The notes below the pieces were generated by a model that saw only the letters and a list, made by a program, of their open reading frames with translations, made no database searches and was not told the DNA's origin. A program made the position numbers and the translations under genes. Below, piece after piece: positions 1-45,004 of a DNA stretch of 45,004 nt. The stretch's first letter is position 1. Every line of letters starts with the position of its first letter. The stretch spans positions 1-45,004 of the forward strand of contig CAZZYJ010000002.1 in NCBI GenBank assembly GCA_964658215.1, in the 5' to 3' direction. The DNA is from an uncultured Steroidobacteraceae bacterium. GTDB lineage: Bacteria > Pseudomonadota > Gammaproteobacteria > Steroidobacterales > Steroidobacteraceae.

Positions 1-347
1 GGACGTATTTCCAGCTCGTCGTTGCAAGCGTTTACGCCGTGGCCGACGTCATGGTCTGGAAGTCCACCGCGATCTTGGTGCAGATGACGTCCAATCCCAC
101 GGCCGGCTTGATCCCCCGCCTGGGCCAGACGTGCGGCGACAAAATATCCGACGCCGTCAGGTCCGGATGCCGGGGATCATTGGGTGCTATCGCCATGCGC
201 CTTCAAGAGTCCCAAGTTTACGATTGCAGTTGCAGATCAACAGTTTGCCATCCGCTTCAGGATCAAAACCGAATGTGATACACAGTTCGTCAAGCTCAAA
301 TTGTGCACCTGCGACCTGATTCTCGCACATGCTCTAAGGAATACAAG

Positions 348-1133
348 CTAAGCGATTGTATTGCTAGGGCTTCGGGGTAACCCGGCATCGAGCGCTTCAT
401 TCGCCTGTCGGTGCAGCGCGTGCAGTCGTGACTCCATGGACGCCTGTAGCTCCAAGAGCCCCGCCGGCGTCAGTCCTTTCGGTACGTACACCGGTTCTCC
501 GACCGCGATCACCACCCTCGCGCCCGGCTTCGGAATCACGAAATGGTCCCACTGAATCCGCCATGCACGCGAGGCGGCATAGGCCATCGGCACCATGGGC
601 CGCCGTGACAGTTGCGCCAGCAGCACCGCCCCGGGCTTGAATTTCCAGAGCGGTCCGCGCGGACCGTCCGGGGTGATGGCGGGCGAAACCCCGTCGTGCA
701 CCAACGCCTGATAGTAATCGCGCAGCGCCCGGGCGCCGGTGTGCGTGGAAGAGCCGCGGATCACGTGGCCACCGACGCGGCTCACCAGCAGGGCGGCGAT
801 CTCGCCATCGACGGACGGGCTGATCAAGAAGCCGAGCTTGACGGTGGCGGCCTGCCGCGCCAGCAGGAGCTTCACGCAGAACAGCGTGTGCTGGTGCCAG
901 TAGACCGGGATGAACGACGGCGCGTCGCCGAGCGCCGCCGTGATGTGCTGCGCCCCCAACACCTGCGTCACCCGCGACCAGCCCCAGACTCTGCGCACCA
1001 GCCACAATCCCAGGGGAACCAGCAGCCGGTACAGACGCAGACGGCTGGGGGTGAGCCGCCGGCCCGAGCGGGTCTGCTGATCGTAGAGGGTGTTGCGCAG
1101 ACCGCCATCGTCGGGCTTGTTGTTCACGCCCAC
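348..1133 (-). CDS. DUF374-type lysophospholipid acyltransferase (LPLAT superfamily) protein
   Basis: 261-aa ORF with a GTG start at 1133. N-terminal hydrophobic segment (LYRLLVPLGLWLVRRVW), then a core typical of DUF374 (ISPSVDGEIAA..., GGHVIRGSS..GARAL, ITPDGPRGP). Divergent from the P450 gene, 63 bp away. Family call from memory of DUF374 sequences. Confidence 0.7.
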   Translation of the reverse strand: MGVNNKPDDGGLRNTLYDQQTRSGRRLTPSRLRLYRLLVPLGLWLVRRVWGWSRVTQVLGAQHITAALGDAPSFIPVYWHQHTLFCVKLLLARQAATVKLGFLISPSVDGEIAALLVSRVGGHVIRGSSTHTGARALRDYYQALVHDGVSPAITPDGPRGPLWKFKPGAVLLAQLSRRPMVPMAYAASRAWRIQWDHFVIPKPGARVVIAVGEPVYVPKGLTPAGLLELQASMESRLHALHRQANEALDAGLPRSPSNTIA

Positions 1134-1196
1134 ATTCTCGATAACGCCGCCGCGCTCCGCAATAGCCCGCCGGGCCGGCTACGTTACAATGGGCGG

Positions 1197-2495
1197 ATGC
1201 ATACTCAGGCCCCTCCCCCTGGCCCCGCCGACGGCTTCGATCTCGGCGGCACCGACGAATCCTTGCTGCGACTCGGCGACTATTTCTCCCGCTTTGGCGA
1301 TACCTACCGGGTTTTCGCCCCCGCACGCGGCGTTTACAACTACGTGATCCACCACCCCGACGACATCAAGCGGGTGCTGTTGTCGAATCACCGCAACTAC
1401 ACCAAGGGCGAGGGCATGGATCGAGTCAAGATCCTGCTCGGCAACGGCATCATGACCAGCGAGGGCGATTTCTGGCGCCGGCAGCGGCGCATGATGCAGC
1501 CGTCCTTCCATCGGCGCGTCATCGAACGATTCGGTGCGCTGATCCAGGAGGTGAACGAGCGGTTCGCCGCGCGCTGGGAACGGCATGCCGCCCGCGGCGA
1601 GCCCATCAATCTCACAGACGACGTCAGTGAACTCACGCTCGACATCGTCCTGCGGTCTATTTTCGGCACCGACCTTGCTCACCTGGAGCGCAAGATGGGC
1701 GCCAACCCATTCCAGGTGGTGGCCAAGGAGCAGAACCGCGACCTCAAGTTCGCCTTCAGATTCCGCTCGCTGAGCAAGCTCGTGGCCGAACTCATCGAAG
1801 CACGGCGCCGCGAACCGGACGGCGAACACGTTGATTTTCTCAGCATGTTCATGGCCACCCGGGACCGCGACACCGACGCGGCGATGAGCGACAAGGAGAT
1901 GATCGACGAGGTGCTCACGCTCATCGTCGCCGGACACGAGACCACCGCCGCCGCACTGACCTGGACGTGGTACCTGGTCAGCCAGCACCCGGACACGGCG
2001 CGGGCCCTCGAGGCCGAAGCGGACCGGGTGTCGCCCGGCATGCTGGGACTGGATGCCGCCGAGTCCCTGACGTTCACGCACCAGGTCGTGCAGGAAGCGT
2101 TGCGGCTGTATCCGCCGGGGTGGCTCATCACCCGTCGTACCATCGACGCCGACGAATTGGGCGGCTTCGCCATCGGCCCGCGCACGGACGTCTTCATCAG
2201 TCCGTACCTGCTGCATCGGCATCCCCGGTTCTGGAGCGATCCCGAAGCCTTCCGGCCGGAACGCTTCGCCGGCGCCGACGCCGCCGAGCGCCATCGGTTC
2301 TCCTATATTCCCTTCGCGGTCGGCCCCCGGCATTGCATCGGCGAAACCCTGGCCATGTTCGAGATGCTGGCGCATGTGCATGCCATGGCGAAGCGTTTCC
2401 GATTGACGCGCGCCGACGACGCACCCATAGAACTCGAGGCGCAGATCAATCTGCGGCCCCGGTCCCCCCTCATGATGACGGTACATACACGATGA
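1197..2495 (+). CDS. cytochrome P450 (CYP4/CYP110-like, fatty-acid-hydroxylase-like clade)
   Basis: 432 aa from the ATG at 1197; the longer track ORF from 612 is antisense shadow over the DUF374 gene. I-helix AGHETTA, K-helix EALRLYPP, FRPERF, and heme-binding FAVGPRHCIGETLA. The stop TGA (2493-2495) overlaps the next gene's ATG. Confidence 0.92.
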   Translation: MHTQAPPPGPADGFDLGGTDESLLRLGDYFSRFGDTYRVFAPARGVYNYVIHHPDDIKRVLLSNHRNYTKGEGMDRVKILLGNGIMTSEGDFWRRQRRMMQPSFHRRVIERFGALIQEVNERFAARWERHAARGEPINLTDDVSELTLDIVLRSIFGTDLAHLERKMGANPFQVVAKEQNRDLKFAFRFRSLSKLVAELIEARRREPDGEHVDFLSMFMATRDRDTDAAMSDKEMIDEVLTLIVAGHETTAAALTWTWYLVSQHPDTARALEAEADRVSPGMLGLDAAESLTFTHQVVQEALRLYPPGWLITRRTIDADELGGFAIGPRTDVFISPYLLHRHPRFWSDPEAFRPERFAGADAAERHRFSYIPFAVGPRHCIGETLAMFEMLAHVHAMAKRFRLTRADDAPIELEAQINLRPRSPLMMTVHTR

Positions 2496-4456
2496 AGCAC
2501 ACGACCTTGCTGGAGGTTCTCGAGGCCAACCGCAGCGTCGACCGCGTGATCACCCACGTGGACGGCGAGAGCGCCGAACGACGCGTGAGCTACGCCGACC
2601 TGCACGCCCGCGCGGTGGGCATCCTGCATCACCTGCAGTCGCTCGGCGCCCAGCGCGGCGACAAGATGATCCTTTTCTTGAACAACAACGAGCAGTTCCT
2701 GGACGGGTTCTGGGCGGCGGTGTGCGGCGGTATCGTGCCGGTGCCCCTGGCCGTGGGCATCAGCGACGAACATCGACACAAACTGCTCAGGGTGGCGCGC
2801 AAGCTGGGTTCGTGTTTTCTATACACCGACGCGAAAACGCTGGAGCGGCTGAGCGCGCTGGCCGTCGAGGTGGGTGAGACGCAGACGTTCGACGAACTCA
2901 AAACACGCACCTTCCTGGTCGAGTCCCTCACCGACATCTCGCGACCGGGCAGGCTCTACCGGCCGCGTCCCGACGACCTGGCCTTCATTCAGTTTTCCTC
3001 CGGATCGACCAGCGAGCCGAAGGGAGTGCTGCTCACCCATGGTAACCTCATGGCCAACATCTATGGCGCCACCGCCATCGACCATTACGGCCCGCAGGAC
3101 GTCTCCTTGAGCTGGATGCCGCTGACCCACGACATGGGGCTGATCGGTTTCTTTCTCATGCAGTTCACCAACCAAGTCCACATCCATTTGATGCCGACCG
3201 ACCTGTTCGTCCGACGTCCGCTGCTGTGGCTGCAGGTGGCCGCCCGCAAGCGGGTCACCATCACCTGCTCGCCCAACTTCGGCTATCGCCACTTCCTCAA
3301 GGTGCTGGGCGGCCGCAGGCTCGACGATGTCGATCTGTCCAGCATCCGCTCCTTGTACAACGGTGCCGAGCCCATCTCGGTGGAGCTGTGCAACGAATTC
3401 ATGGGCGCCCTGGCCTACACGGGCCTCAAACGCCAGGCCATGTTCCCGGTATATGGATTGGCCGAGGCCAGCCTGGCCGTCGCCTTTCCCACACCCGGCG
3501 TCGACTATCGCTGGGTCCGGGTGAACCGCCATCGGTTGAAGGTGGGGGAACGCATCGAGGTCAATCCCGCCACGACGCAGGACGCGCTGGAACTGATGTG
3601 CGTCGGTGCGCCGGTGCCCAGCATCGACTTGACTATCGTCGGCGCCGATCGACAGGCGCTGCCGGCGGATCACGTCGGCCACATCCTGATCGGCGGCGCC
3701 AGCGTGACGAGGGGCTACTTCGGCGACGCCGAGGCCACCGCCGCCGCGATCGACGCCGCGGGCCGGCTCGACACGGGCGATCTGGGGTTTCTGCACGAGG
3801 GTGCTCTGTACATCGCGGGACGTAGCAAGGAGATCATCTTCATCAACGGCATGAATTACTATCCCTACGACCTCGAGAACATCGCCCGGCGTGCGCCGGG
3901 CCTCGACCTCAACAAGGTGGTGGTCGCCGGCATCGGCACCCCCGCCGCGCAGGCGGAGGAACTGGTGGTGTTCGTCCTGCACCGGGGCAGCGTGAGCGAC
4001 TTCCTGCCTACCGCCACCGCGGTCGGACGGCTCATCAACGAGCACACGGGGCTGGAAGTGGCGCAGGTGGTGCCGGTCAAACGCATTCCGAAAACCACCA
4101 GCGGCAAGCCGCAGCGGCACCTCCTCGAGGAGTCGTATGCGAGCGGTGAGTTCGTGGCGGATCTTGCGGAACTGGCCCGTCTGCGGGCGGCGCAACCCCA
4201 GGGCGCCCAGAGCGCAGAGTCCGAGGTGGAAGCCCGACTGCAGTCCCTGTGCGAGAACGCGATGCCGGGCAAACGCGTCGACGTGAACGACAATCTGTTC
4301 GAAATCGGTGCAAGCTCACTCAAGCTCATCGAGATCCACGAGCACATCGACCGCGATTTCCCGGGGCTCGTGGATCTGACCGAGTTGTTCGATCACCCGA
4401 CCATCGCCGCGCTTGCGAAGCACATCCGGGCGAAACAGGCCGAAACGCCGGCTTGA
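2492..4456 (+). CDS. fatty acyl-AMP ligase fused to a C-terminal acyl/peptidyl carrier domain (FAAL-ACP)
   Basis: 654 aa from the ATG at 2492, with an ATGA overlap onto the P450 stop. Adenylation motifs FSSGSTSEPKGVLLTHGNL, YGLAE, TGDLGFLHEGALYIAGRSKEIIFINGMNYYPYDLE and IPKTTSGKPQR. C-terminal about 80 aa is a carrier domain with the phosphopantetheine-site motif FEIGASSLKLIE. Confidence 0.92.
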   Translation: MKHTTLLEVLEANRSVDRVITHVDGESAERRVSYADLHARAVGILHHLQSLGAQRGDKMILFLNNNEQFLDGFWAAVCGGIVPVPLAVGISDEHRHKLLRVARKLGSCFLYTDAKTLERLSALAVEVGETQTFDELKTRTFLVESLTDISRPGRLYRPRPDDLAFIQFSSGSTSEPKGVLLTHGNLMANIYGATAIDHYGPQDVSLSWMPLTHDMGLIGFFLMQFTNQVHIHLMPTDLFVRRPLLWLQVAARKRVTITCSPNFGYRHFLKVLGGRRLDDVDLSSIRSLYNGAEPISVELCNEFMGALAYTGLKRQAMFPVYGLAEASLAVAFPTPGVDYRWVRVNRHRLKVGERIEVNPATTQDALELMCVGAPVPSIDLTIVGADRQALPADHVGHILIGGASVTRGYFGDAEATAAAIDAAGRLDTGDLGFLHEGALYIAGRSKEIIFINGMNYYPYDLENIARRAPGLDLNKVVVAGIGTPAAQAEELVVFVLHRGSVSDFLPTATAVGRLINEHTGLEVAQVVPVKRIPKTTSGKPQRHLLEESYASGEFVADLAELARLRAAQPQGAQSAESEVEARLQSLCENAMPGKRVDVNDNLFEIGASSLKLIEIHEHIDRDFPGLVDLTELFDHPTIAALAKHIRAKQAETPA

Positions 4457-4481
4457 GTGAAGCGGCGCGCGCCGAGCGTCC

Positions 4482-5372
4482 CTAGAGGGCGTCGCCGGCG
4501 GTGAACGTGTCGCAGCGGTCGATGGAACCGGAATCGAAGCCGCGGCGAAACCATTTGACGCGTTGCGCCGAGGTGCCATGGGTGAAGCTGTCGGGCACCA
4601 CCGTGCCCTGTTCGCGCTTCTGCAGCGTATCGTCGCCCACCGAGGATGCCGCCTGCAGGCCCTGTTCCAGATCGCCCGCCTCGAGAATGTGGTGGGCCTT
4701 GTTGGCCTGCTCTGCCCATACACCGGCGAAGCAATCGGCCTGTAGCTCGACCTCCACCGACACGCCGTGCGCTCCGGTCTCGCCCTGCCGGCTGCCGAGC
4801 GATTCGGCCTTGTCGGTGATCCCCAACAGGGTCTGCACGTGATGGCCGATCTCGTGGGCGATGACGTAGGCGCGCGCGAACTCGCCGGGAGCACCGAACT
4901 GCGTCGACAACTGCTGGAAGAACGCCAGATCGAGATACACCTTGCGATCGTTCGGACAGTAGAACGGCCCGGCCGCCGTGCTGGCCTGGCCGCAGGCGGA
5001 TGCCACCCGGCCGGAAAAGAGGTGCAGCTTGGGAGGCTGGTAGGTCTTGCCCAGCGTCTGGAAGTAAGCCCCCCACTCGTCTTCGGTCTCGCCCACGATC
5101 TGGCGCACGAATTTCACCTGCGGATCGTTGGTGGAGCTTGCGACCGGGCCCGCCTGCTGCGCCGGCGCAGTCTGCTGCGTCGCCGTGCCGGACTGCTCGT
5201 CCCCGCCACCGCCTTCCAAGATGCCGAGCAGCGTGGCCGGATTGACGCCCATGAAGTAGCCGATGACGACGATGACCACCGTACCGACGCCGATGCCGGC
5301 GCCACGTCCCCCGAAACCCGCACCGCGTCCGTCCTCGACGTTGTTGCTCTCACGGCTGTCGTCCAATTTCAT
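4482..5372 (-). CDS. YpfJ-family neutral zinc metallopeptidase
   Basis: 296 aa starting MKLDDSRESNNVEDGRG (compare E. coli YpfJ MRWQGRRESDNVEDRR). One TM segment and the HEIGHH zinc motif. SD GGAGGGGAA lies upstream of the ATG at 5372. The alternative ATG at 5408 would overlap the upstream gene. Confidence 0.85.
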   Translation of the reverse strand: MKLDDSRESNNVEDGRGAGFGGRGAGIGVGTVVIVVIGYFMGVNPATLLGILEGGGGDEQSGTATQQTAPAQQAGPVASSTNDPQVKFVRQIVGETEDEWGAYFQTLGKTYQPPKLHLFSGRVASACGQASTAAGPFYCPNDRKVYLDLAFFQQLSTQFGAPGEFARAYVIAHEIGHHVQTLLGITDKAESLGSRQGETGAHGVSVEVELQADCFAGVWAEQANKAHHILEAGDLEQGLQAASSVGDDTLQKREQGTVVPDSFTHGTSAQRVKWFRRGFDSGSIDRCDTFTAGDAL

Positions 5373-5394
5373 GGTTCCCCTCCCCTCGCTGTTT

Positions 5395-6246
5395 TCAATT
5401 AGTGCCATACAACGGCTTTTTCAGCCGCCATCGACGATACGACCACAGCCAGTCCGCCGGACTCGCCAGGACATGCCGCTCGCAGGCACGCGCGTAGCGT
5501 TCGGTGATGCCATTCGTCTGCAACGTCTCCCGGCCGTCCCAAAGCGGCTCGAAGGCGACCGCGTAGCGACCGCGGCGGACACGGCGCATCGCCACATATA
5601 ACACGGGCAGACGGGTGGCCCGGGCGATCTGCTCGGCGCCCACGTAAAAGGCCGTATCGCGCCCCAAAAAGGTGGTCCAGTAGCGCGTCTCCGTCGACAC
5701 CGGCGCCTGATCCGCGTTCATCGCCACCGCGCGCACCACGGCGCGCCGACGCAGGAAGTCCGTCAACAACTCCTTGGCGGGGATCAGCCGCGCACCGAAG
5801 CGTGAGCGGATGCCCAACATCAGCCGTTCGGCCCAGGGGTCGTGCAGAGGTTTGTAGGCGGCGTCCAGCGGGTACCCGAGCTGCAACGCGATGCCGTGCA
5901 GCAGCCACTCCCAATTGTAGAGGTGCGAGGTCACGAGCAGCACCGACTGGCCGCTCATGAGAAACTGACGCGCCACGGCGAGGTTGTCGATGGGCACGCG
6001 CGCCGAGAGGTCGTTCCCGCTCATCGACGCCGACTTCAGAACCTCCACCAGCACGTCGCAAAAATTCTTGAGATAGCGTTTGTGGATGGCGACGCGCTCC
6101 GCCTCGCTCTCGCCCGGAAACACCAGCGCGATCTGCTCGCGGATGACGCGGTGGCGATGACGGACGACGTAGTACGCCAACAAGTACAAAAAACCGGAGA
6201 AGGCATACAGCGCCCACAGCGGCAGGCGGGAGATTATTTTGATCAT
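5395..6246 (-). CDS. LpxL/HtrB-family (lipid A biosynthesis lauroyl/myristoyl-type) acyltransferase
   Basis: 283 aa with an N-terminal TM anchor (LPLWALYAFSGFLYLLAYYVV). Catalytic H(x)4E-like motif TSHLYNWEW and family-typical YVGAEQIARATRLPVLYV. Sits 22 nt upstream of the ypfJ-like start on the same strand. Confidence 0.85.
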   Translation of the reverse strand: MIKIISRLPLWALYAFSGFLYLLAYYVVRHRHRVIREQIALVFPGESEAERVAIHKRYLKNFCDVLVEVLKSASMSGNDLSARVPIDNLAVARQFLMSGQSVLLVTSHLYNWEWLLHGIALQLGYPLDAAYKPLHDPWAERLMLGIRSRFGARLIPAKELLTDFLRRRAVVRAVAMNADQAPVSTETRYWTTFLGRDTAFYVGAEQIARATRLPVLYVAMRRVRRGRYAVAFEPLWDGRETLQTNGITERYARACERHVLASPADWLWSYRRWRLKKPLYGTN

Positions 6247-6488
6247 TGGGAAAGAGCAATGAAAGCCGCATCGTGCGCGGATTCTACAAATGGTGGCGAC
6301 GCCTCCAATGCTTGGGTAGGCGTGGGCAGCACGCTGGTCGGTACCGACACCAACGCCTCCACCCGGGTCAGAGGCTGCAGCCGCTGCTGGCGGCCGACGG
6401 TTTCGAGGTGGTTTTCATGCTGCATATTCCCATAAAACCCGTGTTATTGCAGTGTAATGACCGGCAGACCACCCTCCCGCAAAGGGGA

Positions 6489-7871
6489 CTAAACAGTCTC
6501 CGTCGTTTGGGCTCGGCGGCGCCGCTGCAGGAGGTAGTGCAGTGGGATTCCCAGCAGGATGATGGCGGTGCCGAGCAGCGAGTTGCGCGGCTGGTCAGCA
6601 AACGAGAAGACCAGCAGCACGGCTGCCGCGATGATGAAAAGCGCGGGAACGACGGGATAGCCCCACACGCTGTAGGGGCGGTTTGCTTTCTCAGCGGCAC
6701 TCTCGCGTCCGCGGAAAACGAAGACCGAGGCGGTGACCGCAGCGTAGAAGAGCCATTCGGAAAAGATGGCGAGCGAGAAGAGGCCCTGGAACGTGTTGAT
6801 GAGCAGCAGCAGCATGGAGGAGACCGTGGCCTGCAGGATCAGGGCGCGGGAGGGGGTCTTGAAGCGGGGATGGACGTAGGCCAAAGTGCGGAAAAACAGG
6901 CCGTCTCGTGCTGCAGCGAAGGGGATGCGCGCCCCGGTGAGCGACGAGCCGATGAACGTGGCGCCGTAGGAGATGGCGAGGCCGATCGAGAAGACCCATG
7001 CGACCGCGGGGCCTGCGCTTTGGAGGATGGCGACGACGGCGGGCCGGTCGGCGTTGGCGATGACGGTGGCGGGCAGCACGAACTGAATCGCGGCATTGGT
7101 CATCATGTAGAGGACGCCGACGATACAGACTCCACCGATGAGCGCCAGGGGCAGGCTGCGCTGGGGATTCTGAATCTCGCCGGCGGCGTGGGTGACATCG
7201 GACCAGCCGTCGTAGGCCCACAGGGCAGCGATCAGGGCGACCATGAAGCCGGGGAAGCCGCCACGTGCTCCGGGATGATGGGTGGAAAAGTTTGCGCTCG
7301 TGCCGTGGCCGCCGAGGATGCAGATCCCGACGACGGCGAGGACCATCGCGACCTTGAGACCCATGAGCACGCGCTGGATGTTGCTCGCCTTGCGGGTGCC
7401 GAGGATATTGATTCCGGTGATGACCCAGACGAAGGCGATGGCCACGAGCTGACCGTAGACAACGTGCGGAAGGAAGGTGCCCGACAGGAAGGAGAAGGCA
7501 GGGAAGTTGCCCAGGACGCGGACCACGCCCGAGGCGATCGAAGCGATGGACGAGGGCTTGGCGATGGTGACCTGGGTCCACATGAAGACGAAGGCGGCGA
7601 GGTCTCCATAGGCCTCACGCAGGAAGGCGTATTCGCCGCCGTATCTGGGACGGGAGGCAGCGATCTCCGCGTAGGTCATGGCGCCGAAGAGGGAGAGCAG
7701 GCCGCCGACGATCCACACCGCGTAGACGGTGACCGAAGAACCCACGGCGGCCATCATCTCGCGGGGCACCAGGAAGATGCCGCTGCCGATGATGATGCCG
7801 ACGACGAAGGAGGTCGCGTGCGAGGCGCTCAGGACGCGCGGTAGTTCATGCTCTTGGGATAGGTCGGCCAT
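6489..7871 (-). CDS. APC-superfamily amino acid permease
   Basis: 460 aa with about 12 predicted TM helices. N-terminal GSGIFLVP signature and overall APC-family similarity. Confidence 0.9.
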   Translation of the reverse strand: MADLSQEHELPRVLSASHATSFVVGIIIGSGIFLVPREMMAAVGSSVTVYAVWIVGGLLSLFGAMTYAEIAASRPRYGGEYAFLREAYGDLAAFVFMWTQVTIAKPSSIASIASGVVRVLGNFPAFSFLSGTFLPHVVYGQLVAIAFVWVITGINILGTRKASNIQRVLMGLKVAMVLAVVGICILGGHGTSANFSTHHPGARGGFPGFMVALIAALWAYDGWSDVTHAAGEIQNPQRSLPLALIGGVCIVGVLYMMTNAAIQFVLPATVIANADRPAVVAILQSAGPAVAWVFSIGLAISYGATFIGSSLTGARIPFAAARDGLFFRTLAYVHPRFKTPSRALILQATVSSMLLLLINTFQGLFSLAIFSEWLFYAAVTASVFVFRGRESAAEKANRPYSVWGYPVVPALFIIAAAVLLVFSFADQPRNSLLGTAIILLGIPLHYLLQRRRRAQTTETV

Positions 7872-8103
7872 GAGATTTCGAGGCAGATTAGCGCAACGGC
7901 TGCGCGATTCCCACGGGTTCGACCTGGGCCCTCATGGGGCCACGACGAGTCGACGCTTGTCACGAGAGCATTCCATAACTTTCATGTACCGGAGCGGGCC
8001 AGCCGCAACGGGTACCGCGGGCGACTCTGGGCGACGCGTGCCGGAAGCGTAGCTTTGAAAACGGTAGCTACCCGGTCATCGCGCGCGCAGCTTGGAAACG
8101 CGC

Positions 8104-8523
8104 TCACACGATATCGATGGCAAGCCGCTTCAGTTCGGCAAGTTCGCAATGCGCAAGAGCGCCCTCGTGCGTGGCCCGCAACACCACGCGCGGCGCCTTG
8201 CCGGCCACCCAGGCCTCCTGCCAGCGCGGCGCGCACAGGCACCATCTATCCCCCGCTTTGAGGCCGGGAAAACCAAAGCGCGGAACCGGCGTCGACAGAT
8301 CGTTGCCACGCAGTTTGGAAAACTCGAGAAAGGCGTCGGTCACCACCGCGCAGACCGTATGACTGCCCGCATCGTCGCGGCCCGTCTCGCAGCACCCGTT
8401 GCGGAAGAAGCCGGTCATGGGTTTCACCGAGCAAACTTCGAGAGGCTCGCCGAGCACATTGCGGGCGTTGGGTGGGCCGCCGCCGCCGCGCTCGCCTTCT
8501 TTCAACATCACCCGTTCACGCAT
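8104..8523 (-). CDS. DUF2237 family protein
   Basis: 139 aa with the family-typical NVLGEPLEVCS...TGFFRNGCCETG..D.GSHTVCAVVT..FLEFS. The start may instead be Met6 (8508). Confidence 0.8.
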   Translation of the reverse strand: MRERVMLKEGERGGGGPPNARNVLGEPLEVCSVKPMTGFFRNGCCETGRDDAGSHTVCAVVTDAFLEFSKLRGNDLSTPVPRFGFPGLKAGDRWCLCAPRWQEAWVAGKAPRVVLRATHEGALAHCELAELKRLAIDIV

Positions 8524-8587
8524 GCCATCGAGTGTACATCAGGGCTTTGCCCGGTTCACCGCGTTTAGCCCGATCGGCCATGGGCCT

Positions 8588-10801
8588 TTAGTGTAGGGGG
8601 CGCACACGCCGAGGTGCATTTTTGATGTCACACTCGATTTGCAGCTGATCGAGCCACTCTTCCGCGGAGAGCTGAGTGTCGAGCGCCAGGCATTGACGTT
8701 TGACCGTTGCAAAGTCTCCAGGGGTCAAGAATTTCATGAGCGTGAGCTTCAGCTGCCATCGCTCTTGCGTGGCGGGCGTCATGGTGGTGATTGTGTCCGT
8801 AAGCCCTGCTTCGCGCAGGAACATGGACCAACGCTGTGCGACGTCGAGTTCGAGGAACTCCATCTTGAAGGTAAAACGGCGCAGCGCCGCGGCATCGAGG
8901 TCTCGAAACAAGTTGGTCGCCATGATCACGATACCATCGAAGCGCTCCATTTTTTGCAACAGTTCGTTGACCCTCGTCACCTCCCAGCCGGCAGTCGCCT
9001 GTTCACGGCTCTGCAAAAAGCTGTCAGCTTCGTCGAGGAACAACGCCCCCTCTTCGGCTGCGGCTTCCTCGAACGCGGCGGCGATATTTTTTTCGTTATC
9101 CCCGACCCATTTGCTCATCAAATCCGAAGCAGTTTTGGCAATCAAGGGAATGGCGAGCTGCTGGCACAAATGCTCGGTGAACTGCGACTTCCCCGTGCCC
9201 GGCGGCCCATAGAGAAGCACCGAACCGCGCGGCCGCTTCTTCAAGCACTTCAAAATGTCTTTTGGCTTAAAGCGCCCGGCGGTGTTCAAGTAGTCGAGGG
9301 AATACGCGGTCACCGAGGCTTTGTGTCTTTCGGTCAGATCGCGCGACAATGCTCTCTGGCTGCGCCTGATCGCTTGAACGACTGCAGCGTCGCGATCTGC
9401 CTTGGAATGGTTTCGCGCGAGGCGTGCGGCCTTCACGGCAGATTCGAGCTGCGCGCTCGACACACCGTCGAGTTTCAGAATCTCGGCGGTGGCCGCCTCG
9501 GATAACTTCAGCTTCTCCACCCGGAGTTGCACCAGACGCGCATGTTCCGCACGATCCGCTTTCTTCAGTGGGGCGTGGAACACAAAGCGAGCAATCGTAT
9601 CTTCCGGCAGGCTGGCGGCATCCGAGGCGAGCCAAATGCCCGGCACGGGATTGGTCGCGAGCAGGTTTTCATCGAACGGCAGCGCGTCCTCCGCACTAAT
9701 TTCCACCCCGAAGAGCGCCCGTAGCATCTGCGAGGGGTGGGTCTGGAGCACATCAGCCGGACGTTCGATGATGAGAACCGCTGGAACCCTCCTGGCCGCG
9801 AGCAACGAAAAGGCGGCGAAGGTCAGGGAGGGCAATACCGCCCGTCCCGGGCTATCGAAGCGGCGGACGCGGAACGCCTGGCGCCCGGACCTGCCAATGA
9901 CATCTTGCAGCAACTGGCGTTTTTCGAGGGATGGCGCACCATAGAAAAGGAGATTCACCCCCGGTTCAGCGTCATTTTTCAATATCTCCGTGGCCAGAAT
10001 GCGATCCTCCTCGAGGAGACGCGCCGGGCGGCCGGAGCCTATTTTGTTATCGAAAGGCTCGAGCAACGAATCAAACACAGACTCGCCCGCCGCGAGCAAG
10101 TCGATCCAAAATTCCGATACCCGGGCGATCTGGACTCGCCGGCCGGCGGCCACCAGCATGCCGCTCAAGCGCAGCGGCGAATTGGGACGCATGGCCTTGC
10201 CGAGTTCCTCAGTATTCGTTTTGAACAGCGCAGTCCACAATATTCCTGCCGTCCAGCGGTTCTCGGCGAGATGCTCGAAAATGCCTGTCAGTTCCTGCGA
10301 CGCGGTGGTTAAAAATGCGAACGCGAGGATGTCCTGCTCCAGGGACGAAAGGCCGAGTATCTGCCCGAGCTGATGCAGCCGCGCGGCGAATGGGGCGATG
10401 GCCTCGCGGGTGTGGGCGGCGATTGCCTCCAGCGCGCCGAGTTTCTCCTGCTCATCTGCTGCGAGGGCACGAAATACCAGCGCATTGTCGGCAACCCATT
10501 CGTGGACCGCATAGCCTTCGAGCAGGAGTTTTGCCTGCTCGGCACTCGCGCGCCCCGAAAAGGTGTGGTTCATTTGCGCGAGCAACTTCATCACCCTATC
10601 AAGCGAGAGCTTTTTTGCCCGCTCGGTTTTCTGGATCGCCTGCACTTCATCCGGCCAATCGAACAGGTCGTTCGCTGCCGCGTACCACGCCGAAAAGGCC
10701 ACCGCGTCACGGCACAGATTATCGGAAAGCTGCGGATGCGCCGCGAGACGTGAGAGCCACACGGCGGCCTGCGGGATGGAAATCTGCAGTTTTGATGACA
10801 T
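8588..10801 (-). CDS. AAA+ ATPase (classical-clade C-terminal AAA module, long uncharacterised N-terminal region)
   Basis: 737 aa from the ATG at 10801. The upstream 76 codons of the track ORF are translations of tRNA-derived DNA and were discarded. Walker A LLYGPPGTGKS, Walker B ALFLDEADSF, and sensor/SRH region IVIMATNLFRDLDAAALRRFTFKMEF. A degenerate earlier P-loop-like stretch is LLFYGAPSLEKRQ. Visibly lower GC than its neighbours. Confidence 0.85.
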   Translation of the reverse strand: MSSKLQISIPQAAVWLSRLAAHPQLSDNLCRDAVAFSAWYAAANDLFDWPDEVQAIQKTERAKKLSLDRVMKLLAQMNHTFSGRASAEQAKLLLEGYAVHEWVADNALVFRALAADEQEKLGALEAIAAHTREAIAPFAARLHQLGQILGLSSLEQDILAFAFLTTASQELTGIFEHLAENRWTAGILWTALFKTNTEELGKAMRPNSPLRLSGMLVAAGRRVQIARVSEFWIDLLAAGESVFDSLLEPFDNKIGSGRPARLLEEDRILATEILKNDAEPGVNLLFYGAPSLEKRQLLQDVIGRSGRQAFRVRRFDSPGRAVLPSLTFAAFSLLAARRVPAVLIIERPADVLQTHPSQMLRALFGVEISAEDALPFDENLLATNPVPGIWLASDAASLPEDTIARFVFHAPLKKADRAEHARLVQLRVEKLKLSEAATAEILKLDGVSSAQLESAVKAARLARNHSKADRDAAVVQAIRRSQRALSRDLTERHKASVTAYSLDYLNTAGRFKPKDILKCLKKRPRGSVLLYGPPGTGKSQFTEHLCQQLAIPLIAKTASDLMSKWVGDNEKNIAAAFEEAAAEEGALFLDEADSFLQSREQATAGWEVTRVNELLQKMERFDGIVIMATNLFRDLDAAALRRFTFKMEFLELDVAQRWSMFLREAGLTDTITTMTPATQERWQLKLTLMKFLTPGDFATVKRQCLALDTQLSAEEWLDQLQIECDIKNAPRRVRPLH

Positions 10802-10809
10802 GAAACGGG

Positions 10810-10840
10810 CCGTGGAAATTATGGTGCCGCAAAGAGGATT
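10810..10840. repeat. 31-bp exact direct repeat, copy 1 (partial copy of the tRNA-Thr 3' end plus its 3' flank)
   Basis: ccgtggaaattatggtgccgcaaagaggatt is identical to 10983-11013. Begins 9 nt from the AAA+ ATPase start codon. Confidence 0.95.
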
Positions 10841-10994
10841 ACTCGGCGCTGCGCGCCTCGCCCCTACGGGGCCGCCCTGCGGGCGATCATCGCCGCTGCG
10901 CGGCGCTGTCGAACCGGCTTGTTGTCTGTCAGGGGTTCGAATAGGCGGCGTCGAACAACCGGCGCCGACAAGCATCGTGTTACCGTGGAAATTA

Positions 10995-11070
<76 letters not shown>

Positions 11071-11094
11071 AGTATCCAGCGAAGGGCCGGTATT

Positions 11095-12075
11095 CTAACC
11101 CGCGGAGCCGTCCGACGAAAGGCTGCCGCCGCGCTTGGCCACGTCGCGCAGGGTTCTGGGCAGGGCGAAGATCACGTGCTCCTCCCGCCCCTTGAGTTCG
11201 TCCACCACCACGCCGCCCCATGCGCGCAACTGGCTGATCACTCCTTGCACCAGCACCTCGGGCGCAGACGCGCCCGCGGTCACGCCCACGGTCTCGGCCG
11301 CGTCGAACCACTCCCGGTGCAGGAACTCCGGCCCGTCGATGAGATAACCCGGGATGTCCGCCTTGTCGGCCATTTCGCGCAGGCGGTTCGAATTCGAACT
11401 CGACTGCGATCCCACCACCACCAGCACGTCACAGCGCCCGATCAAGTCCTTCACGGCGTCCTGACGATTCTGCGTGGCGTAGCAGATATCCTCCTTGACC
11501 GGCGCCTTGAGTCCGGGAAACCGCTGGCGCAGCGCCTGGACGATGTGTGCGGTGTCGTCCACCGAGAGCGTGGTCTGGGTGACGAAGGCGAGATGCTTCG
11601 GATCGCGCACCACCACGTGCGCCACGTCGTCCACGGTCTCGACCAGGTAGATGCTGCCGCCGAGCGACGTGTCGAACTGGCCGATGGTGCCCTCCACTTC
11701 CGGATGCCCGGCATGGCCGATCAGAAACACCTCCCGCGCCTCGCGCGCATAGCGGGTCACCTCCATGTGCACCTTGGTGACCAGGGGACAGGTGGCGTCG
11801 AAGACGTTCAAGGATCGGCGTTTCGCCTCGCCCTGGACCACGCGCGACACGCCGTGGGCGCTGAAGATCACGGTGGCGCCGTCCGGCACTTCGTGCAGCT
11901 CCTCGACGAACACCGCGCCGATGGTGCGCAGACGGTCGACCACGTACTTGTTGTGGACCACCTCGTGGCGCACGTAGATCGGGGCGCCGAACAGGTCGAT
12001 GGCGCGCTCCACGATGTCGATGGCGCGATCGACCCCGGCGCAAAAGCCGCGCGGATTGGCGAGTAATATGTGCAT
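11095..12075 (-). CDS. ispH: 4-hydroxy-3-methylbut-2-enyl diphosphate reductase
   Basis: 326 aa from [19 protein letters not shown]. Conserved Cys-containing motifs (FCAGV, ATCPLV) and HPEV. Canonical position after lspA. Confidence 0.95.
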
Positions 12076-12590
12076 CAGGTGTTCCGCCTTGATTCGAACA
12101 ATGCATCGAGCAACAAACAGGCCGCGCCGACCGTGATCGCGGCATCGGCCACGTTGAAGGCCGGAAAGTACGCCCGATTCCAGTGAAAGTGTATGAAGTC
12201 GACGACATGCCCGAGATGGATGCGGTCGATCAGGTTGCCGACCGCCCCGCCGAGCACCAGCGCGAGCCCCGCGGCCAGCAGGCGGTGGGCGCCCCGTGGC
12301 AGCCGGCACAACCACGTCGTGATGCCGATGCTCACCGCGACCGCGAGCGTGATGAACAGCCAGCGCTGCCACCCGGATGCCGAAGAGAGAAAACTGAAGG
12401 CCGCGCCCACATTGTGTATGCGCGTGATGTCGAGGACAGGCAGCACGCCGATGAAGTCGAACTCGTCGAAATGGCGGACGATGTAGGCCTTGCTGACCTG
12501 ATCCATCAGCACGATGACGGCCGACAGGCCGAGCCAGTTGGCCGCGCGCGCACGCCGGTCGACGGCCACGACGTTGTCCGGGGCGCTCAT
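12075..12590 (-). CDS. lspA: lipoprotein signal peptidase (signal peptidase II)
   Basis: 171 aa with [24 protein letters not shown] and FNVAD motifs. The start ATG overlaps the ileS stop (ATGA) and the stop overlaps the ispH ATG by 1 nt. Confidence 0.9.
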
Positions 12591-15421
12591 GCGAACAGGC
12601 GCTCCTCGCCGGGCCCCTCGATGTTGCTCACGCAGCGGGTGCACAGTTCGGGGTGCCGCGCATCGACGCCCACGTCCGCACGCAGATGCCAGCAGCGCAC
12701 GCATTTCGGCTGCGCGCTCGGCACCACCTCCATCCAGACGCCCTCGGCACTGGACGGCACGGCGCTGCCCTGGGGCGTGTCGGTGACGACGATACGCGCC
12801 TGGCTGGTGATGAGGAGAAAGCGCAGTTCGTCGCCGAGCGCGCCGAAGCGGGCTGCCTGCGTCGGCGGCACGAACAGCGTCACCTCGGCCTGCAGCGGCG
12901 CACCGATGGCGCCGGCGGTGCGCAGACGCTCGAGATCGCGCCCCACATCGGTCTTGAGCGCGATGAACGCCGGCCAATCGATGTCCGGCTCGCGCACGGC
13001 GTCCGCCGGGAATTCATGCCAGGTCTCCAGGAAAACCGACTCGCCACGCGGGCCCGGCATGAAGCTCCAGGCTTCCTCCGCCGTGAAACTCAAGATGGGG
13101 GCGAGCCACCGCACCATGGCCTCGGCGACGTGATGCATGGCCGTCTGCGCGGAACGTCGGGGGCCGCTCTGCGCACCGCACGTGTACAGGCGATCCTTGA
13201 TGATGTCGAGATAAAACCCGCCGAGCTCGACCACGCAGAAATTGTGGATGCGCTGGTAGATGTCGTGGAATTCGTAGTTGCGGTACGCGGTGAGCAGCTC
13301 GTTCTGCAGGGAGAACGCCTTGGCGATGGCCCAGCGATCGATCGCCACGAGCTCGTTCCACGGCATGAGATGCTGCGCGGGATCGAAGCCGTGCAGATTA
13401 CCGAGCAGGAAGCGCAGCGTGTTGCGCATGCGCCGGTAGGAATCGGCGGTACGTTTGAGGATTTCGTCCGAAACGCTGATCTCGTTCGAGTAATCGGTGG
13501 CGGCGACCCACAGGCGCAGCACGTCGGCGCCGAGGGTGCTGGTCAGCTTCTGCGGCACCAGCACGTTGCCGATGGATTTCGACATCTTGCGGCCCTTTTC
13601 GTCCACCGTGAAGCCATGGGTGAGCACCGCGCGGTAGGGCGCCCGGCCATGCATGGCCACCGACGTGAGCAGCGAGCTGTGAAACCAGCCGCGATGCTGA
13701 TCCGACCCCTCGAGGTACAGATCCGACGGGGCGGAAATTTCCGGCCGCATTTGCGCCACGCAATGATGCACCATCCCCGAATCGAACCACACGTCCATCA
13801 CGTCCGTGGCCTTGTCGTAGCGGCCCGCCTCCTCGCCCAGCAACTCAGCCGGGTCCAGGTCGAACCAGGCATCGATGCCCCCGTGCTCGACACGCGCCGC
13901 GACCTCTTCGATCAGTTGCGCCGTGCGCGGATGCAGCTCCCCCGAGCTTTTGTCGACGAACAGGGGCAGCGGCACCCCCCAGGTCCGCTGACGCGACACG
14001 CACCAGTCCGGACGCCCCGCGATCATGCCGCTGATGCGTTGCTCGCCCCAGCCCGGCATCCAGTCGACATGCGTGATGGCTTCGAGGGCGCCCTTGCGCA
14101 AACCCGCCTGATCCATGCTGATGAACCACTGCGGCGTCGCGCGGAAGATCACCGGCGTCTTGTGACGCCAGCAATGCGGATACGAATGGAAATGGGGCTC
14201 GCCCTTCAGCAGGCGATCGTGTTCGACCAGCACTTCGATGACATGCGCATTCGCCTCGAACACCTGCTCGCCGGCGAACAGCGGCGTGCCCGGCAGAAAA
14301 CGGCCGTCGCCCCCCACCGGGTTGTCGATCTCGAGGTTGTAGCGACGGCCCACGATGTAGTCGTCCAGGCCGTGTCCGGGCGCGGTGTGCACGGCCCCGG
14401 TGCCGGCATCCAGGGTCACGTGATCGCCCAGGATCACCGGCACGCGACGCTCCAGGAACGGATGCTGCAGCAGGAGGTATTCGAGCGTCGCGCCCGTGAC
14501 CTCCGCGAGCGTGGTCCACGATGACACGTTCAATTTGGCCATGACGCTCGCGGCCAGCTTGCTCGCCAGCAGCAGCCGCTCGCGCCGGGCGGCGAGATCG
14601 AACTCGATCAGGGAATAATCGAATTGCGGGTGCACCGCGACGGCGCGGTTGGCAGGCAGCGTCCAGGGAGTGGTGGTCCAGATGGCGAGCGACGTCGGCA
14701 CGTCGTGGTCGAGCAGCACGTCGTCGGGCATGTCCCCCATGCCCAGTCGCTGCGCCAGATCACCCCGGTCGGCCACCTCGAAACGCACGTAGACGCTCGG
14801 CGAGGTCTTGTCCTCGTACTCGACTTCCGCCTCCGCCAGCGCCGAACGGCAGTTGAGGCACCAATGCACGGGTTTGAAGCCCTTGTACACGTGGCCGTTC
14901 TTGATGATGGTGGCGAAACCCCGCAGTTGCTCGGCCTCGAACCGCGGCTGCATGGTCAGGTACGGATGCGCCCAATCGGCGAACACCCCCAGCCGCTTGA
15001 AATCGCCGCGTTGGGCGTCGACCTGCTGGTACGCGTAGGCCCGGCACGCTTCCCGGAAAGCCCTGGCATCGATCTTCTGGCCCACCCGGCCGTGGGTCTT
15101 CTCGACCTGCATCTCGATGGGCAGCCCGTGGCAGTCCCAGCCGGGGACGTAGGGGGCATCGTAGCCATCGAGCGTGCGCGACTTGACGATGATGTCTTTG
15201 AGTATCTTGTTGACGGCATGGCCCAGGTGAATGGCGCCGTTGGCATAGGGGGGACCGTCGGTGAGCACGAAGGGGGGGCGACCCCTCGCCCAGGCGCGGA
15301 TCTTGCCGTAGAGATCGTCGCGTTCCCACCGGGCGAGCATGGCGGGTTCCCGATTGGCGAGGTCGGCCTTCATGGCGAAGCCGGTATTCGGCAAATTGAT
15401 CGTCATTTTGTAATCAGCCAC
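12587..15421 (-). CDS. ileS: isoleucine--tRNA ligase
   Basis: GTG start at 15421 gives [11 protein letters not shown], aligning with E. coli MSDYKSTLNLP; an alternative ATG is at 15406. HIGH-type motif [17 protein letters not shown], and C-terminal Zn-finger cysteines (CxRC...CxRC). Confidence 0.95.
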
Positions 15422-16367
15422 TGTCCACCCTCGACAAGACCTCGCGTGCCTGCTCGGCATCGGTCTTCATTTGCACCACCATCTCGTCCAACGAATCGAA
15501 TTTCAGTTCGCCGCGCAGTTTCGAGATGAACTCGACTTCGAGAGGCCTGGCGTACAGGTCACCCTCGAAGTCGAAGACATGAACCTCGAGCAACGGCTCC
15601 ACGCCGTTGACGGTGGGGCGCGTGCCCAGACTCGCCACCCCGTTCAAAGGTCCCTCCTCGATGCCGTGGACGCGCACCGCGAGGATGCCCCACAGCGGCG
15701 ACTTGCGGCGCATCAAACGCAGGTTGGCGGTGGGAAATCCCAACGTGCGACCCAGTTTTTCGCCATGCACCACGCGACCCATCATCCGATAGCGGCGGCC
15801 GAGGAGCCGCGCCGCGCCGTCGAGGTCGCCGCGTTCGAGATGCGTGCGTACGGACGTGCTGCTCACCCGCAGGCCGTCCATGACGAATGGCGCCATCTGT
15901 TCGACGCCGAAACCGTGGGCGTCGCCGGCGGCCCTGAGACTCGCGATGGTGCCCTCTGCGCGGCTGCCGTAGCGAAAATCATCGCCCACCACCAAATGCC
16001 GCGTGCGCAGGCCCGCAACGATCAATTCCTCCACGAAATCGCCCGGCGACATGCTGCGCATGTGCTGGTCGAAGCGCAAGGTCACCACGCTCTGCACCCC
16101 CAGCGAGTCGAGCGCGAGAAACTTCTCCCGCCAGCGGGTCAGGCGGGCCGGCGCGCCCACCGGATCGATGAATTCCCGGGAGCTCGGCTCGAAGATGAGG
16201 ACCGTGGAAGTGCAGTCCAGTTCCGCGGCGCGCTGCTTGACGAGGTCGATCACGCGCTGATGACCGCGATGCACGCCGTCGTAATTGCCCACCGTCAGAA
16301 CGCAGCCCCGGTCACGGCCGGCATCGGTCGAACGGGAAAAATTGTGTAAACCTCGCACTAGTTCCAT
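15414..16367 (-). CDS. ribF: bifunctional riboflavin kinase / FAD synthetase
   Basis: 317 aa with [16 protein letters not shown] and a C-terminal riboflavin kinase region. Canonical ribF-ileS linkage. Confidence 0.95.
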
Positions 16368-16429
16368 GGCGAAAACCGGGGATTATACTCAACTTTCAAA
16401 GTGGGCCCACAGCCGATTTCCGCATATCA

Positions 16430-16458
16430 TTGACAAGGGCGCCCCGCGTCCTCAAACT
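16430..16458 (+). promoter_or_regulatory. candidate sigma70 promoter of rpsT
   Basis: Perfect TTGACA (16430-16435), a 17-nt spacer, then CAAACT (16453-16458). Followed by SD AAGGAG (16472-16477) and the TTG start. Confidence 0.35.
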
Positions 16459-16484
16459 AAGCGGCTATCTTAAGGAGTCTTGCT

Positions 16485-16751
16485 TTGGCGAACACGAAAT
16501 CTGCTGAAAAAGCCGCCCGACAATCTACCGTGCATCGGGCACGCAACGATGCGCTCACGTCGCAACTGCGAAGCGCCATACGCAAGGCCACGCAGGCGGT
16601 GAAGGCCGGCAAGCAGGACGATGCGCAGGCCGCCCTGGATAATGCCACCCCCGTCATCGACAGCATGGTGAACAAAGGCATCATTCACCGCAACAAGGCT
16701 GCGCGGCACAAGAGCCGGCTCACCAAGCAGGTGCGGGCGTTGGCGAAGTAG
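16485..16751 (+). CDS. rpsT: 30S ribosomal protein S20
   Basis: 88 aa, MANTKSAEKAARQS.... Uses a TTG start as E. coli rpsT does, with a strong SD 7 nt upstream. Confidence 0.95.
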   Translation: MANTKSAEKAARQSTVHRARNDALTSQLRSAIRKATQAVKAGKQDDAQAALDNATPVIDSMVNKGIIHRNKAARHKSRLTKQVRALAK

Positions 16752-16797
16752 ACCGCGACCTCCCACCACGACGCGTCGACCCATCGGCACGTAGATG

Positions 16798-16822
16798 AAA
16801 ACCGGCCTCGCGCCGGTTTTTT
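16798..16822. terminator. bidirectional Rho-independent terminator (rpsT / obgE convergent ends)
   Basis: AAAACCGGC-ctcgc-GCCGGTTTT stem with an A4 tract on one side and a T6 tract on the other. Confidence 0.7.
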
Positions 16823-16834
16823 ATCGTCCCGCGG

Positions 16835-17917
16835 TCACTCGCCGTGCTGCCATTGCACGACCTGGCCCTCCGCCGCGTCGCCCGGCTCGACCCCGCCCTT
16901 CGCACGCGGATGCTCCTCCAGATAGTGCATCACCGCGTACTTCAGTTCCTCGGTGCCTGCGCCGGTGGCGCCCGAGATCTGGAACACGGGACCCTTCCAG
17001 CGCAGGCGCCGCACGATGTCCCGGGTACGGCGCGCCGCCTCCTTGGGCTCCAGCAGATCGATCTTGTTGATCACCAGCCAGCGTTCCTTGGCGGCGAGAT
17101 CGGCGGCGAATTTCTTGAGTTCGGACGCGATCGTGCGGGCGTCCTTGACCGGATCGGCGGCGGGGTCCGCGGGCTCGACGTCGATGAGGTGCAGGAGCAC
17201 CCGGGTCCGCTGCAGATGCTTCAAGAAGCGGATGCCGAGTCCGGCGCCGTCCGCCGCGCCCTCGATCAAGCCCGGGATGTCCGCCATCAGGAAGCTGCGG
17301 CCGGGACCTGCGGCGACCACGCCGAGATTCGGATGCAGCGTGGTGAAGGGATAGTCCGCCACCTTTGGGCGCGCCGCGGAGACCGCACGAATCAACGTCG
17401 ACTTCCCTGCGTTCGGCAGGCCCAGCAATCCCACGTCGGCGATGAGCTTCAATTCCAGCTTCAGATCGCGCTTCTCGCCGGGCAGACCGAGGCCCGCCTT
17501 ACGGGGGGTGCGGTTGGTGCTGGACTTGAAGCGCGTGTTGCCCCAGCCGCCCTTGCCGCCCTTGGCCACCAGCAGCGTCTGTCCCTCGGCAATCAGGTCC
17601 CCCAGCAGCTCGCCGGTTTCCATATCCGCGATCACCGTGCCCACGGGGATCGGCACGTAGCAATCGTCGCCCCCGTGCCCTGTGCAGTCGTTGCCGCTGC
17701 CGCCTTCGCCGTTCTCGCCGCGGTAGGTCCGTGATATGCGAAAGTCGGCCAGGGTGTTCATACCCTCGACGGCCTTCAGGTACACGCTGCCACCCAGACC
17801 GCCGTCGCCGCCGTCCGGGCCGCCGAAGGGCGCGGATTTTTCGCGGCGGAAACCCACGCAACCGCGGCCACCGTTTCCGGCTTGCACTTTGAGCTTGGCT
17901 TCGTCGACGAATTTCAT
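16835..17917 (-). CDS. obgE: GTPase ObgE/CgtA
   Basis: 360 aa. [27 protein letters not shown] with a glycine-rich Obg fold. G1 [10 protein letters not shown]3 DIPGLIEGA and G4 NKID. Confidence 0.95.
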
Positions 17918-17935
17918 TGTATGAGGGCGGTTGAA

Positions 17936-17967
17936 ACTAAAAGGGGGACAGGATCGGCCTGTCCCCC
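17936..17967 (-). terminator. Rho-independent terminator/attenuator between rpmA and obgE
   Basis: Perfect 10-bp stem GGGGGACAGG (17943-17952) / CCTGTCCCCC (17958-17967) with a 5-nt loop. On the minus strand it is followed by TTTTAGTTTC. Confidence 0.6.
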
Positions 17968-18009
17968 TGGAGGTACGACATGCAGGCTGCTGCGCCCGCC
18001 GGAGCTGGA

Positions 18010-18267
18010 TTACTTCGCGACGACCGAGACGTACGTGTGCTGCTCCTTGCCCTTCACCGAAAATTGCACGATGCCGTGGGCTTTGGCGAACAGGGTATGG
18101 TCCGTACCGATGCCGACGTTCACGCCGGGGCGATAGACGGTGCCGCGTTGGCGGATGAGGATGTTCCCCGCGAGCACGTTCTCGCCGCCGAACTTCTTGA
18201 GGCCGAGCCGCTTGGAATGGGAGTCGCGGCCGTTACGAGTGCTGCCGCCTGCTTTTTTGTGTGCCAT
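18010..18267 (-). CDS. rpmA: 50S ribosomal protein L27
   Basis: 85 aa, [16 protein letters not shown].... Confidence 0.97.
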
Positions 18268-18282
18268 GAATGAGTTCCTGGA

Positions 18283-18594
18283 TTACGCCACGATGGAGGT
18301 GATTTTCACGTCCGTGTAGGGCTGACGATGCGTGCCCTGCCGCAGGTAATGCTTGCGGCGGCGAAACTTGACGATGCGAACCTTGTCGCCCTTGCCATGG
18401 CTTTCCACCGTGGCCGTGACCTTTGCGGAGCCCACGTACGGGGCGCCGATGGTGACCGAAGCACCGGCACCGACGAGCAACACCTGGTCGAATTCCACAC
18501 TGGAGCCCTGGACCGCATCGAGTTTCTCGATACGAACCACGGCACCTTCCTGAACGCGGTACTGTTTACCGCCCGTGGCAATCACGGCATACAT
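18283..18594 (-). CDS. rplU: 50S ribosomal protein L21
   Basis: 103 aa, [17 protein letters not shown].... Confidence 0.97.
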
Positions 18595-18742
18595 CGTTGA
18601 ACTCCTAAAGGCTGCGGGTGCGCGAAATAGCCGCTAAGTGTACGGCGCAGCAGGCTCCGGGTCAAACCACGCCGGAATGGTCGTGTGGCAGCCCCGGGGC
18701 AGCCCATTCTTCGGTACCATGCCGGTATTCCCTTGGGCGCCT

Positions 18743-19711
18743 ATGACACTAGAACAGATTCGGGACTTGGTTACCGCTGATTTCAAGGCCGTAGATCGGG
18801 TCATCAAACGCCGTTTGCACAGCCAGGTCGCCCTGGTCGATCAAGTGGCCACCTACATCATTTACTCGGGTGGCAAGCGATTGCGGCCTTTGCTGGTGCT
18901 GTTGGCCGCCAAGGCGTGCGGGCACGATCGCGAAGACCATGTCGATGCCGCGGCCATCGTCGAATTCATCCATACCGCCACCCTGCTGCACGACGACGTG
19001 GTGGACGGCTCCTCGCTGCGCCGCGGCCGCGAGACGGCCAACGAGGTGTTCGGCAACGCGGCAAGCGTGCTGGTGGGCGATTTTTTGTATTCCCGCGCGT
19101 TCCAGATGATGGTGACGCTCGATCGCATGGCCATCATGCGCATCGTTGCCGATGCCACCAACGCCATCGCGGAAGGCGAAGTGCTGCAGCTGATGAACGC
19201 GCATGATCCGAACACCACCGAGGCACGCTATATCGACGTGATCCAGAGGAAGACGGCGCGTCTGTTCGAGGCCGGCGCGCAGATCGGGGCGGTGTTGAGC
19301 GACGCGCCACCGCCGATCGAGCAGTCGCTGGCCCGCTACGGAAAACACATTGGCACCGCCTTCCAGCTGGTCGACGATGCCCTGGATTACCAGTCGGACG
19401 AGGCCAGCCTGGGCAAACACCTGGGTGACGACCTCGCCGAGGGCAAGCCCACGCTGCCCCTGATCTATGCCATGCAACACGGCAGCGACGCCCAGCGCGA
19501 GATGATCCGCCATGCCATCGAAAAGGGCGGCCTGGACCAGCTCGCGGAAATCACACGCGCCGTTGCAAGCCTGGGGGGGCTTGCGTACACTGCGCGACTC
19601 GCTCAACGCGAGGCAGATCAGGCGCTTGCTGCGCTGGCTCCCCTTCCAGAGACCGTGTTCAAAGAAGGTTTGAGCGAACTGGCGAGGTTCGCGGTAGCAC
19701 GCAAGCACTGA
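18743..19711 (+). CDS. ispB: octaprenyl (all-trans polyprenyl) diphosphate synthase
   Basis: 322 aa from the ATG at 18743 (MTLEQIRDLV..., aligning with E. coli IspB). DDxxD motifs LLHDDVVD and QLVDDALD. Divergent from rplU as in E. coli. Confidence 0.9.
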   Translation: MTLEQIRDLVTADFKAVDRVIKRRLHSQVALVDQVATYIIYSGGKRLRPLLVLLAAKACGHDREDHVDAAAIVEFIHTATLLHDDVVDGSSLRRGRETANEVFGNAASVLVGDFLYSRAFQMMVTLDRMAIMRIVADATNAIAEGEVLQLMNAHDPNTTEARYIDVIQRKTARLFEAGAQIGAVLSDAPPPIEQSLARYGKHIGTAFQLVDDALDYQSDEASLGKHLGDDLAEGKPTLPLIYAMQHGSDAQREMIRHAIEKGGLDQLAEITRAVASLGGLAYTARLAQREADQALAALAPLPETVFKEGLSELARFAVARKH

Positions 19712-19726
19712 TCGGCGGCCGGACAT

Positions 19727-19803
<77 letters not shown>

Positions 19804-19869
19804 ATCGAAACGACATCTGCGCGACGGTGCCATCATCCAGCGGCGCCATAGGGAACCTCCAGGTCGGCG

Positions 19870-20415
19870 ATGAAAAAGATCACCCCCCGGGACTTTCGCA
19901 ACGCGTTCGAAGCGGTCTTGAAGACCGAACAGGCCAGCTTCCGCACGGCGGTCAACTTCGAGGTCAAGTCGTACGTTTATTTCCTGCGCTCCAGCATCTA
20001 TCCCAAGGTGGCGAAACAGCTGGAGTTGATCGCCTGGAACAAGGAGTACCACTCCCTCGAATGCATGTTCTACGAGGAACGTGGCACCGACAACGTCGGC
20101 AATCACACGGCGTATGCGAAATGGATTTCCGTGGCCTTGGAGCACGAGCACACCACCGCCAAATCGCACGAAAAACTGAGCAAGCTGCAGGGTTTCAACG
20201 CGCCCTTGAAGGTGTTGATCACCTATGCGGCCGAAGGCCTCGAAACGGACCTGTTGCTGCGGCGGTACGAAACCGTCATGAGCGACGCCGACGTGTTCGG
20301 GGACTTCTCCACGCTGCGTCAGCAGCTCGTGATTTTCGGCACGCCGAAGACGGTCAGGGCGTGGCGATTCTATGCCTACGAAAGCGACGGCTTCGTGCTC
20401 ATGTTGCCGGGCTGA
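19870..20415 (+). CDS. hypothetical protein (orphan; possible PD-(D/E)xK-like nuclease fold)
   Basis: 181 aa with noticeably lower GC than its surroundings, immediately 3' of tRNA-Pro. Contains acidic motifs LECMFYEE and ISVALEHEH...K. No family recognised. Confidence 0.6.
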   Translation: MKKITPRDFRNAFEAVLKTEQASFRTAVNFEVKSYVYFLRSSIYPKVAKQLELIAWNKEYHSLECMFYEERGTDNVGNHTAYAKWISVALEHEHTTAKSHEKLSKLQGFNAPLKVLITYAAEGLETDLLLRRYETVMSDADVFGDFSTLRQQLVIFGTPKTVRAWRFYAYESDGFVLMLPG

Positions 20416-20467
20416 CGACTCCGCCGACGCGAAGGCGCCGCGCCGGGCGCGGCACGCCCACGCCGAC

Positions 20468-21757
20468 TCAGAGGCTCAGCACCACTTTCAGTCCCAGCAC
20501 GAGGTCGTCGGCCTTGTCGGCGACGCCGCCGGGCTGGCGGATGTACTGGAAATTCGGCCGCAGGATGAGCCAGCGCGTCGCGTGCAGGCTGTAATAAAGT
20601 TCCGCGACATACTCCGAACTCTGCACCGCCACCGGGGTCCCGCCCAGCGCGTCCTGCAGTGCCTCCGCCCGCGCGACCCGCGGATTGACATGCGTGCGGC
20701 CGAGCGCGAGCGCGACATCATCGCCCCGGCGTGAGCCGAACAGGCCCGTGTACACGGCGCCCAGGTTGACCTGGTTGTCGGTGGTGGACGTGCCTCGATC
20801 GGTGACCACGACATTGAAGAATGCGGCCAGACCCTGTTTGGGCACGCCGCCGGACGGACTCGTCAGTTGTTGCAATACGTTGACGTAGGCGCCGTAGCGA
20901 CCGTTGCGCGGCAGCGCCGTGCCGCCCGCCACCACCAGCGGCTGACCTTCGGCACTCTCGAACACGTCGGCGCTTCGCGAGGTGTCGTACCAGACACCGA
21001 CCTTGTAACTGCCCGGCAACTTGTTTGCGCCGAGATGGGGCAGCCAGCCGAGTTCCAGGGGCATGAGCGCCCCCGTGGAACCGGGCGGATTGGCCAGCGT
21101 GAACGCGTAACGCTGCAGCAGGTAATTCTTGTTGACCACGTAGCCGCCGAGTTGCAGGTACCCGAACCCGTCGAGCATCACCTTCACCCGCGTCGCCCAC
21201 TGGCTGATCGGCCAGTTGTACCAGTCGCTGACGATGTTGCCGGGTGCGGCGCCGCAGAAGGTCAGATTCATGAATTCGCAATTGAAGGTGGCGAAGTCCT
21301 CGCCGACCGTCATCCTGCCGATTTTCCAATCCAGCACCTGTGCGTAGGTCTGCTGATACCAGAACTGCGTGATGAGCCAGGTCTGGCCGCGACCGTACAC
21401 CTCCTGGACCTGTTGCAGGGTGTCGAGCCGGTCGCTGAGGTTGTGCCCGTTGCGGTCGGTCACGGTGACCTGGAAGAGCGCCTGGCGCAGACGGAGCAAT
21501 TTTTCCAGATCGAACGTCGCGCCGAAGGTCAGCTGGTCGGTATAAAGGGTGCTGCTCCGTTGATCGCCCTTGACGGCCGATCCGGTCTCCGACACGTAGC
21601 CGAACTTGAAGTCGACGCCCTCCTCACGCAGGGTGCGTCGCGTACCTCCCCAGTCGCCGGTGAGATCGTTCTCCAGGGGCACCTGCGGCTCGCCGGCGCA
21701 TGCCGCATCGCCCGACCAGCCGAGGAGCGCCAGCAACAGCCAATATCGACATTTCAT
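20468..21757 (-). CDS. OprB-family carbohydrate-selective porin
   Basis: 429 aa from the ATG at 21757, with signal peptide MKCRYWLLLALLGWSGDAACA. LTGDWGGTRRTLREEGV and beta-barrel-type alternating sequence, with a C-terminal aromatic-rich end. Confidence 0.85.
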   Translation of the reverse strand: MKCRYWLLLALLGWSGDAACAGEPQVPLENDLTGDWGGTRRTLREEGVDFKFGYVSETGSAVKGDQRSSTLYTDQLTFGATFDLEKLLRLRQALFQVTVTDRNGHNLSDRLDTLQQVQEVYGRGQTWLITQFWYQQTYAQVLDWKIGRMTVGEDFATFNCEFMNLTFCGAAPGNIVSDWYNWPISQWATRVKVMLDGFGYLQLGGYVVNKNYLLQRYAFTLANPPGSTGALMPLELGWLPHLGANKLPGSYKVGVWYDTSRSADVFESAEGQPLVVAGGTALPRNGRYGAYVNVLQQLTSPSGGVPKQGLAAFFNVVVTDRGTSTTDNQVNLGAVYTGLFGSRRGDDVALALGRTHVNPRVARAEALQDALGGTPVAVQSSEYVAELYYSLHATRWLILRPNFQYIRQPGGVADKADDLVLGLKVVLSL

Positions 21758-21789
21758 GTCGAATATTATCACTTCGCATCCGCCGGCAG

Positions 21790-21912
21790 CTAAACCCGCG
21801 GCTGGGAGTGATTGCGCTCCTTGGTCCTGCAAATTTCCGCGGAATCCGAACTCTTGCAGGTGGCGCACGCGGTCAGCCACACCACGAGCACCACACAGAG
21901 CAGATTCTTCAT
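21790..21912 (-). CDS. putative 40-aa lipoprotein
   Basis: MKNLLCVVLVVWLTAC|ATCKSS.... Lipobox L-T-A-C, SD AGGGGAG 6 nt upstream of the ATG, and 32 nt upstream of the porin gene on the same strand. Too short for the ORF track; it appears there only as the tail of an antisense shadow ORF. Confidence 0.4.
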   Translation of the reverse strand: MKNLLCVVLVVWLTACATCKSSDSAEICRTKERNHSQPRV

Positions 21913-21923
21913 TTCGTCTCCCC

Positions 21924-21957
21924 TTGTAACTTTTTTGCAACTTATGGATTCTATTCT
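21924..21957 (+). promoter_or_regulatory. PhoB/OmpR-type direct-repeat box plus -10 element upstream of the TonB-dependent receptor
   Basis: TTGTAAC-TTTT-TTGCAAC (21924-21941) has 7-4-7 architecture and matches 11/14 half-site positions of the E. coli Pho box CTGTCAT-AWAW-CTGT(C/A)A(C/T). TATTCT lies 10 nt downstream (21952-21957). Confidence 0.3.
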
Positions 21958-22008
21958 GCCGCGCATAAAGTAGATGGTTTCAATAAGATCAGACAAGGGA
22001 TGTAAGCA

Positions 22009-24672
22009 ATGAACTCGAATTCGAAGTTGTCGTATGCCATTGCCGCCATTTTGAGCGGCGCCGGCTTCAGTATGGGAGTCGCACACGCGGCCGATTCGAC
22101 CGTTGCGGCCGATTCGGAAGGGATACAGGAAATAACCGTGACGGCGCAGCGGCGCTCGCAGAGCATCCAGGATGTTCCCATCACCATCCAGGCCATTACG
22201 GGCGAATCGCTCAAGGAGCTGAGCGTCACGACCTTCGACGACGTCATCAAGCTGCTCCCCAACGTGTCGTTCGGCGGCAACGGACCGGGCCAGGGCAGCA
22301 TCTTCATGCGCGGTTTGAGCGCAGGGTCGGCCGGCAACCAGTCGAGCGCGTCCATCGCGCCGTTTCCGAACGTCGCCGTCTACCTCGACGATCAATCCAT
22401 GCAATTCCCGGCGCGCAATCTCGACATCTACATGGTGGACATGGAGCGCATCGAAGTGCTCGAGGGACCGCAGGGCACGCTGTTCGGTGGCGGCGCGGAA
22501 GCCGGGGCCATCCGTTACATCACCAACAAGCCCAAACTCAACGTCACGGAAGGCAGCGCCGACGCCATGTACGGCACGACGGCGGGCGGCGATCCGAACA
22601 GCAGCATCAACACCGTCTTGAACCTGCCGCTGATCCCGGACACCCTCGCCGTTCGCGGCGTGATCTACGACGAGCGCCGCGGCGGTTACATCAACAACGT
22701 GCCGAGCACGTTCACCCGCAGCAACAATGACCTGGGGAGCTTCTACACCGGCTACACGCCTGTGAACGGACTGTGCCCGAACGGGCTCCCCGGCACCGCA
22801 CACTGCACCGTGCCGAACGCTCCGGTCGGCAACAATTACGCGCAGGCCGGCAATGCCATCAATCCCGTCACGTACCAGGGTCTGCGGCTCTCCGCGCTCT
22901 ACCAGATCAACGACGACTGGAACGTGCTGGTGGCGCAGAGCTATCAGAACATGGAGGCGGACGGCGAGTTCGTCCAGTATCCGACCGGGTCCGATGGCCA
23001 GACCCTGGGCCGCGACCAGGTCACGCTGTTCACGCCGGCCTACGACAAGGACAAGTACGAGGACAGCACCTGGACGGTGAACGGCAAGATAGGCGACTTC
23101 AAGGCCGTCTACACCGGCGGTTATCTGGTGCGCCACATCGACCAGCAGGCCGACTACACGAATTATTCGCGCAGCGCGGGCGGCTTCTACTACGCCTGCA
23201 CGGGCGGCACCAGCCTGGGTGCGGGCACCACACCGACCTGTTATTCGCCCGTCAGCTCCTGGCGGGACGAGGTGAAGAACACCCACCAGAGCCATGAGCT
23301 GCGCCTCAGCACCCCGGACGACTGGCAGGTTCGCGGCATCGCCGGCGCCTACTGGGAAGACTTCGAAATCGACGATGTGATGAACTTCAACTACAAGAGC
23401 ATTCCCTCCTGCACCGCGTCGAATCTCGCCACCGCGCTCGCCGGCGGCGCTCCCTGCGTGGCCAACGTGACCACCGCCCCCGCTTCCACCGCTTCGCAGC
23501 CGGGCCAGCGCGGCGATGCCACCGCCTTCGGCGAGGACCTGCAGCGCGGCTACAAGCAGACCGCGCTGTTCGGTTCCGTGGACTATGATTTGATTCCGAA
23601 GGTGCTCACCGCCACCGTGGGCACGCGGTACTACCACTACTCCGAATTCGAAACCGGTTCCCAGTACGAGACCGGCTCGAATTGCGTGAACGTGCCGAAC
23701 GGGCAGTGCACCGGCGGCAGCTATCACAACATCAACGCGGAAAATCTGAGCACGACGTACCATGGCTTTCGCAGCCGCGCGAATCTCACCTGGCACATCG
23801 CCCCGGATACGATGGTTTACTACACCTTCTCGCAGGGCTTCCGGCCGGGCGCGTTCAATCGTACGGTATCGGCCGTGGCGAACGACGCCGCCGGCAAACC
23901 GCAATACGAGAAGCCGCACGGCTACGCGCCGGATTCGCTGACCAACCACGAGATCGGCCTCAAGACCGAATTCTTCGACCATCACATCCAGCTCAATCTG
24001 TCGGCCTATCGGATGTACTGGGACAACGTGCAGCTGTTGTTCTTCAATCCCACCGAATTGGGCAACACCACCTTCGGCGTCAACGGCCCCAACTACACCA
24101 TCACCGGCACGGAGCTGCAGGTGACGGCCAAGGTCGTGGACGGCCTCACGGTGCAAGGATCGGGGTCCTACAACCATTCCGTGCAGACCAACTCGCCCTG
24201 CCTGGTCAACAACATCGCGACCAGCGCCGGCTACGGCCAGTGCATCACGGAGGTCAAGGGCGCCCCGTTCCAGAATCCCTTCGGCGCGCTCGGCACCGTG
24301 CCGGCGTTCTCGCCGCTGCTGCAGTTCAACATGCGGGCGCGCTACGACTGGTCGTTCAACGACTACAAGGCCTTCGTGATGGCCGGCGGCAACCACGTCG
24401 GCAGCATGTACAACGAGCCCGCGACCTACCTTGCCGGCGACACGGCCGCGCAGGCCGTGCCCACCACCACCCTGTTGCGCTACAAGCAGCCCGGCTACAC
24501 GACGTATGACGCCTCGCTGGGAGTCGCGAAGGACAGCTGGACCGCGCAGCTGTTCGGCACGAATCTCTTCAACTCGAATGCCAGCACGTTCACCTCGTCC
24601 GCGCAGTTCATCAAATCGGAGGTGCCGCTGCGGCCGCGGGTGCTGGGGTTGCGCATCGGCTACAAATTCTGA
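22009..24672 (+). CDS. TonB-dependent receptor
   Basis: 887 aa. Signal peptide ending VAHA|AD. Plug region EITVTAQRRSQSIQDVPITIQAI and IEVLEGPQGTLFG, a long beta-barrel, and a C-terminal ...LRIGYKF. Confidence 0.95.
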   Translation: MNSNSKLSYAIAAILSGAGFSMGVAHAADSTVAADSEGIQEITVTAQRRSQSIQDVPITIQAITGESLKELSVTTFDDVIKLLPNVSFGGNGPGQGSIFMRGLSAGSAGNQSSASIAPFPNVAVYLDDQSMQFPARNLDIYMVDMERIEVLEGPQGTLFGGGAEAGAIRYITNKPKLNVTEGSADAMYGTTAGGDPNSSINTVLNLPLIPDTLAVRGVIYDERRGGYINNVPSTFTRSNNDLGSFYTGYTPVNGLCPNGLPGTAHCTVPNAPVGNNYAQAGNAINPVTYQGLRLSALYQINDDWNVLVAQSYQNMEADGEFVQYPTGSDGQTLGRDQVTLFTPAYDKDKYEDSTWTVNGKIGDFKAVYTGGYLVRHIDQQADYTNYSRSAGGFYYACTGGTSLGAGTTPTCYSPVSSWRDEVKNTHQSHELRLSTPDDWQVRGIAGAYWEDFEIDDVMNFNYKSIPSCTASNLATALAGGAPCVANVTTAPASTASQPGQRGDATAFGEDLQRGYKQTALFGSVDYDLIPKVLTATVGTRYYHYSEFETGSQYETGSNCVNVPNGQCTGGSYHNINAENLSTTYHGFRSRANLTWHIAPDTMVYYTFSQGFRPGAFNRTVSAVANDAAGKPQYEKPHGYAPDSLTNHEIGLKTEFFDHHIQLNLSAYRMYWDNVQLLFFNPTELGNTTFGVNGPNYTITGTELQVTAKVVDGLTVQGSGSYNHSVQTNSPCLVNNIATSAGYGQCITEVKGAPFQNPFGALGTVPAFSPLLQFNMRARYDWSFNDYKAFVMAGGNHVGSMYNEPATYLAGDTAAQAVPTTTLLRYKQPGYTTYDASLGVAKDSWTAQLFGTNLFNSNASTFTSSAQFIKSEVPLRPRVLGLRIGYKF

Positions 24673-24701
24673 CGCCGCCCGCGTCCGGCGCAGGCCCGCC
24701 G

Positions 24702-26675
24702 GTGGAACAGGAACTGCGCCGCGTGCAGGCGCTGCTGAAGGCCGGCCGTCACACGGACAGCCGGGAGGCGGCCGCGGCGCTGGCCGCGCGGGTTCCCGAG
24801 AACCGCGACGTGCTGTATGCGCTGGCCATGAGCCAGCGCTGCTCGCACGACATCCCGGCCGCACTCGCGACGCTTGGACGCCTGCAAACGCATCATCCAA
24901 AATACAGCCGCCTGTTCCAGGAACGTGGCCACTGTCACGTCGCGACCCGCGATGCACCACGCGCCATCGAGGCCTTCCTCGAGGCCGTGAACATCAACCC
25001 GGCGCTGCCGGCGAGTTGGAGCATGCTCGAGGGGCTGTACCGGTTGATCGGCGAGGCCGACAACGCGGCGATGGCCGCCGCGCACGTCGCGACGCTCAAG
25101 CGCCTGCCTCCGGAAATCGTCAGCGCCACCAGCCTGTTCGCGGATGGCGACTGGCTGCCCGCCGAGCACCTGGTGCGGGCGTATCTTTTGGAACACGGCG
25201 ACCACGTCGAGGGCATGCGGCTGCTGGCGAGGATCGGGATCGCGCGCGACGTGCTCGACGACGCCGAGTTGCTGCTCGAGGGCGTCCTGCATCTGGCACC
25301 CGATTACCAGGCGGCGCGCTTCGACTACGCCCGCGTGTTGGTGGAGCGGCACAAATATCACCGCGCCCGCGCCGAGCTGTCCCGCCTGGTCGCCGCGCAG
25401 CCCGACGACCGGCAGTACCTGACGCTGCTGGCCCGCGCCCTCGCAGGCATCGGCGAACACGACGCCGCGCTGGTGCTGTACCGCCGCCTGCTGCTTGCCG
25501 CGCCGCAGGAGGCGGATCTGCACCTGTCGATCGCGCATTCCCTGAAGACCTTGGGCCGGCTTACCGAGGCCATCGACGCCTATCGCGCCGCCGCCGCGGC
25601 GAGGCCCGGCTTCGGTGACGCCTATTGGAGCCTCGCGAACCTCAAGACCTATCGATTTCTGGACGACGAGCTCGCGCGCATGGACGCCGCGGAATCCGCC
25701 GCGCAGACGCCTCTCATCGACCGCTACCACCTATGCTTCGCCTTGGGCAAGGCCCTCGAGGACCGCGCCGACTATCCACGGTCGTGGCGTTACTACGAGC
25801 GCGGCAACGCACTGAAACGCGCCGAGAGCCGCTACCGGCCGGAACTCCTCGAACTCAATACGCGCCGGCAAATCGAGGTCTGCACGCCGGAGTTCTTCGC
25901 GCGGCGCGCAGGCGTGGGCGATCCCGCGGTGGACCCGATCTTCATCGTCGGCCTGCCCCGCTCCGGATCCACCCTGCTAGAACAGATTCTCGCCTCCCAT
26001 TCCCGGGTGGAGGGCACGCAGGAACTGGCCGAGATTCCGCGGCTCGCACTCGAACTGCAGGGACGCGACCCCGAGCTCGGCAATCCGCGCTATCCGGGCG
26101 TGCTCGCCGACCTGGACGCGGAGACGTTCCGGCGTCTCGGCGCGAGATATCTGACGGACACGCGCAGCTACCGGACGGACCGGCCGTATTTCATCGACAA
26201 GATGCCGAATAATTTCCGCCACATCGGACTCATCCACCTGATGCTGCCGAACGCAACGATCATCGACGCCCGCCGCGAGCCGATGGCGTGCTGCTTCGGC
26301 AATCTGAAACAGCTGTTCGCCAGCGGCCAGGAGTTCACCTACGGCATCGAGGACATCGCGCGCTACTACCGGACCTATCTCGAGCTGATGCAACACTGGG
26401 ACGCGGCCCTGCCCGGACGTGTTCTGCGCGTCCATCACGAGGACGTGGTGGATGATCTCGAAGGCAGCGTGCGCCGGCTGCTCGCCTTCTGCGGCCTGGA
26501 TTTCGAGCCCGCCTGCGTCGACTTCCACAAGACCGAGCGCAGCGTCCGCACGGCGAGTTCCGAACAGGTCCGACGGCCCATCTTTCGCGACGGCCTCGAG
26601 CAATGGAAGCATTACGCACCCTGGCTCGGCGAGCTCGAGCGCGCGCTCGGCGACGCCCGGCAACGCCACCGCTGA
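24702..26675 (+). CDS. TPR-repeat-containing sulfotransferase family protein
   Basis: 657 aa with a GTG start 29 nt after the receptor stop. The N-terminal about 380 aa are TPR-like repeats. The C-terminal sulfotransferase domain carries the PAPS 5'-phosphosulfate loop GLPRSGSTLLEQIL and a downstream 3'-phosphate-binding region (RxxD...). Confidence 0.85.
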   Translation: MEQELRRVQALLKAGRHTDSREAAAALAARVPENRDVLYALAMSQRCSHDIPAALATLGRLQTHHPKYSRLFQERGHCHVATRDAPRAIEAFLEAVNINPALPASWSMLEGLYRLIGEADNAAMAAAHVATLKRLPPEIVSATSLFADGDWLPAEHLVRAYLLEHGDHVEGMRLLARIGIARDVLDDAELLLEGVLHLAPDYQAARFDYARVLVERHKYHRARAELSRLVAAQPDDRQYLTLLARALAGIGEHDAALVLYRRLLLAAPQEADLHLSIAHSLKTLGRLTEAIDAYRAAAAARPGFGDAYWSLANLKTYRFLDDELARMDAAESAAQTPLIDRYHLCFALGKALEDRADYPRSWRYYERGNALKRAESRYRPELLELNTRRQIEVCTPEFFARRAGVGDPAVDPIFIVGLPRSGSTLLEQILASHSRVEGTQELAEIPRLALELQGRDPELGNPRYPGVLADLDAETFRRLGARYLTDTRSYRTDRPYFIDKMPNNFRHIGLIHLMLPNATIIDARREPMACCFGNLKQLFASGQEFTYGIEDIARYYRTYLELMQHWDAALPGRVLRVHHEDVVDDLEGSVRRLLAFCGLDFEPACVDFHKTERSVRTASSEQVRRPIFRDGLEQWKHYAPWLGELERALGDARQRHR

Positions 26676-26728
26676 CGCACCCGTCGGTCGCACGGGTCAG
26701 TCGCGCCGCGCGAGGACCCTGGGGGGGG

Positions 26729-27511
26729 TCAGCCCACCCACTCGAGCGCGCCGACGAGTTCGGCCACCGAGTCGATGACGAGATCGGCGCCCGCATCCTC
26801 GAGGGCCCGTGCGGCGATGCCCCGGCGGCGGCCGCGCTCCGCCGCCGGTAATGCCTGCAGCGCTTCCCAAGACAGGCCGAGGGCGTTGCCCGACGTGACG
26901 CCGACGGTGAACGCGCCGGCGGCCTTGCCCTCGCGAATGCCGGCCTCGGCATCGTCCACCTTGACCACCCGCGACAGGGGCCACACGCCGAGTTCCACGC
27001 AGGCCTTGTAGATCATCAACGGCGACGGGCGCCCGACCCGCGTCTCGCCCGCACAGATCACCTGCGCGGGCTGATAGCCCTGCGCGGCCGCGAGCGCGAG
27101 CACCGGCTCCATCATGTCCCGCGTGTAGCCCGTGGAGGAGGCCACCTGGATCCCCGCCCGGCGCAGTTGGTCGAACGTCTCGCGGGCGCCTGGAATGAGC
27201 GTGGCTGCGCTTGCCGCATGGTGGCGCATCAACGGCCCGAGCCGCGCGACGAGCCGCGCCGCGGCGTCGGCACCGGGGTCGCAGCCGAAGCGGGCCCGCC
27301 ACGCCGCCACCACCGCCGGCTCACGCAGCAGACCGTCGATGTGATCGCTCTTCGCCCTGCCCATGTCGTGTCGCACCGTGACCGCATCGACCACGACGCC
27401 TTCGGCGCCGAATGCTTCACGCAAGGCCTCGACCGGCGCCATGCAGCCGAAATCCACCATGGTCCCCGCCCAGTCGAAGATCACCAGGTCGAAATGGTGT
27501 TTGAGCTTCAC
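26729..27511 (-). CDS. phnX: phosphonoacetaldehyde hydrolase (phosphonatase)
   Basis: 260 aa with a GTG start at 27511 overlapping the upstream stop (GTGA). HAD motif I VIFDWAGTMVDFGCMAP, a Schiff-base Lys context (MGRAKSDH, compare B. cereus MGLLKIDH), STGYTRDMM and GRPSPLM. Confidence 0.85.
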   Translation of the reverse strand: MKLKHHFDLVIFDWAGTMVDFGCMAPVEALREAFGAEGVVVDAVTVRHDMGRAKSDHIDGLLREPAVVAAWRARFGCDPGADAAARLVARLGPLMRHHAASAATLIPGARETFDQLRRAGIQVASSTGYTRDMMEPVLALAAAQGYQPAQVICAGETRVGRPSPLMIYKACVELGVWPLSRVVKVDDAEAGIREGKAAGAFTVGVTSGNALGLSWEALQALPAAERGRRRGIAARALEDAGADLVIDSVAELVGALEWVG

Positions 27512-28680
27512 GCCACCGCCCCGCGTGCCGGCAGCTCGGTGCACCGGTCGGCGAACAAATCCGCGACCACCTCCTCGCCGATCGCGAAACACGAGGACGC
27601 CCCCGCACCACACGTCACGAGGGCGAGCCGAACGTGCGGCTCGGGCGCGTCGATCAACATTGGCCTGTCGGCGGCGGCATACGTGCCGGTCCACCGCTCG
27701 AGCGTGGGCGGCGGCTCGATGCCGAGTGCGGCGCGAAATTCGTCGAGGATGAGCAGATCGATTTCCTGGTGCCCGAAGGGATCCGGCGTCGGCGCGTAGT
27801 GATGGCTGTCACCCACCACCAGACTGCCGTCCGCGCTCTGCACGACGATGAGGTGGACACCGTGCCGGAGGTGCGCAGCCTGCTCGCACGCGAGCCGGAT
27901 TTTGAGCGGCCCCGCCGCCGCGAGGTCGGCATAGCCCGCGTAGCGCGCGAGTCCGAGATCCGACATGCACGCGGCGGGAAGGCGGAATCCAGGACTCGCC
28001 AGCCGCAGCATCTGCAGCTTGCAGCGGGTCAGCGCATGAACCGCCAGGCGTTCGCGATACAGGCTCTGAAAGTCGTCGCCGGGGCAGACGACCACCCGGT
28101 CCGCCTTCACGCTGCCGCGCGAGGTGACCACCCGGGGCAGGTCGATGCCGCATACGACGGTTTCGCGCAGAAAAGTCACGCCCTGCGCACTCGCCAGCCA
28201 TGCCGCGAGTCGTGGCACCGCCTCCCGCGATTCCACGCGCAGTTCCGCCGTGCTTTCGAGCACCGCCAGGAGATCCGGCGCCTTCAGTTGTGGGCAGCGG
28301 AGCCGTGCCTCGGCCGCACTCAACAGACGGCAGCCGGCGGCCATCTCGGTGGCCAGAAACGCCTCCGCGACGCGTACCGACTCCGGACGCCGCGCCGTGA
28401 CCCATGCCCCCGTCTGCAGGATGGGTATGTCGGCGGCCGCGGCCACTTCGCGCCACACCTCGCGGGTGCGACACGCGCGTGCCCACATCGACGTGCGCTC
28501 CTGTCCGCTCACCGTGACGAAGCCGAAGTTGCGCACCGACGCACCGTTCGCCTGGGCATCGCGGTCGATCACGACCACGCGCAGCCCCAAGCGAGCGGCG
28601 GCGAGCGCCACGGCCAGTCCGACGATCCCGGCGCCGACCACCGCAAGCTCGAACTGCACCGCGTGAAAGCCTCGTGCCAT
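27508..28680 (-). CDS. FAD-dependent oxidoreductase (DAO family; aminophosphonate-oxidase-like, phosphonatase-associated clade)
   Basis: 390 aa with an N-terminal Rossmann dinucleotide motif VVGAGIVGLAVAL...VVVIDRD. Translationally coupled to phnX. The clade assignment is from memory of phnX-linked DadA-like oxidoreductases. Confidence 0.8.
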   Translation of the reverse strand: MARGFHAVQFELAVVGAGIVGLAVALAAARLGLRVVVIDRDAQANGASVRNFGFVTVSGQERTSMWARACRTREVWREVAAAADIPILQTGAWVTARRPESVRVAEAFLATEMAAGCRLLSAAEARLRCPQLKAPDLLAVLESTAELRVESREAVPRLAAWLASAQGVTFLRETVVCGIDLPRVVTSRGSVKADRVVVCPGDDFQSLYRERLAVHALTRCKLQMLRLASPGFRLPAACMSDLGLARYAGYADLAAAGPLKIRLACEQAAHLRHGVHLIVVQSADGSLVVGDSHHYAPTPDPFGHQEIDLLILDEFRAALGIEPPPTLERWTGTYAAADRPMLIDAPEPHVRLALVTCGAGASSCFAIGEEVVADLFADRCTELPARGAVA

Positions 28681-28737
28681 GGGCTACGCCATCCGCCGGG
28701 GTCTCGTCATATCGCCTCGTGAAGCATGTTTCCTGGC

Positions 28738-28767
28738 AGTATACGGACGCGAATGTGACGGTTTCCA
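28738..28767 (-). promoter_or_regulatory. candidate sigma70 promoter for the FAD-oxidoreductase/phnX operon
   Basis: On the minus strand: TGGAAA (28762-28767), an 18-nt spacer, then TATACT (28738-28743). About 55 nt upstream of the ATG at 28680. Confidence 0.3.
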
Positions 28768-28777
28768 CCGCCGGAAA

Positions 28778-28795
28778 GTGTCATCACCCTGTAAC
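28778..28795 (+). promoter_or_regulatory. Pho box (PhoB-binding-site-like) upstream of the DUF5690 gene
   Basis: GTGTCAT-CACC-CTGTAAC matches 13/14 half-site positions of CTGTCAT-N4-CTGT(C/A)A(C/T). Same orientation as the downstream gene, 43 nt before its ATG. Confidence 0.45.
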
Positions 28796-28837
28796 GGGCG
28801 GGCGGCTTCATGTCGGTCGAAGTTTCTCCAAGGTCGT

Positions 28838-30118
28838 ATGCCAACGCTCGCTGTTTCGCTCCGCAGATCGCCCTCGGCGTTCACCGCCTTTGCGTCGCTG
28901 GCGGGATTCGCCACGTATTTTTCGATGTATGCGTTCCGCAAGCCGTTCGCGGCGGCCACCTTCGGCGACGTCGAGGGCTGGCACCACGCCCTCGATTTCA
29001 AGATCGCGCTGGTGATCGCCCAGGTGCTGGGATATGCCGCGGCGAAATTCATCGGCATCAAGGTCATCGCGCAGATCCGCTGCGCTTTGCGGGCGCGCGC
29101 CATCCTGGGTCTGATCGGCGCCGCCTGGTTCGCGCTGGTGGCGTTCGCCCTCGTGCCGGCGACGTTCAAGGTGGCGGCGCTGTTCCTCAACGGGCTGAGC
29201 CTGGGAATGATCTGGGGGCTGGTGTTCGGCTACATGGAAGGCAGACGGACCTCGGAAATCCTGGGCGCGGTGCTGTGTGCGAGTTTCATCGTCTCCTCGG
29301 GCGCGGTCAAATCGGTCGCCAGCCTGCTCATGCGTGATTTTCACGTCACGGCGCTGTGGATGCCGGCTGTCACGGGACTGCTGTTCGTGCCCGTGCTGCT
29401 GCCGGCCGTCTGGGGTCTGTCCTCGCTGCCCGCCCCCGACGCCGAGGACGAGGCACAGCGGGTGCGCAGGGCGCCGATGAGCATGCGCGACGTGCGGGCC
29501 TTTCTCACGGACTACGGCTTCGGCGTGGCCCTGCTGGTCACGGCGTACGTGTTCGCCACGGCACTGCGCGATTTTCGCGACAACTTCGCCGTCGAGCTGT
29601 GGACGGCGCTGGGCTATGCCGATCCGGCGGCCATGTTCACCTATTCGGAACTCGCGGTGGCGGCGGTCGCGCTGGGAGCCCTCGGCATCATCGTCCGGGT
29701 GCGCGACAACCTGCGGGCGCTCGCCGTCATCCACGGCGTGATACTGGCGGGGCTCGTGCTGCTCGGGGCGTCCACGCTCGCGTTCGATGCCGGCTGGCTC
29801 GGACCGCTCCCTTGGATGATCGCGAGCGGCGCCGGACTCTACGTGGTGTACACACCGTTCAACGCGATGCTGTTCGATCGGCTGGTGGCGGCCAGCGGCC
29901 GGGTGGCCACCGCCGGGTTCCTGATCTACGTTGCCGACTCGGCCGGTTACACGGGCAGCTGTGCCCTGCTGCTGTGGCGCAACTTCGGGCTGGTGCGCAG
30001 CGACTGGCTGACGGTGTACCGCTACGCCACCTATGTCACCTCGGCGGCCGGTCTCGTGCTGGTGTCGTTGTCGCTGGTGTATTTCGCGGGACGCACCCGG
30101 CCGGATCCTACGGCTTGA
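28838..30118 (+). CDS. DUF5690-family polytopic membrane protein (MFS-like; putative phosphonate-related transporter)
   Basis: 426 aa from the ATG at 28838 (MPTLAVSLRRSPSAFTAF...), with about 12 hydrophobic segments. Divergent from the oxidoreductase-phnX pair. Family name from memory. Confidence 0.7.
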   Translation: MPTLAVSLRRSPSAFTAFASLAGFATYFSMYAFRKPFAAATFGDVEGWHHALDFKIALVIAQVLGYAAAKFIGIKVIAQIRCALRARAILGLIGAAWFALVAFALVPATFKVAALFLNGLSLGMIWGLVFGYMEGRRTSEILGAVLCASFIVSSGAVKSVASLLMRDFHVTALWMPAVTGLLFVPVLLPAVWGLSSLPAPDAEDEAQRVRRAPMSMRDVRAFLTDYGFGVALLVTAYVFATALRDFRDNFAVELWTALGYADPAAMFTYSELAVAAVALGALGIIVRVRDNLRALAVIHGVILAGLVLLGASTLAFDAGWLGPLPWMIASGAGLYVVYTPFNAMLFDRLVAASGRVATAGFLIYVADSAGYTGSCALLLWRNFGLVRSDWLTVYRYATYVTSAAGLVLVSLSLVYFAGRTRPDPTA

Positions 30119-30473
30119 GCCAGCCCACGCTCACGCCGACGGTGAGTGCGCCGATCACCACCGCCGTGAGCGACGCCAGCAGCACCGCGGCGGCCGCGCA
30201 GTCCTTGGCCCGTTGGATGGCCTCGTGCCGCTCGGGGTGCAGGCGGTCCGCCAGATGTTCGAGCGCGGTGTTCAACAGCTCGAGGGCGAGCACGAGCCCG
30301 GCGGCCAGGGCGCACAAGGCCAGCCAGACCAACGGCGGCCGGATGAAACACAGGGTGACGATGGCGAGCAGACCCAGAAAAAGCTGTGTCCTGAAGCTCG
30401 CTTCGCCGCGGACGGTGCCGACGATGCCCGTCCAGGCGAATTCGAAGCGCCGGACAAACGATTGATTTTTCAC
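30108..30473 (-). CDS. dgkA: diacylglycerol kinase (prokaryotic DgkA family; could alternatively act on undecaprenol)
   Basis: 121 aa with a GTG start and 3 TM helices. Family motif LELLNTALEHLADRLHPE. Its 3' end overlaps the convergent DUF5690 3' end by 11 bp. Confidence 0.88.
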   Translation of the reverse strand: MKNQSFVRRFEFAWTGIVGTVRGEASFRTQLFLGLLAIVTLCFIRPPLVWLALCALAAGLVLALELLNTALEHLADRLHPERHEAIQRAKDCAAAAVLLASLTAVVIGALTVGVSVGWLKP

Positions 30474-30485
30474 GGTGCTCGGGTG

Positions 30486-30845
30486 CTAGGCCGTGGCGGA
30501 TCCCGACCTGCCCTTGCGGTCGGTTTCCATGTCGACCGCCGCGCCCGCATCGATCAAGACCTGTTCGAGCACGGACAGATATTCGATGTACCGTTTGCGG
30601 CCCGAGGCGGTGACACGGCACACCGTCTGCGGACGGTTCTGATCCATCGATTTCGTGATGCCGACGAGTTTGGCCTCCTCGAGCACCTGCAGGTGTCGGT
30701 TCAGATTGCCGTCCGTCAACGCGCAGAATTGTTTGAGCTCGCCGAACGACAGCCCCTTGGGATGGGTGACCAGCGAGGTGAGCAGGCTCAAACGCGCGCG
30801 TTCGTGGATGACCCGGTCCAGCTCGTAGGCGAACCGGCGTACCAC
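30486..30845 (-). CDS. small winged-helix transcriptional regulator (ArsR/PadR-like wHTH)
   Basis: 119 aa from the GTG at 30845; there is no in-frame ATG after the upstream gene's stop at 30862. LDRVIHERARLSLLTSL...LSFGELKQFCALTDGNLNRHLQVLEEAKLV is typical of about 100-aa wHTH regulators. Confidence 0.7.
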   Translation of the reverse strand: MVRRFAYELDRVIHERARLSLLTSLVTHPKGLSFGELKQFCALTDGNLNRHLQVLEEAKLVGITKSMDQNRPQTVCRVTASGRKRYIEYLSVLEQVLIDAGAAVDMETDRKGRSGSATA

Positions 30846-30861
30846 GCCCTTTTTGTTACCG

Positions 30862-31479
30862 TCACGTTTGATCGAGGTTCTCCTCAAAGCCGAAGCGCAG
30901 CACCGCCGCGACCAGCAGCTGGCCGACTCCGAACGGCACGCCCATGATCCAGGGCGAAAATGTCTTGGTCGCGCCGGCCACCACCATGCTGCACAGCCCG
31001 GCCGCCAGATACCACACCCCCACTGCAAACATCTGTCGGGGCAGAAAGCGACAGGAGGCGAAAATCCCCAGACTGAAGATCACTTCCCACAGCCCGGGCA
31101 GCAGCCAGAAATTTTCCGGCGCGACGCGCAGCATCACCGCGGTCAATAGTACGCCGGCGATCAGCGCGGGCAGAAATTGTTCGACCGCCGACTGGATCAT
31201 CTCCTGGGCGAGCCCGCTGTGGACGCGCCGCGAGCGGGCGAAGGTCTCTATGGCCGACAGGAAGAGCGCCACCGCCGCCGTGGCGACCCAGACGACGAGG
31301 CAATGCATGGAGTCGTAGGTGCCGTGCCCGGCGAGCTCTGCCTGGCTGCCGGCCACGACCAGGGCGAGAAGGCCGCTGAAGGCGCTCGATACCGGCCCAT
31401 AACCGCGAAACTGCGTGCTGCGCGCGACCTGATGCCGTATCGAGTGGATCTCGAGCAGCGCCTGGCGAAGTTCCTTCAT
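30862..31479 (-). CDS. hypothetical integral membrane protein
   Basis: 205 aa from the ATG at 31479 (GGAG SD with 7-nt spacing; the track ORF begins at an upstream TTG). About 5-6 hydrophobic helices. Ends 16 nt before the wHTH gene. Confidence 0.65.
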   Translation of the reverse strand: MKELRQALLEIHSIRHQVARSTQFRGYGPVSSAFSGLLALVVAGSQAELAGHGTYDSMHCLVVWVATAAVALFLSAIETFARSRRVHSGLAQEMIQSAVEQFLPALIAGVLLTAVMLRVAPENFWLLPGLWEVIFSLGIFASCRFLPRQMFAVGVWYLAAGLCSMVVAGATKTFSPWIMGVPFGVGQLLVAAVLRFGFEENLDQT

Positions 31480-31561
31480 GCTCATGCTCCGAACCGTGCT
31501 TCGCGCCAATATAACGCGAAGCGCGCCCCCGGCGACACCCGGTCGGGCGAGACTCCCGGTT

Positions 31562-32881
31562 TCAGAACGGATAGTTGATGCCCGTGAACACCGCGACGCC
31601 CTCGGAGCCGTAGCCTAGGTCGACGAAACCCACGACGAACGGGCTGGCGATGCCGCGAAAGCCCACGCCGGCGACATGATGCAGGTGCGCGAACGGCGAC
31701 TGCCGCGAGTGGGCGAACACCTCGCCCACGTCGAGAAAGGGGGTCACCTCGACGTTGATGTGGGTGGCCACCGCGTCGACCGAAAGCACGCGCCGGCGGT
31801 ACTCGAGACTTGCCGAAAACGAGTCACGATCGTAGAAGCGCCCGGTTCCGTAGCCGCGCAGCGGCTGGGTTTCGCCGAGGACGCTCAGGTCGCCACCGAG
31901 ACTCGACAAGACCCAGAACGGCACTGCCGTGGTTCCCGGCATGTAGCGCAGTGCCGCATGCGCGGCGAGCGTGCTGCCGGCCCCCAGCGACCAGAGCTGG
32001 CGTGCATCCGCCCCCACCACGCTGTACAGGGACGCATTGACGAGGCCGTGCGCCGCCGCCACGCCGCCGTAGAGCGCGTATTCGCCGCCCCGCGTCGGCA
32101 CCGTCGTGTCGTCGCGGCTGTCGTAGATCACGGCCGCGCGGCTCAACGTTTCCGGGCTCGATCCCAGTCCCAGCTCGCCGCTGAACCGCGAGTCGATCGA
32201 CGGGATGCCGGCGAGGGTGCCGCGCTCGACGTCGCCCCGCCGTGCGCGCAGCGTGTAGGAGAGCTGCAGCTCATGGCTCAGATTCCAGCCCACCACCACC
32301 TGCGCGAACTCCTGCTGGAAGGTGTAATTGGTTTCGGTCGCGTGCCGGGTGCCGTTGCCGATGCCGTAGAACCGCAACGTGCCGCTGCGGTCGTAAACGA
32401 CGCTGGAGCTGAACGACCAGCTGCCGTCGCGCAACCGCCCCGTCTGGTATTCATAGTCGAACTCCCGTTCGACGTGCTGTTTCGCGCCCCCCACCACGGA
32501 CCATTGCGTGTCGTCGGATTGGAACGAGAACAGGCGTGCCCGCGCGCCGACTCCGAAATACGGGTTGTACAACACGTCGGGCGCTATGATCTTGCGGATC
32601 TGTGCGTGCTCGTCGGTGATCAGCCAGGTGGGGATGAGTCCGAGCGTGGTGCCGCTGTTCGGATCGACGTCGATCTCGGGAATGGGGATGAACGGTGCGG
32701 TGGAGGGATCGAGCCAGCGCAGCAGCCCGCGCGGCTGCACCGGCGGCTGCGTGTCGGGGACGACCTGCGCCATGGCGCGGGCGCCGAGCACGCACAGCAG
32801 CGCCGCCGCGAGCTGGGCGTTCGTCGGAAGCAGGGCACGCGCCCCGCGGCCGCACCCGCTGCGCCTAGGGTGTTTCGACAT
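31562..32881 (-). CDS. Omp85/BamA-TamA-family outer-membrane beta-barrel protein (no obvious POTRA array)
   Basis: 439 aa with signal peptide ...LGARAMA|QV. Surface-antigen barrel motifs RFYGIGN and LGG....LRGY, and a terminal ...GINYPF. Its start overlaps the hpnL 3' end by 17 bp. Confidence 0.8.
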   Translation of the reverse strand: MSKHPRRSGCGRGARALLPTNAQLAAALLCVLGARAMAQVVPDTQPPVQPRGLLRWLDPSTAPFIPIPEIDVDPNSGTTLGLIPTWLITDEHAQIRKIIAPDVLYNPYFGVGARARLFSFQSDDTQWSVVGGAKQHVEREFDYEYQTGRLRDGSWSFSSSVVYDRSGTLRFYGIGNGTRHATETNYTFQQEFAQVVVGWNLSHELQLSYTLRARRGDVERGTLAGIPSIDSRFSGELGLGSSPETLSRAAVIYDSRDDTTVPTRGGEYALYGGVAAAHGLVNASLYSVVGADARQLWSLGAGSTLAAHAALRYMPGTTAVPFWVLSSLGGDLSVLGETQPLRGYGTGRFYDRDSFSASLEYRRRVLSVDAVATHINVEVTPFLDVGEVFAHSRQSPFAHLHHVAGVGFRGIASPFVVGFVDLGYGSEGVAVFTGINYPF

Positions 32882-33884
32882 CACGGCCGGACAGGTCGAG
32901 TACCAGGCGGCGCGCCTCGCTCCATTGCCACGCGGCGAGCGCCGGTACGCCGAAGAGGATTTCCCGCATCCTCTTCACGAGCGACAACGCCACCGCAAGG
33001 TCGCTGCCGATTCCGAGGACGTGGCCCACACCGATCAATCCGGCTTCCTGCACCCCCAGGCCCGCCGGCACCATGAAGATCAACGTCCGCGCCGCCAGGG
33101 TCACGCCCTCCAGCGACAGCGCGGCGAGGAACCCCACCGGGTGGCCGAGCCAGCGCAGCGCGAGCCACGTCTCGGCGCAACCCACGATCAAACCGGCCAG
33201 CTGCCAGAGCAGCGCGCGGGCCAGGCGTCCATGGGCCGCCGCCAGCGAACGGATGGCGGCATTGAGCGGACCCCAGCCACCGGCCGCGATGGCGCGCAAC
33301 GCCCTCGCGCCCAGCACCCGTCCTGCCAGCCGCTCGAGTGCGCGCACCAGCACCCCGCTGCGCAGCAGCCACCACAGCGCGACGAGCACCGGCAGGCCTG
33401 CCAGGAGGCTGAGCATCAGCGGACCGCTGGGTTCGACGCTGCGGCTGAGCTGCAGCAGACCGGCCACGCCCAGGATGAGAAAGACATACTGGGCGACCAG
33501 CGTCAGCGCGACCTCGACGATCACGCTGGCCGCCGCCGCCGTGGCGTCGGTGCCCTGCCGCGACAAGAGATGAACGCCCACCAGTTCCCCGCCGATGCTG
33601 GCCACCGGCAACAACCGATTGACCGCTTCCCGTATCGAGGCGATATACAACAGACCGCGCACGCGGCAGGCGCCGGGAATCAGCAGCCGCCAGCCCATGA
33701 CGTCGAACCACAGGGGCACGGCGTGCAACGGCACCAGCAGCAGCAGCACCCAGCCCGCGTGTGAAAGCAGGTCGGCGATGGACAGGGCGCCTTCGTGGAT
33801 CACCAGCGCGACCAGCACCGCCAGGCCCGCCACGAGGGCGATGCGGGTCAGGTGCCGGCGGCACCACTCAAGCACGCGCAGCAT
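32865..33884 (-). CDS. hpnL: hopanoid-associated membrane protein HpnL (lysyl-PG-synthase-TM/flippase-like family)
   Basis: 339 aa from the ATG at 33884 (a longer option runs to 33929). About 8 TM helices, positioned directly after hpnK with a 17-bp overlap. Family call by context and general resemblance. Confidence 0.7.
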   Translation of the reverse strand: MLRVLEWCRRHLTRIALVAGLAVLVALVIHEGALSIADLLSHAGWVLLLLVPLHAVPLWFDVMGWRLLIPGACRVRGLLYIASIREAVNRLLPVASIGGELVGVHLLSRQGTDATAAAASVIVEVALTLVAQYVFLILGVAGLLQLSRSVEPSGPLMLSLLAGLPVLVALWWLLRSGVLVRALERLAGRVLGARALRAIAAGGWGPLNAAIRSLAAAHGRLARALLWQLAGLIVGCAETWLALRWLGHPVGFLAALSLEGVTLAARTLIFMVPAGLGVQEAGLIGVGHVLGIGSDLAVALSLVKRMREILFGVPALAAWQWSEARRLVLDLSGRDVETP

Positions 33885-34719
33885 CTTCGAAGCCGCCCCG
33901 ACCCAGGCCGCCGGCGGCGATGGCGGCACTGACGCGCGGACTCAGGCAGGCGGCCAGCTCATCGGCATGACGATAGGCCTGCATGGACGGCGCGATGGCG
34001 CCCGGCAGGGCGATCGCGGGATGCAGGTAGATTTCCGATACACCGGACGGCAGCCGGGCGAGCACCGCGAGCAGCGCCTCTTCGTCCATGCCGCCGCTCG
34101 CGGCGACGCCGAACACGTGGTCGTTGTGGAACAGCCCGGACTTTGCCAGCCGGCGTTTCATCAACGTCAACCAGGGCCGCAGCAGCGCGGTCTGGACGAC
34201 GGCAGCGCCGCCGCTGCGCGCGGCGAACCACAGCGGCTCACAGGGCAGACGTACCGCCCGCACACCATATTCGCGGCCCACCCGCAGCAGGATGGCCAGC
34301 AGGCTCGGATGCAGGTGGAAGTGTTTGTGCACGTTGACGTGGTCGAGCCGCAGACCGGTGCGGGAGAAGGCGGCAAATTGCGCCCTGATCTCCGCCTCCA
34401 ATTGACGGCGGACCCGGGGCCGCGCGAAGTAGCGCACCCCGCGCAGGAACATGTCCTCGCCCATCCGCCCGTCCACGTCCGCGAGATCCGGCACCCGATG
34501 CGCGTCGAGCATCGCGCGGCCGTCGGCGAGTACGAGATGCAGGCCCACCCGCAGGCCGGGCAGTGCGGCGGCCCGGCGCACCGCATCCGCCGCCGCCGCT
34601 TCCGCCACCATCAAACTCGCGCAGGTCAACACCCCCAGCCGGCTGCCCTGCTCCACCGCCTCGTTGACCGCCTCGTGCAGACCGAAATCGTCCGCGGTGA
34701 CGATCAGAAATTTCTTCAT
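33868..34719 (-). CDS. hpnK: HpnK, YdjC/ChbG-family deacetylase (bacteriohopanetetrol N-acetylglucosamine deacetylase)
   Basis: 283 aa. MKKFLIVTADDFGL (YdjC N-terminal metal/acid motif) and HVNVHKHFHLHP. Confidence 0.85.
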   Translation of the reverse strand: MKKFLIVTADDFGLHEAVNEAVEQGSRLGVLTCASLMVAEAAAADAVRRAAALPGLRVGLHLVLADGRAMLDAHRVPDLADVDGRMGEDMFLRGVRYFARPRVRRQLEAEIRAQFAAFSRTGLRLDHVNVHKHFHLHPSLLAILLRVGREYGVRAVRLPCEPLWFAARSGGAAVVQTALLRPWLTLMKRRLAKSGLFHNDHVFGVAASGGMDEEALLAVLARLPSGVSEIYLHPAIALPGAIAPSMQAYRHADELAACLSPRVSAAIAAGGLGRGGFEDAARA

Positions 34720-34756
34720 CGCACGAACGGCGCGGGCGCTGCCGTGGGGCAGCGCT

Positions 34757-36178
34757 TCAGGCCTCCCGCGCGTGCAGGAAGCGGAAGAACTCCACGCCTT
34801 CGCGCAGCCGCCGCTTCGTCATCTGCCAGCTCGTCATCATCTCCGCCGTGAGCTCGACGATCTTGCGCGGCCGGAAATAGAAGCGCCGGTAGAAGGTCTC
34901 CACGGCGCTGTAGATCTGCCCGGCGGCGAGGTTCGGATAACTGAGCGGCGACAATTGCACGCCTTCCTTGTTGACGAGATTCAATCCCTGATTGGCCGTG
35001 AGCCAGCCGTTCTCCACCGCCTGGTTGTACAGCTGCGTGCCGGGGTAGGGCGCGGCCAGCGAAACCTGGATGGTGTGCGGATTGATGTCCACCGCGAACT
35101 TGATGGTCTCGCTGATGGTCTCGAGGGTCTCCCCCGGCAGCCCGAGGATGAAGGTGCCGTGGATGGTGATGCCGAGTTTGCGGCAATCGTTGGTGAAGCG
35201 GCGGGCGATGTCGGTCTTCAGCCCCTTGCGGATGTTGAGCAGGATCTGGTCGTTGCCCGATTCGTAGCCGACCAGCAACAGCCGCAGGCCGTTCTCCTTC
35301 ATGATCCGCAGCGTCTCGTACGGTACATTGGCCTTGGCGTTGCAGGACCAGGTGACGCCGAGCTTCCCCAGCCCGCGCGCGATCTCCTCGGCGCGGGGGC
35401 GGAAATCCGTGAACGTGTCGTCATCGAAGAATATTTCCTTGACCTCGGGCATGTTCTCCTTGATCCAGCGCACCTCCGCGATCACGTTCTCCGGACTGCG
35501 GACGCGATAGCGGTGGCCGCCGACGGTCTGCGGCCAGAGACAGAACGTACATTTGGAACGGCAGCCGCGGCCGGTGTACAACGACACGTAGGGATGCTGG
35601 AGATAACCGATGAAATATTTTTCGATCGTAAGATCGCGCTTGTAGATCGGAGCCACCCACGGCAGCTTGTCCATGTCCTCGATCATCGGCCGGGGACCGT
35701 TGTGCTGGATGCGCCCGTCGGGATGCCGGAAGCTCAGGCCGGCGATCGAGTCGAGCGGCAGACCCTCCGCGACGTCCTTGCAGGTGTAGTCGAATTCTTC
35801 ACGCGCGACGAAATCGATCGCGGCGGATGCGGCCAGCGAGCCTTCCGCGTCGACCGCGACCTTCGCTCCCACCATGCCGATCAGCAACGCCGGATTCTCC
35901 TCCTTGAGGAGTTCGGCCACCCGGGCATCCTTCGGAAATGAAGGGGAACTGGTATGCATGATGATGAGCTCGAATTCACGTGCCAGGGGCAGCACGTCCT
36001 GCATGGTCAGGCCTTCGGCGGGGGCGTCGACGAGCTTGCTGCCGGCAACCAGGGCGGCCGGCTGTGCCAGCCAGGTGGGGTACCAGAACGAGCGGATTTC
36101 GCGCTTGGCCTGATAACGGGCGCCGGCGCCGCCGTCGAAGCCGTCGAAGGAAGGGGGATGCAAAAATAGTGTTTTCAT
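34757..36178 (-). CDS. hpnJ: HpnJ, B12-binding radical SAM protein (BHT cyclitol ether formation)
   Basis: 473 aa. MKTLFLHPPSFDGFDGGAGARYQAKREIRSFWYPTWLAQPAA is nearly invariant in HpnJ. Radical SAM cluster motif GRGCRSKCTFC. Confidence 0.9.
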   Translation of the reverse strand: MKTLFLHPPSFDGFDGGAGARYQAKREIRSFWYPTWLAQPAALVAGSKLVDAPAEGLTMQDVLPLAREFELIIMHTSSPSFPKDARVAELLKEENPALLIGMVGAKVAVDAEGSLAASAAIDFVAREEFDYTCKDVAEGLPLDSIAGLSFRHPDGRIQHNGPRPMIEDMDKLPWVAPIYKRDLTIEKYFIGYLQHPYVSLYTGRGCRSKCTFCLWPQTVGGHRYRVRSPENVIAEVRWIKENMPEVKEIFFDDDTFTDFRPRAEEIARGLGKLGVTWSCNAKANVPYETLRIMKENGLRLLLVGYESGNDQILLNIRKGLKTDIARRFTNDCRKLGITIHGTFILGLPGETLETISETIKFAVDINPHTIQVSLAAPYPGTQLYNQAVENGWLTANQGLNLVNKEGVQLSPLSYPNLAAGQIYSAVETFYRRFYFRPRKIVELTAEMMTSWQMTKRRLREGVEFFRFLHAREA

Positions 36179-36182
36179 AATT

Positions 36183-37337
36183 TCAAGTCCTCAAAATCGG
36201 CTGGGCGGTCCCGTCACGGGCGACGAGAAAGCGGTCTTCGCGCCAATGCACCCGGCGCGTGGCGAAACTCCAGGTCCACAGGATCAAAGTCATCAGGTCT
36301 CTGCCGGGCAGCATCAAGAGCTGCGCGGCGCCGGCGTCCTTCTGTCGCGTCTTCAAATGCAGCATGACCCGGGCCACGGCCGTGATCGCGAGCGCGCTCC
36401 ACCCGGCGGCTGCCTCGCCGGACAGCAGCGAACCGATCAGCGCAACCGGCACGCTGCAGGTTACGAACGAAAAACCGTAACCGACCGGACGTACGGCGCG
36501 GATGGTGCGCAACCACCGTAATTCATGCCGCACCAGATCCGCGAAACTCCGCTCGGTGATGTACGTATCGACCGTGACCTCGGACAGAACGGTTTTGAGC
36601 CCGATGCGGCGCGTAAGTTCGCCCAGGCGGTAATCGTCGGCGATCTGGTCGGCGATCGCCGCAAAACCGCCGATTCCGGCGAGCGAGCTGCGGCGCAGGG
36701 CGATGGTGGCGCCGAAGGCAAAGGCACGGGATCCCGTCATGGCGGCGACGCGAACCGACGGCATGAACCAGTCGTTGATGTACATCGCGCCGAGCCGGGA
36801 CCACATGCCGCGACGAGGCACCCCCCGATAGGCGCAGGTCACGATGCCGACATCGGGCTTCGCCAGAGGCGCGACGACTTTCGCGAGATAGCCCTCCGCC
36901 ACGCGCACGTCGCTGTCGGACAGCACGAGATACTCGTGCCGTACCGCCGGCATCATGTTGATGAGGTTGCTCACCTTGCGGCTGCTGCCATGCAGCCGCC
37001 GGTCGACCACCAGCTGCAGATCTCGGTGCGGAAACTCCTCCTGCAGCCGACGTACGATGGCGATGACGGGATCGCTGGCGTCCGACACGCCGAACACCAC
37101 CTGGAACTCGCGGTAGCTCTGCGCGCAGAACGACCGCAGGCACTCGTAGGTCTCCGGCTCGACCCCGCACAACGGTTTGAGAAGGGTTACTGCGGGCGCC
37201 GGACCGGCGTCCGCGGCCACCGGCCGGATCCGGGTGTAAACCGCCACCAACGCGAACAAACTATAGACCATCGCCGCGGCACCGAGCATCAGTCCGCCCA
37301 GAACCAGCCAGGGATGGACCATCATGGGCATCGGCAT
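36183..37337 (-). CDS. hpnI: HpnI, GT21/ceramide-glucosyltransferase-like glycosyltransferase (BHT N-acetylglucosaminyltransferase)
   Basis: About 384 aa from the ATG at 37337 (further Met codons at 37331/37325/37322). N-terminal TM, LLKPLCGVEP, a D-x-D region LSDSDV, and C-terminal TM helices. Ends 4 nt before hpnJ. Confidence 0.85.
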   Translation of the reverse strand: MPMPMMVHPWLVLGGLMLGAAAMVYSLFALVAVYTRIRPVAADAGPAPAVTLLKPLCGVEPETYECLRSFCAQSYREFQVVFGVSDASDPVIAIVRRLQEEFPHRDLQLVVDRRLHGSSRKVSNLINMMPAVRHEYLVLSDSDVRVAEGYLAKVVAPLAKPDVGIVTCAYRGVPRRGMWSRLGAMYINDWFMPSVRVAAMTGSRAFAFGATIALRRSSLAGIGGFAAIADQIADDYRLGELTRRIGLKTVLSEVTVDTYITERSFADLVRHELRWLRTIRAVRPVGYGFSFVTCSVPVALIGSLLSGEAAAGWSALAITAVARVMLHLKTRQKDAGAAQLLMLPGRDLMTLILWTWSFATRRVHWREDRFLVARDGTAQPILRT

Positions 37338-37421
37338 GCGGGGGAATCGATCATCGGAATCCTTCGGCGCGGAAGAGGTGTCTCTGCAGGCTCGACGACG
37401 CTCGTGGCGCAGAAGCCTTGG

Positions 37422-37438
37422 GCTTTGTAGCACAAAGT
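37422..37438. promoter_or_regulatory. palindromic operator-like site upstream of hpnI
   Basis: gCTTTGtagcaCAAAGt, about 90 nt upstream of the hpnI start. It shares CTTTG-N3-CACAAAGT with the site at 41652-41668. Confidence 0.3.
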
Positions 37439-37527
37439 GGGGGACTTATTCTTAGGTTAGGTTACTGCACGCTTCATTGCAGCACGAAATGTTGACAACG
37501 GCTGTCGGGGATCCACGCTAATTTTCG

Positions 37528-39495
37528 TTAATCTATCTTAATTTTCCGGGGCCCGGCGTCTGTTCCACGGCGTGGTTCGGCGCCGGAGCGGCCGGGCGGC
37601 TGCCCATAGCCCAGGCCCACCCGGTAGAAATAGGCCCGCACCGTCCGTCCGCCGTGCGTCACCCTCCCTTCCTGCAAGGGTCCGAGTTGTTGGAAGCGGC
37701 CGGCCAGCCGGGATGCAGACAGATCGGTTTGCTGCCACGACACCATCAGGAACGTGGCCCCCGTTTGCCGGACGGAGGGAAACCAGCGCTCGTACATGAG
37801 CCCCACCCCCCCCAACAAATGGCCCGCGGAAGTTCTCTGCACGGACAGCCCGGTGTCGCCCGCGTAGAAGGCCAGTTCGCTCGCGGTTTCGTAGCGGTCC
37901 GTGGCGACGATGGTGAGCGGGCCGGGCTCGGCAGCCTCGACGTCGCGCGCCAACGCACCGATCTGCCGTCCGAGCTCGCGCCAGCCCACCGGGGCCAGTT
38001 CCATGTGCGCCGAATAGCCCACGCCGGGCAGGCCGAAAACCAGATACCCGAAACCGACGCCGTACGACACCAGCAGTACCGCGAGGGTCGGCGGCCAGGC
38101 AGCGAGCAGGCGGCGCTGCGTCCGGTCGCGTGGCGGCGAACGCCGCCATCCCTGGATGGCCGCCGCCATGGCCGGGATCGCACCCACCCAGGGGGCACCC
38201 GTCCAGTCGATCTTCACTTCGTGACGCAGGCTGAACAGGGCGAAAACCGACAGCGGGGTGAATACCCACCAGCGGATCAAGCGCCACCGCGCCTCGGCAT
38301 CGCCACCCCCGGGCGTACCGTCGCCGACGTCCGGCCGCGCGCGCAGCACCGAGAACACGGTCAGCACGCCGACGGGGGCGATCAACACGAGCGTCGAACC
38401 GATCAACTTGTGCAGGGCAAAACGCGGTCGTTCGGCAAGCCGTCGCGAAGTCTGGAAAGCGAACGATGCCCAGTCGTTCTGAAAATTCCAGAACAGCACC
38501 GGCGAGAACAAGACCGCCGCGATGAGCACCGCCACATAGGGCTCGCGGCGTACGAGCCAGCGTCGCGATCGAGGCTCGGTCAGGACGAACAGGAACGTCG
38601 CCAGTGCCGGCAACGCAATGGTGTACTTGGACAACAGGCCGAGTCCCAGCGCCACCCCCGCCCACGCCCATGCGCGCGCGCGGCCAGCGATCAGCGCCCG
38701 CTCCAGACAGTAGAGCAGCGCAGCCCATGCCGCCGTCAGCGGCGCATCGGGGGTCATCAGTATCCCGGCGAGAAACAAGAATGGCAGCGTCTGCATCAGC
38801 ACCAGGGCCAAGACCGCCGCCACGTCGCCGAAGAGATTGCGTGCCAGCCGGTAGCAGAAGAGCGATGCCACCACCCCGCACAGCAGCGCGCCCGCGCGCA
38901 CTCCGAGTTCGTTCTCGCCGAGCACATGCGTGCCCGCCCAGATGAGCCACGCCACCATCGGCGGATGATCCAGATAACCGAGGTCAGGATGCCGTGAATA
39001 ATTCCAGTAGTAGGCCTCCTCCGGCAGCAGCTCGATCTGCGCGGCGTAGACGAAGCGCAGCAGCAATGAAAGGGACACGATGCCGAAAGCCCAGTAGCGC
39101 AGCTCTTCCGCATCGTTCATCTTCGCCCAGCCGGGTCGGCGGGCAAGCCCGATCGCGAACTCGAGCATGGCTGCCGTCGCCGCGGCGACGAGCGCGATGC
39201 CCATCCAGGGCGCGACATGCCAGACATCGCGCAACAGGCCGGCGCTGCCGATGCGGGCGAAATGGCAAAGAATCGCGGCCAGCACCAGCACGACGAGGCC
39301 TTTTGCCGGCCGCGGTTGCGCGGACGAATTCGCACCCAGCACCCTGCCACACGCCAGCGCGACCATGGCCACGAAGCCGAGGGTCGAGCCCTGCGCCGGG
39401 GACAGGCCGGCCGCGTGGCACAGCGAAGAAACGAATACGTCGGCGAGTGCGAGACCGCCGAATCCCCCGAGGGTCGGCACCGCCGGGTTATTCAT
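37528..39495 (-). CDS. GT39-family (ArnT/PMT-like) membrane glycosyltransferase with an N-terminal hydrophobic extension
   Basis: 655 aa from the ATG at 39495, overlapping the kinase stop by 8 nt (CATGAATAA). The PMT_2-type core starts near ELLPEEAYYWNYSRHPDLGYLDHPPMVAW. Has more than 12 TM helices and a C-terminal soluble domain of about 170 aa. The first about 125 aa form an extra 4-TM module. Confidence 0.85.
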   Translation of the reverse strand: MNNPAVPTLGGFGGLALADVFVSSLCHAAGLSPAQGSTLGFVAMVALACGRVLGANSSAQPRPAKGLVVLVLAAILCHFARIGSAGLLRDVWHVAPWMGIALVAAATAAMLEFAIGLARRPGWAKMNDAEELRYWAFGIVSLSLLLRFVYAAQIELLPEEAYYWNYSRHPDLGYLDHPPMVAWLIWAGTHVLGENELGVRAGALLCGVVASLFCYRLARNLFGDVAAVLALVLMQTLPFLFLAGILMTPDAPLTAAWAALLYCLERALIAGRARAWAWAGVALGLGLLSKYTIALPALATFLFVLTEPRSRRWLVRREPYVAVLIAAVLFSPVLFWNFQNDWASFAFQTSRRLAERPRFALHKLIGSTLVLIAPVGVLTVFSVLRARPDVGDGTPGGGDAEARWRLIRWWVFTPLSVFALFSLRHEVKIDWTGAPWVGAIPAMAAAIQGWRRSPPRDRTQRRLLAAWPPTLAVLLVSYGVGFGYLVFGLPGVGYSAHMELAPVGWRELGRQIGALARDVEAAEPGPLTIVATDRYETASELAFYAGDTGLSVQRTSAGHLLGGVGLMYERWFPSVRQTGATFLMVSWQQTDLSASRLAGRFQQLGPLQEGRVTHGGRTVRAYFYRVGLGYGQPPGRSGAEPRRGTDAGPRKIKID

Positions 39496-40876
39496 GATCA
39501 CCCCCCGTTGCCGGGGGCGGGTGCGGCGGCGGCGCAGCGAAGGATACGGTGATGCGCAGCCCCGGTGCGTTGTCGGACAGGTCCATCGCGGCCTCGTGCA
39601 GAGTGGCGATGGCCGACGCCAGACTGAGCCCCAGGCCGCTGCCCGGCGTCGTCCGGCTGTTCTCCAGACGAAAAAACCGCCGCAGCACCTTGGCCCTCAT
39701 CGCTTCGGGTATGCCGGGGCCGTCGTCGGCGATGCTGACGGCCACCAGGCCCGCGTGGCTGCGGGCGGCAACCTCGATATGTGCGCCGTCCGGCGAATGT
39801 CGGATCGCGTTCTCCAGCAGATTGGCGAACAGCTGCGTCAGCAGTTCGCGGTCACCGGAAACGGTGAGCTCCCCTTCGATGCGCTCCGCGACGGTTTGCC
39901 GCCTTTCTTCGGCCGCCGGACGATAGACCTCGAGGACGGTGTCGACGATCTCCCGCGCGTCGAGCAGGGCGAAGGCCGCCTTGCGCGCCCCGCTCTCGAC
40001 CTGCGCGATGCGCAGCAGGGCGCCGAAAACGTCCAGGATCAACTCCGTTTCGCGACGCGCGGCATTCAGCGTTTCGCGCAACGAGGACGCATCCGCCTGG
40101 GTACGCTGGGCAAAGTCCAGGCGGTTGCGCAACCGGGTCAACGGCGTGCGCAGATCGTGTGCGATGTCGGTGGTCACCTGGCGCAGGTCGTCCATCAGCG
40201 TTTCGATGCGATCGAGCATGGCGTTGATGCTGAGCGCCAGGTGATCGAACTCGTCGCCGCCGTGCTGCAGCGACACGCGGCGGTGCAGATCGCCGCGGAT
40301 GATGTCGCGGCTGGTTTCGCTGACGCTTTCGATCTGTCGCAGCAGACGTTTGCTCATGACGACGCCGCCGACCAGCGCGAGCACCACCGACGCGGCCAGT
40401 ATCCCGAGGAAGGACCTGGCGACGAACTCCTCCATCTCGTGCAGTTGATAGGTGCTCCATCCTACGAAAAGATAACCGCCGGACGTGAGGACCCCCGCGC
40501 CGCGGATGGCAGAATACCCCGGCCGCCCCGACCGCGTGGACTCTGGCCATTCGCGGATTCCGGGCTGCGGGTCGAGCGCCGGCAGGTTGCCGGCCAGCAC
40601 GTCCCCCTGCGGATCCTGCAGCAGGTAGTAAAATCCCGCCGGGTGGCGTGCCATGCCCTCGACGAGGGGTCGCAGTCCGCCGGAGCCGCGCGCCTGGGCA
40701 TCCGTCAACAATTCGTTCAACTCGGTGCTGACGCTGTCGTCGATTTGATGACGCATGAACCTCGCGGTCGACCAGAAAATCACGCCGAACAGGATCAGGA
40801 AGGTCATGCCCGTCAAGCCGGCGTATACGACGGCCAGCCTGAAACTCGAGGTTCGAAATATCCTATACAGCCGCAC
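39488..40876 (-). CDS. sensor histidine kinase (HAMP-HisKA-HATPase)
   Basis: About 462 aa from the GTG at 40876 (VRLYRIFRTSSFRLA...; a longer option runs to 40927). H-box DIAHDLRTPLTRL, N-box LLENAIRHSP, G-boxes DDGPGIP and GSGLGLS. Confidence 0.85.
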   Translation of the reverse strand: MRLYRIFRTSSFRLAVVYAGLTGMTFLILFGVIFWSTARFMRHQIDDSVSTELNELLTDAQARGSGGLRPLVEGMARHPAGFYYLLQDPQGDVLAGNLPALDPQPGIREWPESTRSGRPGYSAIRGAGVLTSGGYLFVGWSTYQLHEMEEFVARSFLGILAASVVLALVGGVVMSKRLLRQIESVSETSRDIIRGDLHRRVSLQHGGDEFDHLALSINAMLDRIETLMDDLRQVTTDIAHDLRTPLTRLRNRLDFAQRTQADASSLRETLNAARRETELILDVFGALLRIAQVESGARKAAFALLDAREIVDTVLEVYRPAAEERRQTVAERIEGELTVSGDRELLTQLFANLLENAIRHSPDGAHIEVAARSHAGLVAVSIADDGPGIPEAMRAKVLRRFFRLENSRTTPGSGLGLSLASAIATLHEAAMDLSDNAPGLRITVSFAAPPPHPPPATGGDHE

Positions 40877-41555
40877 GCAGGCTGTATCCGGACCCGCGCA
40901 CGGTGTGAATGAGCGTGGTGGACCCACCCTTGTCCAGTTTGCCCCGCAGCCGGCTGATATGCGTCTCCACCACGTTCGTGTGCGGGTCGAAATGGAGGTC
41001 CCAGACGTTTTCGAGCAGCATGGCCCGCGTCACCACATGGTCCACATGCCGCATCATGTATTCCAGCAGCCGGAATTCGCGCGGCTGCAGGTCGACGGAT
41101 TCCCCACCCCGCCGCACGGTTCGGGCAAGCAGATCGACCTCCAGATCATCGACCCGCAACACCGTTTCCACCGCCGTCCTGCGCGGACGACGTCCGAGGG
41201 CCGCCACCCGCGCCAGCAGTTCCGAAAACGCGAACGGCTTGGTGAGATAGTCGTCGGCGCCCGAATTCAGGCCCTGCACCCGGTCATAGATGCCGCCGAG
41301 CGTGGTCAGGAACAACACCGCCGTGTCGGCACCTCGCGCGCGCAGCTGGCGCACCATGGCGAGACCGTCCAGCCCGGGCAGCATCCGATCGATTATCAGA
41401 AGATCCCAGTCGTCGGCGACCGCGCGACGCAGCCCCTCGAGGCCGTCGCCGGCCACCGTCACGCGATGGCCCTCGCCGTCCAGTCCATGGGCCACATAGT
41501 CCGCGGTTTCCGAGTCGTCTTCGACCAGCAGGATTTTCACGATTCGTTTCGCCAC
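40863..41555 (-). CDS. OmpR/PhoB-family response regulator
   Basis: 230 aa with a GTG start. Receiver ILLVEDD...LLIIDRMLPGLDG...KPF. C-terminal winged-helix domain LTPREF-like LQPREFRLLEYMM...GSGYSL. Confidence 0.9.
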   Translation of the reverse strand: MAKRIVKILLVEDDSETADYVAHGLDGEGHRVTVAGDGLEGLRRAVADDWDLLIIDRMLPGLDGLAMVRQLRARGADTAVLFLTTLGGIYDRVQGLNSGADDYLTKPFAFSELLARVAALGRRPRRTAVETVLRVDDLEVDLLARTVRRGGESVDLQPREFRLLEYMMRHVDHVVTRAMLLENVWDLHFDPHTNVVETHISRLRGKLDKGGSTTLIHTVRGSGYSLRAAV

Positions 41556-41651
41556 GCCATGCGTCTATACTTCCGCGCCGGCGTCGGGCGAGTCAAGTTG
41601 TCGATCGGTAACATGCGGCCGTCGGCTTGCAATGCGAAGACGATTCAAGGT

Positions 41652-41668
41652 ACTTTGCCTCACAAAGT
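41652..41668. promoter_or_regulatory. palindromic operator-like site in the response-regulator / PAP2 divergent region
   Basis: ACTTTGcctcaCAAAGT has 6-bp perfect arms and a 5-nt spacer. About 45 nt upstream of the PAP2 start and about 100 nt upstream of the regulator start. Confidence 0.3.
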
Positions 41669-41711
41669 TAAAGGGAGCGCGGCGCTACGGCCCGCGCGGA
41701 CGGGATTGACG

Positions 41712-42530
41712 TTGAACGAAGAAAGACATGCTGCCCGCGGCCGTTGCGGCCTGAACCCGCGGAATATATTCCGGCCGATCGTACTCGTGCTCTTCGCCCT
41801 GCCGGGGCTCGCCCACGGCGACGAACCCGTGACGGTGCGCTCGGCGCTCGACGACGTCGGTCAGTATGTCACCGCCCCGCTGCGCTGGGATGCCGAAGAT
41901 TGGACCTATTTCGGCATCACCGCCGCCGCCGTCGCGGCCGCACACCAGTACGACGGCACCGTACGCAGACATTTCGCCACCGGCTCCAAGGCTGTTCTCG
42001 ACGGCAAGGACACTCACAGTCTGCGCGATGCCCTGCCCGCCGTCGCCGTGGTGGCCGGTACGCTAGCCTACGCCGGCATCTTGGACGATCCGGACGGCTA
42101 TCGCGAGACCTGGGGCATGCTCGAAGCCGGCGTATTCAGCACCGTCACGGGCGAGGCGCTGAAATATGCCACCGGCCGCGAACGACCCAACCTCACCACC
42201 TCGCCCGATCGCTGGCGCGACGGTGGCGATTCCTTCCCCTCGGTCCACTCCGCTGCGGCCTTCGCCATCGGCATGGTGTTCGCGGAATCCGGCAACGACG
42301 ACTATCGTTGGGTACGCAGGATCATCGGTTACGGCATCGGCGCCGGCACCTCCTATATTCGTCTGCACGACAACGTGCACTGGCTGTCCGACACCGTCGC
42401 CGGCGCGGCGCTCGGGATCGCCACGGCGCGTTTCGTACTCAACCGGCAGCCCGCCGCGCGGCACGCCACGGTGCAGTTCCAACCCAGCCAGGACGGCTGG
42501 ATGTTGAGCTACGTGGTGCCGCTCGACTAG
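41712..42530 (+). CDS. PAP2-superfamily (acid phosphatase / lipid phosphate phosphatase) protein, secreted or periplasmic-facing
   Basis: About 272 aa from the TTG at 41712 (GGGA 6 nt upstream; alternative TTG at 41706). Signal peptide ...LFALPGLAHG|DEP. PAP2 motifs KYATGRERP, SFPSVHS and IRLHDNVHWLSD. Confidence 0.78.
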   Translation: MNEERHAARGRCGLNPRNIFRPIVLVLFALPGLAHGDEPVTVRSALDDVGQYVTAPLRWDAEDWTYFGITAAAVAAAHQYDGTVRRHFATGSKAVLDGKDTHSLRDALPAVAVVAGTLAYAGILDDPDGYRETWGMLEAGVFSTVTGEALKYATGRERPNLTTSPDRWRDGGDSFPSVHSAAAFAIGMVFAESGNDDYRWVRRIIGYGIGAGTSYIRLHDNVHWLSDTVAGAALGIATARFVLNRQPAARHATVQFQPSQDGWMLSYVVPLD

Positions 42531-42859
42531 GAAGCGGCGGGTTCGAACGTAGGCCCGAGCGCCAGCGCCGCGAGGGCGCCAAACGCGGCTTCATCTTCGG
42601 GCAGCCCGTCTGCGCAGACGGCCGCGATCATCTCGGCCTGATCGATGGTGATCTCGCCCACCTCGAAACACCGGACCACGGTCCCGTCGCTGGCGACGAA
42701 ACGCGCGCTCTGCAGCGCGTCGTCGTAGGCCCGGGAGGTCAGCGGTCCCCGCGCGAGCAATTCGGCGAGCCGGTCGCCGTTCGGGATGGGCGCCAGAAAC
42801 GACGCCATCGCGTCCGCATCGTCCAGCCGGGCGGCCGTCATCGAAATCCGGGTGTTCAT
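42527..42859 (-). CDS. hypothetical protein
   Basis: 110 aa with strong GC3 bias and SD GGAGAG 5 nt upstream of the ATG. No family recognised. Its stop codon shares the tetranucleotide CTAG with the convergent PAP2 stop. Confidence 0.6.
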   Translation of the reverse strand: MNTRISMTAARLDDADAMASFLAPIPNGDRLAELLARGPLTSRAYDDALQSARFVASDGTVVRCFEVGEITIDQAEMIAAVCADGLPEDEAAFGALAALALGPTFEPAAS

Positions 42860-42913
42860 GAACTCTCCGTTCCCGTGGCACGGGCGCGGATCAAGATTAC
42901 CCGAATCGCGGGA

Positions 42914-43834
42914 TCATGCGCTGACTCGATCCTGTACGACGGCGATCAGGTAATCCGGCGCGCCAGACTCCAGGCGTTTGAGCGCAACCGCCTGGTCGGC
43001 CCAGAACGCGCCGCCCGTCCGGTCGAGCCAGGGGCCGATCGCGCGGTAGCCATCCATCTCCCCCGCCGCCGTCCTCGCGAACAACGCGTACGTCGCCTCC
43101 TGCTCCGCGCCGTACAGGTCGGCGACGAAAAGATCCGCGGTGTCCTCCGCAGTCCATTTCAGCAGCACGCGCGCGTGACGATTGGCGCGCATCACCCGGC
43201 CGTCGAGAGCGACGTGCAATATCCCCGCGGGCGCCTGCTCGAAGCCCTCGCGATACGCGAGTGCCTGTTCCGCATTTCTCTGCGCGCTGCGCTCGACCCG
43301 GCAGAGCAGTTCCTGCCCATGCACGAGGTCCTCGATCATGTAGGCGAAATCACGCAGCGCGTTGACGTCGTCCTCGCTGAAATCACGCGCCATGCGGTCG
43401 ATGGCACACAGCGTGCCGATCGCGAAGCCGTCCTGCGTGTACAACGGAATGCCGATGTAGGCGCGGATGTGGGGAGCGCCGGTCACGAGCGGATTGGCGG
43501 CGAAGCGCGGATCGAGGGCGGCATCGCAAATGACCAGAGGCCGGCACTCGTACACGGCATGCGCGCAAAACGATACGTCGCGGGGCGTCTCGGTGGCGTC
43601 GAGGCCGACGCGGGACATGAACCATTGGCGATCCTCATCCACCAGGGACACGAGCACGATGGGCATGTCCAGCGCCCTGGCCGCCTGCCGTGTGACCCGG
43701 TCGAATGATGCCGAGCGCGGCGAGTCGAGCAGGCCCAGGCCCCGCAACGCTGCCAGACGCGCCGGTTCGTGCACCGACAAACACGCCGCCTGGACCGCGG
43801 CGGCGATGAGAGGATCGATTCGGGGTTCTGTCAT
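42914..43834 (-). CDS. GAF plus PAS domain sensor protein without a recognisable output domain
   Basis: 306 aa from the ATG at 43834 (alternative 43924). GAF-typical EPARLAALRGLGLLDSP...FDRVTRQAARALDMPIVLVSLVD...FCAH.... A C-terminal PAS-like region follows (FEQAPAGILHVALDGRVMRANRHA). Confidence 0.72.
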   Translation of the reverse strand: MTEPRIDPLIAAAVQAACLSVHEPARLAALRGLGLLDSPRSASFDRVTRQAARALDMPIVLVSLVDEDRQWFMSRVGLDATETPRDVSFCAHAVYECRPLVICDAALDPRFAANPLVTGAPHIRAYIGIPLYTQDGFAIGTLCAIDRMARDFSEDDVNALRDFAYMIEDLVHGQELLCRVERSAQRNAEQALAYREGFEQAPAGILHVALDGRVMRANRHARVLLKWTAEDTADLFVADLYGAEQEATYALFARTAAGEMDGYRAIGPWLDRTGGAFWADQAVALKRLESGAPDYLIAVVQDRVSA

Positions 43835-43963
43835 GCCAAGCTCGTTAACGCACGCGTCCGCCGCCGAACGTGAATGCAGCAGACACATTGATGTCAAAAA
43901 CTCGAGGTCCGCCGACGGGGTCACCGCTCATTTCCGCAATTCCGCGCCGCACAAACTCGCGCC

Positions 43964-45004
43964 TCAACGCGCTCCCATCGAGATCATCGTCGGGTTGAAC
44001 GCCAGATAGTTGTCGCGCCCCGAGAACTTCGCCTGGTACATGGCGATGTCCGCATAGCGCAGCAAGGTTTCCGCGTCGGCGGCGTGTTCCGGGAAGATCG
44101 CGATGCCGATGCTGGCCGTCAATTGCAGCGTGTGCGCGTCTATTTGGTAGGGCGCATTGACCGCCTGCAGTACCTTGTCCGCGCAACGGGCCACGTCCGC
44201 GGCCAGCGCGACGTCGGCGAGAAGGATGATGAACTCGTCCCCGCCGTACCGGCTCACCGTATCCGATCCGCGAACGCAGGTGAGCAACCGGCGCGACACC
44301 GCCTTCAGCAGTTCGTCGCCCACCGGGTGGCCGAGGGTGTCGTTGACCGGCTTGAAGCGGTCGAGATCGACGAACAGCAGCGCCACGGAGTGCCCGTTGC
44401 GCTGCGCCCGGGCCAGAGCCTGATCGATGCGGTCGGCCAGCAGGGCCCGATTGGGAAGATCCGTGAGATTGTCGTGCAGCGCGAGCCGCGCCAGCTTGCC
44501 GGACAGATCGCGCGCCACCGTGACGTCGTGAGCCACCATCACCGCGCCGATGACCCCGCCGTGTTTGTCGCGGATGGGCGAGGCGGAATCCTCCACCGCG
44601 ATCTCGACGCCGTCGCGCCGTATGAGCACGCACTTGGTGTCGAGTCCGACGGTCCGGTTTTCGATGATGGCCTTCATCGTCGGACAGGGCACCTGTTCCC
44701 GCGTCGTGGCATCGACGAGCAGGAATATCTCATCGATGGAGCGGCCGGACGCCTCCGTCTGGTTCCAGCCCGTCATTTTTTCCGCGACGATGTTCAGGAA
44801 GCTCACACGGCCGCGAAAGTCCGTGCTGATGACCGCATCGCCGATCGAATTCAGGGTGACCTGCGCGCGCTCTTTCTCCTCGAACAAGGCCTCGGCGTTC
44901 GCAAGCAGGGTTTCCTCGCTGGTCTGCAGCGCGAGCTCGGCCGCGCGTCTATGGGTGATGTCGCGGAAGACGATGACGGCGCCGGCAAAATTGCCCGCGT
45001 CGCT
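43964..45004 (-). CDS. multi-PAS diguanylate cyclase (GGDEF), 5'-truncated by the window edge
   Basis: The frame is open to position 45004 (...GAVIVFRDITHRRAAELALQ is the end of a preceding PAS domain). Then a PAS domain (LNSIGDAVISTDFRGRVSFLN) and a GGDEF domain with an RxxD I-site-like LADRID and the active site RYGGDEFI. Confidence 0.85.
   Translation of the reverse strand, partial: SDAGNFAGAVIVFRDITHRRAAELALQTSEETLLANAEALFEEKERAQVTLNSIGDAVISTDFRGRVSFLNIVAEKMTGWNQTEASGRSIDEIFLLVDATTREQVPCPTMKAIIENRTVGLDTKCVLIRRDGVEIAVEDSASPIRDKHGGVIGAVMVAHDVTVARDLSGKLARLALHDNLTDLPNRALLADRIDQALARAQRNGHSVALLFVDLDRFKPVNDTLGHPVGDELLKAVSRRLLTCVRGSDTVSRYGGDEFIILLADVALAADVARCADKVLQAVNAPYQIDAHTLQLTASIGIAIFPEHAADAETLLRYADIAMYQAKFSGRDNYLAFNPTMISMGAR

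Follow-up and report, generated by a model that had tools for sequence, protein, structure and literature searches.

A conserved P450/FAAL-ACP cassette linked to LpxJ- and LpxL-type acyltransferases: a possible dedicated acyl donor for lipid A

A FAAL that carries its own carrier domain would leave an acyl group bound to that carrier, and this acyl group needs a consumer. Here, we address the question of what that consumer could be at a locus of a soil gammaproteobacterium, where a FAAL-ACP gene is coupled to a P450 gene and is flanked by acyltransferase genes instead of PKS/NRPS genes. The analysed stretch of DNA, 45,004 nucleotides in length, is referred to as the window.

Results

Layout of the locus

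The initial annotation had placed four genes in this region, encoding a DUF374 acyltransferase, a P450, a FAAL-ACP didomain protein and an LpxL/HtrB-family acyltransferase. Pfam searches identified all four at their coordinates, and the features of the locus are as follows:

50-196, minus strand: 5′ end (~49 codons) of a PAS-GGDEF-EAL gene, truncated by the contig/window end (tblastn)
348-1133, minus strand: DUF374 acyltransferase gene (Pfam)
1134-1196, no strand: DUF374/P450 divergent intergenic region, 63 bp (flanking gene coordinates)
1197-2495, plus strand: P450 gene (Pfam)
1929-1946, plus strand: P450 I-helix motif AGHETT (located in sequence)
2094-2108, plus strand: P450 motif EALRL (located in sequence)
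2313-2354, plus strand: P450 heme loop FAVGPRHCIG (located in sequence)
2492-4456, plus strand: FAAL-ACP gene, start overlapping the P450 stop (Pfam)
2528-3721, plus strand: FAAL-ACP adenylation domain
about 3491-3607, plus strand: FAAL-type insertion (alignment with FAAL structure sequences)
4262-4426, plus strand: FAAL-ACP carrier domain
4316-4318, plus strand: phosphopantetheine serine S609 (motif located in sequence)
4482-5408, minus strand: YpfJ zinc-peptidase gene (Pfam and NCBIfam)
5395-6246, minus strand: LpxL-family (Lip_A_acyltrans) acyltransferase gene (Pfam)
5908-5925, minus strand: LpxL-like catalytic motif H108-LYNW-E113 (HX4E)

The 63-bp region shared by the divergent DUF374 and P450 genes is real, and a search of this region for a sigma-70 consensus gave no match. 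The claimed ATGA overlap was likewise borne out when the sequence was read directly: the junction reads ...ACA CGA TGA, with the FAAL-ACP start codon at 2492-2494 and the P450 stop codon at 2493-2495. The convergent LpxL/HtrB-family gene is present as proposed, but the initial annotation had overlooked the YpfJ gene, and the LpxL-like gene is therefore not the immediate neighbour of FAAL-ACP. The YpfJ gene encodes a neutral zinc metallopeptidase (HEIGHH) of the YpfJ/KPN_02809 family (PF04228, E 1e-108; NF050010, 357 bits versus a cut-off of 250), has its probable true start at 5372, and apparently shares a transcript with the LpxL-like gene. Only the window, L003, L006, L011 and a few metagenome contigs have it at this position, and it is a lineage-specific insertion.

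At the other side, the start of the window is a contig end, and over its first ~33 nt the window disagrees with a second, independent assembly of this locus, in which the PAS-GGDEF-EAL gene is intact (894 aa). The start of this gene was recognised from 50 orthologues matching the window from 196 to 50. In most relatives it follows the DUF374 gene, making it a conserved neighbour with only putative membership of the cassette.

When essentially every sizeable ORF of the 45-kb window was annotated with Pfam, no ketosynthase (KS), condensation, thioesterase or thioester-reductase domain and no ferredoxin or ferredoxin-reductase gene was found. This upheld the previously claimed absence of both a domain that could consume the acyl group and a redox partner for the P450.

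The encoded proteins retain their catalytic motifs

The FAAL-ACP protein (654 aa) matched AMP-binding (E 1e-53) and PP-binding (E 2e-10). Its top NCBIfam match was the FAAL subfamily PRK09192, under the cut-off of that model. The insertion region is colinear with the sequences of the E. coli and Legionella FAAL crystal structures, whereas alignments with non-FAAL ANL enzymes begin only after it. The core motifs are invariant among homologues. The protein has its own carrier domain, as the initial annotation had stated, with the motif G606-A-S-S609-L, in which S609 is invariant (21 homologues).

The P450 (432 aa; PF00067, E 2.6e-72) had been labelled CYP4/CYP110-like. This could not be confirmed. 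Among solved proteins, the CYP97 carotenoid hydroxylases (CYP97A3/C1) came closest, followed by CYP3A, CYP170A1, CYP4B1 and CYP102.

The DUF374 protein (261 aa; PF04028, E 4e-19) belongs to the published LpxJ family of lipid A late (3′-secondary) acyltransferases (PMC6148475). Its residues W79-H80, D109, D156 and W195-D196 recur in 50 or more of the 56 orthologues from cassettes, and their order and spacing are those of the essential W60/H61, D86, D132 and W172/D173 of Rickettsia LpxJ (PMC6148475). Judged by its sequence, this protein is the first candidate transferase of the cassette.

The second candidate is the LpxL-like protein (283 aa; PF03279, Lip_A_acyltrans, E 1e-32), a member of the LpxL/HtrB superfamily with a hydrophobic N-terminal anchor. 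An alignment with A. baumannii LpxM (5KN7) spans the whole protein and places its HLYNWE motif opposite PHFGTWE, the Glu of which is Ala in entry 5KNK. All orthologues keep H108, and 46 of 49 have E113. The protein nevertheless scored under all NCBIfam equivalog cut-offs (LpxL/P, 72.6 versus 297.8; LpxM, 45.9 versus 336), and its second-best match was the generic 'lysophospholipid acyltransferase family protein' model. The DUF374 and LpxL-like families are unrelated, and lipid A is the only known substrate that we found them to share in the literature.

The acyltransferases travel with the P450/FAAL-ACP pair

The cassette recurs across about 80 species, and its arrangement is therefore far beyond chance. 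We compared 60 related loci with complete flanks of 3 kb on each side (FAAL identity 43-100%) from Steroidobacteraceae, Thiotrichales, Endozoicomonas and Bacteroidota. A DUF374 and/or LpxL-like gene was nearby in 56 of these; 26 had both together with the P450, some had one acyltransferase only and four had none. All three partners were present in each of the 12 loci with a FAAL identity of at least 65%. Conversely, in a scan starting from the LpxL-like protein, FAAL-ACP was adjacent in all loci that could be determined at an identity of at least 61% (10 of 10), while LpxL-like genes of 44-51% identity can stand without a nearby FAAL (e.g. L116). Co-travelling of the acyltransferases, proposed earlier as a check, was thus conserved in both directions. 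Furthermore, the divergence of the partners was correlated with that of FAAL (r = 0.93-0.95). The outer flanks vary among loci, and the acyltransferases differ in order, in number and in the side on which they lie. The linkage has therefore outlasted many rearrangements, and it extends across several orders and to Bacteroidota.

In 58 of 77 loci, the gene directly upstream of FAAL-ACP encodes the P450. The overlap is kept in 34 of the 59 loci with the pair, with gaps of at most 56 bp in all 59. About a quarter of the loci lack the P450, and in two of them a radical-SAM/SPASM enzyme replaces it. In ~27 loci, a gene for an Sfp-type phosphopantetheinyl transferase (PPTase) lies inside the cassette, at the position of the 63-bp DUF374/P450 gap of the window, and in L023 PPTase and DUF374 are fused in one ORF. 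Neighbouring genes include arnA/B/C-like genes (L066), PMT_2 (ArnT-like) and GT2 genes (L056/L059) and, in four loci, a GT9 heptosyltransferase gene. All carriers of the cassette are LPS-producing diderms, except for a single 2-kb contig, which was probably binned wrongly.

Discussion

The explanation that we prefer, and to which we give roughly an even chance, is that the cassette provides a dedicated carrier-bound (hydroxy)acyl donor for late acylation, with lipid A or, just conceivably, a closely related envelope glycolipid as the acceptor. The FAAL domain would adenylate a free long-chain fatty acid and load it as a thioester onto the phosphopantetheine at S609, without involving either CoA or the housekeeping AcpP. 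In many relatives the cassette-encoded PPTase would prime this carrier; in the lineage of the window, priming would have to come from an unlinked PPTase. The translationally coupled P450, drawing on an unlinked ferredoxin system, would hydroxylate the acyl chain, most likely when carrier-bound or, alternatively, as the free acid beforehand. The membrane-anchored LpxL-like and LpxJ-like O-acyltransferases would then take the acyl-S-carrier as donor and esterify hydroxyls of lipid A acyl chains, giving secondary chains at 2′ and 3′, although one of them may instead acylate the new hydroxyl made by the P450.

The initial annotation had proposed a self-contained acyl-activation module feeding two acyltransferases. 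Its linkage (56/60) and its separation from PKS/NRPS genes (0/85) stand, whereas lipid A as the acceptor is something that we infer, and the fatty-acid substrate, the timing and position of hydroxylation and the direction of transfer are likewise presumed. The reading as an acyl donor is strengthened by the identity of DUF374 with LpxJ, by the cassette PPTases and by the arn-like and heptosyltransferase neighbours. Counting against our explanation are the sub-threshold scores of the LpxL-like protein in a family that includes enzymes with other acceptors, the modular composition with loss of the P450 in about a quarter of the loci, the loci with one or no acyltransferase, the LpxL-like genes of 44-51% identity without FAAL, and a PPTase/P450/FAAL-ACP trio whose neighbour, in Panacagrimonas and on an IncP plasmid of Diaphorobacter, is a sphingolipid-like cluster (FAAL/ACP/alpha-oxoamine synthase), in both cases without LpxL or DUF374 genes.

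The same donor logic could serve another acceptor, such as a lysophospholipid (Aas-like re-acylation), an aminolipid, a sphingolipid-type lipid or a polysaccharide lipid anchor, which we consider rather unlikely. The trio in sphingolipid-like clusters indicates that the donor module is able to act in other lipid pathways as well, and a FAAL-ACP-aminotransferase fusion exists among the relatives (P0189). The equivalog scores and the generic lysophospholipid model also fit, and LpxL-family enzymes are diverse, with AlmG transferring glycine. VexE is described as acting on the Vi-antigen anchor (PMC9597891), and PatA, named in PMC11631085 and PMC6148475, acts on PIM. However, the DUF374 enzymes characterised so far all acylate lipid A, two unrelated lipid A-type families occur together in the cassette, PlsC-type domains (PF01553), typical of phospholipid re-acylation, are absent, and the arn-like, ArnT-like and heptosyltransferase neighbours suggest LPS.

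It is improbable that donor and acceptor are not coupled at all, with the DUF374 and LpxL-like proteins being ordinary late acyltransferases on acyl-AcpP and the P450/FAAL-ACP product being separate, for example a hydroxy-fatty-acyl building block that an unlinked pathway would use. Such independence would suit the variable composition, the four loci where FAAL-ACP has no acyltransferase nearby, the FAAL-free LpxL-like genes at lower identity and the trio in its different lipid context (L079 and L086). Moreover, much of the conservation falls within Steroidobacteraceae, where vertical synteny alone could suffice, and the PAS-GGDEF-EAL gene is as conserved beside DUF374. Nevertheless, the linkage survives rearrangement in Thiotrichales, Endozoicomonas and Bacteroidota as well, with acyltransferases differing in number and position in these distant taxa. 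A carrier-bound acyl group requires a transferase, no other is encoded nearby, and the PPTase-DUF374 fusion also speaks against independence.

That FAAL-ACP is a free-standing loading module, from which a PKS/NRPS elsewhere in the genome would receive a (hydroxylated) fatty-acyl starter in trans, appears very improbable. Beyond the cassette clade, its closest relatives are indeed the N-terminal FAAL-ACP loading didomains of NRPS/PKS megasynthases, with the McyG loading didomain as the best solved match, and source annotations of relatives read 'non-ribosomal peptide synthetase' or 'polyketide synthase'. However, a tblastn search with 40 megasynthases detected no NRPS/PKS domains within about 8 kb in the flanks of 85 loci, the 45-kb window likewise has no condensation or ketosynthase domain, in line with the original claim, and the conserved neighbours are acyltransferases.

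The earlier speculation that FAAL activates a hopanoid carboxylic acid, which the transferases would ester-link to a lipid A acyl chain bearing a hydroxyl, gained no support and is most improbable: the hpn genes are present as noted (hpnI/J/K-like, at 33.9-37.4 kb, about 28 kb from the cassette, given previously as ~27 kb), an HpnI-like GT21 gene adjoins FAAL-ACP in the atypical locus L019 and the P450 could supply the hydroxyl, but hpn genes occur in the flanks of 0 of the other 84 loci, neither the P450 nor either acyltransferase is present in L019, FAAL groups with fatty-acid-activating enzymes, and the cassette is present in Bacteroidota, Endozoicomonas and Thiotrichales, which are not known to produce hopanoids.

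As a donor for lipid A, the cassette would resemble AcpXL/LpxXL and AlmEFG in its logic, while using different parts. It would represent a route from a free fatty acid, via its own carrier, to an outer-membrane lipid that has not been described before.

Gene layout of the cassette

Genes were assigned from six-frame ORFs by searches against Pfam and NCBIfam, which gave the following layout.

348-1133, minus strand: DUF374 protein, 261 aa
1197-2495, plus strand: cytochrome P450, 432 aa
2492-4456, plus strand: FAAL-ACP, a didomain protein with AMP-binding and PP-binding domains, 654 aa
4482-5408, minus strand: YpfJ/KPN_02809-family zinc metallopeptidase
5395-6246, minus strand: LpxL-like protein of the Lip_A_acyltrans (LpxL/HtrB) superfamily, 283 aa
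6489-7871, minus strand: amino-acid permease

The ATG of the gene for FAAL-ACP (2492-2494), a fatty acyl-AMP ligase with a fused carrier domain, is overlapped by the P450 stop codon TGA (2493-2495), and a gap of 63 bp separates the divergent DUF374 and P450 genes. The gene places, the overlap and the gap were as described in the initial annotation, which had, however, skipped the YpfJ gene between FAAL-ACP and the LpxL-like gene. The longest ORF of this YpfJ gene overlaps the LpxL-like stop by 14 nt, its likely start being at 5372, and a YpfJ gene is placed there only in the closest relatives of the window (the related loci L003, L006 and L011, and some metagenome contigs).

The left edge of the window (region 1-196) is the end of a contig. 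The first ∼33 nt of the window diverge from an independent assembly of this locus, the two being identical from about nt 34 on, and the independent assembly runs on into an intact gene for an 894-aa PAS-GGDEF-EAL protein. Such a gene adjoins DUF374 in about 48 related loci and may be a regulatory partner or merely conserved synteny.

Among the remaining sizeable ORFs of the 45-kb window, Pfam searches detected no ketosynthase, condensation, thioesterase or thioester-reductase domain and no ferredoxin or ferredoxin-reductase gene; other genes in the window include ispH, ileS, ribF, obg, ispB and porin genes. In a promoter and terminator scan of positions 200-6600, sites were no more numerous than in shuffled sequence. 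An Rfam scan of the window returned two tRNAs only, both outside the cassette, and no mobile-element boundaries were found in a repeat search of positions 1-7000. The region 24702-40927 is rich in envelope-lipid genes, which in other genomes are unrelated to the cassette: it carries a TPR-sulfotransferase fusion, HAD, DAO and DUF5690 genes, genes for a DAG kinase, an Omp85-family protein and an LPG_synthase_TM protein, hpnK/J/I-like genes, a gene for an ArnT-like PMT_2 protein and a two-component system.

The FAAL-ACP and P450 proteins

The AMP-binding domain of FAAL-ACP was recognized by Pfam with an E value of 1e-53. The ANL core motifs SSGSTSEPKG, YGLAEA, TGDLG, GRSKE and PKTTSGKPQR are all present and invariant among homologues, and S609 in the carrier motif GASSL is invariant in 21 homologues. 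Residues ∼334-372 are colinear with the FAALs of E. coli (3PBK) and Legionella (3KXW) and with FadD32, whereas 4CL, LC-FACS, DltA, luciferase, TycA and McyG align to FAAL-ACP only downstream of this stretch. Judging by this alignment, residues ∼334-372 are the FAAL-specific insertion signature, which sets FAALs apart from acyl-CoA ligases. The best NCBIfam model was PRK09192 ‘fatty acyl-AMP ligase’, with 362 bits against a cut-off of 600. The top 120 database relatives, at least 74% identical, are all didomain proteins; most come from JGI/ENA metagenome assemblies, and the few that are named belong to Steroidobacteraceae or Gammaproteobacteria. In the source databases the P450/FAAL-ACP pair is called ‘non-ribosomal peptide synthetase’ or ‘polyketide synthase’. 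A FAAL-ACP/acyltransferase fusion was also sought among the longer relatives, none of which was fused to an acyltransferase; these proteins carry additional condensation or ketosynthase fragments, or a fused aminotransferase.

The P450 matched PF00067 with 244 bits and contains a heme-cysteine loop (FAVGPRHCIG), the ExxR motif as EALRL and the I-helix motif AGHETT, which is that of an O2-activating monooxygenase. All its NCBIfam matches were far under the cut-offs. Among solved relatives, the carotenoid hydroxylases CYP97A3/C1 are nearest, with CYP3A, CYP170A1, CYP4B1, CYP46A1 and CYP102 next, which places the P450 in a clan for long lipophilic substrates. The label ‘CYP4/CYP110-like’ that had been attached to the protein could not be established.

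Variation was seen at the P450 position. In L007 (1854-4170, plus strand) a tandem P450 pair lies upstream of FAAL-ACP, the two proteins being 65% and 82% identical to the window P450. In L040 (6630-7892, plus strand) and L063 (5028-6326, plus strand), which have no acyltransferase nearby, a radical-SAM/SPASM enzyme takes the place of the P450 directly upstream of FAAL-ACP. This swap fits a P450 position that is held by an enzyme functionalizing an unactivated acyl carbon.

The two acyltransferases

The DUF374 protein matched PF04028 with 68 bits against a cut-off of 26.8. This family has been renamed LpxJ, the lipid A 3′-secondary acyltransferase of Helicobacter, Campylobacter, Wolinella and Rickettsia, and the essential residues of the Rickettsia enzyme are W60, H61, D86, D132, W172 and D173 (PMC6148475). 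When the residues were mapped by motif order, W79/H80, D109, D156 and W195/D196 of the DUF374 protein matched those of Rickettsia LpxJ in order and spacing, and they are kept in at least 50 of 56 cassette orthologues. A sequence search of the PDB gave no match for this protein, and a single-sequence AlphaFold2 model was unusable (mean pLDDT 38.7).

The LpxL-like protein matched PF03279 with 113.7 bits and aligns end to end with LpxM of A. baumannii, its H108-LYNW-E113 lying opposite PHFGTWE, the Glu of which reads Ala in entry 5KNK. The HX4(D/E) dyad, H108-x4-E113, is conserved in orthologues, with H108 invariant in 49. The protein scored far under every equivalog cut-off for LpxL, LpxM and LpxP, among them those of TIGR02207 (LpxL/P; 72.6 vs 297.8) and TIGR02208 (MsbB; 45.9 vs 336), and the best NCBIfam model, PRK08419, reached 87 against a cut-off of 248. 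On these profile scores, the LpxL-like protein is a distinct subfamily of the superfamily, outside the known orthologous groups.

Conservation of the gene neighborhood

In three long contigs with 75-77% identical FAAL-ACP proteins, the order DUF374(-)/P450(+)/FAAL-ACP(+)/LpxL-like(-) was found throughout; the upstream flank is common to two of them, and the flanks past the LpxL-like gene differ in all. A scan of one genome per species, queried with an alignment of stand-alone FAAL-ACP proteins, yielded 80 loci at 43-77% identity from Steroidobacteraceae, Thiotrichales, Thiohalomonadales, Panacagrimonas, Endozoicomonas and two Bacteroidota. Relatives from soil metagenomes were mostly from Steroidobacteraceae. 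Neighborhoods were counted by tblastn and ORF clustering.

Table. Genes neighboring FAAL-ACP in related loci; the denominators are loci with enough flank.
P450 directly upstream of FAAL-ACP: 58/77 loci
DUF374 gene at most 3 kb upstream of FAAL-ACP: 52/69 loci
LpxL-like gene convergent, at most 300 bp away: 28/75 loci
LpxL-like gene at most 8 kb away: 36/55 loci
At least one of the two acyltransferases: 56/60 loci with 3 kb on both sides
Both acyltransferases and P450: 26/60 loci with 3 kb on both sides
Both acyltransferases and P450: 12/12 loci at ≥65% FAAL identity

The junction between the P450 and FAAL genes is a 4- or 1-nt overlap in 34 of 59 loci, and the gap is at most 56 bp in all of them. 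As FAAL identity falls, so do the identities of the partner proteins (r = 0.93-0.95). The transferase genes vary in number and in side, the LpxL-like gene being present twice in L056 and L084 and the DUF374 gene twice downstream in Endozoicomonas, which indicates that the association has outlived many rearrangements. The cultured Endozoicomonas sp. G2_2 (L083) has its two DUF374 genes alongside genes for a PPTase (phosphopantetheinyl transferase), a P450 and FAAL-ACP. Complete or near-complete sequences with the cassette include OZ252002.1 and CAWAHK010000004.1.

A reciprocal metagenome scan was started from the LpxL-like protein, with flanks of 5 kb. At ≥61% identity, FAAL-ACP was adjacent in 10 of 10 determinable contigs. 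The group at 44-51% identity mostly showed the order Fur/MFP/RND-LpxL with FAAL-ACP just beyond the 5-kb flank, and since this insert pushes FAAL-ACP more than 5 kb off, the scan is uninformative below ∼50% LpxL-like identity. Matches at 42% identity or less were other subfamilies, with FAAL-ACP adjacent only in L120. In L116 an LpxL-like gene stands without a FAAL.

Other genes recur around the cassette. In one subclade (L024, L026-L028, L032, L035, L037, L053 and L057) three inserted genes, for a Fur-family regulator, an RND membrane-fusion protein and an RND pump, separate FAAL-ACP from a co-directional LpxL-like gene downstream of it, and 23 loci have a Fur-family gene close to the cassette. 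Directly downstream of the DUF374/FAAL-ACP pair, L044 (10000-12389, plus strand) and similarly L058 carry a flavin-dependent halogenase-like gene and a gene for an FkbO/Hyg5-type chorismatase; both loci lack the P450, and no ketosynthase was detected nearby.

A cassette-encoded PPTase and LPS-related neighbors

About 27 loci carry a gene of ∼200-240 codons for an Sfp-type phosphopantetheinyl transferase (PPTase), either between DUF374 and P450 or directly upstream of FAAL-ACP. Examples, all on the minus strand, are L066 (5850-6716), L081 (6977-7642) and L024 (6084-6806), with some 24 other loci. An alignment of 25 sequences shows the GxDxE and W..EA..K motifs to be invariant, and 16 of the 25 match Pfam ACPS by themselves. 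In L023 (5349-6794, minus strand) the PPTase is fused in frame to DUF374, the sole fusion found. The PPTase gene is absent from the cassette in the window's clade. We argue that a private PPTase in the cassette points to a functional fused carrier and to a self-sufficient cassette.

LPS-modification genes adjoin the cassette in several loci: arnA-, arnC- and arnB-like genes in L066 (540-4832, minus strand), a locus from Thiotrichaceae; genes for PMT_2 (ArnT-like) and GT2 proteins in L056 (1840-4502, minus strand) and L059 (3000-6493, minus strand); and a GT9 heptosyltransferase gene in four loci, namely L024 (4221-5867, minus strand) and three others.

A sphingolipid-like arrangement of the core genes

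A different wiring was found in L079 (Panacagrimonas perspica DSM 26377) and L086, the latter on the conjugative IncP plasmid pDCB2 of Diaphorobacter sp. JS3051 (NZ_CP065408.1, 41926-57881). Here PPTase(-), P450 and FAAL-ACP are followed, in this order, by a further FAAL, a small ACP and an alpha-oxoamine-synthase-type aminotransferase of class I/II, and LpxL and DUF374 genes are absent from the arrangement. The pDCB2 flanks carry genes for a CDP-alcohol phosphatidyltransferase, a cytidylyltransferase, an LptF/G-family protein and an ELM1-type glycosyltransferase. Both loci resemble the specialized sets of ACP, acyl-ACP synthetase and serine palmitoyltransferase that PMC9386255, in its account of bacterial sphingolipid synthesis, describes. 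In contrast to such sets, the window and most of its relatives have no alpha-oxoamine synthase, and their neighbors are O-acyltransferases of the LpxJ and LpxL types. The presence of the trio in a sphingolipid-like cluster indicates that PPTase, P450 and FAAL-ACP form the conserved core, while the consumers differ by lineage. We infer that this core would supply an oxygenated acyl-S-carrier and that the LpxJ- and LpxL-type O-acyltransferases would be its consumers in the window's lineage.

No assembly-line partner and no recurrent hopanoid genes

The flanks of 85 loci were searched by tblastn with 40 NRPS/PKS megasynthases as queries, condensation motifs being present in 40 of 40 and ketosynthase motifs in seven. 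No ketosynthase or condensation domain was found in these flanks or in the window; the queries matched FAAL-ACP itself, a further AMP-binding gene in each of five loci and a short unannotated stretch in L076. The proposal of the initial annotation that the P450/FAAL-ACP pair has no PKS/NRPS partner nearby thus held across the 85 loci, none of which embeds the pair in a PKS/NRPS cluster.

The hpnI/J/K, PMT_2 and DUF5690 proteins of the window were compared by tblastn with the same 85 loci. The recurrent IspH matches in this search reflect ordinary ispH-ileS-ribF synteny, and a single HpnI-like match was obtained, in the atypical locus L019. There, a gene for a GT21 glycosyltransferase that is 64% identical to the window's HpnI-like protein (6400-7554, minus strand) lies divergently beside a FAAL-ACP of 70% identity; this locus has lost the P450 and both acyltransferases and is the only adjacency to a hopanoid gene seen. 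The suggestion in the initial annotation that the FAAL might activate a hopanoid carboxylic acid for attachment to lipid A therefore gained no comparative support.

Proposed mechanism and acceptor

We propose that the FAAL would charge its own carrier domain with a free fatty acid and that the coupled P450 would hydroxylate the acyl chain, probably on the carrier, in analogy to P450s that act on carrier-tethered substrates. The two membrane-anchored transferases would then attach the acyl group to hydroxyls on the acyl chains of lipid A. We consider the chances that lipid A is the acceptor to be about even. It is favored because the two transferase families are unrelated in evolution and have lipid A as the only known substrate in common, because LPS-related genes are among the neighbors, and because the cassette is essentially limited to LPS-producing diderms. 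Another envelope lipid as the acceptor would be in line with LpxL-family enzymes that act on other acceptors, such as PatA, which is named in PMC11631085, and VexE, as indicated in PMC9597891, but appears rather unlikely to us. The remaining probability is shared jointly by an adjacency of uncoupled genes, a PKS/NRPS partner acting in trans and the hopanoid idea.

Taking the LpxJ/LpxL-linked and sphingolipid-like arrangements together, we tentatively suggest, as a possibility that we would not yet favor, that PPTase, P450 and FAAL-ACP constitute a portable ‘oxygenated acyl-carrier donor’ module for different membrane-lipid assembly lines. Steroidobacteraceae, many other Gammaproteobacteria and Bacteroidota might then wire this module to LpxJ/LpxL-type transferases and might possess an undescribed lipid A chemotype with a salvaged, P450-hydroxylated secondary acyl chain. 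The new hydroxyl might in turn be acylated, which would create a tertiary acyloxyacyl branch. If this tentative suggestion is true, lipid A acylation in these bacteria would draw on free or environmental fatty acids via a private carrier and not via AcpP.

Relation to known systems

In the AcpXL/LpxXL system of Rhizobium and Bradyrhizobium, the acyl chain is built de novo on the free-standing AcpXL by dedicated FabF/FabZ-type enzymes, and its omega-1 hydroxyl is not known to come from a P450. As in that system, an AcpP-independent carrier of the cassette would hand a special hydroxylated chain to an LpxL-family late acyltransferase. However, in the cassette the carrier and a FAAL form one protein, in which the FAAL would load a ready-made free fatty acid, and the cassette has a coupled P450 and a second, LpxJ-type transferase. 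A free-standing ACP together with FAS or FabF/FabZ-type genes, the trait of AcpXL systems, was not found, there being no FAS-type genes near the cassette in the window.

Glycylation of Vibrio cholerae lipid A by AlmEFG, reportedly described by Hankins in 2012 and Henderson in 2017, has a similar logic, in which an adenylating enzyme charges a dedicated carrier, from which an LpxL-family transferase passes the cargo to a hydroxyl on an acyl chain of lipid A. AlmG is grouped with the LpxL family (PMC11631085). The AlmEFG system differs in its glycine cargo, in its DltA-like AlmE (not a FAAL) and its separate carrier protein, and in having no known P450, LpxJ-type enzyme or PPTase. A DltA-like adenylating enzyme with a separate small carrier was not found in the cassette, and the LpxL-family transferase is the only component in common. 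The cassette is closest in logic to AcpXL/LpxXL and AlmEFG and a member of neither, since its carrier is fused to a FAAL, FAS genes are absent and its presumed cargo is other than an amino acid.

Known LpxL and LpxJ enzymes take acyl-AcpP from fatty-acid synthesis, and their genes have, to our knowledge, no linkage to genes for a FAAL, P450 or PPTase. The same two families are paired in the late acylation of Helicobacter, Campylobacter and Rickettsia (PMC6148475), and the cassette proteins retain the LpxJ catalytic residues and the LpxL-family HX4(D/E) motif. In contrast to those systems, the LpxL-like protein of the cassette is no equivalog of LpxL, LpxM or LpxP.

The carrier charged by Aas and AasS is the housekeeping AcpP; neither enzyme is of the FAAL type, and Aas is fused to a PlsC-type domain. 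They are acyl-ACP synthetases of E. coli and Vibrio, respectively, that salvage free fatty acids, as stated in PMC12086093. The cassette shares with them the ATP-dependent loading of a free fatty acid on a carrier for use by an acyltransferase in membrane lipid, but has a private, fused carrier and LpxL/LpxJ-type transferases. The FAAL-ACP loading didomains of PKS/NRPS systems, such as McyG, HapA and olefin synthase (PMC11837247), have the same architecture and are the closest sequence relatives, but no ketosynthase or condensation domain follows in any of the 85 loci. The passages retrieved from a 2025 FAAL review and a 2026 FAAL-diversity paper treat PKS/NRPS contexts only and mention FAAL-LPLAT fusions in passing, and a full-text literature search found no account that connects a FAAL/P450 cassette with LpxL, LpxJ, DUF374 or lipid A. 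The cassette is widespread and uncharacterized.

Late acylation of lipid A is thought to draw its chains from the housekeeping acyl carrier protein, and the only exceptions that we know of are AcpXL/LpxXL in rhizobia and the glycine-transferring AlmEFG in Vibrio. If the proposed function is true, the cassette would represent a third dedicated-donor route, which starts from free fatty acids and includes its own oxygenase. It would assign a role to FAALs beyond polyketide and lipopeptide synthesis and a function to a gene pair that is now labeled as a non-ribosomal peptide or polyketide synthase. Furthermore, it would add to the known ways in which bacteria tailor their outer membrane, and new lipid A structures would be expected both in Steroidobacteraceae and in marine symbionts such as Endozoicomonas.
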